Positions 1 through 64,000 of a DNA stretch of 64,000 nucleotides are shown piece after piece. This DNA is from Selaginella moellendorffii (lineage: Eukaryota > Plantae > Lycopodiophyta). Each line of letters starts with the position of its first letter. Within the stretch, counting starts at the first letter, position 1. The position numbers and the translations under genes were made by a program. The stretch is taken from positions 1,929,544 to 1,993,543 of the forward strand of contig NW_003314269.1 in NCBI RefSeq assembly GCF_000143415.4, read 5' to 3'. The notes below the pieces were generated by a model. The model saw only the letters and a list, made by a program, of their open reading frames with translations, was not told the DNA's origin and ran no database searches.

Positions 1-789
1 CATACAGATTGTTGACAAGGACTATCCAGTGGAATCGATCTGGCTCAGCGATACAAAGTCTAGCATTTCTGGTAAACTTTGGTAAGCTTTTCTCTCGCCT
101 TTGATTTAGTTCATCGTCTCACGGGTTTTCAACAGGAACTAGGAAGGAGAAAGCGGCCATGGAGGTGTTGCGACTTAGCAAAACACCTGTCCAGCATTGG
201 TCCGGTCCCTTTAAGCTTCCAGCACAGGGAGATGTCACTACTGGATTCGGCCTCCAACGTTTCTACAACGGAGTTTTCGCTGAAAAGTAAGAAGTTTTTG
301 TCCATGGACAGAAAAATCAAGATTGTTTTTACAGCTACTATCATCAAGGAATCGACTATGGTGCCGAAGAGGGGACTCCTGTCAAGGCACCCGCGAAGGG
401 TCGCGTGGTTCTTGTTGGTAAGGAAGCTGATGGTTTCCAGCTTCACGGGAACTGCATTGGCCTGGACCATGGTCATGGTGTAACTTCCATCTTAATGCAT
501 CTCTCATCGGTAGACGCCGTGTAAGCACGCTCTACACTTTCTTTTCTGTGCTGTGACATTCCTCACAGCTTCTTTTCCCTTGCAGTGAAGGAGAGATAGT
601 GAAACAAGGCGATACCATTGGCGCCGTGGGAGAATCCGGCCTCGCAACAGGACCACATTTGCATTGGTATGAAGCATGAAGGAACTATTTTTTCAAATCC
701 TCATCTCTTTTGCTGGAAACAGGGGCCTCCTTGTCAATGGGAAAGCCGTGGATCCCAACCAGTGGCTGGCAAAACAATGGTGGCTCTAA
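1..789 (+). CDS. Peptidase M23 (LytM-family Zn metalloendopeptidase), cyanobacterial type; 3' part only
   Basis: Manual splicing (introns 72-135, 287-334, 521-585, 667-722, all GT-AG) gives ...WSGPFKLPAQGDVTTGFGLQRFYNGVFAENYYHQGIDYGAEEGTPVKAPAKGRVVLVG...HGNCIGLDHGHGVTSILMHLSS...GLATGPHLHWGLLVNGKAVDPNQWL; stop 787-789. HxxxD and HxH zinc motifs are intact. Not in the ORF track. Confidence 0.93.
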
Positions 790-1619
790 TATACCATGGA
801 TTTTTGTTTTGGTTGTCAATCTTTCGCAATGAATTTTAGCTTGCAAGAGAAGTTATTATTTGTTGTATTTCTCCAGCATCACTGTGCCTCGCCCAAAACT
901 CCAATTTTTCTGCTTGAGTCTATGCCTCGGACAAAAACACCAGGATGGAGCAACAGGACGCGCTAGAGGCCGGATTATCAACGCGCTTTAGGAGTGTATG
1001 GTCACAACTCAAAGCTCGTCAGCTGAATCCTGTGCATCAGCAACACTGTGCTGTTCGTTGATGTCATTGACAATATCAAGGCTGCAGTGGAGAGCCAGTG
1101 TCACTCTTGCTCTTGGTCCATATTTGCTCAGTGTTTTAACTTTTCCTTTCTTCCTTTTGTTTAAGCTCTTCTTTTGAGCCAACTTCTTCCTAAAGGCCTC
1201 AAGTGTTCCTTGAATTTCTATTAAGATATTCCTTGATCTTTTAGATTCCTTGACTTTAGATCTCAATTCTAATGGTTTGTGAATGGTCTGCTATATAGTT
1301 ACAAGGCTTCTGGAATGCAGAGACAGCATCACCGCCACAAGCCTTTCTGCAAAAAATGGTGAGTTCGCTTACCTCTGGACTTCCTCTAAGTTCTCGTCAC
1401 GTGTACAGCACCACCAGTGCCAAGCGATGATCCTGATTCACATTGAAAGAGGTGGAGCTCATGGCCATCCCAGTGCCAACATCTGGTGTCTTGCAGCTCC
1501 TCTCAAAGTTCCAAGCCAAGGGACTGTCTGCCCAAGACCTGATAACAACATCTGTCGGCCACAACATTGGCCAGGCACATGAGGGGATGTGAAAATTGCT
1601 CCGAGGCAACTAATTAAGT

Positions 1620-4400
1620 GCCAAGACGAAAAATTCTGAATAACTACTTTTGTGAGGTGCAAGTGTGCTATCACAATGATATAATTTGGTATTGCTAATT
1701 ATTTTGTTAGTCTAAAATTAATTGAGAAATAAATCATCAAATGTGTACTTGGCTAGAAGATAAAATTTTTAAGTGCTATTAATCAAATATTATTGACTTC
1801 ATTTAAATAACTCATTTATTGTTTTCACTTTCTTGTTCCGGATAAACTCAATCACTCAATATCAACTTATGATAAATTATTATATTCATTAGCACATTTC
1901 CTCTGAGTTAGTTATACTGTAGTTATATTAGTTATTTATAAAAAGTGACTGGAATTGCCAATTATGCATATTTATGGAGTATATTCTGAAGACAAAAGTG
2001 TTATTTCTATATTTATTAACATTATTTTTTATTTAATAAAATTTCCAATTTATCTTAGAAATTATTATATAATTATTAAAATTCAAAGCCAAAATAAACT
2101 TTCATATTTGGGGTGTGTTGTGATATAAAGTTTTACATATATATTAAGGATACTGAGATTAAAAATATGATTAATTATTTAAAATATTGTGTCACTGTAT
2201 ATTTAAATTATAAACCCTAATTTTATACTCTGATTTGATTGTTGATTCAATTAATAAAAAAACACTACCTTCTTGATTTGATTTGAAATTAAAATACCAC
2301 TACATTTAAATTTTACCTTCATATTATACCAATTCTATAATACATTTGTATTAAATTTTATTTTACTTCAATTTAGACCCCAGTTAAAATGTTCTCAAAA
2401 TTAAAATTTAATATTTTTATTAAGTGACCCAAGTATTTAAAAAAAGGTTTGTTCCCTTTTGTATATATGTCTAATTTATATGATGACAGCTCAAATTCCA
2501 TGGCAACATGATGGAATTATTCAAAGAGTTGATGAATGAATTTTTTTCTGAAACTCCACCAACAAGATGTTTCATTAATTTATAAGGAGATGGTTATTTC
2601 AAAAGAGCAAATGTTACAAGCATTATCATTGTTTCATGTATGATAGATGATGCCAGAATAATTCCTTGACACTGTAAAATTTAAATTTTACTTTATAGTT
2701 AAATATAGTTAAAACTATGTGTGCTAAATTTCTTGTGCAAATCATAAATCAATGTAATTAAAAAAATTAAATATTTTTATTATGCTAAAGTATTTAGCTA
2801 ATATAAATTTAGGTAAAATTATATAATAAAGAGTTACTAAAAGATTACTAAGGTATTCATACATTTCATTGTTTTTATTAAATTCATAAAATTATTTAGG
2901 TTTTTCTATATATATATTTTATACATGAATTTAATGTTAATATATATTCATGAACAGATGGATGTATTTTTTTTAAAAATTATTCATTTTAATTTATCCT
3001 CTTTAGTGCAAAAGTTATTTTGTTTATATATTAATAAACTGTTTATTAGGCATGCTAAATGAAAATTTAGTGTTTTTTTATGAAAATAAAATACATAAAG
3101 TAGTTCTCTATACCAGTCTATTTTTTCATTTCATTCCCATACATAATTTATCAAATCAATCAAATTAATTTTGGAGGTGTTTTAGCATTGTATTTATTAT
3201 AATTTTAAAAAATAAACTATAAATTCTTTTTAGGATGATAGTAAATAGATTATCTATATAAATATAATATGGTTATTAAAATTAAATTAAATAAATTTAT
3301 CAAAATAATCTATATATATTTGAACTTATATATCTTCTTTTTAATGATATATGTAGTTTTGATCAATATTTAAATATAATGTTTTTAATAAACTCTACAT
3401 CACTAAATACATTTTGGAAACCTCTTGATGTTAATTGAGTAAAAATATAATGTTGCAATAAAAATTTACCATAAAACTATTTGCAAAATAAATTGTAAAT
3501 ATGACATGTTTTTTTTGTAAGTTTTCTTATGCTTTACATATTAGTTTTTTCTGTGACATCAGTTAAATATTGTAGCATTTTTTAATCGTATTTATAGTCT
3601 TCAATATATAAAATTATGGAATAATTTTCACTCTTTAAAATAATAATAAAATTTATTACTTCTATATTTTAATTTAATGATTGATCAATAATATACCTTA
3701 TCTTATTTTTGGATTAGTCTTCATCTCAATTTAATATTTATGTGCCTCTATGTATGTGGCTACTTTATAATTCTAGATATTTTTGAAAGTGTATTCTATT
3801 TATAAACTTTATTTTTTATTTAAACTTTTTTTCATGTATGATTCACTCTAAAATATATTTCTTCTCACCATGTTTATTTAAACAAAGGTCTAAGTTAAAT
3901 TTATATAAACACAGTTAATGTATAGTTTTATATCACTATAATTAAGATGATTCTTTTTAGCTACAAATAATCATATTTTGTATATTATTGTTTAATAGTA
4001 ATGATAATAGTATAAATTTTATATGATAAATGAAAGACCTTATAATTATATTTTCTTTATTATTTAAATCTTTGATAGTAGAAACGAAATAATGTTATTT
4101 GGCAATATAATTATTAATATAATTTCTTCTCAGAAGTTGAACTCATTATTCTCAAGGAGTTTATTTAAGTTATTCCTGTGTTATATATTTACCTTTGGTT
4201 TTCTATATACATAAATTATTAACTCGTTTCCATCGAAATATGAAATGAGAGTCAAATCTTCACATTGTGGCTTCTATTAGTCCATTAGTGAATTTGCTAA
4301 ACAATATCATAAAACAATCAAGATATAGAAACTTTAAAGGCAAAGTGGGTAAAGGTTTTTTTGCTGGATTTAAATGAGCTTCCATCGAGCAGCTATGGAA
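1620..4400. other. Very AT-rich, CpG-depleted non-coding tract (probable decayed TE DNA)
   Basis: No listed ORF starts or lies wholly within ~1680-4400; almost no CG dinucleotides, unlike the CpG-rich neighbouring genes. Confidence 0.55.
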
Positions 4401-4597
4401 AAGATAAAATCACAAGGACTTAAACACAAGGGTGTTATTACTTTTGCTTGATTGCCCAAAGACAATTTACTATAATTTTAATCCCCCAGAAAAGAAGAGA
4501 TGGCTGTTTCAGCACGGTGAGCCCCAGCAGATAGACAGGAAAGCAGGTCTATGTAAAACTTCCGTAAAACAAAGCAATAGAATATTAACATTTCTAA

Positions 4598-5176
4598 TTA
4601 ACGACAATTTTTCTTCGTGGTTGCTCCTCCTTTGTTCTTAGGCGCAGCTGTACCATCAGATGAAGAAGACTTTTGTGTTTTCTGCTTTTTCCATTTGAAG
4701 ATTGCAGCCCTAAAATCATTCATCTTGGCAAGCGAGGTGAGAAAAGGGATGAGCTTGAGCAGCTCCTCATCTTCATCGTCACCATTCCCTTTGGAGAAGA
4801 AGGGCTTGATGGGCAATGCATTCTCCACATTCTGCTTGAACGTCTCGGGCTTGTCATCCACAACCACGACCCTCTTCATGTCCCGGCCTAGCAGAGCCGC
4901 TGGCTTGATCACAAAATCCACGCATGAATCGCCATACAACCGGTGTGCGATGCTTCCATACTTTCGATCAATCTCATCCACGATCTTCTCTGCACACTCT
5001 CGAGTTCCTGCTGTGAATAGCACAACTTCATACAAATCCTTGACAGCGTGGAGGAATTGATCGAGGCCGGGCCGTGAGACGCTTCCATCGATCAAAGTGT
5101 TGTCAAGATCGAGCACCAGAGTTGGGCGGCCAACCTGAGCGCCAACCTGTGGTGGCAACAAGTTCTCTTGACCCAT
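4598..5176 (-). CDS. Intronless CTD small phosphatase-like protein (FCP1/SCP, NIF domain, HAD fold)
   Basis: LVLDLDNTL (DxDxT), RPGLDQFL, YEVVLFTAG, LLGRDMKRVVVVDD, NALPIKPF, DEELLKLIPFL motifs. Confidence 0.88.
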   Translation of the reverse strand: MGQENLLPPQVGAQVGRPTLVLDLDNTLIDGSVSRPGLDQFLHAVKDLYEVVLFTAGTRECAEKIVDEIDRKYGSIAHRLYGDSCVDFVIKPAALLGRDMKRVVVVDDKPETFKQNVENALPIKPFFSKGNGDDEDEELLKLIPFLTSLAKMNDFRAAIFKWKKQKTQKSSSSDGTAAPKNKGGATTKKNCR

Positions 5177-5288
5177 TGTAAGCCCTAATCCTATTTTACC
5201 CTACTTTTAAACCCCGGTCATTAAATTAACAATGACGTGGCATTCTGCAGTAACGCCACGTTGCATAAGTGCTGAGGTGTGGCAACCT

Positions 5289-8200
5289 TTAAAAGCTCTC
5301 CTTTCGAAACTCAAACCTGGTGCTGGTTCTCTGCGAGAAGGTCCAGGCGATTCCTTCCAGCTCCTTGGCTGCCGAGGCCATGCCGCAGTAGAACACGCCG
5401 ACACGGGCACCGGGATGGTTTGCGGCCAGCCTCGCGAAAACTTTGTTCCAGTTGGGCCGAGCAAAGTGCGTGCGAACCTGTTTCGCTCGACCGCGTTAGC
5501 ACCAGGCAGCTAGAAATTCAGAGCGAAAAGGAGAAAAGAGTTTGGCTATACCCGAGTTCCTGAGACAATGTCCACGCCACTCTTAGCGTGATGGAGGGCC
5601 TGGACGAGCGTTATCAGGGCCGAGCGAGCGTCTCCTTCCTCGTGAACGCACGTCAGATAGTTGTGCATTTCAATCACTGCCTGTGGATGCACAAGCATAG
5701 CTCAGGAAGACTTAGACAAAAAATTGTGTTGTACCTTGTGATCCATCTCGGCCACCTCGTTCATCACCCCCTTGAACCACTGGAAGGAGCCTTGTTCCTT
5801 GGTCACCCAGTAGAAGTAAGCGTGGCTTGGACAGCGTCGCGGGGACTGCTGGTACTCCGGCTTCCCCGTCTGAGTGTTGAGCATGTCCCTGAGAATGCTG
5901 ATAAACGGCGTTGCCCCGATTCCAAGTCCGACAAGGAGCATCACGTCGTATTTGCGGTAATCCTGCGCTGCAGCTCCGTAAGGTCCATCTATGTAAAGCT
6001 TTGGAAATCTGTTCATTCATTCAGTTTGATTGTGCCTTTTGGTTTTCTTTTGAGTAAATTTCACTCATTACCTTCTGAGTGCGCCTTCGTCACCACTGTC
6101 TTCTCCTTGTGCTTCGATCTCCTAATGTCTGTGGTAAGAACTCGAGCACAATCGAGAATCATTGTGCACCTTTGCGAATGTCCTCATGATCTCTTCCGTC
6201 CAGTCCCCCAAGCTGCGAACATGAACACTGAGGTGTTCATCTCCTGGTGCTGACGTGATTGAAAACGGGTGCCTACATCGCATACACGTAAACATTGTAT
6301 CCGAGAAGTTTCAAGGTCTTACCATTCGAATGGCGATATTGAGGGGCATTGAATAAAGATGTACATCCCACTCTGGTATTTAAAGCCGGGAGGTTTTGTC
6401 ATGTGAAGAGACAAAACATTTCCGGGAAAAATGGCAGCCTAGAAAACAAACGAGTTCATTGATCTGGTAAGTTACAAAAATTTAGTATAATTACCTGTAC
6501 AATGTCAACCTTGTAAACGCATGCTCTAGATACTCTCAAAAACCGTTCTCCAATGTAAAGAACTGTTGGAACAAGAATGTACAACCACGTCTATGGAGAA
6601 AAAAACATTAGTATATAGACAAATACTGACACACATACCGTTTTCTCTGACCATTTGTGCGTGAGGAAAAGTAATGTCGAGTGAACAATCAAGAGAGCGT
6701 AGACAATGGCGAATAGATGGTGAGAATACCAGAACACGTTGAACCCGGTAAGTTTGTCAAAGGGTCGGCGGAGCTTGAGCCTGTTCTTCCTGGCGAGGTT
6801 GGTCGCAAGAAGAAACGACACCGCCATCAATATAACCATCGCGATCCCTGTCACGCCTTCGACGGACATGACCATGCCCAGCATAGAAGGCTGGCAGCCG
6901 TGAAAGTCTCTTCCCAAAGTACGCATGAAAGTCTTCGACTCTGCATTGGCAATCCGGGGGAAGTCACAGGTCAAATGAGCTCCTCCGTGAATAAGCACTC
7001 CCAAACAAATAGCTCCTGCCACTGTCTGTGTATGAAAACAGTAAACAAAGAAGCTTACAGAAAAAAAGAAATGGACTTTTTTACCTTGTGAAAGCTGATG
7101 CTGTCATCGAAGGGAATCACTGAGCCGAGCCTGGTAGAGCGGAGCCACGTTATAGTGTTTCTACAAACAGGGAAAAGGATGAGTGCCATGTTGAGCTTGA
7201 GTGTCTCGGCAGCACCTTTGGCCATGCTCACGCAATACCCCATCACTTCAAAGCCGGACCGGTAGCTGTACTGCATGGACTTCCACATAAACAGCACGGC
7301 CATGGCTCCAAACCACACGCCAACAATCCAGAGTCGACGCCAATCCTCTTGGAAAGCATTCTTGGTGCTGCAAGCAAGGAACTGTAGCCTCCCCAGCCTT
7401 TCGGCGTTACACGGGTGATGGCTCTGGTAGTGCTGCCGGAACGAATCAGCCTCAAAGGCGCGCTTGCTTAATAAGCTCTCGAGCTGTGATATCTGTGATG
7501 AAGATGATCGAGTCGAGTTTGAGTAAAGAATGTAATCGAAGACGAAAAAGAAAAACTTACGCCAACTTCGCCTTTCTTCTCACGATCCAGTTCTTCCATC
7601 AACAATGCCGCGTACTCCTCCGCCTGCTCGTCGAGAATCGAGAGTCGGTTGGCCGACGCGCTCAGAAGGATGGCCTGAGAGTGATCAACCATAAGCTTTC
7701 TTATAGTCTGGAGAAAATAAGAAACTAGCTCGAACGTACACTTTTTAGCTCCGACCCACTGATCTTTCCATCCCGGTCTCGATCGCATCTGCGAAGCACA
7801 CGACCGATCGATCACAGGGCATTTCTAGAAAGAAATCCTTACAGATCGAAGAAGATTTGCATCCTCGAGGCGGTCGTCTTATCTGTGAGATCCATCCAGA
7901 GATCCCAGAGCTCATCCTTGCCAATGTCGTGACGATCCTCGACGGCGCTGGTGGTGACGCCCCGGGAGTGCGCTCTCCGGCGCCGCAAAACGCCCAGGAG
8001 CTCCGCGGCAAACTCCTCGCTCTCCGGCATCCCTGCATTGCGATCAAAGAAACCTAATACTCCACAAGAACCAAGAAAATCGTCCTCTAAATACCAATGC
8101 ACGCGCCAAATCGGCCAGGCGGGAGCTTTCCATCGCTGCTCGAGAGCTTCTCGAATCGCTCCATCACTCTGTGCCACACCGCCTCGTCCCCAGCGCTCGC

Positions 8201-8593
8201 CGTGCGCTTATCGATAAAGCGGAGGCCCTCCAGCGCGCTATTCACATTGTTCCTGGCAGCACTGGCATCCTCGTCCTCCACCACCGGCATTACGCGAGCA
8301 TTGCTCCTAGCCATGGCGCTGCCGGAGCTCTCGCTATCGATCACAAGCTCGACAAATCCCGGCTGATCCACCAGCGGCTGTTCGTGCGATCCCTCGAAAG
8401 ATTTTGCCGCCACTTCCTGCTCGTCCGCGCGAGGAATTTCCCCAGGAACACTGCCGCTGCCGCTCGAAATCTCATCCTTCCCGGCCGGCATTTGCGAATC
8501 GCGAGCGCCGGATTGAGAATTCCGCACCCCCTGCGTGAAGATCGATCCTTGTAGAAAGCCTGGAATGGGGATTTCTTGCGCGCTTTCATGCAT
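5289..8593 (-). CDS. RBOH: Respiratory burst oxidase homolog (NADPH oxidase), multi-exon, apparently complete
   Basis: [21 protein letters not shown]-terminal region; EF-hand region ([22 protein letters not shown]); [23 protein letters not shown]; FWYSHHL; [12 protein letters not shown]; [16 protein letters not shown]; C-terminus [10 protein letters not shown]...FEFRKESF*. Start codon is approximate. Confidence 0.95.
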
Positions 8594-9519
8594 TGCACTG
8601 CAAGGCAGGCGGCAGAGAACTGCGCGCCACCAAACACCAAGATTCCAGAGCGCCGATCGATCGAAGGCGAGAAGAAAAGGAGTGCCTTTTGATCCAATCT
8701 AACAGCGCGCTGGAAGGAACTGACGATCGATCGCGACGGCATACGAACATTTGGGCCTGGCAGAAGAGGAGTACACACACAAAGGAGAGGAGGGAAGCGT
8801 TTCTATTTACATTTAAAACCGGTGGGTGGAAATAGGTAGTGATCGATCTTCAAAGCAATGAAATATCGATCGATCCATCGCTCCATCGCCTGCCCCGTGT
8901 TGGTAGTTCTCTCCCTTTATATCCTTTCTTTCTTCTCATCTTCTTCGCTCTTCTTTAATGTCGGAGAGTTTAAGTTCTTCCTGGAAGGAAGAATTAGCAG
9001 CCATTGGACAGACTTTGGTGCCATTGGAGCCTAGGGTTCTTGGGCGATGCCCACTGATGCCCAGGTATTCGCTGATCTCCTCAAATTGTGTGCCCAATCG
9101 AAGGATCTCAGCACTGGCAAGCAAATTCACCAGAGGATCATTCACAGCCGCCTTGATCGCAATCGCTACCTTTGCAATCTTCTCATCGATATGTATGGGA
9201 AATGCGGAAGCATCCAAGGCGCGAGATTGGTGTTCCAAGCAATTGACAAGCCCAATCCTTTTACCTGGAACATTGTCATAGCTGCAAATGCCGCGAATGG
9301 GCATTTGGAAGAGGCCCGTAGCCTCTTCGATCGAATGCCCAAAAGAAACTCCGTGTCGTGGAACACGATTATCTCCGCTTACGCCCAGCACGGCAGATTA
9401 GACGATGCCTGCCATCTCTTCGCCCAGATCCCCGATGAGCAGCGCGACGAGATATCCTGGAACGCAATCGTCCAGGCTTGTGCTCTAAACGGGCGCTTGG
9501 ATCGAGCGCAGGAGCTATT
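7199..9519. repeat. Segmental duplication copy A (RBOH 5' half + divergent promoter + PPR 5' end)
   Basis: Near-identical to 17396-19711 in direct orientation. Confidence 0.95.
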
Positions 9520-9547
9520 TTATACGGTGAGGTCTCGTTCGGAGTGA
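9047..9547 (+). pseudogene. 3'-truncated copy of the PPR gene at 19239
   Basis: Matches the N-terminal ~158 aa of 19239..21215; homology ends abruptly at 9519 (ggagctatt|ttatacg). Confidence 0.85.
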
Positions 9548-9657
9548 AGCTCTTGTGCTATGCCGGAGCTGCTACACCAAACGTGTAGTGATGCTCCCCT
9601 ACTGCTTGGAACCTTTAAAATCTACAAGGCAAAAACCCTATTTTGAGGCATAGGGCT

Positions 9658-11836
9658 ATGGAAGGAAAGATTCCGGTGGTGGGGTGGATGCCATGCGTTG
9701 GCGATCGCGTGGCCGAATGGTTCCGCAGCGGCATAGGCTCCAGACTGCTGATGGTTGTGAGGGCAACGTTCTCTCACTTTGGGCTGGAGCTGGATCATCC
9801 CCCGGGTGCGTGGTTCTTTGAAGTCCTGCCCGACTCCACCGTCTCTTCCACTGTGTCGGAGCTCAAGTGGAAGATCTGGACTGTGGCCGTCGCACGCGTC
9901 CTTGGCGCTACCGTGCCGGATGGCTACTTGCACCTCTTCATCGCGGCCGACTACTTCACGCGCCATAGCCCACATCAAGAGCAATCTAGAAATCCTCATC
10001 CCCGCCCCGAGTGCTGCACAGGCCGCTGCACGTACGCCCTGACCGACCTCCACCTTGTGAGTGCTTGTTTGGATCGTGTAGCAAAGTTTATGGTTTTTCC
10101 TTTTTTGCAGCTCGAGGAGGCCACTGATCGGACGCCATCGTCTTTCCCATTGGTCATCACAGATGAATATGTGTCAGGTAGCTCTTCTTTGGATTCCTCT
10201 CAAACTGATTGGTTCCTTTTCCACAGCCATCGTGTCGATATTGTTTCCTTGCACTCTCTCGCCCACTTGCGTTGCTGATGCCGCTCTCCTGTTCGATGCG
10301 AGCGGCAAGGTTTGTGTCGTCGTCTTCACCTGGCTGTTGCTCCAGCTCCAGAGCAACAAGCAGCCGCTGGAATGGCTCGACGCATTCGAAGCACAGGCTA
10401 TAGCAGGCGACCGTGGCGGTGGCGGAGCCGGACCCCTGGAAAATCTCTTGCTGCTGTTCCTGAGCAAACAAGCACCGCTGAAGGATGAAAAGTTCTCCCC
10501 GGCATCCTTGGACGAGCTCAAACGGATACGTTCCTGCATCGAGAACGCGCCCAGGATAGAGTGGAAGTCCATGGACATCACCGTCGCTCTGCGCCAGATG
10601 TTGGAGGTATGATGATTGACACCGTTTTGATTTGAGAGAGCATTCGAGCTTCTGTGTGGCAGGAGGTGATGGCAGCGGGAGAAATCCAATGGGACAACCA
10701 GATGCGTGCCCGGCTCGAGCAGTGGATCCAAGGCCACTACAACTTCCACCGCGTGGAGCCGCTCTTCCAGGAGTACGCAGACGTGAGCGTGCCGATAGCG
10801 CGCCTGATCTCTACATGGATGCACACGAGGAAGGGATGCCGCGACCACGCCGAGCTCAAATCCCTGTGCTCGGCAGCGACATCATCGGAGTCGATTGTGG
10901 AGCACATCCAGGCTACGATGAGCCGGGGAAGCAGCGACGAGTGCCGCCAGCTCTGTGACGCGGCTGCCACCGTCTTTGGCAATGACTACGGTAGCCTTTT
11001 CGTGGAGATTTGCGCCAACGTGCAGTGGGATCCATGCCTGACCGCGTGCTCTCTAGAAGAATTCGGGGCGATCAAGCAGGCAGCCTGGGACGGACTCTTC
11101 CGGACTGCGAGCTCCGAAAACACGCTTCGAAGGCACCGTTTCGACGATGGCAGCCGCAACGAGGGCATATGGAGACCTCGGATTTCCGACATGATCCTCT
11201 ACATAGTTTACGTAAGCATGAAAATGATTCCATCCATCGCTTACGAGTTTGCTGCTGCAGCTGATCCTCGAGGACTGCTTGGGCGCCAGCGTTGATCGTG
11301 AGAGGTGGAAACGAGAGTGTGAGTCTATACAGTGCCTTTCTCTTTGCTCAATCGTGATCCTTTTTGCTTGGATCGTCACAGGCAAGTCACTGCTGTATAC
11401 CAGACGTGGGGGGCAGCGCGTGTCCCGCAGTGGAAAAGGGGTTTTTGTTGCGATTAGCAACTCCACCAGAGGAATCTGTGAGGCGTTTGCGGCGTGGATC
11501 CAGTCTCCAAGCACGCAGAGGGACTTGGGAGCGAGCTCGGATGAGATACGTGATGCCATAAGAGAGGCAGTCGTCTCGGCTGGTGGAGTGGAGTATGACG
11601 AGGAGAGGCAGCAACTCTGGGCCAGGATGCAAGAGCTGCTGGGTGTCACTGGCAACATTTGGATTTGCATGCTTGCTCGTGCCTATGTGCAGCACGAACA
11701 CCACTTTGGTGCTTTAAAAAATGCTGCAAATTATTCCGGTGAAGATCTGCCCACAATTGTCCGCAAGCGTTCAGGCCCAGAAAGTACACCAGGGATCGAA
11801 GTTTTCCTCGGCCTCGGCAGCGCTTCCAGGATTTGA
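9658..11836 (+). CDS. Uncharacterised 5-exon protein (~656 aa), possible Crinkler-like ubiquitin-fold header
   Basis: GT-AG introns 10057-10110, 10178-10226, 10607-10662 and 11212-11260 join four ORF-track frames into one open 1971-nt CDS. Confidence 0.7.
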
Positions 11837-13343
11837 GTTTTGCTTTTGCTAGAGAAGTTTTCTTGCAATTGAGATTTCTTTCAAAGCCAGGCTAATCTGC
11901 TATTTGCTGAAGGAAGCAAAAGGAAGCACACCTTTTCTAGTAGGAGAGTCTGCTGCTAGAATTGATTCGCCCCATCCCCAAGAAGTACTGCCACGTCAGC
12001 ACGCTTGAAGGCTTCACTTGCTATTAATAGGAAGTGAAGCCCTATAGAATTATATAGATAGGACTAATTTTAAATAATAATGGTCAAAACTAATTTTGTT
12101 AAAATCTTTCTAAACAATAGTAATATTATTTCTATTTTACTTACTTTGGAATGTTAAAACCATTTCTTTTTTGCTTTTTTAACAAAAGCAAAATAAAACA
12201 TACCTTAACAACCAAGTATTCAAATGTTTTATCAATTTGTTAAAGGTCAAACACCACATTATCAAATATACATGCTCCTGGTTATCATCATCATCCTTTT
12301 TTAAAAATGTTTACTATTAAAATAGTTTAAGGAAAGGTGTGCTCGTTATGGCAGTTGTATGTTAGAATTAAATAAATTGTGAAGTTCACATTTCTGATGT
12401 TGTGGTTGAAGGGGATGTTATTTCCTCTGATTACTTGTCACAACATTTCCCAGAATTTATATTTATATTAGTGGTTTTATATACAAACACTAAGGGTAGT
12501 TAAGTTTTTCTCTTTAGGTTTTTTAAGTTATGGAAGAGAATGTTGAGAACCGGGAAATTTGGAAGTTTCAAAAGAATAGCAGATGTTAATACTTCTGCCC
12601 CACATCACATGGAGAGGCAAAGGGCATAACATTTATTTATGACAGATGACAGATGACACGTGCAAGTTCATCGGTATCGACAAAATATCTACCAGACATG
12701 GCAACACTTCCAAGGTCCCAAAGAATGTCATCATGGTGACATCCAAATGCATGGCACAATCTCGGATTTTCATCCTGTTAAACCACAGTTCCACATAAAC
12801 ATAAGAACATTCCCAGCGCTTTCAGACCTATAGTACAGGATAAATACTTCTCCATGTGCCCTCCGCCCCCGCCGGGCGGCCTCATCGTGCTCGCTCGGGC
12901 ACGTGCGCGGGACTGCACACGGAGGTCTCCACTATAACGATGAAGACAAGTAAGGTGATAGCACGAACTTTGTTAGCAAAGCCAGGCATGTGGTTATAAT
13001 GTGTAAGCGACTAAATTTTCCATTCTACTTTAGTCACTTAACCACACCTCCGACCACTTGGAGGAGTCTCATTCACAACCTCCATAAGTCCAATCTAGGA
13101 CTTGGGACTTGCTAGCCCCAAGAATGGCATCCATGCCACTCAACATTTGCACTTGGTCCAAGTGCTCCACGTGTCCGATCCCATGACCGACACTCAAAGG
13201 TACCACCGACATAGCAGCCCGTTGTAAGCAACTAAAGGGAACGACTTGAGAAACGGTCCATGGGGTTCAAATATAGAGGGAAAGGGCCCATGAATAAGAG
13301 TGCACCCCCTTTTCCAATCGGTTAAGGGTCTTGGGATAGTTGG

Positions 13344-13399
13344 AGTTAAGCGTCCTTGGGTTTGAATAGTACTGGGCTGGGTGACCTCCCGGGAAGTCC
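13344..13399 (+). promoter_or_regulatory. 5S rRNA internal control region (A box/IE/C box)-like Pol III promoter in the 5' LTR
   Basis: AGTTAAGCGTCCTTGGGTTTGAATAGTACTGGGCTGGGTGACCTCCCGGGAAGTCC is colinear with the 3' half of plant 5S rRNA. Confidence 0.9.
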
Positions 13400-13742
13400 A
13401 AACTCAGGAGCTTACATTTGGTATCAGAGCGGTCTCGGGTCCGACTCTGTTGGTTGGCTAAGGGAATCACACCACGTGTTGATTGACATCTGGCTGGTCC
13501 AATTTGCTCCCGCTGGGCTCGACCCGAGGGGTAGGGTGTCAAGAGAGCGGGGCTCTCGGGAGAGCTGCGGCTCTCAGCTTCCGTTCACGAGGGCGTGAAC
13601 TTGCAGGGAAGCGTGGTGGATTGTAAGCAACCAAAGGGAACGACTTGAGAGACAGTCCATGGGGTTCAAATATAGAGGGAAAGGGCCCATGAATAAGAGT
13701 GCACCCCCTTTTCCAATCGGTTAAGGGTCTTGGGATAGTTGG

Positions 13743-13798
13743 AGTTAAGCGTCCTTGGGTTTGAATAGTACTGGGCTGGGTGACCTCCCGGGAAGTCC
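13743..13798 (+). promoter_or_regulatory. 5S rRNA-like Pol III promoter segment in the 3' LTR
   Basis: Identical to the 56-nt segment at 13344-13399. Confidence 0.9.
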
Positions 13799-14599
13799 AA
13801 ACTCAGGAGCTTACACCCGTTACGCTAAGGCCACGCCCAATCACCTTTGCCACACTGGTAGTCCAATACCACTTGCATCGCAGTCTTGGCTCTCCAAGAC
13901 TAGGCAAACCATCCGTGAGTGGTCATCTCAGATCCACTCCTTAGCATCCTTAGGATGCCTACAGACATGGGGAATAGCCTTCCCCAATATCTCTGTTTCG
14001 GTCCCCACCAAGTCCCTTTCTGTCCTTGGCTGTGTTCGCCAATACTGCCACTGGATCAAGGCCCACCGGCCCGACCACTAAGTCCCACTATCCTCTAGGA
14101 CTTCCTCACTGTGTGACTGTGTCCTTGGTCACTACATTAGAGGCCTACTCCTCTTCCCTTTCACCGTTTGGGACTTTGGGACACCATTTCGGAACACCGT
14201 GGCCTTACGCAAGCCTCATGGGTACTCTCCCCGCTTTTCGCCTTTAAGTGCTCTAGCCATGGGCTTAGAGCGAGGTTCCGTTGAGCCACAACAGGTATCC
14301 AAGTAGGTAGTGCCACCCACACTTGGACTGGGAGCATCGGCCAGTCGATCTCCCGGGGGAACTAGAGCCGGTTCTTGAACACTTCACCAAGCTACCCCGC
14401 TTGTCGGCTTGTGTTCACTCTAGTCTTGGACTTCCCAGTGGGCAGCTCATCACCCAACACTGGGTCCGGCCTTCCTGGGCCAAACTGGCCTTTCCTGGCC
14501 AAACTGGCTCCACTGTAGTCCTCCCCCTACTATACTTTTGGAGCTCACCAAACCCCCCAGGGTCTGGGAGACGAACGCTTTGGGCTTTCACCCTCTCAG

Positions 14600-15163
14600 G
14601 CTCGAACTCGGACTCGGCCTCGGACTCGGACTCGGACTCGGACTCGGACTCGGATTCGGACTCGGACTCGGATTCGGACTCGGACTCGGACTCGGCCTTG
14701 GCCTCGGTCTCGGTCTCGGTCCCGATCTCGGTCTCGGTCTCGGTCCCGGTCTCGGTCTTGGTCCCGGTCTCGACTTCGGACTCCATCTCGGGTCCATCTC
14801 AGACTCCATCTCGGGTCCACCTCGGGTCCATCTCGGACTCCATCTCGGGTCCACCTCGGGTCCATCTCGGACTCCATCTCGGGCTCCACCTCGGGTCCAT
14901 CTCGGACTCCATCTCGGGCTCCACCTCGGACTCCATCTCGGACTCCATCTCGGGTCCATCTCGGGTCCATCTCGGGTCCATCTCAAACTTCATCTCGGAC
15001 TCCATCTCGGGTCCATCTCGGACTCCATCTCGGACTCCATATCGGACTCCACTTTGGGTCCATCTCGGACTCCATATCGGACTCCACTTCGGGTCCATCT
15101 CGGACTCCACTTCGGGTACATCTCGGACTCCAACTCGGGTCCGCCTCGGACTCCATCTCGGAC
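14600..15163. repeat. Compound tandem repeat: (GGACTC)n, then (GGTCTC)n, then 11/12-mers GGACTCCATCTC / GGGTCCATCTC
   Basis: Read directly; it produces the low-complexity ORFs in all six frames. Confidence 0.93.
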
Positions 15164-17395
15164 ACTTCCATGTGTCATGTGTTGGTCCTTTTTATGTCCC
15201 TTTTTGAAGCCTCGCTTATTGCTCTCTTTGTGCTTGTTCCTCGAGCACTTCGTTGGGAGTTCCACTCCCGCTCTCAACCTTTCAAGGCGGAGCTTTTAGT
15301 CCAAACGTGTTACGCTCGTTTGGCTTTCGCTTCGGCCACTACTATGTGGCGCCCTTCCGGCTCCACTTTGGGGCCTAGGGATTTTGTGTCTCACATAATG
15401 ATGGTTGGTCTGGTTGATTTGTTTTCACTTTCCTTTTGAAACTGCAGGAATAGACATGGAAGCTGAAACCACCCCCAAAGCCTGAAGTAGCAAAAAGAGA
15501 GCCAAAACCAGGGATTGATCTTGGTAGTGACAAAGAGATTGCAGAAGAGCAAGTTCACACGTCCAAGAAAATGGTGACTGGCAATCTTTTTATAGATTTT
15601 TCTGCTAATGGGATATTATGCAGATTGTTGTAAGGGACAAAGATTGGTGGTGCAGTAGCATTTAGTGACCGAGATGCCATGGTTATTACTTCAAATTACA
15701 TGTCCAAAATTTGCAGTTTTTGCTTTGCTTTCGTGAGACAGCCAGGATTGTGAACTTGGTGTTGCTGAATAACACATGGTGATAAATTTATTCATTTATA
15801 TGTGGTGTATGTGTTTCTTTTGAATGTAGATGACATTAAGCACAAGCTTTATCACTTTTATGGTTTTGAGCTATTCCACCATGAATTAGAAGAACACTTG
15901 CCAAGTACAGGATGTCCTAGCTCTAAAAGCTTTTTGCATGGCTCTTTCGAGTTAGTCCCATGCTTAAACATGTGCATTTATCTATCTATTACTTTCTTCT
16001 CTTGTTTTGGTAGAAAGCTTAGTTTTTTTGTGTGGTTTCTTTCTTGCCAGGATTAGAAGGATAAAACATTGTAGCTCAAAATCTGAGAATGCTGGTTTTA
16101 ATGCCATTGCATTAACAAGAACCAATTATATATAGTTTTAAAGAACTAAACTTAGCACTTGTATGTTTTTATTTTTATTTAATGTGTATTATGTCAAAAT
16201 TTACTTGCTTATCTCTTTATATTATGACCAATCTGGATTTATATTTTCAGAATTATATAATTTAAATATATATGGGAAAAAAGAGAATTTATATCAGGGT
16301 TCTTTTGTAAAAGATGCACATCAAATCTAAGAGAAAATTCTATATTTGCTGAACATATTTGAAGAGCTGAATTACTCATATGGGACAAGATAAGCATGAT
16401 AACCATTCATGCTTTGTGTGACCTCAAGAATTGTGGCACGGATTTTAGTGGTATCACATTTGGTGATAGGGGGAGACTTTAGGCAAACCTTACCTGTTCT
16501 TAAAAGAACTTGCCACACACAAATCATTTGAAATAGTGTTAAATCCTCACCAAGATGGTCTAAAATTCTAAAGTTCTCATTGCCTATAAACATGCAAGTG
16601 AACCCAGAAGAAAAGGAATGGTCAAGATGGCTTGTGACCCAAGGAAATGGCAATCTCCCTAACCTCCTAAGATTTAATCAGGACATTTAGAGCACCATTA
16701 ACATCCACTACTGGAGAACAATTGATAGAGACAAGCAACTTAAGCCTACTTTGAAAGGCTATTCTCACAACTTAAATGACCTCTCTTTACAAGTAAATGA
16801 CTAAATCCTTTCAAGAATGAGAAACAATAACAAACAAGAGCATTGATACTTTAGAAAGAGAATCAAATGAGAAGATGCTTGATTATCCTCTTAAACTTGG
16901 TAACACCGTCTGGAATGCCTTCACATAAGCTAAACATAAAAATCAGCTGTATCATAATGCTCTTACATAATATTAACACAAATAAACTATCATAACCAAA
17001 GCTTTATTGAAGTTAAAATTTTACATAATGATATGTAAGTAAGAAAAAAATTCTACCAATAATCTCTTTGAAACCAAAAAAATGGAGATATGCCAATCAT
17101 TGTTAAATGGTAGTAGTTCTCTATAAGACATTCATTTTCTATTACAATTTGCAAATCCTAAAGACAAACACTGTAAAATATAAAGATATTATTGCCAAGA
17201 CAAGTTTTCAACCATGGTCAACTTTATAACGCACTCTTTTAAGGGGAACATCAAAGACACAAATGTCTGTAGAACAATATGAGGGACAAGGTTTTCTTCA
17301 AAATAAAATAGTGTACACAAAAAACATAGTCTATAAAGAAATTATTTAAAATGATAATATAAAAAAACATAATTAGCTAGTCTTTCTTATACTTA

Positions 17396-18792
17396 GAGTG
17401 TCTCGGCAGAATCTTTGGCCATGCTCACGCAATACCCCATCACTTCAAAGCCGGACCGGTAGCTGTACTGCATGGACTTCCACATAAACAGCGCGGCCAT
17501 GGCTCCAAACCACACGCCAACAATCCAGAGTCGACGCCAATCCTCTTGGAAAGCATTCTTGGTGCTGCAAGCAAGGAACTGTAGCCTCCCCAGCCTTTCC
17601 ACGTTACACGGGTGATGGCTCTGGTAGTGCTGCCGGAACGAATCAGCCTCAAAGGTGCGCTTGCCTAACAAGCTCTCGAGCTGTGATATCTGTGATGAAG
17701 ATGGTCAAGTGGAGTTTGAGTAAAGAATGTAATCGAAGACGAGAAAGAAAAACTTACGCCAACTTCGCCTTTCTTCTCACGATCCAGTTCTTCCATCAAC
17801 AATGCCGCGTACTCCTCCGCCTGCTCGCCGAGAATCGAGAGTTGGTTGGCCGACGCGCTCAGAAGGATGGCCTGAGAGTGATCAACCATAAGCTTTCTTA
17901 TAGTCTGGAGAAAATAAGAAACTAGCTCGAACATTGCGATCAAAGAAACCTAATACTCCACAAGAACCAAGAAAATCGTCCTCTAAATACCAATGCACGC
18001 GCCAAATCGGCCAGGCGGGAGCTTTCCATCGCTGCTCGAGAGCTTCTCGAATCGCTCCATCACTCTGTGCCACACCGCCTCGTCCCCAGCGCTCGCCGTG
18101 CGCTTGTCGATGAAGCGGAGGCCCTCCAGCGCGCTATTCACATTGTTCCTGGCATACTTGCATTCGAACGGGTACGATTAATAAAAAACGCCGTTTAAAA
18201 CGCGCGTATAATACGGCGTTTAAAACGGCGTTTAAACACCAAGAATATTTTTAAAAACCCTAAAGAATATGCTTTCTTTTACTTAGGATTAGGGTTCATG
18301 TAAAATCAGGGTTCGAAAAAAACTGTAAAATTAGGGTTCGAAAAAAACTGAAAACCATTATACCCGTTCGAAAAAAAGCTAAACGGGTATTAAACGTTCG
18401 ATACCCGTTCGAATCCGGTTGCGTTCGAATGTTCGGATGCAAGTATGGTTCCTGGCAGCACTGGCATCCTCGTCCTCCACCACCGGCATTACGCGAGCAT
18501 TGCTCCTAGCCATGGCGCTGCCGGAGCTCTCGCTATCGATCACAAGCTCGACAAATCCCGGCTGATCCACCAGTTGCTGTTCGTGCGATCCCTCGAAATA
18601 TTTTGCCGCCTCTTCCTGCTCGTCCGCGCGAGGAATTTCCCCAGGAACACTGCCGCTGCCGCTCGAAATCTCATCCTTCCCGGCCGGCATTTGCGAATCG
18701 CGAGCGCCGGATCGAGAATTCCGCAACCCCTGCGTGAAGATCGAGCCTTGCAGAAAGCCTGGAATGGGGATTTCTTGCGCGCTTTCATGCAT
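17396..18792 (-). pseudogene. RBOH 5' fragment pseudogene
   Basis: Truncated at AETL. Lacks the sequence equivalent to 7736-8036 (EF-hand exons; junction cgaac|attgcg at ~17932). Exon 1 is disrupted by a MITE. Confidence 0.9.
18153..18447. mobile_element. hAT-superfamily MITE (295 bp)
   Basis: 17-bp TIRs CATACTTGCAT(T/C)CGAAC; 8-bp TSD GTTCCTGG (18145-18152, 18448-18455); empty site present in copy A at ~8249-8256; subterminal TTCGAA and TACCCGTTCG repeats. Confidence 0.93.
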
Positions 18793-19238
18793 TGCACTGC
18801 AAGGCAGGCGGCAGAGAACTGCGCGCCACCAAACACCAAGATTCCAGAGCGCCGATCGATCGAAGGCGAGAAGAAAAGGAGTGCCTTTTGATCCAATCTA
18901 ACAGCGCGCTGGAAGGAACTGACGATCGATCGCGACGGCATACGAACATTTGGGCTTGGCAGAAGAGGAGTACACACACAAAGGAGAGGAGGGAAGCGTT
19001 TCTATTTGCATTTAAAACCGGTGGGTGGTAGTGATCGATCTTCAAAGCAATGAAATATCGATCGATCCATCGCTCCATCGCCTGCCCCGTGTTGGTAGTT
19101 CTCTCCCTTTATATCCTTTCTTTCTTCTCATCTTCTTCGCTCTTCTTTAATGTGGGAGAGTTTAAGTTCTTCCTGGAAGGAAGAATTAGCAGCCATTGGA
19201 CAGACTTTGGTGCCATTGGAGCTTAGGGTTCTTGGGCG

Positions 19239-21215
19239 ATGCCCACTGATGCCCAGATATTCGCTGATCTCCTCAAATTGTGTGCTCAATCGAAGGATCT
19301 CAGCACTGGCAAGCAAATTCACCAGAGGATCATTCACAGCCGCCTCGATCGCAATCGCTACCTTTGCAATCTTCTCATCGATATGTATGGGAAATGCGGA
19401 AGCATCCAAGGCGCGAGATTGGTTTTCCAAGAAATCGATAGGCCCAATCCTTTTACCTGGAACATTGTCATATCTGCAAATGCCGCGAATGGGCATTTGG
19501 AAGAGGCCCGTAGCCTCTTCGATCGAATGCCCAAAAGAAACTCCGTGTCGTGGAACACGATTATCTCCGCTTACGCCCAGCACGGCAGATTAGACGATGC
19601 CTGCCATCTCTTCGCCCAGATCCCCGATCAGCAGCGCGACGAGATATCCTGGAACGCAATTGTCCAGGCTTGTGCTCTAAACGGGCGCTTGGATCGAGCG
19701 CAGGAGCTATTCGATCGAATGCCGCAGCACAGCGTGATCTCCTCCACCGCGCTTGTCGCGGCGTACGCGAGGAGCGGAGAACTCTCCCGGGCGAGAGCGA
19801 TCTTCGATCAAATGCCGGATCGCGATGCTGTCTCCTGGATCGCGATGGCGAGCGCTTACGCCCAGATCGGCAATCTCATCGAGGTCAAGAGCCTGTTCGA
19901 TCGATCACAGACTCTCCATCGATCCTCACAGAATGCGCTCGTCCTGGAATCCTGGAATGCCCTTCTCGTGGCATATGCCCGGAATGGGCATCTGGCATAT
20001 GCCAAGCAAGTGTTCGATGAGATTCCCTACAGGGACATCGTGACGTGGAACTCGATGCTCCAAGCGTTCGCGGAGGCCGGCCATGTGGAAAGCGCGCGGG
20101 AGATATTCCTCTCCATGCCCGAGAGAGACGTGGTTTCTTCCACCGCGGCGATGGTGGCGGTAGGGCAAGAGAGTGCGCGGGAGATCTTCGCTGAGATGCC
20201 CCAGAAGAATCTCATCAGCTGGAACACGATCGTGACGATCCACTCGCGGAATGGCGATGTGATCGGCGCCAGGAGCCTGTTCGATCGCATGCCCGAGCAC
20301 GATCTCGTGTCGTGGAACACTATGATCGCGGCGTATTGCCAGTCGGGGCGAATGGAGGACGCGCGATCGCTGCTAGAATCGATGCCCGTCTGGGATCCAG
20401 TGTCGTGGATCTTGATGATCTCCGGCTATGGCGAATTTGGCGATGTGATCCAGGCCAAGCACGCGTTTGGTTTGATCCCAGACCGGGACAGCGTCGCTTG
20501 GAGCGCGATTATCTCTGCGTATGCTCGAAATGGGCATTCCAGAGAGGCGCTGGCGCTGTTTTGCCGGATGGATCTGGAGGGCATCCCGCCCGAGCAATCC
20601 AGCCTCGCCAGCGCCATCGATGCTTGCGCGGCCCTCTCATCGCTCGCGCTGGGCAAGATCATTCACTCCATGGCGATCGATGCCGGATTTGCCTGGGATG
20701 TGATCGTGGCGAGCGCGCTTGTGGATCTCTATGGCAAATGCGGGCGGTGGGAGACGGCCATGGCGATCTTCGAGAAGATGCCGCGGAAGAACACGGTTTC
20801 CTGGAGTGCTGTTCTCGCCGCCAGAGCCAGGAGCGGGGCTGGCGGCACCGCGGCGGCGGTGGAGATCTTTGGGCGAATGGCGCTGGAGGGATTCGGCGCC
20901 GATCCAATCGCGTTCATGACCGCGCTCTACGCGTGTAGCCATGGCGGATTGCTGGACAAGGGATTGAGCCTCTTCGCATCGCTGAGCAGCGATTTTGGGA
21001 TGGATCCGTGGGGGGCGCACTACGTGTGTGTGATCGATCTCCTCGCCCGGTCGGGGCAGCTTGGGAGATCCGAGGAGCTTATCGCGAGCATGCCATTCGA
21101 ACCTGGGATTGTGGCGTGGTCGTCGCTGCTCGGGGCGAGCAATCTCCAGGCGGATGTATGGAGAGGGCGTCGCGCTGCCGAGGAAGTCTCGAAGCGCTCC
21201 TCTCAAGAACCCTAA
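19239..21215 (+). CDS. PLS-class pentatricopeptide repeat protein, partial E domain, no DYW
   Basis: Intronless 658 aa; ~31-aa repeats (VSWN.MI.AY...G....A..LF..MP); C-terminal ACSHGGL...HYVCVIDLLARSG...MPFEP..VAWSSLL. Confidence 0.93.
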   Translation: MPTDAQIFADLLKLCAQSKDLSTGKQIHQRIIHSRLDRNRYLCNLLIDMYGKCGSIQGARLVFQEIDRPNPFTWNIVISANAANGHLEEARSLFDRMPKRNSVSWNTIISAYAQHGRLDDACHLFAQIPDQQRDEISWNAIVQACALNGRLDRAQELFDRMPQHSVISSTALVAAYARSGELSRARAIFDQMPDRDAVSWIAMASAYAQIGNLIEVKSLFDRSQTLHRSSQNALVLESWNALLVAYARNGHLAYAKQVFDEIPYRDIVTWNSMLQAFAEAGHVESAREIFLSMPERDVVSSTAAMVAVGQESAREIFAEMPQKNLISWNTIVTIHSRNGDVIGARSLFDRMPEHDLVSWNTMIAAYCQSGRMEDARSLLESMPVWDPVSWILMISGYGEFGDVIQAKHAFGLIPDRDSVAWSAIISAYARNGHSREALALFCRMDLEGIPPEQSSLASAIDACAALSSLALGKIIHSMAIDAGFAWDVIVASALVDLYGKCGRWETAMAIFEKMPRKNTVSWSAVLAARARSGAGGTAAAVEIFGRMALEGFGADPIAFMTALYACSHGGLLDKGLSLFASLSSDFGMDPWGAHYVCVIDLLARSGQLGRSEELIASMPFEPGIVAWSSLLGASNLQADVWRGRRAAEEVSKRSSQEP

Positions 21216-21258
21216 AAACAGAGTGATGAACTATCACAGTCGATTGAGATGAAATTCT

Positions 21259-23580
21259 ATGCTCGCAACTCGATCGGGCATTTCCGAGGCGGCGATCTAT
21301 GCGCAGCTCATCCGCAGCTGTGGATCCGAGAGGAATCTCGACCGCGCGAGGCAGATCCATGCCCGGATCATCGCCGCCGATTACCCGCTGGATCGCTACC
21401 TGAACAATCTGCTCGTGGAGATGTATGGCAAATGCGGTGGCGTGGAGGACGCGCGCCGCGTCTTCGATGCCATTCGCGATCCCAACCAGTTCTCCTGGAA
21501 TCTCATGCTCTCCGCGTGGATCCATGCCCGCAGCGGCGGCGGCCTCCACCGCGCGCGATCGTTCTTCGATGAAATGCCGCAGCGTGACACCGTATCGTGG
21601 AACGAGATGATCACGGCATATTCCCAAGCCGGGCACCTACACGAAGTCAGGGCTCTCTTTCGCGATATGCCCAATCCTGACCTAATCTCGTGGAATACGC
21701 TCCTTTCAGCAAATGCCCAAAAGGGGTTTCTGGAAGACTCTAAGCAACTCTTTAGAGATATGCCTTGCCATGACATGGTATCATGGAACTGTCTAATCTC
21801 CTGCTTTGCACAAGATGGAGATTTGGACAAAGCTCGAGCTTTGTTTCACAAGATGCCCCAATGGGACATAATTACGTGGAATACACTTATTTCGATTTAT
21901 GCCCAAGCCGGGCATCACAGGGAGTGCAAAGACTTGTTTGAGACGATGCCACGCCGGAACGTGGTGACGTGGACGGCCGTCCTTGCCGTACATGTCCAAA
22001 ACGGCCAGGTCGTCGAGGCCCGACGGACGTACGACCGGATGCCCGAGTGGGACGTTGTGTCGTGCTCGGCTATGGTGACGGCATATGCCCAAGCCGGGCA
22101 TTTGGAAGAGGCCAGCGAGATCTTTAGAGGAATGAAGCAGCGCAACACGGTGGCGTGGACGTCGCTCCTGGCGGCATACGCGCAGGCCGGGAACTTCCAG
22201 CGCGCGAAAGCATTGTTTGCGGAGATGCCGGAGAAGACAGTTTCGGCCTGGAACTCGATGATCACGGGCTACGGCCTCCACGGGCACTTGAGCGAGGCGC
22301 GCCGGCTCTTCCTCGAGGCCCCCGCGAGGGACACGGTCACCTGGAACGCGATGATCCAGGCGTGCATTGATAATCTTCGCTTCCAGGACGCCAAGGGCCT
22401 GTTCGATCAGATGCCCCACCACGACGTCCTCTCCTGGAACTCGATGATGGTGGGATTCTCGCAGCTCGGGGAGCTCCGCGAGGCGGAGCGTCTCTTCCGA
22501 TCCATCCCGGAGAGGAATGTGGTTTCTTGGAACACGATGATCGCCACTTACGCGCAGCATGGATTCGTCCGCGAGGCCGCGGAGCTCTTCGATCGCATCC
22601 CCCGCCGCGACATCGTCACCTGGAACGCGATCATCTCCGGGTTTGGTCAAAACGGGCTCGCGGAGGAAGCCAAGGCGGCGTTCGAGCAAATGCCCGAGAG
22701 GAACATGGTCTCCTGGACGGCCGCGATCGCGGCGCTGTCCCAGAACGGACGGCTGGATGAGGCCCGGGACCTGTTTGAAAGAATGCCGCGCCGCGACGTG
22801 GTGGCGTGGAGCGCTATAATCGCCGCGAACGCCCAGAACGGCCGTGGGTGGCAGGCGATACACCTCTTCCGCCTCATGGACCTCGACGGCGTTCGCCCGG
22901 ACATCAGTACATACGCCAGCGTTCTCGACGCGTGCGCGGGCGTTGGATCGCTGGGCCTGGGCCGCCTCGCGCACGCCGACGCCGTCCACGCGGGCGTCCA
23001 CGTCGACGTCGTTGTGGCGGGCGCGCTGGTCAACATGTACGGCAAGTGCGGCCAGCTCGGCGCCGCGCGGCGGCTCTTCGACGCGCAGCAGGTACGGAAC
23101 GCGGTGACATGGACCGCCATGGTGGCGGCATATGCCCAGAACGGCCATGGCGCCCAGGCACTTGAGCTCTTCCACGTCATGAACGCCGAGGGCGTGGGCG
23201 CCTGCTCGGTTGTCTTCGTCAGCATCCTCTCCGCGTGTAGCCACCTGGGACTGGTCCGCCAGGCACGGGACTACGTCCACTCCATCACCCGCGACCACGG
23301 GATGGCGGTGACGTGGGACCACTACCACTGTATGATCGACGTCTTTGGACGGGCAGGATGGCTCCTCGAGGCCGAGGAGCTCATCACGAGCATGCCCTTC
23401 TTGCCCGGGGACGTTGCATGGACGACGCTGCTATCGGCGTGTAAGCTCCACGGTGACAAGCACCGAGGTAACCGAGCCGCGGACGTGGTGATCGAGCAAG
23501 AGGACTCGGACCAAGTCGGCTCGGCTTTCATGCTCTTGAGAAACGTTGTAACGGATCCTCAAATTGTCTTTCAAAGTTAA
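21259..23580 (+). CDS. PLS-class PPR protein (E-type, no DYW)
   Basis: Intronless 773 aa PPR array ending ACSHLGL..HYHCMIDVFGRAG..MPFLPGDVAWTTLL. Confidence 0.93.
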   Translation: MLATRSGISEAAIYAQLIRSCGSERNLDRARQIHARIIAADYPLDRYLNNLLVEMYGKCGGVEDARRVFDAIRDPNQFSWNLMLSAWIHARSGGGLHRARSFFDEMPQRDTVSWNEMITAYSQAGHLHEVRALFRDMPNPDLISWNTLLSANAQKGFLEDSKQLFRDMPCHDMVSWNCLISCFAQDGDLDKARALFHKMPQWDIITWNTLISIYAQAGHHRECKDLFETMPRRNVVTWTAVLAVHVQNGQVVEARRTYDRMPEWDVVSCSAMVTAYAQAGHLEEASEIFRGMKQRNTVAWTSLLAAYAQAGNFQRAKALFAEMPEKTVSAWNSMITGYGLHGHLSEARRLFLEAPARDTVTWNAMIQACIDNLRFQDAKGLFDQMPHHDVLSWNSMMVGFSQLGELREAERLFRSIPERNVVSWNTMIATYAQHGFVREAAELFDRIPRRDIVTWNAIISGFGQNGLAEEAKAAFEQMPERNMVSWTAAIAALSQNGRLDEARDLFERMPRRDVVAWSAIIAANAQNGRGWQAIHLFRLMDLDGVRPDISTYASVLDACAGVGSLGLGRLAHADAVHAGVHVDVVVAGALVNMYGKCGQLGAARRLFDAQQVRNAVTWTAMVAAYAQNGHGAQALELFHVMNAEGVGACSVVFVSILSACSHLGLVRQARDYVHSITRDHGMAVTWDHYHCMIDVFGRAGWLLEAEELITSMPFLPGDVAWTTLLSACKLHGDKHRGNRAADVVIEQEDSDQVGSAFMLLRNVVTDPQIVFQS

Positions 23581-23743
23581 TCCAAGCCAAAATTAATTTT
23601 ACATCCAGGTCTTGCCAGCTGAGAGAAGTTTCGTCTGTGCCTATACACCACCATCCTTTGATTTTGGAGAGAGAGGAGAGAACCCACGCTAAGATCTGAG
23701 AGAGTAGAGGCTTACGTTGTTTTGTCCCTGTTCTTCCGCTTTC

Positions 23744-24794
23744 TCATGTCTGCATTGCCTCTGCGTGATAGTTCTCTAGATCAGCATCCAGCTCTTGGGC
23801 CGACTTCACTACGGGCTTTCCTCCTCCCTTGCCTTTACCGCCGGCGGCGCCGCCCAGCTGGCTACCTTTAGTACCCCCGGCGATGGCAGGCTTCCGCCGG
23901 ATTCGCTTCCCAATCCGGCCTCGTCCGGGAGTTCGTAAGCCGCCGCCGCCGCCGCCGCCGCCGTTCGTGTTGCTCACAGCGTTGACACTGCTCCGAGTTT
24001 TTAGAACTTGCACAATCTATCGGTGAGGACGTACCTGGGAGTAAAGGCGGTGGCAATGTTAGTGCCCAAGCACTCGATCTTCATGGGCTTTCCATCGAGT
24101 TGGACATTGTTATAGTGTTTCATCGCCTTGAGTGCATCGTACTTCCTGGCGAAGACCACGTCCGCTGTACACTGCAATTCAAAAACAAAAAAGCAGTCAG
24201 AAATTTTTAAAACAATCCTGGAGGGAAATACCTTTGATCTTCCACTTCTGTCGAAGTGGACTGCGCACCGCTTCAAGTCTCCCTGCTCGGAGAAGAGCTC
24301 CTGCCAAGAGAAGAGAACATGAGAAAAAGATAAAAGCATCACGAGACAAAAACACGAACCTTGATATCGTCAGTGGAGACGCCGTGGTCGAGGTTAGAGA
24401 TAAAAAGCTTGGTGCCAGTCTCAATACCGACGGGCTTAGTCCGGGCACCACCACCCACGAACCCATCTTCAAACATGTCATGCTGCCAAGCACCGGCACC
24501 GGCACCGGCACCGGCACCGGCACCAGCACCCTCTGGAGCACTCCGCCGAGAACGCTGAGAAAAAGAAGAAGATGAGACCACCGCGCCATTCTAGAGCCGG
24601 TTCCTAGAGCTTGCCTTTCCAATGGAATACGGTGTCGTCCGGGGCCCGAGGCGGTTAGGGGCGTTACGGATAGGGCCCGAGGCCCGAGAACCGCCGGCAC
24701 CACCGCCGCCCCCCCGCCGCCTCTTGCCGGCGCCTCTAGCCCCGGCCTTGTTGCTCTTGATAATATCATCCAAGGACTGATCTATGTTCGACAT
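23744..24794 (-). CDS. ALY: ALY/REF mRNA export adaptor (THO complex subunit 4)
   Basis: [11 protein letters not shown]-terminal motif, WQHDMF, RRM ([21 protein letters not shown]...[14 protein letters not shown]), C-terminal [13 protein letters not shown]. Confidence 0.93.
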
Positions 24795-25316
24795 GGCCGA
24801 GGAGCTGGACGGATCGACCGAGATCGTTGCCACTGTGAAAAAGAAGACCCAAATAGAGGCTTAAGTACCAAAGATGAGTGGATCCAAGCTTGGCGAGGAA
24901 GAGGACGATGACACAAATCAGCGCAGCCAGGCAGCCTCGAAAGAAGGAGATTACGACCCAGTAACAGACAGAGAACTCTTTTTTTCTGATGCGTGGTATG
25001 TGTGTGTGTGGAGGCGGCAGAAGATCAGCATCAAAGGGCAACAAGAAAAAGGAAATTTCTTGCGGAGAAATCCTAGATCTTTGAGCTCGAGAGGAGAAGA
25101 ATCACGATACGATACCAGTACTGCTTCGAATCGGCGATCCGCGACGGCGCGCCTTGCTCTTGAAACCCTACCCCAAAGGCGAAGCCAAAATATCACCGGG
25201 GCTGACCTAAAAAATGGAGGTAACGTCGGTTCCGTCTATAGATCTTTCAAGCCTCCAGCGGAATATTCCGTCAGGGCGTTTTTAGGGTTCTAGCGGGGGA
25301 GAGAGAGGAAGCCGCA

Positions 25317-26337
25317 ATGCCGAAGTCGAAACGCAACAAGCTAGGTGAGCGATAGAATGCGCGATTTTCTCGCTCTCATCGTGATTTTCTCGCAGTTACA
25401 TTGTCCAAGACGAAGAAGAAGGGCCGGGAGCACAAGGAATCCATTGTTACCGCCGTGAGGAAGGCGTCGGAGGAGTTTAGGGAGCTGTATGTCTTCTCCT
25501 TCGAAAATATGCGCAATGGGAAGTTCAAGGCTCTCCGGGACGAGCTCAAATCCAGCACCAGGTCTAAATTCCTTTCTTTGTTCTTCGCTGCTGAGATCTG
25601 TGACAAAATGTGGCTATACACAGATTTTTCCTTGGATCGAACAAGGTTCTGCAAATAGCGATTGGAAAGGGCCCTTCCGACGAGGTGAAGGAAGGGATCC
25701 ATAAAGCCAGCGAGTTCCTTTGCGGGAACACGGGAATGCTCTTCACGAATTTGCCAAACGAAGAGGTGGCCAGGTTCGTTTTGAAGAAAAACCTTGCTTC
25801 GTCGCTCTAAGGGGAATGATATCGCAGGATTTTCACAGACTTCGAGGAGCTGGATTTCGCTCGAACTGGCAGCACGGCGACTGAGACGGTGCGTGTAGAC
25901 AATGCTTTTGCTTTTGCGTGGTTTTCTTCGTGTAGCTCACTGTGAGTGACTACACAGGTGGAACTCAACGAAGGCCCACTGGAGCAATTCACGCACGAGA
26001 TGGAGCCATTTCTGCGAAAGCAAGGAATGCCTGTTCGTCTAAACAGAGGTGTGAAGATCAAGCGAGAGCTAGACTAACTCCGGCTTGCAGGCGTTGTGGA
26101 GCTGGTCGGCGATTACACCGTGTGTCGAGAAGGCGAAGCAATCTCGCCAGAAGCATCGCGGATACTTGTGAGTCATCACGAAAAACCATCGCTTCTAGCG
26201 CTCTAATGTTTCTTCTTTCCTTGCAGAGGCTCTTGGGAGTGAAAATGGCTCCCTTTAGAATGAGCGTTTTGTGTCGCTGGAGTCCCAATGGATTTAAAGT
26301 TTTGAAAGCTCCCGAGAGCCAAAAAGTTTTGCAATAA
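25317..26337 (+). CDS. MRT4: mRNA turnover protein 4 / ribosome assembly factor
   Basis: MPKSKRNKLVTLSKTKKKGREHKE..., FSFENMRN, RFFLGSNKVLQIA, DFARTG, EMEPFLRKQGMPVRL across exons. Confidence 0.93.
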
Positions 26338-26393
26338 GAAAAGCAAATATTTAAACTTGTGTGAAGAGCCCTAGCTTGCCCTAAATTTTGAGC

Positions 26394-28347
26394 ATGGCGG
26401 ACGCGCGGAATGCTCCACAGATCCTCCAGCACGTCTCCAAGACGCTCACCTGCACGATCTACGACACGCTCTGGGTCCCCAGCAGGTAATCTGTGTGGAA
26501 TCCGTGGGAAAAACTCAGCTCTAGCAGCGAGCTACTGGGAATTTTTTATGTAGTGCGCGGTTCGTTCTCTTGGGATCGAGTGCGCGCTCCACAGGGACTA
26601 TCCAGGTTACAAATGCATTAATGCAGGGATCTCTCCTGTTAGAACTTTAGAGTTTTTCTTACTTGGCTTCTTCTTTCCTGGTTTAAAACGAGAAGTTCTT
26701 TCTTATTTGCTTCCATAAACTCAGGTCTATGAGCTTCAAGGGAACGATGTCAACAAGCTCGACGAGGTTTGTTCTTGATGCGTACTGTGGCTGGAAATCA
26801 AGTAAAAAAAAACGAGTTTGCAGGTGGACAAGCAGTTTAGTTTCAAGTGTGGGACGTTTGGTGCCTCGGACCTTGTAAGCATCCTGTATCTGATGCTAAA
26901 CAGTTGGATATTATTTTTTTCTTTTGCTTCAGGTAAATCGTCAGCTAGCAACAGGGGATTTTAAGGGAAACTTGCAGATCTGGGACCTCGAACGACTTGG
27001 TTATCCCGTCTACCATTGCAAAGGTAGATAGCTTTTTTTTTCTTCCCGACAAACCATATTTTTTAACACTTCCGCAGCTCATGAAACAATCATCAATGCG
27101 ATTGATGGCGTTGGGGGCTCGGGGCTTGGTTTTGGAGCTCCAGAAATTGTTACGGGATCACGGGATGGTACTCTTCTGTTTAGCATATGTTCTGATTGAT
27201 GAACTCCATTTCCTCAGGACGTGTTTGTGTATGGGATCCTCGGCAGAAGGACGAGCCAGTGAGTACCGTGTGGCATAGTTTTCTTTCTAGAATTTATATC
27301 GAATAAGCTGTGCTAGGTATCTTCGTTTGAGCCGGAGCGAGCAGACGCTGCACGAGACTGCTGGACAGTAGCATTTGGTAAGATGGCTGTGTCGCGTTTT
27401 TTCCTTCACCATGGCAAATTCTGGCATTGGCAGGAAATTCATACAATGACGAAGAACGTTGTGTTGCAGCCGGTACTATTTCCACTTTTGCCTCTTGTGC
27501 TGAGTTCGCTGCAGTGGCTGGTTTCTTTTATTTCAAGGCTACGATAATGGTGACATAAAGCTTTTTGATCTAAGGACTGGAAGCGTTCGCTGGCAGACCA
27601 CAGTTCGGAATGGAGTACGTAGACGTGAATTTGAGCTTGAGCTTCTAAGTCTAATAAACTGCTGCAGGTTTGTGGTGTCGAGTTTGATCGCAAGGACGTC
27701 AAAATGAACAAGCTTGTGGCAACAACACTGGAAGCGACCTTTCATGTAAGTACATTCCATTCCACCTTAACTTTCAAGAAAGCTGAGAGCTGCTGGCAGG
27801 TTTATGACATGAGGACTCATCACCCAGAAAATGGCTACTCGTCCCTGACCGAGAAGGTGAGCTTTTGCTGGTATTTCTCGACATTTTATCTTTAGCGTTG
27901 TGATTTGAATCACAGGTATCTCACGGGACAACGATCTGGGGAGTGAAGCACCTCCCACAAAACAGAGATATCTTCGCCGTTTTAGGTGGTGATGGCTCTG
28001 TCAGCATCTACAAGTATTCGTATCCGGATCAACGATCGATGAAGGACGTCGATGGGAAATCTTACGGAGTAAGCACAATTCACATCTTCCATCTGAATTG
28101 TCTCACAATCCTTTGCTTTTGGTGACAGGTTCTGGGTCAAGTTCACCTTTTGTCGTCCAAAGTTCTCTCGACACAACCAATAGGTGCATTCGGCTGGTTA
28201 GTCTTTGCGTGAAAAAAAAAGAAAAATCTGGTTTAGTGGTGCTGATGGAAATGTTGCAGGAGCCCTGACAAGGAGGGTCTAGCCGTTTTGGGCTCTTTCG
28301 ATCAGTGTTTGCGAGTTGGAATTGTGACCAAATTGAGCAAGAGTTAA
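26394..28347 (+). CDS. WDR92: WD repeat protein 92 (Monad/DNAAF10), dynein pre-assembly cochaperone
   Basis: Spliced translation [28 protein letters not shown]...FKCGTFGAS...[25 protein letters not shown]...[34 protein letters not shown]...[13 protein letters not shown]...HLPQNRDIF...[26 protein letters not shown]. Confidence 0.92.
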
Positions 28348-28390
28348 CTAGAAAATACTTCACGGGTATGCCACTTTGCATTCGAAGGTA

Positions 28391-30592
28391 ATGGAAGTTG
28401 GCAACGACATTCAAGAGTATGTTTCCAGACTGAAGTTGTGTGGCAAAACTAGAAATTTGACTGAAGGCAGACGCATTCACGCATCTCTATCAAAGAGCCC
28501 GCATTGTGCAAATAGATTTTTGGCCAATTTAGTGATAGAGATGTACGGGAAGTGTGGTGATGTCGCAGGAGCCAAAGAAGTTTTTCATGGACTCGGTAGT
28601 CCTAATGTCTACTCCTGGAATCTCCTGCTGGCCGCTTATGCCCACAACGGGCATCTGGAAGAATCCAAGAGAATCTTTGATTCTATGCCGGAGCAAAACA
28701 TCGTGTCTAGGAATGCCATGCTTGCGGCGTATGCTAAGGGCGGGGACCTTGATAAAACGAAGGAGTTTTTCGAGGCACTGGCTCAGAAGGATGAAATCTC
28801 AATTACCACCATGCTCCTGGCATATGCCCGTAACGGGCATGCCGATCAAGCAAGGGTTTTGTTTGATCAAATGTCCAACAAAGACATGGTTTGCTACACG
28901 ACTCTAATCACCGCATATGCCCAAAGCGGAAAAGTTGACGAGGCAAGATACTTGTTTGATAGAATGCCGGAACGCGACGTTGTGTGTTGGAACGCCATGA
29001 TCTCCTCGTACGCCCAACAAGGGCATACAGACCAGGCATATCATCTTTTCAAGAATATGCCTCACCCGGACGTGATAACATGGACGGCTGTGATCAGCGG
29101 GTGCGCCCAACATGGCCAACTTTCCCACGCAAAGGACTTGTTTAACAAGATGCCCCAGAGGAGCCTCGTCTCCTGGACGGCTCTGGTCACGGCTATGGCC
29201 AAGTACGGATGCACGGAAGATGCCCTTTTGCTATTCCACAAGATGCCCGAGTGGAGTACGGTCTCCTGCAATGCGGTGATTGCGGGCCTGGGCCACTTTG
29301 AGGAGATTTTCGAGAGAATGCCGTACAAGGACATTGTGACGTGGAATGCCATGGCGCAAGCTTATGCCGCGTTAGGAGATTTTGGCAGTGTAAAGAGAAG
29401 CTTTGACACCATGCCCGAGTGGGACATGGCCTCTTGGACAATCATGATACTGGAATATGCTCGCCACGGCCGTCTAGGAGATGCGAGGCTCTTGTTTGAA
29501 AAGATGCCTAACTGGGATTTGGTTTTGTGGAATGCCATGATCAACGCATATGCCACAAGTGGGCATTTAAGTGAATGTAGTAACTTGTTCATGCGGATGC
29601 CACAGCGTGACGCTTCTACTTGGAACTCTATGGTCTTTGCAAATGCCCATGCCGGGCATATAGATCACGCAAAGTGGCTTTTCGACCTAATGCCGGAGTG
29701 GAATGTAGTGTCATGGACAGTGCTTCTAGCAGCATATGCCCAAGCTGGGCATCTGGCTTACGCCCGTGAGATGCTGAATCAGCTGCCGTGCCAGCATGCC
29801 GTGCCTTGGAATGCCATGATCGGTGCGTATGCCCAGCTTGGGCATGGCATGGAAGCCATTCAAGCGTTTGGCGAGATGAAGAACAGGGGTGTGTCACCCG
29901 ACAGCGTTACGTTCGTGAGTGTCATCGCTGCGTGTGTGAGCCTTGTGACCGCCGGAGTTAATTGGGAGCTCGTCCGCAGCGTTTTGAGCCAGATCGCTTA
30001 TAGAGAAACCTGTGTCCTGAATGCCATCGTAGATATGTATGGTAAGCTTGGAGCCGTCGAGAGAGCTAGAAGAGTTTTCGACAGCATACCTCGGCCCACG
30101 ACGGTTTCCTGGACGGCGATCATCTCGGCTTATGCTCAAAACGGATCACACCACGCTGCCCTGGAGCTTGTTCTTGCAATGGAAGCTGACGGTGTTAAGC
30201 CGGACGATGTTGCCTTTATCACCATTCTCACGGCGTGTAGCCATGCCGGGTTACTAGCTCAAGGCAGGAAGTACTTCAGGTCCATGAGCGAGGACCACGG
30301 CCTTCTCCCGACGATGGACCACTTTAATTGCATGCTAGATCTCATGGGACGCGTTGGATATCTGCAAGAAGCTGATGAGCTCGTCAACAGCATGCCTTAC
30401 TTGCCTGGATCCATGGCATGGACGTCGCTGTTTAGTGCGTGCATGCTCCAGAGAGATGGTCGTCGTCGAGTTCTTTTTGCTGCTGAAAAGAGCTTGCGTC
30501 TTGACCTTAAAGATGCTGTTCCGTATCTAGCAGTATCAAACACACTATCTGCGTCGGAGAGAGGCCACAGTCTTAGAACGAAAAGAGGATGA
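28391..30592 (+). CDS. PLS-class PPR protein (E-type, no DYW)
   Basis: Intronless PPR array; first in-frame ATG at 28391; ends ACSHAGL..HFNCMLDLMGRVG..PYLAVSN. Confidence 0.93.
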   Translation: MEVGNDIQEYVSRLKLCGKTRNLTEGRRIHASLSKSPHCANRFLANLVIEMYGKCGDVAGAKEVFHGLGSPNVYSWNLLLAAYAHNGHLEESKRIFDSMPEQNIVSRNAMLAAYAKGGDLDKTKEFFEALAQKDEISITTMLLAYARNGHADQARVLFDQMSNKDMVCYTTLITAYAQSGKVDEARYLFDRMPERDVVCWNAMISSYAQQGHTDQAYHLFKNMPHPDVITWTAVISGCAQHGQLSHAKDLFNKMPQRSLVSWTALVTAMAKYGCTEDALLLFHKMPEWSTVSCNAVIAGLGHFEEIFERMPYKDIVTWNAMAQAYAALGDFGSVKRSFDTMPEWDMASWTIMILEYARHGRLGDARLLFEKMPNWDLVLWNAMINAYATSGHLSECSNLFMRMPQRDASTWNSMVFANAHAGHIDHAKWLFDLMPEWNVVSWTVLLAAYAQAGHLAYAREMLNQLPCQHAVPWNAMIGAYAQLGHGMEAIQAFGEMKNRGVSPDSVTFVSVIAACVSLVTAGVNWELVRSVLSQIAYRETCVLNAIVDMYGKLGAVERARRVFDSIPRPTTVSWTAIISAYAQNGSHHAALELVLAMEADGVKPDDVAFITILTACSHAGLLAQGRKYFRSMSEDHGLLPTMDHFNCMLDLMGRVGYLQEADELVNSMPYLPGSMAWTSLFSACMLQRDGRRRVLFAAEKSLRLDLKDAVPYLAVSNTLSASERGHSLRTKRG

Positions 30593-30606
30593 AATTTTGC
30601 AGAGCG

Positions 30607-32871
30607 TTACCTGTTCGCATTCTTGATCGCCTGGAGTGGCCGGCGCTTGCACCTTCTTTTGCTGACGGGTGTAAGCTTCGGAGTCGCGTTTTCAACACCT
30701 GTAAATGCCTCACCGGGCTGGGACTGGATAGGAGGGCTCAAAACATCCAAACGGGTTGCCTGCCTCTTAACTCTTGGCGGCGTGTTGGCCTCCTTTGTTC
30801 TGGCAGCGTGAGATGGCGCTTGGTAGTGTAACATATCCTCGTGTACTTTCTGAGAGCTCAGAAGTTTCACTTTGAAGGGAGTCTCCGCCGTGAAGCACCC
30901 CGTTGTACCGCTTGGTGCATCCCGTTCAATTAGCACATTTCCATTGTTTACCTGCATTTGGAAGTTAACAAAACAGCAGTTTTGTAGATCACCAAATACC
31001 AGTTGCAGTAAAGCAGCGAAAGATCTTGCTACGTCGTGGCTGTCTTGCCCCTTCACTATCTGAGTAAAGGAGCTGACCCCATCAGATTGCTCCGGTGCTT
31101 CGTGTAAGCACCTCTCAATGATACGCTCCCCATAAACATGTATATCAAATGCAGGACGTGCATCCTGCGAGAAATATCAGCAAAACGTTTGAAGTGTGAA
31201 GCGTGGACATACCTGCTTAGCCAATGACGCTTCTACCTTCACCTTCCAGTTCGAAACGCGAGAAGCTAGTTCAGCTCGGAGCTCAGCTTCTACCAATGTT
31301 TGCATCACAGAATCCTATATGATCAGCCAGGTGAGTAGATGTCGAAGAGGTAAAAACATTCTACCCTTGTCGCATGGCACAGCTTTTCAAAAGATGTTTC
31401 CCCCTCCGGAGCATTCAAAGGTTCTGTTTCTCCGCCAGCTTCTGGAACAGTGTCATCCCATGGTTCGAAGTTGTCAACGTTGTCAGGTTCATCATCAGAT
31501 TCCGGAGGTTCTGCAGCTGTTTGAAAGTCCGTCTTCGCCTGGCAACGGGAACTAAAAGTAAAATATAAATGCCAAAAGCGGCATTACCTTCTCGGCGGTT
31601 CGAGAGTTGGTTTTTGTCGTCCTTTTAAGTCGGTCAGCAGCTTCCTTATCCTGTAGCGCCTCCAAGAACTCGCAAAATGTAGTCCCGTTTCTCGTAGCCA
31701 TTGGAAACTCCACATCAACCACGGGGGATTTAGTAGGCTTTTTCCTGGACAGAAGACCTGCTAAGAATGAGAAAATCTCAGTTAACAAAGGATCAATGAA
31801 GATAGCTTTTACCTCTCTTATACGGCTTTACTAGAAGCGTTCCTGGTTCGTGAGGATTGAGCCGTGCCCAGGGATCGTCCTCATCATCTTGCTGTTGTTG
31901 CTCGTCCGCGTGTGGGATGTTGTTAGCACCTTCAAGGGGTGCATCGAAGTTAATGTTTCTCGCCGAACACGGCTCAAAGTCGTCTTCTGGACCTTCACAA
32001 AAATCATCTCCCCCATAAGATGGCCGAGTTTTTTTGCCAGAGCTGGCTCTACGACCCGGAGTTGATGCTCTGTGGCTTCTCGATCGTGATGAGCTTGGAG
32101 GACGAGGAGTCGCTCTCTCAGCTCTAGGAACATATAAGTAGTTATCAACGGCCTCGGCATCGCAGGGGTCTAGAAGCAGGAAATCTCTATAAAGAAAGCT
32201 CGTTGCAATCTGGAAAGGAAAACCAAAACAATGAGAATCCAGAAGTAGAAAAAACCACTGACCTGGTAAGTTGACAATTCACCACCGTTTTTCATCGTCT
32301 CGAAAGCATCCCCTTCGACAACGAGAAGACTTGTAGGAGGCCTGTTTAGAGAAGGCGTGATGCCGATACTCTCGCCATCGTTGAGATCGATGTTTGTTTC
32401 CTCTGTAAGAAGTAGTCACGAACCACATAAGAGCATAACGCGAAGTACATACCAGGCACATCATCCAAGTTAAGAAACTCTTCCTCTTTCTCTTCCTCGA
32501 CAACCTCGGCCTCCTTGGCACTCCCATTCTCGGGCAAAGCGCACTTCTTTTGGGTGATGAAGCTCAAGGCCTGGAGAACAAGCGCGTACAGGTACTCGAC
32601 CTTCTTGCTATACACCTGGGTCGATCCCTGGATGAGCAGCGCCGCTGGAGTTGGAAAAAACTTGGCTCAGGGATTTTCCTATCTCACTAGATCGACACAT
32701 ACCTTCTGCGAAATTCAAGCAGCTCTGCCCATCTTGAAACAGCGGTGTGAGATGGAGCTGGGAGAGATACTCCTCCAGCTCCTGCGCGACATCCACAGAC
32801 CAGTTCTCTCCCAAATCCCTGCACGGCTGGAGGAGATGCGCGTAGCGGGGCTCGCCCTCGCCCGACGCCAT
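30607..32871 (-). CDS. CAP-H2: Condensin II kleisin subunit H2
   Basis: [65 protein letters not shown]; C-terminal DVARSFAALLQLVNNGNV. Confidence 0.9.
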
Positions 32872-33140
32872 AGCTAGAGCCCTAGCATTCAAATTTTTGG
32901 CGGGTAGACGCTGGATACCGTCCGCGTGGACGGTTCACAAAATTCAGCTGAATGCAGTTACGGGCAACAAGGGTAAGGATTTGGGGGTTTTTGGCCTTAG
33001 GGCGAGCCCATTCCATCTCTCGCGCCATCGTCTAGGGCGAGGGCGGAGCCATCGCGATCCGGTGCTTGGATGAAGAGGATTCCGATAGTTTGCCACCGGC
33101 ATTGCGATCGTCATCGCGATCAGGTACTTGTTCTTGGAGA

Positions 33141-36100
33141 ATGCAGCGGAAGCCAAAGCCTGCGTCTGGGGCGGGATTCGGCGTGGTTCCTCCCTATCAG
33201 CCGAATATCGTCCCTCGCGTGAAGATCTGGTTTCCTCCGGCGTTCACAGCCAAGTACAAGCCAGAGCCAGAGCCAGCGCCGGCGGAGATCAGCTCATATC
33301 CGTCGAAAAAGAGAGATTTTGATACCTTCGCTCAGGATGCCGAGGTGTGTAGTTTCCAGGGGGAGGATATTGGAGGCTATCCTCCCAGGGCGGAGGAGAT
33401 TTTGCTGTTCCAGGACTTGAAGCGTAGGCGCGGCGTGCGTTTCACCTTGAAGGATATTGAGGAGGACGAGAATGCCAAAGTTTTGGCCGAGAAGGAGATG
33501 AGGAACTTTGAGGGGTTCTCTCGGCCCCGACCACCTGAAGTTGGGAAAGGCCCTCCAGCTATTTCGCTGTCGATCGACTTGTTCGACAATCCCGAGATCG
33601 ATCTCAAGCATCCCTCCACGGACATTCAAGAGGTAAAACTTTTCTTATAACTGGTTGCTTTCTTAGTTTTGTGTGTTAACTTCTAACGCACAGGCCCAAG
33701 AACGTGGTGAGAAAGGAGCCAAGGCAAGAGCAAGGTTTTATGCCTCTACGGGCCTTTGTGAATGGGTACCTTGTTACGTGCTCGAGTATGACAGAAAGAA
33801 CGACACTTACTTGGTTGAGTTTACGTTTAACGAGAAGAGAAAGGTCATAAAGAGGTAGTAGCTGCTCATGCTTATGGATCATACTGATAATCGGGGTCTA
33901 TGCAGGCTAAGTTTCATATTGGACAGGGAAAGAGAGCGCGCATTTGTCGCCAGAGTGTTTGCTGCCAAAGACCTTCGAACAAGGATTGAAACTCAAATGG
34001 TAATCTTTTATGTGCTCCTCGTCGTTCTTCTATAATCCTAATCAATAAATTCTAGTTCAGCGCTATTCCGCGTATGTTGAGGACCTTCCATTCAGAAATC
34101 CTGAAGTGATTGACGATCAGCTTTTGAATCGCGTTTTAAACATGTCTGGAGTGGAGCTTTCTAGAAAGTTTACCGCCACTGTTGCTGACTATTTCGAGGA
34201 CATGAAACGTGACTATCGTCTCAGTGTAAACAGCTCGATTCTCAACCATTATCAGCTTCTCAACGAAGAGGAGCGACCTCGATTTGCCGCTCTTCAAATA
34301 TTTTCCAAACTAAAGCAGGAGACATTGTGTCCAAGGTAGTTCTCGTTTTTGTTCTCTCATGTTTGTTTAAGTCGGGATGCTGCAGACAGGGTTGTGTTCC
34401 TTTGGTATTTGATACACCGTTTTTCTTCGTACGGGAAAGCATATCTAGAACACTCTGTGTTGCTGAAGAGGCTTTTCTGCTTGGTTTGCAGCTGTATTAC
34501 AAGGAGATGGACATCTCAGAGGTTTCGCTAGTCGATCCACAACTTTACAGGGATCAGAGACCATGGTTACTAGAAAATTTTCGTGAAACCCAAGAAGAGT
34601 ATATCAGGGAAACTGTCGAGTACTTCAGAAACGAGTACGTACGACATTCTATCAAGTTTAAAAGACTAATTTTGTTGTGCAGGTGGGTGCCGAAAGTCGT
34701 TGGCATTATTGACGAGTTGGTGTCCCCAACCGCTCAATATCCACAACGATCGATGGAAAGGCTTATGAACTACATGATGCGGCTGTCGCTGACAATGAGG
34801 GAACAATTGGAGATGGTGATTTTGCTATCTACGTCTGGTTACCGTAAACTGTGGGAGCAGTATTTGCCGTCAGAAGAAAAGGTGTCTGAGCATCAGGGGA
34901 TACACAGGCAGCCGTTGTTCACCATCCAGCTGACGGTGGCTGATAATGAGTTTGTTTTTGTGCCTTCTCTAGAAACAGTCGAAAGCACGGTACTGGGCAT
35001 CTATGACCACGCTATTCAGTCCATCAAAGGGATAGAAGATTTGCAGTCAAGGTTAACTACTGTCACAAATCTTCTCGTTTCCAATGAGATATATACACTA
35101 CCACCGGACGAGATACGGCTTGTCGCATCCCGGAAAAAGATAAAGGTTCCTCGTTCTTATCATTCTCTTGCTCACGTAATACTTACACCCTGTGATCTGC
35201 AGGAAATTCTAGAGTACAACTTTCAACCAGCACGCAAGCTGCAGGAAGATTATCAAGAATACAACGACCTTGCGCATTTGAATATTGACACTTTTGCAGA
35301 GGTGTATATTGTGGCTAAGCATTCTCTCGAGGACTACGAGCAGACAATCACGAATTATTTGGAGGTATGTTTGATGATAGTTTAGGCGTTGCAGCTGATC
35401 GATTTGCTCACAGGTTGCAGAGGCTGCATTTTGGAGATCGGAGAGGGAAGTTGTAGTGCCAATGTTTCACATCGATTGCACAACCATACGTGATTTCCTC
35501 TACAAGAAAGCTACTGCTATAGCGAACAAAATCAGCTGTCAAATTCTTGAAACCACAATTGCCAAAAACACCGTTCTTTGTCAGAAGTATAATGACATCG
35601 ATCANNNNNNNNNNNNNNNNNNNNNNNNNNNNNNNNNNNNNNNNNNNNNNNNNNNNNNNNNNNNNNNNNNNNNNNNNNNNNNNNNNNNNNNNNNNNNNNN
35701 NNNNTTGGGATGTAAGTAATTTGTTTTAGACTGCTGCTTCCTGCTCCTAAAACATGTAACAACAGTGACATTCCGAATCCAGAGGAGCTTGATGGCATCA
35801 GAAAGTACGTTATTTCAAGTAAAAAAGAGGTCATACAACTGGAAGAAGAAGTTGCCAAGTCCGCTCAGGTTTGTGTTCTTTTTTAGCAAATTTGTTATAC
35901 AAACGTTAAGTTTCAGGTTTGGGCAATGTTCGACCGGAAACAATTCACAGTTTCCGAAGAAAACATGGACCACTTTTGGACAACACAGGCTTGGCCTCAG
36001 AGAATCGGGCTTGCGATTGAGGACTGCGATGGCAAAATAACACAGTCGAAGGTTAACGTGTATTCGACAATTTAAACATGACAAATGTGCTCCTTTATTA

Positions 36101-39100
36101 CAGATGAAATTCACCGCGCAACTAGCAATGGATCAGCTGAAACTGAAGGCGGATCTTAAGAAACTGGGAGAGGAAGTGCAGGGGTTTACGAAGTACGGCG
36201 ATATCGATTCGTTTGAGGAACGGATACTTGTCGTTCAAGAGATTGAGGACAAGATTAAAAAGTACGGAGAACTTTCTGAGCTGTACAATAGTCGGGAACA
36301 GGTATTCGGCCTAACGGTTACCGAATACCCGCAAATCGAGCAGCTCGAAAAGCAATTTGAAATGTGCGGCGTTGTCTGGCACACTGCCGCGGACTTCCTT
36401 CGAGTTTTGCCACAGTGGATGGATGGTCCATTTGGTTCTATCAACTCCGAAGAGATGCAGCAAAATGTCGATAAGTGGTTCCGTGCTTGCGCGAAAAGCG
36501 TGAAGCAAGTCACAGGGGATGTGAAAATTGTTGCAGAGCAGTTGAAGAAAAAGATTGAAAGCTTTATGGTAAGAGTCTGTGGCTTGAGACAGATACTTGT
36601 ACTGACTGTCATGTTTTATAGGTGAACATTCCCATGGTCACTGCCCTTCGAAATCCTGGCATGCGAGATCGTCATTGGAAAAAGCTAAGCGACCAACTCG
36701 GATTTGAAGTAAAGCCCGGGCCAACTTTCACGGTCTCTGTCGCATTGGAATTGGGACTTCCCAAGTACATGGCAGTGATAGAGGATGTAAGTATCTTCTT
36801 CATGCGATACCAGCACTCTCATAACAAGGAATTGTCTCACAGATAAGTGAGTTCGCAAGCAAGGAGTACTCGGTTGAAGTTACCATCGACAAAATGCAAA
36901 ATGATTGGGTTGGAATGAAGTTTGATTACGTTATGTGGCATAACACGGGCACCTGCATTTTGCGTGGACTGGACGATCTTCAAATGCAACTGGAAGATCA
37001 TATTGCGAAAACGCAATCCATGCAGGCGTCCCCGTATGTAGGCCCGTTCGAAGATCGTGTCAAACTTTGGCTGGCCAAACTCAACCTGGTGCAAGAGGTG
37101 CGAATTTTAGTTCCTGTTCTCATTGTCTAATCTTCTAAGTTATCGATGTTTTAGTGAAGCTTGCAGACGCTAGATGAGTGGCTGGCTTGCCAGCAGCAGT
37201 GGCTCTATCTCGAGCCAATCTTCACGTCGGAGGACATCATGCAGCAAATGCCCGTTGAGGGAAGAAGATTTAAGGCTACCGATGCGTCTTGGAGGAGAAT
37301 TATGGACAAGCTGATGAAAAATCCTGAGGCTTTGGTTGTTGGAACGGACGAGGAAATCTTGAAGGGCCTCAAGGAGGGTAACAAGCAGCTGGACATGGTT
37401 CAGAAAGGTCTGAATGAGTATTTGGAAACGAAACGGTTAGCCTTCCCCAGGTACGATAGAAAAGCGTATATGGTTCACTCACTAATTCTTAAAGAATGTA
37501 GGTTCTACTTCCTATCAAATGATGAGCTCTTGGAGATATTGGCCGAGACAAAAGACCCTTTAAGAGTCCAACCTTTCTGTCGCAAAATTTTTGAAGGCAT
37601 AAGTCGTTTGGAGTTTCAAAAGAACCTTGAAATTACGGCGATGATCAGTGAGGAGGGAGAGAAGGTCGGCTTTGTTACCAAATTTAATCCGAAAGATGCT
37701 GCTGGTGCGGTGGAAAAATGGTTGACACAGGTAGGCTATGGTTTTGTTGGTTTCTCTAAGTGTTTCAAATAACAGGTGGAAATGGCGATGAGAGAAAGTT
37801 TACAAGATGTCACAAGAAGATCATATGAGGCATATCCCGTGTCAGACAGATTAAATTGGGTTCTTGTGTGGCCCGGACAGGTCGTTTTGTGCATTTCATC
37901 CCTCTATTGGACGTCCGAAGTTGCAGAAAGCATTAGGAAAGGAACACTCCAAACTTATGAGCAGAAGTGCACTCAACAACTCGAAGCTATCGTCAATAAG
38001 GTTCTTTTATTTTCAGATAAAGCACGGCTCATATTCTCTTACAGGTTCGTGGTAAGCTAACCAGCTTAGAAAGGAAAACAATCGGAGCTCTTATTGTCAT
38101 TGATGTCCACGCTCGGGATGTGGTTAAAAATCTTGCTGACGCCAACCTTTCCGAGGAAACTGATTTTGAATGGACAAGTCAACTGAGGTGCATTCTTCTT
38201 TGGATAAAATCTAAGTATCAACTGTGTCTTTCTTACAGGTACACGTACGAAGATGGTCTGGTCATTGTCCGTATGATTAATGCCTCGCTACCTTATGCGT
38301 ATGAATATCTAGGAAACAGCAGTCGCTTGGTTATAACCCCGCTAACTGATCGGTGTTACCGAACACTTATGGGAGCCTTGCATTTGAATCTGGGAGGTGC
38401 TCCTGAGGGACCGGCAGGTGCATTTTTTGTTTTGCTGAATTGTCATTGTTGTCTTTAACACTATAAGCAGGTACTGGCAAGACGGAAACTACCAAGGATT
38501 TGGCAAAAGCCATTGCAATGCAATGCGTTGTGTTCAACTGCTCAGATGGTCTCGATTACTTAGCCATGGGAAAGTTTTTTAAGGGTTTAGCTAGCTCCGG
38601 TGCTTGGGCTTGCTTTGATGAGTTCAATCGAATTGACCTGGAGGTAACTTTCGTGGCATACTTACACTTACAGTGAATTTGGTGTCGTTCAGGTGCTCAG
38701 CGTGATAGCTCAACAGATTATGACAATTCAAAGAGCAAAAGCAGCCGGTCTAAAGCAGTTTGAATTTGAAGGTGTGAAGCTTACGCTGAAAACAACATGC
38801 GCTGTGTTTATCACCATGAATCCGGGTTACGCTGGGCGTTCTGAGCTCCCTGACAATTTAAAAGCACTTTTTCGTACTGTGGCTATGATGGTTCCCGATT
38901 ATGCGTTGATCTCGGAGATAACACTGTACTCCTTTGGATATCTACAAGCTCGTGAGCTTGCTAGAAAGCTAGTTGCTACATATCGGCTATGTAGGTACAG
39001 ACAAATACTTTCTTGCACAAACTTTTCTTTGAAACTAAATTAACGTTGTGTGCAGTGAGCAGCTCTCTAGCCAAAATCACTACGATTATGGTATGAGAGC

Positions 39101-42100
39101 TGTCATTTCCGTGTTAAGGGCCGCAGGAAATGTGAAACAGAAGTTTCCTGATGAGAACGAAGGGGTCTTGATGCTGAAATCATTGAAAGATGTGAACTTG
39201 CCAAAGTTTCTTGCGCATGATATTCCTCTATTTGAAGGTATTCTCATGGATTTGTTTCCTGGAGTCGTTCTTCCATCTCCAGACTACAAGTTGATGGAGA
39301 TTGCTCTTCATAATGCGTGTAAGAAGCGCAATCTTCAGCCGACCCCTGTTTTCTTTGAAAAGGTACGTTGTTCATTGTAATCGGTGAGACCTTTTTTACT
39401 TCTTCAGTTTCGCAGATTTTTCAACTGTATGAGATGATTCTTGTGAGGCATGGGCTCATGATTGTCGGATACTCCTATGGCGCCAAAACCGAGTGCTATC
39501 GAGTGCTTGCTGCAGCTCTTACCGAACTTTGCAATGGCGGCATCATGGAGAACGTGACCAAGTGCTACTGCCTCAATCCAAAGTCTATATACATTGGTCA
39601 GCTTTATGGACAATTTGATCCCGTCTCTCACGAGTGGACTGATGGCATTCTCGCAAAGAGCTTTCGCAATGCTGCAGTTGATACGACACCAGATCGCAAG
39701 TGGATTCTGTTTGATGGTCCAGTTGACGCGGTATGAAACTGTATGCTGGCAGATCTGTTTTTTTTCTGATAAAAAGTTGCAGGTTTGGATTGAAAACATG
39801 AACACGGTTCTCGACGACAATAAGAAACTGTGCCTTATGAGCGGCGAGATCATTCAAATGACGAACTCTATGAACCTTATTTTCGAAGTGCAAGACCTTG
39901 CAGTCGCATCTCCGGCAACGGTTAGTCGCTGTGGAATGGTGTATACTGAACCAAGCCAGATCGGATGGGTGCCTCTGAAAGTATCATGGGTGAAGAAAAT
40001 GACCGATAACTTTCCCGGCATCGTGGAGGGGATAAAGATCGTCGAAGCCATGCTGGATTGGCTGGTGGAGCCGTGTCTGCAGTTTGTCAAGAAGCACTGC
40101 AAAGAAATAGTTGCGGCATCTCCAATCAACCTTGCAGCGAGCCTGATGAACATGTACGAAAGCTTCCTCGACGAGTTCAAGCAGGTGCCAAACGCTCCAA
40201 GAGCATCGACAATTGCGGTTCATATTCTTCCACTGCCTCGCGGCGACGACATGGTCAACTGGTTGCAGTGCCTCTTCATAACAAGTCTTATTTGGACAGT
40301 CGGTGCAACTGTTGACGTTGAAGGACGGGCGAAATTCGACGTGTTCTTTCGGAAGCTCCTTGCGAAAGAAGACGACCTTGGCTATCAGCTCGCTGCGGGG
40401 CTGGAGATTATGAAACCGTCCTTTGCAGTCGCGTTGCCTCTTCCGGTTACTGGCCCGTGCTACAACTTTGTATTCTGGAAGATCGAAAACTGCTGGAAAC
40501 AGTGGATGGACATCATTGACACAAGAGGACCATCTCTGGACGCGGAGTTTAACGACATCATTGTCCAAACAATTGACACTGGGAGATATTCGTATCTGCT
40601 GCAAGTCCTTGTCACTCATCAGAAGCATGTTCTTATTTCGGGTCCTACAGGAACAGGTTTGCCAACGTTCATGATTTTTTTCAACTTCTGATGTCTCTTT
40701 TTCTTGGTGTTCTCACAGGTAAGACCGTATACATCAAGAACGAGCTTACTGCCGGACTTGATAAAGCGGTTTATCGGAATATCATGATGACTTTCTCCGC
40801 GCAAACAAATGCAAACCAGACTCAGGTGCGTGCTTTGTTTCGTGTTTTTCTACGATATTTACGCTTACAATTTGTTCCAGGATATCATAGATGGAAAACT
40901 GGATAAAAGGAGGAGAGGTATTTACGGGCCCCCCTATGGAACGAGATGCGTCATTTTTGTTGATGATCTAAATATGCCTGCGCTCGAAGTTTATGGTGCT
41001 CAGCCACCTATTGAAATATTACGGCAATGGATGGATCATGGTGGATGGTACTGTCTTTTGCATCTTTTTCATTGTTCTTACATTTTGCTCATTACATTGA
41101 AACAGGTATGATAGAGCGGAGCTTACATTCCGCCAGCTGATTGACATTCAGTTTGTGTCGGCCATGGGTCCGCCTGGAGGTGGTCGTAATCCTGTTACGC
41201 CTAGATATCTCAGGCATTATGTTGTTCTTACTATCCTTGACTTCGACGATGCTACATTAGCAACGGTCTTTAACACAATCATGGCATGGTGGGCAAGGAA
41301 GTCACGGTTATCGACTGATGTAAGTCGCCTCCTTTTTACTTTCCAGCAGCCACTGATTTGTGCTTCATCTGCATACAGATAGGCGGCATATTAAACCTTC
41401 TTGTTCTTGCAACGATCGACATTTATCGATCTATCCAAAAGGAGCTACTGCCTACGCCACCCAAGTCTCACTATACATATAATATGCGAGATCTGTGCAA
41501 GGTTTTCCAGGGGATTTCAATGATAGGAGTTGCTCTGGAAGAGAAAAAGAATCTCGTCCGCCTTTGGGTTCATGAATGCCTGCGGGTATTTTATGACAGG
41601 CTAATCTGTGACGAGGACCGTGATTGGTTTGTCAAGTATGTGCAAAACAGGATTGAGTCTCGTTTGCAGCTTAAATGTGACTACGTTTTTGGCAACTATG
41701 ATTATGCCAATTCCATCCGAAACGTAATGTTTGGCGATGTTATGGATACGACTAACTTTCCAAAGAGGTATGTATATCTTTGCTGGCATTTCGCATTTTG
41801 CTTAAGCAACTGTTTCGCAGGTATGAAGAAATATATGATGCGAAAAAGCTGCTCACGTTTATGGAGGAGCAACTCGCTGAGTTCAACTCTCAAACGAGAA
41901 ATCCTCTCGTCTTGGTTCTTTTTGCGTATGCTGCACAGCACGTTTTGCGTATCAGTCGAATTCTTCGACAACCTTATGGAAATGCTTTGCTAGTAGGAGT
42001 GGGAGGAGTAGGCCGCCAATCCCTCACCAAACTGGCCACTTCCATGGCGAGTTATATGCTGTTCCAGATACAAATTAGCAAGCTTTATGGTTTTATGGAA

Positions 42101-45100
42101 TGGAGAGAAGACCTGAAGGTTTGTCTCTTTTCTCTTTCTTTCTTGCTTTTCTGTTCAGTGATGTACAAGATATGAATGTTGCAGGTGGTTTTGAAGAAGT
42201 CTGGGGGTGATAACAATGCCACTGTTTTCGTCTTCAGTGATACTCAACTCAAAGAAGAAAGGTTTCTCGAAGATATAAACAATATTTTGAACACTGGAGA
42301 GGTATGGTAGCTGTAACCAGTTTCCTGACAGCCTCAATCTTTTCTGGTTTCCTTTCAGGTGCCAAATCTTTACCCGAAAGATGAGATTTTGCCTATCTTG
42401 GATTCCGTGAGGGTCCGTGCTAAAAAGGCAGGAGTAGAAGGCACACAGTCGGAACTTTACATGTTTTTTGTGGAGCAATGCAAGAGAAATCTGCACATGG
42501 TTATTTGCATGAGTCCATTTGGTTCGTCATTTCGAACAAGGCTCCGCATGTTTCCATCACTTGTCAACTGTTGTACCATTGACTGGTTCACGGAGTGGCC
42601 TGCAGAAGCTCTTAAATCCGTTGGCACGCGTTTCCTCTCAGTCGTAAGTTTTGCTTTCGAAGTTTGATTTTCTTCGGTGCTAATCTATCGCTGTTTCAGC
42701 TGGAGTTTAATGAGGATTATATATTACCTGGAGTCATAGACATGTGCATGGCATTTCATCAGAATGCTAGTGACTTGTCTGATACCTTCTGGCAAGAGCA
42801 GCAACGGCATTTTTACGTGACCCCGACTTCATTTCTGGAGCTCCTCAACACATACAAGTCTCTGCTTGGGGAGAAGAGGTTGCAGATTAACACAATCAAA
42901 TTCAGATACGTGGTATGTTTCCGACTACGTGCTCGTGCACGTAAAGTTATCCTGCTGTAACCCCCATTCATTCTATTACTGTCACACAGATGGGACTTGA
43001 GAAGCTGCTGGGTGCCGAAGGCCAAGTAAATGTAATGAAGAAGGAGCTTGAAGCTCTTCAGCCCATCTTAATCAAAACTGCCGAAGAAACAGATGCACTT
43101 CTTGTCACCATCGATAGAGATCGGAAGGAGGCCGAGGCAACACGTAAGATTGTGGAGGCCGAGGAAGCCATTGCCAATGTCAAGGCTTCAGAGGCGAAAG
43201 CAATCAAAGAAGATTGTGAATCAGAGCTTGCTGTGGTAAGTACTCTGCAATTGCTACTTGCACTTGGATTTATAATCTGATGCATGTAGGCTATGCCAAT
43301 GCTGGAAGCTGCTCTCTCTGCGTTGGATACTCTTACAAAAGCAGATATCACAGAAGTCAAGGCCATGAAAAATCCACCGGCACCTGTGAAAATTGTCATG
43401 GAAGCCTGTTGTTTGATGAAAGGGGTAAGAATCGATGTAATTTTACATACTGAACTAAGAAGATTTTGTCCAACAGGTTAAGTCGAGGAGAATACCTGAC
43501 CCAAACAGCCCGGGAAAGAAAATTGAGGACTATTGGGGTCCTGCGCAGCAAATGCTTGCGGACACAACTTTCCTTCCGTCATTGAAGGAGTATGATAAAG
43601 ATAACATCCCTCAGGCAATAATTGATAAGATACGGCCATACTTGCAAAGAGCAGAGTTTGATCCAGAAGTTGTGAAAAAAGCATCTAAAGCTGCCTATGG
43701 ACTTTGTTGTTGGGTGCGAGCAATGGAAAGCTATGATAGAGTGGCCAAGGTACGTCAAGGAGTATATTTGCAAGCTTCTTTGCTCATTGCTTTTCTTTCT
43801 TACAGGTTGTGGCGCCAAAGCGGGCGAAGCTGCAAGCAGCCACTGATGAGTTTAACGAGCTTCAAATAGCTTTGACAGCAAAGAAGGAAATGCTGAGGCA
43901 GGTAGAAGAGAAGCTGGGAAAGCTTCAGAAACAGCTTGACGCCATGGAAGCTAAAAAGGCGCAGCTAGAATCGGACGTTCAAAACTGTCAAAAGGTGAGA
44001 GGCATTTTACTGTTGATGGCATTTGAGCACTAACGTCGTTCTGTTTTGCATGCAGAAACTTTCACGCGCAGAAAAGCTTATAGGTGGTCTTGGAGGGGAG
44101 AAGGCAAGATGGACAAGTGTGGCAGAGGAAATGGGAAAACTCTATCTGGATTTAACTGGAGATGTCCTCGTTGCATCTGGATACATTGCTTACCTTGGAG
44201 CTGTGACGCTAGCTTATCGGGAGAGACTACTGGATTCCTGGGTGACAATGTGCAAGGAGAAGAACATCCCTTGTTCTCCGATCTTCAAGCTGACCACAGT
44301 CCTGGGCAATCCTGTGGCAATCAGAGACTGGGTGATAGATGGTCTGCCGAACGACGGGTTTTCGATAGATAACGGGATCATTATGGATAATGCCAAGCGG
44401 TGGCCGCTTTTGATTGATCCTCAGGGACAAGCGAATAAGTGGATAAAGGTACGAGTTTGTTTCATAAACTTGTTCTAAAGTTCAGCGTCCTTTTGCAGAC
44501 GATGGAGAAGGCAAAAAATCTTCAAGTGGTAAAGCTTGCAGATGCGGACTTTGTACGAAAGCTGGAAAATTGTATCAACTTTGGGTATCCTCTTCTCTTG
44601 GAAAATGTTGGCGAAGAGCTTGACCCAACATTGGAGCCAGTTCTCACCAGAGCCGTTTTTAAGATGGGAGGTTCGCTTCAAATTCGCATTGGTGACAACA
44701 CAATTGAGTACAACGAAAGTTTCCGGTTTTACATTACGACAAAACTCCGGAACCCGCACTATATGCCAGAGGTATGCTCAATTTACAGCTTGAATCAGAG
44801 TTTTGACTAAGGTGGATTTTAACTGCAGGTGTCCGTCAAGGTGACGCTGCTCAACTTCATGATTACTCCTGAAGGGCTTTCAGATCAAGTTCTCGGCATG
44901 GCTGTAAAGAACGAACGCCCAGATCTTGAGGAAGAGAAAACACAGCTTGTGCTGCAAGGAGCAGAAAATCAGAGGCAGCTTAAGGACATTGAGGATCGAA
45001 TTATCGAGGTGAGGGAGAAGTGACTCTGTTGAGGATATAACCAACTAAATTCCTTACAGGTGCTTTCAAGCTCCGAAGGCAATATCCTAGAAAATGAAAC

Positions 45101-48051
45101 TGCTATCAACATTATTTCTTCGTCCAAGGTTCTGTCCATTGAAATTGCGGAGAAGCAAAAGGTGGCAGAAAAAACAGAAGCAAAGATTGATGAAGCCCGT
45201 AAGGGATATGTTCCCGTTTCTGTGCATGTGTCGTGCCTATTTTTCACGGTCTTGAGCCTGTGTAATATTGATCCTATGTATCAATATTCTCTGACTTGGT
45301 AAGCTGTCTTTCTTTTCAGTGCAGCATCTTATTTGCTTGCTACCTGTGCAGGTATCTCAACCTTTTTCAGCAGGCAATGAAAGACTCCGAGAAATCGGAC
45401 GTGCTTGACAAACGGATAACCATTCTCAATGACTTCTTCACGTTTTTGCTCTACTGCAGTGTCTCAAGAAGCGTTTTTGAGAAGGACAAACTACTCTTGT
45501 CCTTCTTAATCTGTACCACTCTCATGGAGAAGGATAAGCAGCTGAACGCCGAAGAGTTCAGGTTTCTAATTGCTGGCTCTGTAATTATGGAGCGAGATCC
45601 TCCGAAGAATCCATCAAAATGGTTGGCAGACAAGCTCTGGCTTGAAATGGTTCAACTTTCCAAGTTTCCAGCGTTTGCGGTACGTTTTTGTGAACTTCTT
45701 TTCGCCGGCTAACACGTCCTTGACAGGGTTTTAGCAAATTCTTTCAAGAAGATTCAGAGAGGTGGAAACATATTTATGACAGTCCTCAGCCTCACAAAGA
45801 ACCACTTCCTGGAAACTGGGGTACAACCCTCAATCCGTTCCAGAAACTACTTGTCTTGCGAGTGATACGGCCAGACAAAATTGTTACGGGTATCAACACG
45901 TTTGTTCTGGAGACAATGGGTCAGAGGTATGTTGAGCCTCCAGCATTCGACTTGGAAGGTGCATATAAGGACTCGACTCCAGTTGTTCCGCTCATTTTTG
46001 TACTTTCGCCTGGATCGGACCCAATGGCAGCTTTGCTGAAGTTCGCAGAGGAGATCAAACAGGAGGTAGGACATTTTTACTGTCTTTGATCCACTTTTTC
46101 ACGTATACTTGATACTCACAGGTTCAAAGTATTTCACTTGGACAAGGCCAAGGCCCAAAAGCTTCTCAGATGATACAAATGGGAATGCAACTTGGTTTCT
46201 GGGTGGTGCTACAAAACTGTCATTTGGCAGCTTCATGGATGCCACAGCTAGAGCGTATATCAGAAGGCATGAGTCCGGATACCACGAATGCGGGATTTCG
46301 GCTGTGGCTAACAAGCTATCCAGCTGAACACTTCCCGGTGGCTATCCTGCAGAGTGGTATCAAGATGACTAATGAATCTCCGAAAGGATTGCGAGCAAAC
46401 ATGCTCCAGGTTTGGCCATCTTTTTCGACAGTTTCCTGTAATGCAACTTTTTGCTGGAATGCAGAGTTACCAGAGCTATCCCATCAGCGACCCGGCCTTT
46501 TTCGAGTTCCAAGGAGAGAAAGGACCTGTGTGGAGAAAAATGTTGTTTGGCCTGTGCTTCTTCCATGCGTCGGTACAGGAACGTGTCAAGTTTGGGCCGC
46601 TTGGCTGGAACATTCCTTACCAGTTCAGTGATCCTGATCTCAAGATCAGTATGAGACAGTTACAGGCATTTTTGATCGAGTTTCCGGACGTCGTTCCGTT
46701 TAAGGTGAGCAAAAGCTTACCTCAGCAAGATTACTCATTTGTGATGTGTTTTCAGGCACTTGTGTATCTCACGGGTGAATGCAACTACGGAGGTCGAGTA
46801 ACAGATGCACACGACAGGAGAACTCTCATGTCATTGCTGGCCGTTCTGTATACTCCGGAGATCCTGGAAGACGATTATGCTTTTTCGCCATCCGGTATCT
46901 ATTATGCGCCCCCGGATTTCGAATACGACGAGTACATCGAGCATATAAAGCAGTTTCCGTTGATAGCATCCCCGGAAGCTTTTGGTTTGCACGAGAATGC
47001 GGACATCACCAAAGATCAGCAAGAAACTGATCTCCTGTTGTCCTCAATTCTCTCAACACAGGTAACAAGGAATTCACATCTTGCAAACAAAACTTACACG
47101 TATGTATACGTTTTGTGATGGCAGAGTAGCACTTCGAGCGGTGGTGGCCAGAGCAAGGAGGAAGTTCTCCTGGAGCTGGCCAAGGACCAGGCCAGTAGGA
47201 TCCCGCCGCCTTTCGACATAGAGCTGGCTCGCTACCGCTTTCCGGTGAGGTACGAGGAGAGCATGAACTCGGTGCTTCACCAGGAGATGACCCGCTACAA
47301 CAACTTAACCGAGGTACCCTTGATCTAAGCATTGTTTCCTCACACTTGCAGGCTTTGTCTCCAGGTGATCAGAACAAGCTTGCACACGCTCCAGCGGACG
47401 CTCAAGGGCCTGGTGGCCATGTCCTCCGACATCGAGAAGCTGGCCAACAGCATGTACATCGGCAAGATCCCGGCGATGTGGGCCGGGAAGTCGTATCCAT
47501 CGCTCAAGCCGCTGACGAGCTACGTCGCCGACCTCCAGCAGCGCCTCAACATGCTCCAGGTGTGGTCGGAGCGGGGTCCTCCGCCGCAGTTCTGGATCAG
47601 CGGCTTCTTCTTCACGCACGCATTCCTGACGGGCGTGCTCCAGAACTACGCGCGCAAGTACAAGATCCCCATCGACAACGTGTGCTTCGAGTTCAAGTGC
47701 CTGCCGGCGAGCCTGGAGCAGGACAAGAAGCCCGAGGACGGGTGCTACATCTACGGCATGTTCCTCGAGGGCGCGCGCTGGGACTTTGAGAAGATGATGC
47801 TGGCCGAGTCGCTGCCAAAGGTTTTGTACTCGCCGGCTCCCAAGATCTGGCTGTCGCCGTGCGAGGTGTCCAAGAAGAAGGAGTTCCCGTGCTACCACTG
47901 CCCGCTCTACAGGACGGCCGAGAGGCGCGGGGTGCTGGCCACCACCGGGCATTCTTCCAACTTTGTGTTTAATGTGGAGCTCCCCACGGACATGCCGCCG
48001 GATCACTGGATACGAAGAGGGGTCGCCATGCTTCTCCAGCTCAGTGATTAA
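33141..48051 (+). CDS. Axonemal inner-arm (single-headed) dynein heavy chain, DNAH3/7/12-like motor
   Basis: Dozens of short introns. [12 protein letters not shown]; WLYLEPIF; [17 protein letters not shown]; AAA1 GPAGTGKT and CFDEFNRI; [19 protein letters not shown]; AAA3 GPTGTGKT; AAA4 GVGGVGRQS; [12 protein letters not shown]; WVVLQNCHL; C-terminus [15 protein letters not shown]. Start is approximate. Confidence 0.96.
35605..35704. other. Assembly gap (100 N)
   Basis: Run of N inside a dynein exon. Confidence 1.
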
Positions 48052-48372
48052 GCTATCTTTCTCTGTATTTGTTTGTACAAATGTATCAGATTCATGATTT
48101 GGTTACGTATGATTAACTGCATAAGGAAAGACAAACCTCTGAGCAATGCAATACTACACACACAAAAGAGAAAGAACTAGAATTTAGAACAGGAAAAACA
48201 GCTATGATTATTTACAATTGTCAAACAATACAAAACACTATTTTCTGTAGTACATATTGCCAACATACCAAAAACCAACATCTGTGGCAACCCTGTGGAG
48301 GGAAAACTTGTTGGGAATTCACGACAGGGTATTTGAAAGAGTCGTGTGACAATCCAAAACACGCATTCAAAG

Positions 48373-50178
48373 CTAGCTTTTCTGGCTCTGGTGGGATTTG
48401 CAGTAGTAATCCCCCGTGTCGCAGCGAGCTTGATTCTTGCACGGTTGGTTGCTGGCAGTGAGACCCTTGCACCGCTTAAGCTCCTTCTTGGCACGCTCGT
48501 TGGGCTCGGCCAGTTCCAGCAGCAGATCAAACTCTTGGAGGCACTTATCCACGTTGGCAAATCGCCTCAAGCTCGCAGGGTCGCCATCCGATGCAACACT
48601 CTCCGGCATGACGTCGAAGTAGTCATCTTGAATCGCCTGGTTGCCTTTGACAATCCATTTCGGTAGCACCTCCGTCTTCCAGGCCTCGTGACTTCGTTTC
48701 TTGCTCTTGGTCTTCCAGCTAGCCACAGTTATCTGCACCGCTATGATCTTTAGAGTGCCATTTCTCTCCAGCTTGAGAAGGATCAGGTCCACCGCTTTCT
48801 CACTAAAAGCCGCAGGGCCGAGAAGAACGCCTTCGACAAGCTCCTCCATCGTCAGCTCCGAGACAACGTTCCTCTCGCAGCCGTGACGGTACACTCTGTA
48901 GTGCTTGAAGTCGAGACCGAAAAGCCGCTTCTGGAAGCGCACCACAGCGATGACCAGCCCCTCGACGTTCCACCCCACGCGCGCCGAGTTCCTCGGGCCC
49001 TGGTCTTGCTCACAGTCGAGCCTGACAGCCGCAGCCCACTTCTGGACGTCCGAGAGCTGGAGCGAGCTTTGCAAGCTTTCGTGCTGCTCCATGATGTAGC
49101 TCTCAGCTTGCGAGCGCAGGAAAGAGCTGAGGATGTGAAACTGTTGCTCCTTCTCATCGTAGTAGAAGCACGTCATGTCCACCTTGTCTTGCCTAAGTAA
49201 GTGCCCGCGCTCTCCAGAAACGACCAGTGCCATTCCAGCCGATAGCTCCCTCCGGTTCACGAGATTCCCGATGAACTTGCCGTAGAGCTTGTGCGTATAT
49301 GCCGCCTGGATCCTTCCCACGAAGTCTTTCTCGTTGCCCTTGACGTCCTCGTAGAAACGCAGCAGCAGTGGCATTCCACCGGTCAAGCGCTCCAAGCCCT
49401 GAAGCTGCGAGACCCCGTCGAGGCTCGACTGCGCAATCCAAGTCGCGAGCTCGCTGCTGTTGTAAGGCCCGTCAAAGTGGAACGTTTCCATCTCCTCGTC
49501 GGCCTTGTCACTGTCCTCCCAGAGTTGCCTCTGCCTGCTGCTGACGGACGAGACCGTGACGAGGACCTGAAACATGGTGGCTTCTTGCAGCGTGTCTCTG
49601 AGCGGCGATCCAGTTTTCTCAAAGATGTCCCACTCGTCTACCACGAAGAGCAGCGAGCCTCTCTTCTGAGCCCGGCACCAGAGAACAAGACTCTCCAGAT
49701 TCTCCAGCTTGGCGAGCTCGCCATCTCTCCCGCCCCTCCCAAACGCCAGGAGCAGCGCGTCCGCGAGCACAGCATGTGGATTCAGCACGAATCGCTTGCC
49801 GAGGATGTAAACCACGCGGCGCTGCCTCGACGCTACGAGATAGCCCGCGATGGTGCTCACCACCCTGCTCTTTCCGGACCCTTTGGCGCCCAAGACTTGC
49901 ATCGGCCGGAGCGGCACCTGGGCTAGGATTCTCGTGTAGAGCTTCTCGCCGAGGGCTCGCCCCACATAGCTGTAGGAGGTGGCAGCGGCGTCCCTGGTGG
50001 GCGGGACGAGGTGCAGCACCGAGCTCGTGTCCCAGATGAAGTTGGCATCGATGGCAAGCCTGGTGCCGGATGGACCAAGACGAGTGTAGACCGCCTCCAG
50101 CCTCGATTCGAGCGCATCGCGCTCCTGCACGCTCTCACCAAAAACAAAGTCTTGCTCTTGGGGCCATGGTCGCTTCAT
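48373..50178 (-). CDS. Intronless P-loop NTPase + PD-(D/E)xK-like nuclease + C-terminal C3H Zn finger (Crinkler/RHS-type CR-NTPase-REase)
   Basis: 601 aa. YVGR before Walker A GAKGSGKS; RRVVYI; Walker B LLFVVDE; TGGMPLLL; GWNVE...P-x5-AVD...AVQIT...H; C-terminal RCKGLTASNQPCKN-x9-CKSH. Confidence 0.75.
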   Translation of the reverse strand: MKRPWPQEQDFVFGESVQERDALESRLEAVYTRLGPSGTRLAIDANFIWDTSSVLHLVPPTRDAAATSYSYVGRALGEKLYTRILAQVPLRPMQVLGAKGSGKSRVVSTIAGYLVASRQRRVVYILGKRFVLNPHAVLADALLLAFGRGGRDGELAKLENLESLVLWCRAQKRGSLLFVVDEWDIFEKTGSPLRDTLQEATMFQVLVTVSSVSSRQRQLWEDSDKADEEMETFHFDGPYNSSELATWIAQSSLDGVSQLQGLERLTGGMPLLLRFYEDVKGNEKDFVGRIQAAYTHKLYGKFIGNLVNRRELSAGMALVVSGERGHLLRQDKVDMTCFYYDEKEQQFHILSSFLRSQAESYIMEQHESLQSSLQLSDVQKWAAAVRLDCEQDQGPRNSARVGWNVEGLVIAVVRFQKRLFGLDFKHYRVYRHGCERNVVSELTMEELVEGVLLGPAAFSEKAVDLILLKLERNGTLKIIAVQITVASWKTKSKKRSHEAWKTEVLPKWIVKGNQAIQDDYFDVMPESVASDGDPASLRRFANVDKCLQEFDLLLELAEPNERAKKELKRCKGLTASNQPCKNQARCDTGDYYCKSHQSQKS

Positions 50179-50399
50179 CCTCCAAGTCCTAAATTTCTCT
50201 TATTATAATTTTTTATAATCGACGTTTCCTTGTTTTCTTTAAGGCATAGAGGGTGGCTCTAATTTCATGGGAATGACTTTTTAGAGGTAGAGGGACCATG
50301 AGTAGCGTGCTCACTTGAAAATCTTGCATTGTAATTGCTTAATCCCTATCATGTACATATACATTTCACATAATTCACATAATAGAAAGATGGCCGAGG

Positions 50400-51783
50400 T
50401 CAGGGCGTCAACAAGATCTTGCCGAAATGCTGGTTGGCGACCATGAGCTGCAAGGCCTGGGCCGCCTCCTCCAGCGGGAAAACCCTGTAAATCACCGGCT
50501 TCACCTTGCGTTCCTCCACCGCCGGCCACACATTCTGCCACACCTCCGCTACGATTTGCGCCTTGCTCTCTGGAGCTCGAGTCCGCAATCCCGCGGCTGC
50601 CAAGTTCTCAAATAACACTCTCAGCCAACCAAAGCGAAAGACCCTCCTCTCCCGCATTACCTGAGACTATCAGCCGTTTCTTCAGTATCGGCAGCAAACT
50701 CAGCTGGCCCGAGGCCCCGCCCTGGAAGCCGATTATGAACAGCCTCCCATCCATGCCGAGGGCCTCCAGGTTCCTCTCGAAATAAGACGCTCCCACCATG
50801 TCCAGTACCACGTCCACACCTGCGAGAGGTATCCAGTGATAATCTTAGAGCTCCGCCACTCAAAACATCACGCAAAGGCTAACCTTCCCCGTGGGTGGCC
50901 TCTTTCACGCGCGCAACGAAATCATCCTCCTTGTAGTTTATCGCCACCTCCGCTCCCAGCTGCTTGCACAAGTCGAGCTTTTTCTCCGATCCTGAGCCGG
51001 CCCCCACTGGTTAGAAGGACGTGATCACGGGGACTCACCAGCAGTAGCAAAGACTTGGGCTCCAATCGACTTCGCCATCTGGATGGCAAAGGTGCCAATC
51101 CCGCTGCTGCCGCCATGTATCTGGTTGCACCAAGCACAGCATGTGTGTTAAGCGATGGAAAAATCTCTAGAGAAGTTCTAACTTACGAGGACGCTCTCCC
51201 CGGCGGAGAGGTGGCACGCCATGAAGACGGTGGACCACACCGTGCACGCAACCTCGGGCAAGGACGCGGCATCACGCAGCGAGACCCCTCGCGGGATTGG
51301 AAGAAGCTGGCTCGCAGCCACCGCAACTTTCTCGGCGTAGCCCCCGCCCCCCAGGAGCGCGCACACCTGCGAGCACCATACTCACAGCATAAGAACTAAG
51401 ATGTGTGAGCCCCATTCGCTCCATCGCCGCCTATCCGGATTGGAATCCTCTCTCCCATCCCATCCCATCCTATCCCCTAGAAACCTCGCGGGACACTAGT
51501 GCTCAATTCAACTTGGCTCAGCGCATTTTACCTCGTCCCCGACTTTCCATCCATCCACGCGCGCGCCCAGGCGCTCGATCACGCCGGAGCACTCGAGGCC
51601 CAGGTAGGGTGGGGCTCCCGGCGGCGGAGGGTGCTGGCCTTTGAGCTGCAGGAGGTCGGCGCGGTTCACTCCCGCGGCCGCGACCTTGATGAGCACCTCG
51701 TCGTCGCCGATATCAGGATCGGGCACCTCGCGCAGCTCGAGCACCTCCGGCCCGCCAAGCCCCTTCGCTACCACTGCCCGCAT
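50400..51783 (-). CDS. Quinone oxidoreductase PIG3-like (MDR/zeta-crystallin family)
   Basis: EVLIKVAAAGVNRADLLQ..GLECSG; ALLGGGGYAE; AASLPEVACTVW; HGGSSGIGTFAIQ; HFGKILL. Confidence 0.92.
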
Positions 51784-52004
51784 TTCCTATCCCCGCGCTG
51801 GCGCCCTAGATCCACGCACACGTATACTTCATATGATTAAAATGTTTGTTTAATATTATAAACATGTTTAGCTTACGATGAAAGCATATTCTAGGATATC
51901 CGTGTCTTTCAAGGACGAATTTTGACAAAGCTATGGATAGCCTTGGGGGATATCAAAATTGCTTGGCTTCCTGTACAGATATAAGAACCAAACGAATCAC
52001 CTCT

Positions 52005-53716
52005 CTACTTGAGTAAGCAAGGTATGTGCTGTTGTTCCATTGGACCCCATGCCGGCCTCGAGCTACCGTCCGCTGCTAACACTAAAACCAGTTCTTCGAC
52101 GTCCTTGGGGATAAACTGTCCATCGCCTGGCCGCAAATCCACGAGAAGATCAGCAAGACAACGAGGAGGTCGAAGAGAAGCGCTCACCAAAGTGTGCATC
52201 TCCGTGTGGGAACTCGAAAGCAAGTCCTCCGATATCATCTGGATGCTGGACGGCCTCGCTCTGGTTCACGTTGTCGCTCTCGGTTGCCCGGCAGGGAGAA
52301 GTCGTGGTGGAGGACGTGACGGTCGAGTGGACGCTTCCATTGCACGTCGGCGTGGGGGTTCGAGTGATGAGCCAGCCCATCACCTCCTCCATATCAACCT
52401 GACCATCCCTTGGAGAGCCGTTGTCATATTCCCTCTGAAACGAAAAAAGCCTTTAGCTATGCGCTCGATCGTTAAACGAGTAGCCAAACCTCGTGCTGTG
52501 CTGCCAATGGGTCTGCAACAGGAAACATACCGAAACATCTCGATACGCCTCCTGTATCTGAATGCCAGCAGGAAGTTTTGGTCAGCACAAGACAAGCGAG
52601 CATGGCTGCCCAGAGATATTCATTACCAGACTCCCGGGTGTGTTTCTGCAGGGTGAGGAGGACCAGTTCCCCTTTTCAAGTTTTGGCAACTTACGAAGAA
52701 AGTCATTCTCTGGAATCCCGATAGAAAAGCTTTGCTTTACGTATGCTCTGCTTACAGGGAAGAAAGAATTATATAGATCCTCTCTGCAGACGAAAAGTCA
52801 GCCTCGGCAACATTGACAGCGCGACTATTTACCTGTTGTCATTGTGTTCTAGCATCTTCTTTGGTCTTTTGGGTTCTTTACTATAATCTGCGTCATCCTG
52901 GTGCTCGTGATCAACTAATAAGTCTGTGATATGGCTTGCTGGCTTAACCCGATGCGACCGTTTCTTACAAAGAGCATTAAAGCGGTTCTTGACAGCGTTG
53001 TCTGTCCTGCAAGCTTAAGCTTGATCAGTCTCGCGTCAAAACAGTGGGTAATGAAACTCATACCTCCCCGGCACCATTTTTGCAATTTCAGTCCAGCGAT
53101 TACCATATGCATTATGTCCCTGGAAGCAGAAGCGGTGTCATTGGTTATGGGAACTTGCAAATTTCGCCAAACCTCGAGTAACATCCGATCTTCTTCTGCA
53201 CTCCAGCTGCTCTTATTCATACACATGTGTAGGTACGTTCGCCACCTAAATCAGAAGAACATATCAACGCAAGTGAAAAACTTGAGCAACGCCATCGTGT
53301 TACCTTCTTCGGCATTCACGAGGAGTTTTGTTCTGCATTTTAGCTGAAATGATATGCCACCTGAGCATAAACGAAACACTTCAGAAAAAACTAAAGGAAA
53401 GCTTGAAAGTAAGAAATAACACTATACGTACTTCTTGGTTCCATGGCGTTTGACAAGTTCTCTCAGCATTTCATCTTCCTGGTGGTGGCTATGTCAGTCA
53501 GATGCACAAAGAGCTTGTAAGTACATTGCTGTCAGTTTGACGAGGCCAAAACAAACCACAAGAATCGAAAGAAAAAACCTGCTCAGTGAACACGGCCGGG
53601 GGATCCGACGATAGGCTCGAGTCCGTCGGCGAGTCTGGAGGAGAGGAATTGGGGGTATCGGGCATCGTGATGCTGGGGTGAGGGATATAACTAGCATCGG
53701 GAACAGCTGCCTCCAT
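52005..53716 (-). CDS. FLP: R2R3-MYB of the FOUR LIPS/MYB88 type
   Basis: FTEQEDEMLRELVKRHGTKKWHIISAKMQNKTPRECRRRWRTYL...WSAEEDRMLLEGHNAYGNRWTEIAKMVPGRTDNAVKNRFNALCKKR. The 3' exon structure is tentative. Confidence 0.78.
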
Positions 53717-54216
53717 TCTCAGCGGCCTTAAGCTCTTCTCACCTGGAATCCTGCTCGAAATCCACCGAAAATCTTCTCAAGGGGACGAATCCAAGCGCGG
53801 CGAAATCCCGGCTTCTACCTGGAAAATGCGAGCCGGCGCCGATGATCTGGAGCTCAATAGCCGCTGTGACGCTCTCCATTGCCCCGGCGCCATGCCCGAT
53901 CACTGCTTGCCCTATAACACTTCCGGAGCAATGGAAAAACAAACACGTTACATATACCAATATGCCTTTCAACCGTTTCTGTTGAGACACAACCCTGCCA
54001 CGTTGCCCTAGAAAAGATTTTAGGTCGTAGATTCTGGGGCGGAAGCTCGCAGGGTTCTCTTTCTCCTCTCTTTTTCTATGGCGCGTGGAGCGATTGCTCG
54101 GGAGCCCATGGATCGTTCTCTTGATCCTCTCCGGTATGCTCGATGCGATTCGCCTCCTCCTCGATTAGCCAAGATTTCGAGCTGCCGCTCTTGCAGATTT
54201 TGATCCTCCGCGAGCG

Positions 54217-56086
54217 ATGTCGTCGTCCTCCGGGATTGCCAGTTCTTGCGATGCGATTCCCGGCAAGAAAAGCAAGGGGAAAAGGAAGCTAGGCGAAAAT
54301 GGAACGATATTACGGAAGCGCGGCGATCGTTCTCGCGAGCTGGAAGATGGGAGTGGCGGTGGCGAGGCGGGCGGAATTTCCAGGGGTGTCGATGGGGTTT
54401 CTTGGTGCCAGTATCGCGAATCCAGTGACTGGGGGGAGTACACGGAGGCCCAGCTAGAGAATCTAGTTCTGGAGAGTATCAAGGTAACGATCGAGACCGG
54501 CGTGAGAAAGCTCGTGGCGATGGGTTACAGCGCGGAAGAGGCTACAGATGCTATCGTCACGAGTGGAAACTACGTGAGGTTCTCGGGTACCATAGAAATT
54601 GCCGAAGGCCACTTGAAGAAAGGTGGTGGTGGCGGTGGACGGAAGAAAGTACCAGCAGGAGAATTTTCGGTGGAGGAGTTTGAGAGGCTTGCTCTGGCGA
54701 AGATGATCGGAGCTGTGAGAAGCGATCGACCGAGCTTATCTAGGCCTGACGCTCTGTGGTGCCTTCTCGTGTCGGATCTGGACGTCGTGGCAGCCATCAA
54801 GGATTTGGAGTCTATAGACAACGCTCTGAGTTCTTCGTCATCTCATCCGGAGTCTCCTCATCTTTCGTCCACGCCTCAAAGACCGACTTGCGATTTCAGC
54901 AGCGACGATGAAGATGAGCTAGATATGAACGAGGAGTTGCGGACAGAGTGCTTGTCTGCGTGCACCGAGCTCTCGCCCGCGTTAACTGCTGATCCAAGGT
55001 ACCTTGAGCTAAAGCCAGTGACGTCCGAGAGCGATATACCCCGGGGCATCGACGTCGTGAACAGACTTTTCGAGTCATTGGATAGCAAGAGCAAGGCCAT
55101 AAAGGAGCTTGAGGAGAAGGTGACGGATCTGGACAGGCAGCTGGAAGAGAGGACCGAGTGGGCGCGTGCAAAGGTGCTTCAGGCAGCGCAGCGACTTAGC
55201 AAGGATATCAACGAGCTGAAGAAGCTGAGGGCGGAACGCGAGGAGGCCTTCCGTGCGAGCGAGAGCAACAAGAAGAAATACTTGGAGCTCGAAAGTTCGT
55301 TTCAGAAGTTGACAAGTCAGCTGGACCAAGCTAAAGTCGGTTTCCAAAAAGTCGAAGCCGTAAACGCAGAGCTACGTGCGGAGCTAGAGGCGACCAAGCT
55401 GAGTGCTTCGGAATCGTTCGAGAGCAGCGTGAAAGCTTCAAAGCAAGAACGAAAGCTGCTGAAAACGGCTCAAAATTGGGAAAAGCAGCGAGCCAAGCTA
55501 CAGGAGGAGCTCTCCACTGAGAGACGGAAGCTCTCCAAACTCCAAGAACAGATGGCGCAAACGAAGGAAATCCAGCACCAAGCCGAGGTAAGAACTTCAA
55601 TCCTCTCGTATTCACATGTTAACTTCCATGAACACTACACAGGATAGGAGCAGGCAAGACAAGAAGGCCAAAGACGAGGCACTCTTTCGTTTGGAGGCCG
55701 AGAAACTAGCCAGGGAGAAAGCCGAAGCGGCAGCCAAGCAAAGAGTGGAAAGGATACAGAGGAAGTCCGAGGCGGATCTGCGAGCTCACAGGGACGAGAT
55801 ACACAAGCTGGAGCAGGAAGTTTGCAAGCTCAAGTTCGGTGCTAGCGAGCTAAGCTTGTTGGACCTGAGCGAGCAGGACGCGGTGCCGATGGCGTGGGGC
55901 GTCCGGAGGGACAGGGAATGCGTCATGTGCTTGTGCGAGGAGATCTCGGTGGTGTTCTTGCCGTGTGCTCACCAGGTGGTGTGCGTCAAGTGCAACGATT
56001 TGCACGAGAGGAAGGGGATGGCCGAGTGCCCGTCTTGCAGGACGAGGATCCAGCAGCGCGTGCGAGTCTACAATGGCGCAAACTAA
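54217..56086 (+). CDS. RF298/RF4/PIR/MIP1-like coiled-coil RING E3 ubiquitin ligase
   Basis: DWGEYTEAQLENLVL..KLVAMGYS; DALWCLLVSD; EWARAKVLQAAQRLSKD; RING RECVMCLCEEISVVFLPCAHQVVC..C..CPSCR. One intron (~55588-55642). Confidence 0.9.
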
Positions 56087-56382
56087 GAGCTACTTCTCAG
56101 GTACACCATTTCCTCTCGAGATTTCTTTCACAGAGCTAATGTGGAGACAATGTTTTTCGGTCCAGTGAATTTCACACAAGGTGAGTGATCTACAAGCTAG
56201 AAGGTACACCATCTTTCGACCAAGAGAGTGATCTAATGGTACAAGCTATGAGGTACACCATCTTTTCACCTGGAATAAGGAATATAGTGGAAACGATACC
56301 TTTTTTGTTCTAATAATTTAGTCTCGTAGGTTCAGCTTGAGAAGAAAACGAGATGTTGTCAGCTTCAAATTATTCGTGGTTT

Positions 56383-59240
<2,858 letters not shown>

Positions 59241-59686
59241 TGGCCGGAAGGAGGTAGAAACCGCCGAAGAACCCTATAATTTTTGTTCCGTGTTCTTGCT
59301 GGAGAAATGAAGCAGCAGTCAAACTTACGTGATTCTCTTGTTTTTGCTTTTGCGGATATTATTCCTGCGCATTAAATTGAGTGAGGAACCAGGGTGGACA
59401 TATCATCCGGAATACAAAACCAGCCGTCCGATACCATCCAGCGCTTTCAACCTTTAGTCCCTTAACCTTTTTACACATACATCACGTTAATTTCATCAAT
59501 ATTAACATAAATAAAATATAGAGAACTAGAACCAAAGTTTGGAGATTTTTACAACGGCATGAGATTATACAACCGAGAAAACAAAATCACACGTGGATAC
59601 CTGCATGCAGTGCATGATGTGGCGCCATCCCCTGCGAATAAATCTTTTGCGCTTGCTATGATGATGAGTTTGAACGATTTTCGCGC

Positions 59687-61017
59687 ATGTATTGCTTTGA
59701 TAGGGCAGCGGCTCTCGTTTTAGGGGGACTCCCAGCGAGAAGAGGAGCGTTTGTGTCTAGGTTTTACACAAGAACGAGCAGGGCCTTTTCTCGATCGTGC
59801 TCCGGAGCGAGAGCTATGGCGACCTTCCCAGCGCAGAAGCAGGAGTCGCAGCCTGGAGTCCAGCACGTCATGGATCCCCATCCTCGCACCAGGCGCTCGG
59901 ATTACAAGCCATCGGACAAGCTCAAGGTTAAGTCGTTGCTATTTCAAATCTCGAGCTTGGTCGATTTGATGCTTGTGTGTCCCACAGAATAAGGTGGCTC
60001 TGATAACTGGGGGAGACTCCGGCATTGGGCGAGCTGTGGCTTATTTCTATAGCCTCGAAGGCGCCAGTGTGGCCATAACTTACGTGCCTGGGAAAGAGGA
60101 GAAGGACGCGGAGGAAGCGATCCATATGATCAAGGAGGCCAAGACCGCGCATGCCAAGGATCCGATCATGATCCCAGGCGACATTGGTTACGACGAGAAC
60201 TGCAAAAAGGCAAGCCCGATTCAGTTTTACAGACTTCCAGAGAAACTTTCGTGACGATTCTTTCTCGGCTTTGTTCTTGTCGATCGCATTAGATTGTTGA
60301 CGAAGTGGTGAAAGCTTATGGGAGGATTGACATACTCGTCAACAACGCCGCCGAGCAGTACCGCGTACAGAAGATCGAGGACCTCAAGCCGGAGCAGCTG
60401 GAACGCGTGTTTAGAACCAACATATTCTCCCACTTCTATCTCTCCAGGTAAATCCTCTCTAGTATCAATCAAAATAGAGTTGTCTCTCTACGACACAGGT
60501 ATGCCGTGCCTCACATGAAGGAAGGCGAGGGCTGCATCATCAACACCACCTCCGTGAACGCCTACAAAGGAAACAAGACTCTGATCGACTACACGTCCAC
60601 CAAAGGAGCCATCGTCGGCTTCACAAGGTCTCTCGCTCTCAACCTCGTGGATAGAGGAATTCGTGTGAATGGTAAGCTCGTCCTTGTTTCATAATTCTCG
60701 TCCACCTTTTGTCCAAACCAATTGTTGCTTGCTACTCCTCCAGGCGTTGCTCCAGGTCCAGTGTGGGCTCCTTTAATCCCAGCTTCGTCGCCGGAGCCCC
60801 AGCAAACCGAGCACTTTGGCGAGCAGTGCCCGATGGGAAAAGCTGCGCAGCCGGACGACATTGCTCCCTCCTACGTCTTCCTCGCCTCGGAGGACGCTGC
60901 CTTCTTCACTGGACAAGTCCTTCATCCAAACGGTATCGCATATCTTTTCTTCCTCTATCAAGGAGCTCTTAAGTTACTGGTTTTTTCTCTGCAGGAGGGA
61001 TGATTGTAAATGCATAG
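59687..61017 (+). CDS. Glucose and ribitol dehydrogenase-like SDR
   Basis: FPAQKQESQPG; TGGDSGIG; LVNNAAEQ; YTSTKG (YxxxK); VAPGPVWAPL; TGQVLHPNGG. A second possible start lies at 59817. Confidence 0.92.
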
Positions 61018-61095
61018 GCCAGAGAAGCTGATCGAGAACAGTTGTGAATCAAATTGAGAACAGTTGTGGATCAAATCAAATCGAAGTTCTTTCCA

Positions 61096-64000
61096 TCACG
61101 CCAATGCGGCCTTCACAGTGAGTGGTATTCTAACTTTGTGCTTGTAGTTCTTCCAGGTGAGAGATCCAAACACGTAGTCCTTGCGTGGCATCGTTGCATT
61201 AAAAGTAACGTTGAAAGCTAGAGTCTGGCCCGCTTGAGTAAAGGCGAGCTCGGACGGCTCGACACTCACGGACACGCCCTCCGGAGCTTCGATCTTGGGC
61301 CAATACGTCGACACGCAATCCCCGACATTGGTCACGAACCGGGTCACAGTTTTCACCCCTGTCAAGTTGGACAGAGTGATGCTGGGGAGATTGAGAGCGC
61401 TCGCCGGCTGCGCCACTGTGCTGCAATCTATCCCCTGCTTGCCGGTGATGAGCGCGACGGCGACCGAATCATACATGTCGCACAGGAACGCGATGTAGTC
61501 GCTCTCGGATACGTCGTAGATCAGGCCCGGGTGTGCTGCCGCATTGGGATCGACGTGACCGCTTCCAAAGTGGAAAGGCGTGGCTCTCTCCAGAGCGTTG
61601 GTGAGAATGTGATTTTTCTTGTTGTCCACCACGGTTGCTGTTATCACGAGAATTGAGTGAGATTCTTATATCATCTTGGAACTCTGTAGTAGCATACCTG
61701 TGGTGCTCAGTGCTGATCTGATGGCCGCGGGACTCCACTCTGGGTGATAAGCTTTGAGCAGAGCGATCATTCCCGCGACATGGGGACACGACATGGATGT
61801 TCCAGACATGCTTCCATAGCTCCCGTCTCCGCTGGCTGGGCTGATCGCTGCTATGATGTCTACTCCCGGAGCAGTGATATCCGGCTGCGTAACAGGAGCC
61901 ACAGTCACTAAGCAATTGGAGAGATCTCGAGTATCTTACCTTGAGCACGTCCGGAACAACGACGTTTGGACCTGGAGATGAAAACGCTGCCATGACAGGA
62001 GCCTTTACACCTGACATTGTAACTGGAGGGGTGATATAAGCTGTTGGATGCCTGCGTAAAGAAAACAGTCAGCTTGGAAGAAGGAAGCTTTACGTACTCG
62101 GAAGCGTTGATGTACGAGAAGATTGCTGCGCCATCAGTATAAGTAACATGAACCGTAGGCACGAAATGGTCATCGGCCAGAATTTCGTTTCCTTCAGCCG
62201 GTCCGTTGCAAAGGATCATTCCAACACCACCAGCCAAGAGGACATTATGGCCCTTGTCAACGCGACTGTTTTCACCGCGCAAACAAGCCACTATCTTGCC
62301 TCTCACCTTCTCGGGATCCAAGGAACCCACCACACACAACTCGCTGCAATCCAAAAGGACGTCAAGAATCAGTGCTGCCTTTCAAAGAACTGAAACAAAA
62401 AAAAGCTTTACCTGCGCGATGAATTTGAAGTTGGTGCAAAGGCATCCTTGCTTGCAATGAGCGGGTACTGCCACGGCTTAAGCTCTTTGTAAGAGATCGA
62501 CTCACCCTGTAGAAAAGCAAACGTAAAAACCACGATCGATCGAAACATAAGTTCGTCACCTTGTACACTGCACCATTCCCAAGCACAGCGCTCGAGGAGA
62601 AGTTCCTGTCCAGGGTACTAGCAGCCACCGTGACGATCCACGGCGCAAGGTTGGAAACCACCCCGAGCGTCGGCCCGGCGTTACCGCCCGAGGCAACCAC
62701 GGGGATCCCTCGCTGGACAGCGTGGAAGGCGCCAACTGCTATCGCGTCGGAGAAAAATTCCCCTGGATCTCCCCCTAGAGAAAGCGTCATCAAGTCCACT
62801 CCATCTTCGATGGCCTGATCCATGGCGGCAAGGATGTCGACCTCGCTGCAGCCTAGAGGCCAGCAAACTTTGTAGATTCCCAGCCTCGCGAACGGCGCCC
62901 CTCCCTTGGCCGTCCCATTACCATAGCCATGCAGACTAACGTTTGGCACAAATCGTCCAGCGGCCGTGGAGGCGGTGTGCGAGCCGTGTCCTTCCTTGTC
63001 CCTGGCCGAGAAGAAGTCTCCGGCCGCGGAGATGTTTTCGGCCCTCATGCCTTTGTAATAGTATCGAGCGCCGATGATTTTCCTGTGAGAAGAAACATAA
63101 AGAGTCTAGTTTCTCGATCCTGGAGTTTGTAGCTCACCTGTTACATAGCGTGGAGTTGAAAGCTTGGCCGGCTTGACAGATTCCTCGCCACCGGCTGGGA
63201 ACCGGACCCATTCCTTCATCGGAGAAGCTCTCGGACTCCGGCCACACTCCTGGCAATCGACATGATATTCATTAAGATCCTAGAGATCTAGAAATGAAAA
63301 TTTCAATGGAATGCCAAGAACAAGACAAAGGAAAAAGATCAACTTCGAAAGTGCAAACAAGGAAGATCAAGATGGAACAAGACGAAGGAAAAGATCGAGA
63401 GCAAACAAGAGATCTTACAAGACGAATGAGATCCAAGAGAAGATCGAGATAGAAGAATGCGAGAACCTTACCAGTGTCAAGCGAGCCGATGATAACATCC
63501 TTGCCATAATCCGTGTTCTTCCACAGCGATCCGCCCACCCTGGACAAGGAATGCTTCCTCCCGCGGCGATCCACGGACAAGCCTAGGAAATCCCACGACG
63601 CAGTCGTGTGGAGCTTTGAGATGCCACTGGGGAAGACGGAAATCACGCCCGGGAGACCTGGATTTCCAAGAAAACAAGAACAAGAGAGAGTTGGATCGCT
63701 CCAATAGCGCCGGCGCTAATTACCAGAAATGCGATCGACCTGCTCGTCCGTGAGCTTGGCCGCGAATCCACTGAAAGCGTGCTTGTAGGAATAAATGAGC
63801 GCCTCGCTCGCGTCCTCACTGTTCCATCCAAATCATAATTTAGGGTTCCAATGCCAACTTTGTTTGTGTAGCCAAGGAAAACTCCCTCCTAAGATCGACT
63901 CGATAAACTTTTTTCGATCTTACCTTCCAATTGTTTCCGCGAGAAGCGACGAGTGCGACTCCGCGATCGCGTCCGGATGCAACTCCGGGTCCGAATGCCC
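61096..64000 (-). CDS. Subtilisin-like serine protease (S8), 5' end outside the window
   Basis: LHTTASW; SLDTG; HGSHTAS; GGNAGP; PA domain; GTSMSCPH; Fn3 tail ending VKAALA*. Confidence 0.94.

What the first reader, a model, noticed from the sequence alone, without database searches (positions are those of the whole stretch)
1..789. Cryptic cyanobacterial-type M23 peptidoglycan endopeptidase in a plant nuclear genome
Seen: five short exons, invisible in the ORF track, encode a LytM domain with intact Zn ligands (HQGID, HLH). Established: M23 enzymes cleave peptidoglycan cross-links, and non-seed-plant chloroplasts such as those of moss retain a peptidoglycan pathway used in division. Inference: an endosymbiont-derived plastid wall hydrolase. 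The introns show it is not bacterial contamination. The degradative side of plastid peptidoglycan is poorly characterised.
Basis: partly seen in the sequence, partly recalled or inferred. Interest (0 to 1): 0.7.

Follow-up and report, generated by a model that had tools for sequence, protein, structure and literature searches.

The report
Cyanobacterial-type M23 peptidase gene, Selaginella
The window opens inside a real, expressed Selaginella nuclear gene for a zinc peptidase inherited from the cyanobacterial ancestor of chloroplasts, which probably cuts the thin bacterial-type wall that chloroplasts of non-flowering plants still carry; the gene is already annotated but unstudied, and belongs to a different family from the DipM wall hydrolase already tested in moss.

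Summary
Observation confirmed. Window 1-789 (+) holds the last five of seven exons of Selaginella moellendorffii LOC9632066 (RefSeq XP_024527768.1, 318 aa; older model SELMODRAFT_408308). Stranded RNA-seq shows all four GT..AG introns at the predicted positions. Two exons separately hit Pfam Peptidase_M23, and all five catalytic residues (H211, D215, H263, H294, H296) are intact and invariant in 62 relatives.

Interpretation partly supported. The gene is not cryptic, because it is already annotated as an uncharacterised protein. Its nearest non-plant relatives are cyanobacterial periplasmic M23 proteins. Orthologues occur in prasinophytes, streptophyte algae, mosses, lycophytes, ferns and conifers. 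No angiosperm appeared in three searches, which matches the lineages reported to keep a full peptidoglycan gene set.

It is not DipM, the LysM+LytM hydrolase already shown to act in moss chloroplast division. It has no LysM domain and scores 21-41 bits against a 740-bit DipM cutoff. Its whole-length fold matches Campylobacter Pgp3, a DD-endopeptidase and DD-carboxypeptidase (pLDDT 91, TM 0.84).

Plastid targeting is not shown: the 35-residue N-terminus is acidic and unlike a transit peptide. The scan noted a similar 7-exon M23 gene on another piece of this genome (s1-431285), probably the second allele. Modest interest: a new member of a known kind.

The parts
1..71 (+). 3' part of exon 3 of 7 (P0392 residues 135-157 plus first base of G158); end of the N-terminal beta domain
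   Evidence: Translation of 2-70 is an exact substring of P0392; junction 71|136 in RNA reads; upstream exons located in L001 6001-6519
72..135 (+). Intron, 64 nt, GT..AG
   Evidence: 11 and 14 junction reads in two stranded RNA runs, plus transcript contig X1
72..81 (+). Extension of exon 3 when an alternative donor (81|82) is used; shifts the frame and gives a stop two codons into the next exon
   Evidence: 10 of 21 (X21) and 4 of 18 (X22) reads across this intron use it; frame read from sequence
136..286 (+). Exon 4 (residues 158-208): linker helix and the strand leading into the M23 core
   Evidence: Exact substring of P0392; weak NCBIfam Pgp3 hit at profile 119-162; RNA junctions
287..334 (+). 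Intron, 48 nt, GT..AG
   Evidence: 19 and 8 junction reads plus contig
335..520 (+). Exon 5 (residues 208-270): first half of the Peptidase_M23 domain
   Evidence: Pfam PF01551 E=1.4e-13, profile 2-55
342..356 (+). HxxxD motif (H211 and D215, zinc ligands)
   Evidence: Invariant in 62 aligned family members
498..500 (+). Catalytic His H263
   Evidence: Invariant column
521..585 (+). Intron, 65 nt, GT..AG
   Evidence: 11 and 4 junction reads plus contig
586..666 (+). Exon 6 (residues 270-297): second half of the M23 domain
   Evidence: Pfam PF01551 E=7.8e-7, profile 59-84
656..664 (+). HxH motif (H294 catalytic, H296 zinc ligand)
   Evidence: Invariant columns
667..722 (+). Intron, 56 nt, GT..AG
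   Evidence: 13 and 5 junction reads plus contig
723..789 (+). Exon 7 coding part (residues 297-318) with stop TAA at 787-789
   Evidence: Exact substring of P0392
790..870 (+). Short 3' UTR; read depth fades between 805 and 871
   Evidence: Depth table; transcript contig X1 ends at 802

Best explanation
Shown: window 1-789 is the 3' two-thirds of Selaginella moellendorffii gene LOC9632066. It is a spliced, expressed nuclear gene for a 318-aa, two-domain M23 zinc metallopeptidase. The protein has an N-terminal beta domain and a LytM catalytic domain, the same whole-length architecture as Campylobacter Pgp3 and Pseudomonas 2HSI. All five catalytic and zinc-binding residues are intact. The gene belongs to a green-lineage orthogroup whose sister group is a family of cyanobacterial M23 proteins carrying Sec signal peptides. 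This fits one transfer from the plastid ancestor to the nucleus. Inferred: the enzyme works in the plastid envelope intermembrane space. There it would act as a DD-endopeptidase, possibly also a DD-carboxypeptidase, cutting D-Ala-mDAP cross-links of the thin plastid peptidoglycan so that the sacculus can expand or split as the plastid grows and divides. It would act alongside, and is not the same as, the LysM-bearing DipM.
For: Gene and splicing. M23 domain and motifs. Identity with S. moellendorffii scaffold GL377573.1 (0 mismatches in 6789 nt) and with XP_024527768.1. Fold: AlphaFold model with pLDDT 91. Best Foldseek hits are Pgp3 6JMY (TM by target 0.84, 274 columns) and 2HSI. By sequence, 2HSI scores 2.9e-30 over residues 91-310 and Pgp3 1.3e-27. 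NCBIfam's best match is Pgp3. Pgp3 is a DD-endopeptidase and DD-carboxypeptidase (PMC6978369). Cyanobacterial affinity: every named non-eukaryotic hit in three word-index searches is cyanobacterial. At least 70 of the 77 strongest loci among 185,579 species genomes are cyanobacterial by title and the rest are untitled uncultured MAGs. The first loci titled as other phyla come at ranks 78 and 81, with E-values of 1e-46 and 2e-42 against 1e-72 to 3e-53 for the first 77. In the tree, non-cyanobacterial outgroups split off at SH-aLRT 99 and the cyanobacteria form a clade at 99. A tree with all 31 eukaryotic rows held as one clade has a better likelihood than the free tree (AU p=0.76). Cyanobacterial members carry signal peptides, so they are periplasmic. 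Their genes often lie near a YkuD L,D-transpeptidase (28 of 76 loci) or DAP epimerase (10 of 76). Distribution: Physcomitrium, Ceratodon, Sphagnum, Diphasiastrum, Psilotum, Cryptomeria, Klebsormidium, Chara, Mesostigma, Chlorokybus, Chloropicon, Pycnococcus and Pyramimonas, with no angiosperm. Full Mur gene sets are reported for Selaginella, Physcomitrium, Klebsormidium, a cupressaceous conifer and Chloropicon (PMC12681378, PMC10784329). Moss peptidoglycan is of the mDAP type (PMC9434261).
Against: No localisation evidence was obtained. The Selaginella N-terminus before the conserved domain is only 35 residues, with 7 acidic residues and 6% Ser+Thr, and an in-frame stop lies 6 codons upstream of the ATG. 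Orthologues have N-terminal extensions of 35-226 residues that are not obviously transit-peptide-like. No enzymatic data exist for any plant or cyanobacterial member. The score against the Pgp3 model is 123 bits with a 300-bit cutoff, so substrate specificity is extrapolated from a distant relative. The eukaryotes are sister to the cyanobacteria and not nested within them, and no glaucophyte or red-algal member was seen. MacLeod et al. report full peptidoglycan gene sets in two angiosperms (PMC10784329), where I found no orthologue.
Confidence: 0.6

Rival explanations
1. It is the Selaginella orthologue of DipM, the LysM+LytM septal peptidoglycan hydrolase of cyanobacteria, Cyanophora and moss described in 2014.
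For: PMC4015805 reports a DipM homologue in S. moellendorffii known only from an EST (GI:169112254). That EST could not be retrieved here. DipM is also a cyanobacterial-type M23 and also lacks a predicted transit peptide.
Against: No LysM domain was found at E<=1 in the Selaginella protein or E<=0.01-1 in 18 relatives, including the moss, conifer, Klebsormidium and cyanobacterial members. NCBIfam DipM models score 21-55 bits against cutoffs of 740 and 900, and only over the M23 domain. P. patens shows one member of this family, without the DipM1/DipM2 paralogue pair and without a DipM name in its cluster.
Confidence: 0.06
2. It is a catalytically active M23 peptidase of cyanobacterial origin that no longer works on plastid peptidoglycan, for example a cytosolic or otherwise-targeted peptidase with a new substrate, or a defence enzyme against bacterial walls.
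For: The N-terminus is unlike a transit peptide, and no signal peptide is present in Selaginella or its orthologues. No localisation data exist. Some chlorophytes with the gene (Myrmecia, Pyramimonas) were not checked for the peptidoglycan pathway.
Against: The gene is lost in angiosperms but kept in conifers, ferns, lycophytes, bryophytes and streptophyte algae, which parallels the reported full Mur gene sets (PMC12681378). Moss DipM1 also has no predicted targeting signal, yet it is processed and sits on the chloroplast surface. All catalytic residues and the Pgp3-like substrate-side domain are strictly conserved.
Confidence: 0.25
3. It is a non-catalytic LytM factor that activates an amidase, like EnvC, NlpD or ActS.
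For: Weak NCBIfam hits to ActS, EnvC and NlpD over the M23 domain. Foldseek aligns the LytM domain to EnvC.
Against: Activator LytM domains have degenerate active sites. Here H211, D215, H263, H294 and H296 are invariant in 62 sequences. PMC4015805 Table S1 lists no AmiA for P. patens or S. moellendorffii.
Confidence: 0.05
4. It is bacterial contamination or a dead relic.
For: None beyond the bacterial-looking domain.
Against: There are four spliced introns. Strand-specific expression is seen in two runs from one study, and 16 further probable-RNA runs from other studies hold about a third of the sampled words. The gene lies on a 3.67-Mb plant scaffold between plant genes (Phi_1, NIF, NADPH oxidase). 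A second expressed allele exists. The family is conserved across Viridiplantae.
Confidence: 0.01

Closest known systems
Campylobacter jejuni Pgp3 (PDB 6JMX/6JMY) and Pseudomonas aeruginosa putative M23 peptidase 2HSI
   Same: Same whole-length two-domain architecture, an N-terminal beta domain plus a LytM domain. Foldseek gives TM 0.84 over 274 columns. Sequence E-values are 1e-27 to 3e-30, and the alignment covers the N-terminal domain too. The HxxxD, H and HxH residues are intact.
   Different: Only 24-27% identity and 123 bits against a 300-bit NCBIfam cutoff. This protein is eukaryotic, nuclear and intron-bearing, and has no signal peptide. Its activity is untested. Pgp3 shapes a helical bacterium, whereas this protein would act on a plastid wall.
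DipM of Synechococcus elongatus, Cyanophora paradoxa and Physcomitrium patens (PMC4015805)
   Same: A nucleus-encoded M23/LytM protein of cyanobacterial ancestry in plants that retain peptidoglycan. It has no predicted transit peptide. It is the precedent for a plastid-wall hydrolase acting in chloroplast division.
   Different: DipM is defined by LysM repeats plus LytM, and this family has no LysM. It fails both NCBIfam DipM models. DipM was reported absent from green algae and seed plants, whereas this family is present in chlorophytes and conifers.
Cyanobacterial ~280-330-aa 'M23 family metallopeptidase' (e.g. Geitlerinema PCC 7407, Planktothrix, Microcoleus, Nostoc)
   Same: 38-49% identity over about 73-97% of the length. 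Same two domains and same invariant residues. It is the sister group in the tree.
   Different: These proteins have Sec signal peptides, no introns and an operon-like context: a ComFB-domain gene lies downstream in 55 of 76 loci and a YkuD gene nearby in 28 of 76. I found no characterised member. Anabaena LytM factor Alr3353 is 760 aa, so it is a different protein.
MepM / ShyA / Csd3-type DD-endopeptidases
   Same: The M23 catalytic domain and the expected chemistry, cleavage of the D-Ala-mDAP cross-link.
   Different: Their N-terminal domains differ, and only the LytM domain aligns (TM by target 0.31-0.37).

Membership tests
Peptidase family M23 (Pfam PF01551, LytM domain) | Profile match above the curated gathering score | tested here: met
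   Full protein P0392 scores 98.4 bits against a 28.7-bit cutoff. Exon 335-520 alone scores 51.3 bits and exon 586-666 scores 29.7 bits.
Peptidase family M23 (Pfam PF01551, LytM domain) | Zinc ligands HxxxD and the second His of HxH, plus two catalytic His residues | tested here: met
   H211, D215, H263, H294 and H296 are present in the window (342-356, 498-500, 656-664) and invariant in 62 sequences.
Peptidase family M23 (Pfam PF01551, LytM domain) | LytM beta-sheet core fold | tested here: met
   AlphaFold model with pLDDT 91. Foldseek probability is 1.00 to LytM, lysostaphin, EnvC, ShyA and Pgp3.
Pgp3 / 2HSI-type two-domain M23 peptidases | Colinear match of the N-terminal domain as well as the LytM domain | tested here: met
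   phmmer aligns residues 91-310 to 2HSI and 113-314 to 6JMX. Foldseek gives TM by target 0.77-0.84 over 272-280 columns.
Pgp3 / 2HSI-type two-domain M23 peptidases | NCBIfam NF052530 (Pgp3) curated cutoff of 300 bits | tested here: not met
   110-124 bits for the Selaginella, moss, conifer and cyanobacterial members. They are relatives, not equivalogs.
Pgp3 / 2HSI-type two-domain M23 peptidases | DD-endopeptidase and DD-carboxypeptidase activity on mDAP-type muropeptides | not testable with these tools
   Needs an enzyme assay. The activity is known for Pgp3 only (PMC6978369).
DipM (LysM + LytM septal hydrolase; PMC4015805) | One or more LysM peptidoglycan-binding repeats N-terminal to LytM | tested here: not met
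   No LysM hit in P0173 (identical to P0392 except 8 residues at the exon 3/4 junction) or in 18 relatives, at E<=0.01 or E<=1.
DipM (LysM + LytM septal hydrolase; PMC4015805) | NCBIfam DipM equivalog scores (NF041208 cutoff 740; NF050804 cutoff 900) | tested here: not met
   21-41 bits and 39-55 bits, over the M23 domain only.
DipM (LysM + LytM septal hydrolase; PMC4015805) | Chloroplast-division defect on knockout and localisation to the envelope surface | not testable with these tools
   Experimental.
Degenerate LytM factors (EnvC / NlpD / ActS amidase activators) | Loss of zinc-binding and catalytic residues | tested here: not met
   All five residues are intact and invariant.
Endosymbiont-derived nuclear gene for a plastid protein | Cyanobacteria are the closest prokaryotic relatives | tested here: met
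   (ranking). (outgroup split at 99, cyanobacterial clade at 99). (eukaryote monophyly not rejected, AU p=0.76).
Endosymbiont-derived nuclear gene for a plastid protein | N-terminal plastid targeting signal | tested here: inconclusive
   Only a crude composition test was possible: 35 aa, 7 acidic residues and 6% Ser+Thr in Selaginella. Orthologues carry extensions of 35-226 aa of varied make-up. The bacterial signal peptide is lost. No targeting predictor was available. Intermembrane-space proteins such as moss DipM1 can lack canonical signals.
Endosymbiont-derived nuclear gene for a plastid protein | Co-occurrence with the plastid peptidoglycan synthesis pathway | tested here: inconclusive
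   The taxa that hold the gene overlap those reported with full Mur sets (PMC12681378, PMC10784329), and no angiosperm was found. I did not search for Mur or PBP genes myself. Two angiosperms said to keep the full set showed no orthologue.

The most novel reading that the evidence does not exclude
A second wall-cutting enzyme, independent of DipM, has been part of the plastid peptidoglycan machinery since the origin of the green lineage. It is a Pgp3-type DD-endopeptidase without LysM. It was retained in every green group that keeps a plastid wall, including conifers, and was lost with the wall in angiosperms. It would be the 'space-maker' that lets the plastid sacculus grow or split, a role still unassigned in plastids.
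Probability: 0.45. Interest if true: 0.55.

Novelty: new member of a known kind. Interest (0 to 1): 0.42.

Why it matters
Plastid peptidoglycan is now accepted in mosses, lycophytes, ferns, streptophyte algae and probably conifers. Its turnover enzymes, however, are known only from DipM, MltB and VanY homologues in moss. In bacteria a cross-link-cutting DD-endopeptidase is needed to insert new wall material, and none has been assigned in plastids. This orthogroup is a concrete candidate that can be tested by knockout in Physcomitrium (XP_024380799). Its presence or absence could also serve as a marker for lineages that still build a plastid wall. The gene itself is ordinary in that it is already annotated, and the general idea has a published precedent.

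Tried and rejected
1. Exons 1-71, 136-286 and 723-789 alone gave no Pfam hit, so only exons 335-520 and 586-666 carry detectable signal on their own.
2. The look-up of encoding contigs had no record for the RefSeq protein P0392. The older model P0173 gave the locus.
3. The transcript contig X1 stops about 28 nt short of the annotated ATG, so it says nothing about an upstream exon or a longer N-terminus.
4. I could not retrieve the DipM sequences of the 2014 paper (GI:567757316, 168028139, 168061355, 168053993, EST 169112254). Non-identity with DipM therefore rests on domain content, NCBIfam scores and cluster names. A rough mapping of UniProt accession order to GI numbers was judged too shaky to use.
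5. Utsunomiya et al. 2021 is not held. Its content is known here only through citing papers.
6. No paper in the library mentions the gene identifiers or links ComFB with M23 in cyanobacteria.
7. Alr3353 was considered as the cyanobacterial counterpart and rejected on length, 760 aa.
8. Contamination, pseudogene and amidase-activator readings were rejected as set out under the rival explanations.

Full report
**What is in the sequence.**
Reading window 1-900 in three frames shows five coding pieces on the + strand: 1-71, 136-286, 335-520, 586-666 and 723-789. They are separated by GT..AG introns of 64, 48, 65 and 56 nt, and the phases fit. I searched the pieces one by one, by reference.
- Exon 335-520 hits Pfam Peptidase_M23 at 1.4e-13 (profile 2-55).
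- Exon 586-666 hits it at 7.8e-7 (profile 59-84).
- The other three pieces give nothing on their own. NCBIfam gives only sub-threshold hits to several M23 peptidoglycan enzymes, with Pgp3 the strongest over exons 136-286 and 335-520.
A further catalytic His lies at 498-500.

**Expression and splicing.**
Sixteen small runs that look like RNA, and four of unknown kind, hold part of the stretch.
- Laying two stranded RNA-seq runs and one assembled transcript contig on 1-2000 gave exactly the four predicted junctions. All are on the strand expected for a + strand mRNA, and coverage ends at about 805-870.
- About half (X21) to a quarter (X22) of the reads across the first intron use a donor 10 nt further downstream (81|82). 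This shifts the frame and stops two codons into the next exon.
- An A>C difference at 634 (Glu to Asp) in part of the reads matches the second allele of the gene (P0393).

**Identity of the gene.**
An exhaustive profile search with exon 335-520 found a tight group of relatives at 54-81% identity. Among them were Chara, Mesostigma, Chloropicon, Myrmecia, Pyramimonas and a Microcoleus M23 protein.
- A word-index search with one of these relatives returned Selaginella moellendorffii SELMODRAFT_408308, which matches the window almost perfectly.
- The locus fetched for that protein contains the window with 0 mismatches in 6789 nt. Window base 1 is L001:6520 on scaffold GL377573.1 of GCA_000143415.2.
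- The same 90% cluster holds RefSeq XP_024527768.1 (LOC9632066, 318 aa, P0392). It also holds a second allele or copy on another scaffold: LOC9656179, with the older model SELMODRAFT_402560.
- Every exon translation from the window is an exact substring of P0392, and the four split codons give its residues 158, 208, 270 and 297.
- I did not build or submit a joined model myself. I used the database protein, which is identical to the spliced product.
- The gene has seven exons. Exons 1 and 2 and the start of exon 3 lie upstream of the window, and an in-frame stop sits six codons before the annotated ATG.
- The gene is therefore real but not cryptic. It is annotated as hypothetical or uncharacterised, and the older GenBank model mis-splices the first junction seen here.

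**Which family.**
None of 19 family members has a LysM domain. The set includes the Selaginella, moss, Diphasiastrum, Cryptomeria, Klebsormidium, Pycnococcus and cyanobacterial proteins.
- NCBIfam ranks Pgp3 first: 110-124 bits against a 300-bit cutoff, with the alignment reaching into the N-terminal domain.
- The two DipM equivalogs reach only 21-55 bits against cutoffs of 740 and 900.
- Against solved structures, the best sequence matches are Pseudomonas 2HSI (2.9e-30, residues 91-310) and Campylobacter Pgp3 (1.3e-27).
- An AlphaFold model built on a 62-sequence alignment is confident (pLDDT 91, pTM 0.86).
- Its best Foldseek hits are the Pgp3 structures (TM by target 0.78-0.84 over about 275 columns) and 2HSI. 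Other M23 proteins align only over the LytM domain.
- H211, D215, H263, H294 and H296 are invariant in all 62 sequences.
- Pgp3 is a DD-endopeptidase and DD-carboxypeptidase (PMC6978369).

**Ancestry.**
With the Selaginella, streptophyte-alga or conifer protein as query, green-lineage proteins come first. After them, every named hit is cyanobacterial, at 38-49% identity over most of the length.
- A pattern scan of one genome per prokaryotic species kept 80 loci. At least 70 of the first 77 are cyanobacterial by title, and the others are untitled uncultured MAGs. The first loci titled as other phyla, a Chlorobium MAG at rank 78 and a Deferrisomatales MAG at rank 81, have E-values of 1e-46 and 2e-42, against 1e-72 to 3e-53 for the first 77.
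- A 95-row maximum-likelihood tree separates a mixed bacterial outgroup (SH-aLRT 99). It recovers the cyanobacteria as a clade (99) and Chara plus land plants as a clade (96).
- The free quick search left the green algae as an unsupported grade. A tree with all 31 eukaryotic rows held together has a higher likelihood, with AU p=0.76. One origin is compatible with the data.
- The eukaryotes are sister to the cyanobacteria and not nested inside them, so the direction of transfer is inferred from biology.

**Distribution.**
Named orthologues come from these groups:
- Mosses: Physcomitrium (XP_024380799, A9SYC0), Ceratodon and Sphagnum.
- Lycophyte: Diphasiastrum.
- Fern ally: Psilotum.
- Conifer: Cryptomeria.
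- Streptophyte algae: Klebsormidium, Chara, Mesotaenium, Chlorokybus and Mesostigma.
- Chlorophytes: Chloropicon, Pycnococcus, Pyramimonas, Myrmecia and a JGI 'Pico_ML_1' alga.

No angiosperm protein appeared, even with the conifer protein as query. Published surveys report full Mur gene sets in prasinophytes, Klebsormidium, Marchantia, Physcomitrium, Selaginella, conifers and Chloropicon, and generally not in angiosperms (PMC12681378, PMC10784329). The match is good. It rests on literature for the synthesis genes, and two angiosperms claimed to keep the full set showed no orthologue.

**Targeting.**
Cyanobacterial members begin with classic signal peptides, so they are periplasmic. The eukaryotic members have lost these and carry N-terminal extensions of 35-226 residues with varied composition. 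In Selaginella the extension is 35 residues with 7 acidic residues and 6% Ser+Thr, which is unlike a stromal transit peptide. This does not decide the matter. Peptidoglycan lies in the intermembrane space, and moss DipM1, which also lacks any predicted signal, is processed and decorates the chloroplast surface (PMC4015805). Targeting remains the weakest link.

**Relation to what is known.**
PMC4015805 showed that DipM (LysM+LytM, of cyanobacterial origin) hydrolyses peptidoglycan. It also showed that a dipM1 dipM2 double knockout gives fewer, larger chloroplasts in moss, and it listed a Selaginella EST as a DipM homologue. That paper reports DipM as absent from green algae and seed plants.
- The present family has no LysM. 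It occurs in chlorophytes and conifers, and it has a single moss member without a DipM label.
- It is therefore a second M23 lineage that the 2014 survey did not describe. I could not fetch the paper's sequences to prove non-identity directly.
- No held paper mentions the gene identifiers. The reviews of plastid peptidoglycan that I checked do not list an M23 enzyme.
- The Anabaena LytM factor Alr3353 is 760 aa, so it is a different protein.

**Context in cyanobacteria.**
A ComFB-domain gene follows the M23 gene on the same strand in 55 of 76 loci. A YkuD L,D-transpeptidase gene lies nearby in 28 loci and DAP epimerase in 10. The last two fit a role in wall remodelling.

**Verdict.**
- It is wrong about the gene being hidden, too strong on novelty, and unproven on plastid targeting.
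- The most likely function is a DD-endopeptidase acting on plastid peptidoglycan, working beside DipM.
- This is a new, unstudied member of a known kind of system and a reasonable knockout target in moss.

Noticed in passing
window 72-81 (donor at 81|82): An alternative 5' splice site 10 nt downstream of the main donor is used in about half (X21) to a quarter (X22) of junction reads. It shifts the frame and truncates the protein before the M23 domain. The old GenBank model of the other allele (EFJ38549.1, 461 aa) follows this donor and then reads on into downstream sequence.
   Followed up: partly
window 634: An A>C difference in 7 of 22 RNA reads (Glu to Asp) equals the residue in the second allele or copy LOC9656179 (P0393). 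Both copies therefore appear to be expressed, or their reads cross-map.
   Followed up: partly
window ~1600-4400: A block of about 2.8 kb with only 12-30% G+C lies just downstream of the gene, between it and a NIF-domain phosphatase gene (4598-5176, - strand). Its nature was not examined.
   Followed up: no
window 7196-9519 and 17392-19711: A direct duplication of about 2.3 kb at ~97.5% identity, 10.2 kb apart. It includes the 5' end of a PPR gene. Intact PPR ORFs follow at 19239-21215, 21259-23580 and 28376-30592.
   Followed up: partly
window 14323-15300: Low-complexity repeat tract whose ORFs read as runs of DS, GL or RP dipeptides in different frames.
   Followed up: no
L002-L077 (cyanobacterial loci), e.g. 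L023:3459-4010: In 55 of 76 cyanobacterial loci a ComFB-domain gene lies directly downstream of the M23 gene on the same strand. A YkuD L,D-transpeptidase gene is nearby in 28 loci. No paper in the library links ComFB and M23.
   Followed up: partly
P0003 (Chara braunii GBG75882.1, 918 aa): The Chara model joins a reverse-transcriptase fragment (RVT_1, residues 391-459) to the M23 orthologue (residues ~734-918). This is probably a gene-model fusion with a retroelement.
   Followed up: no
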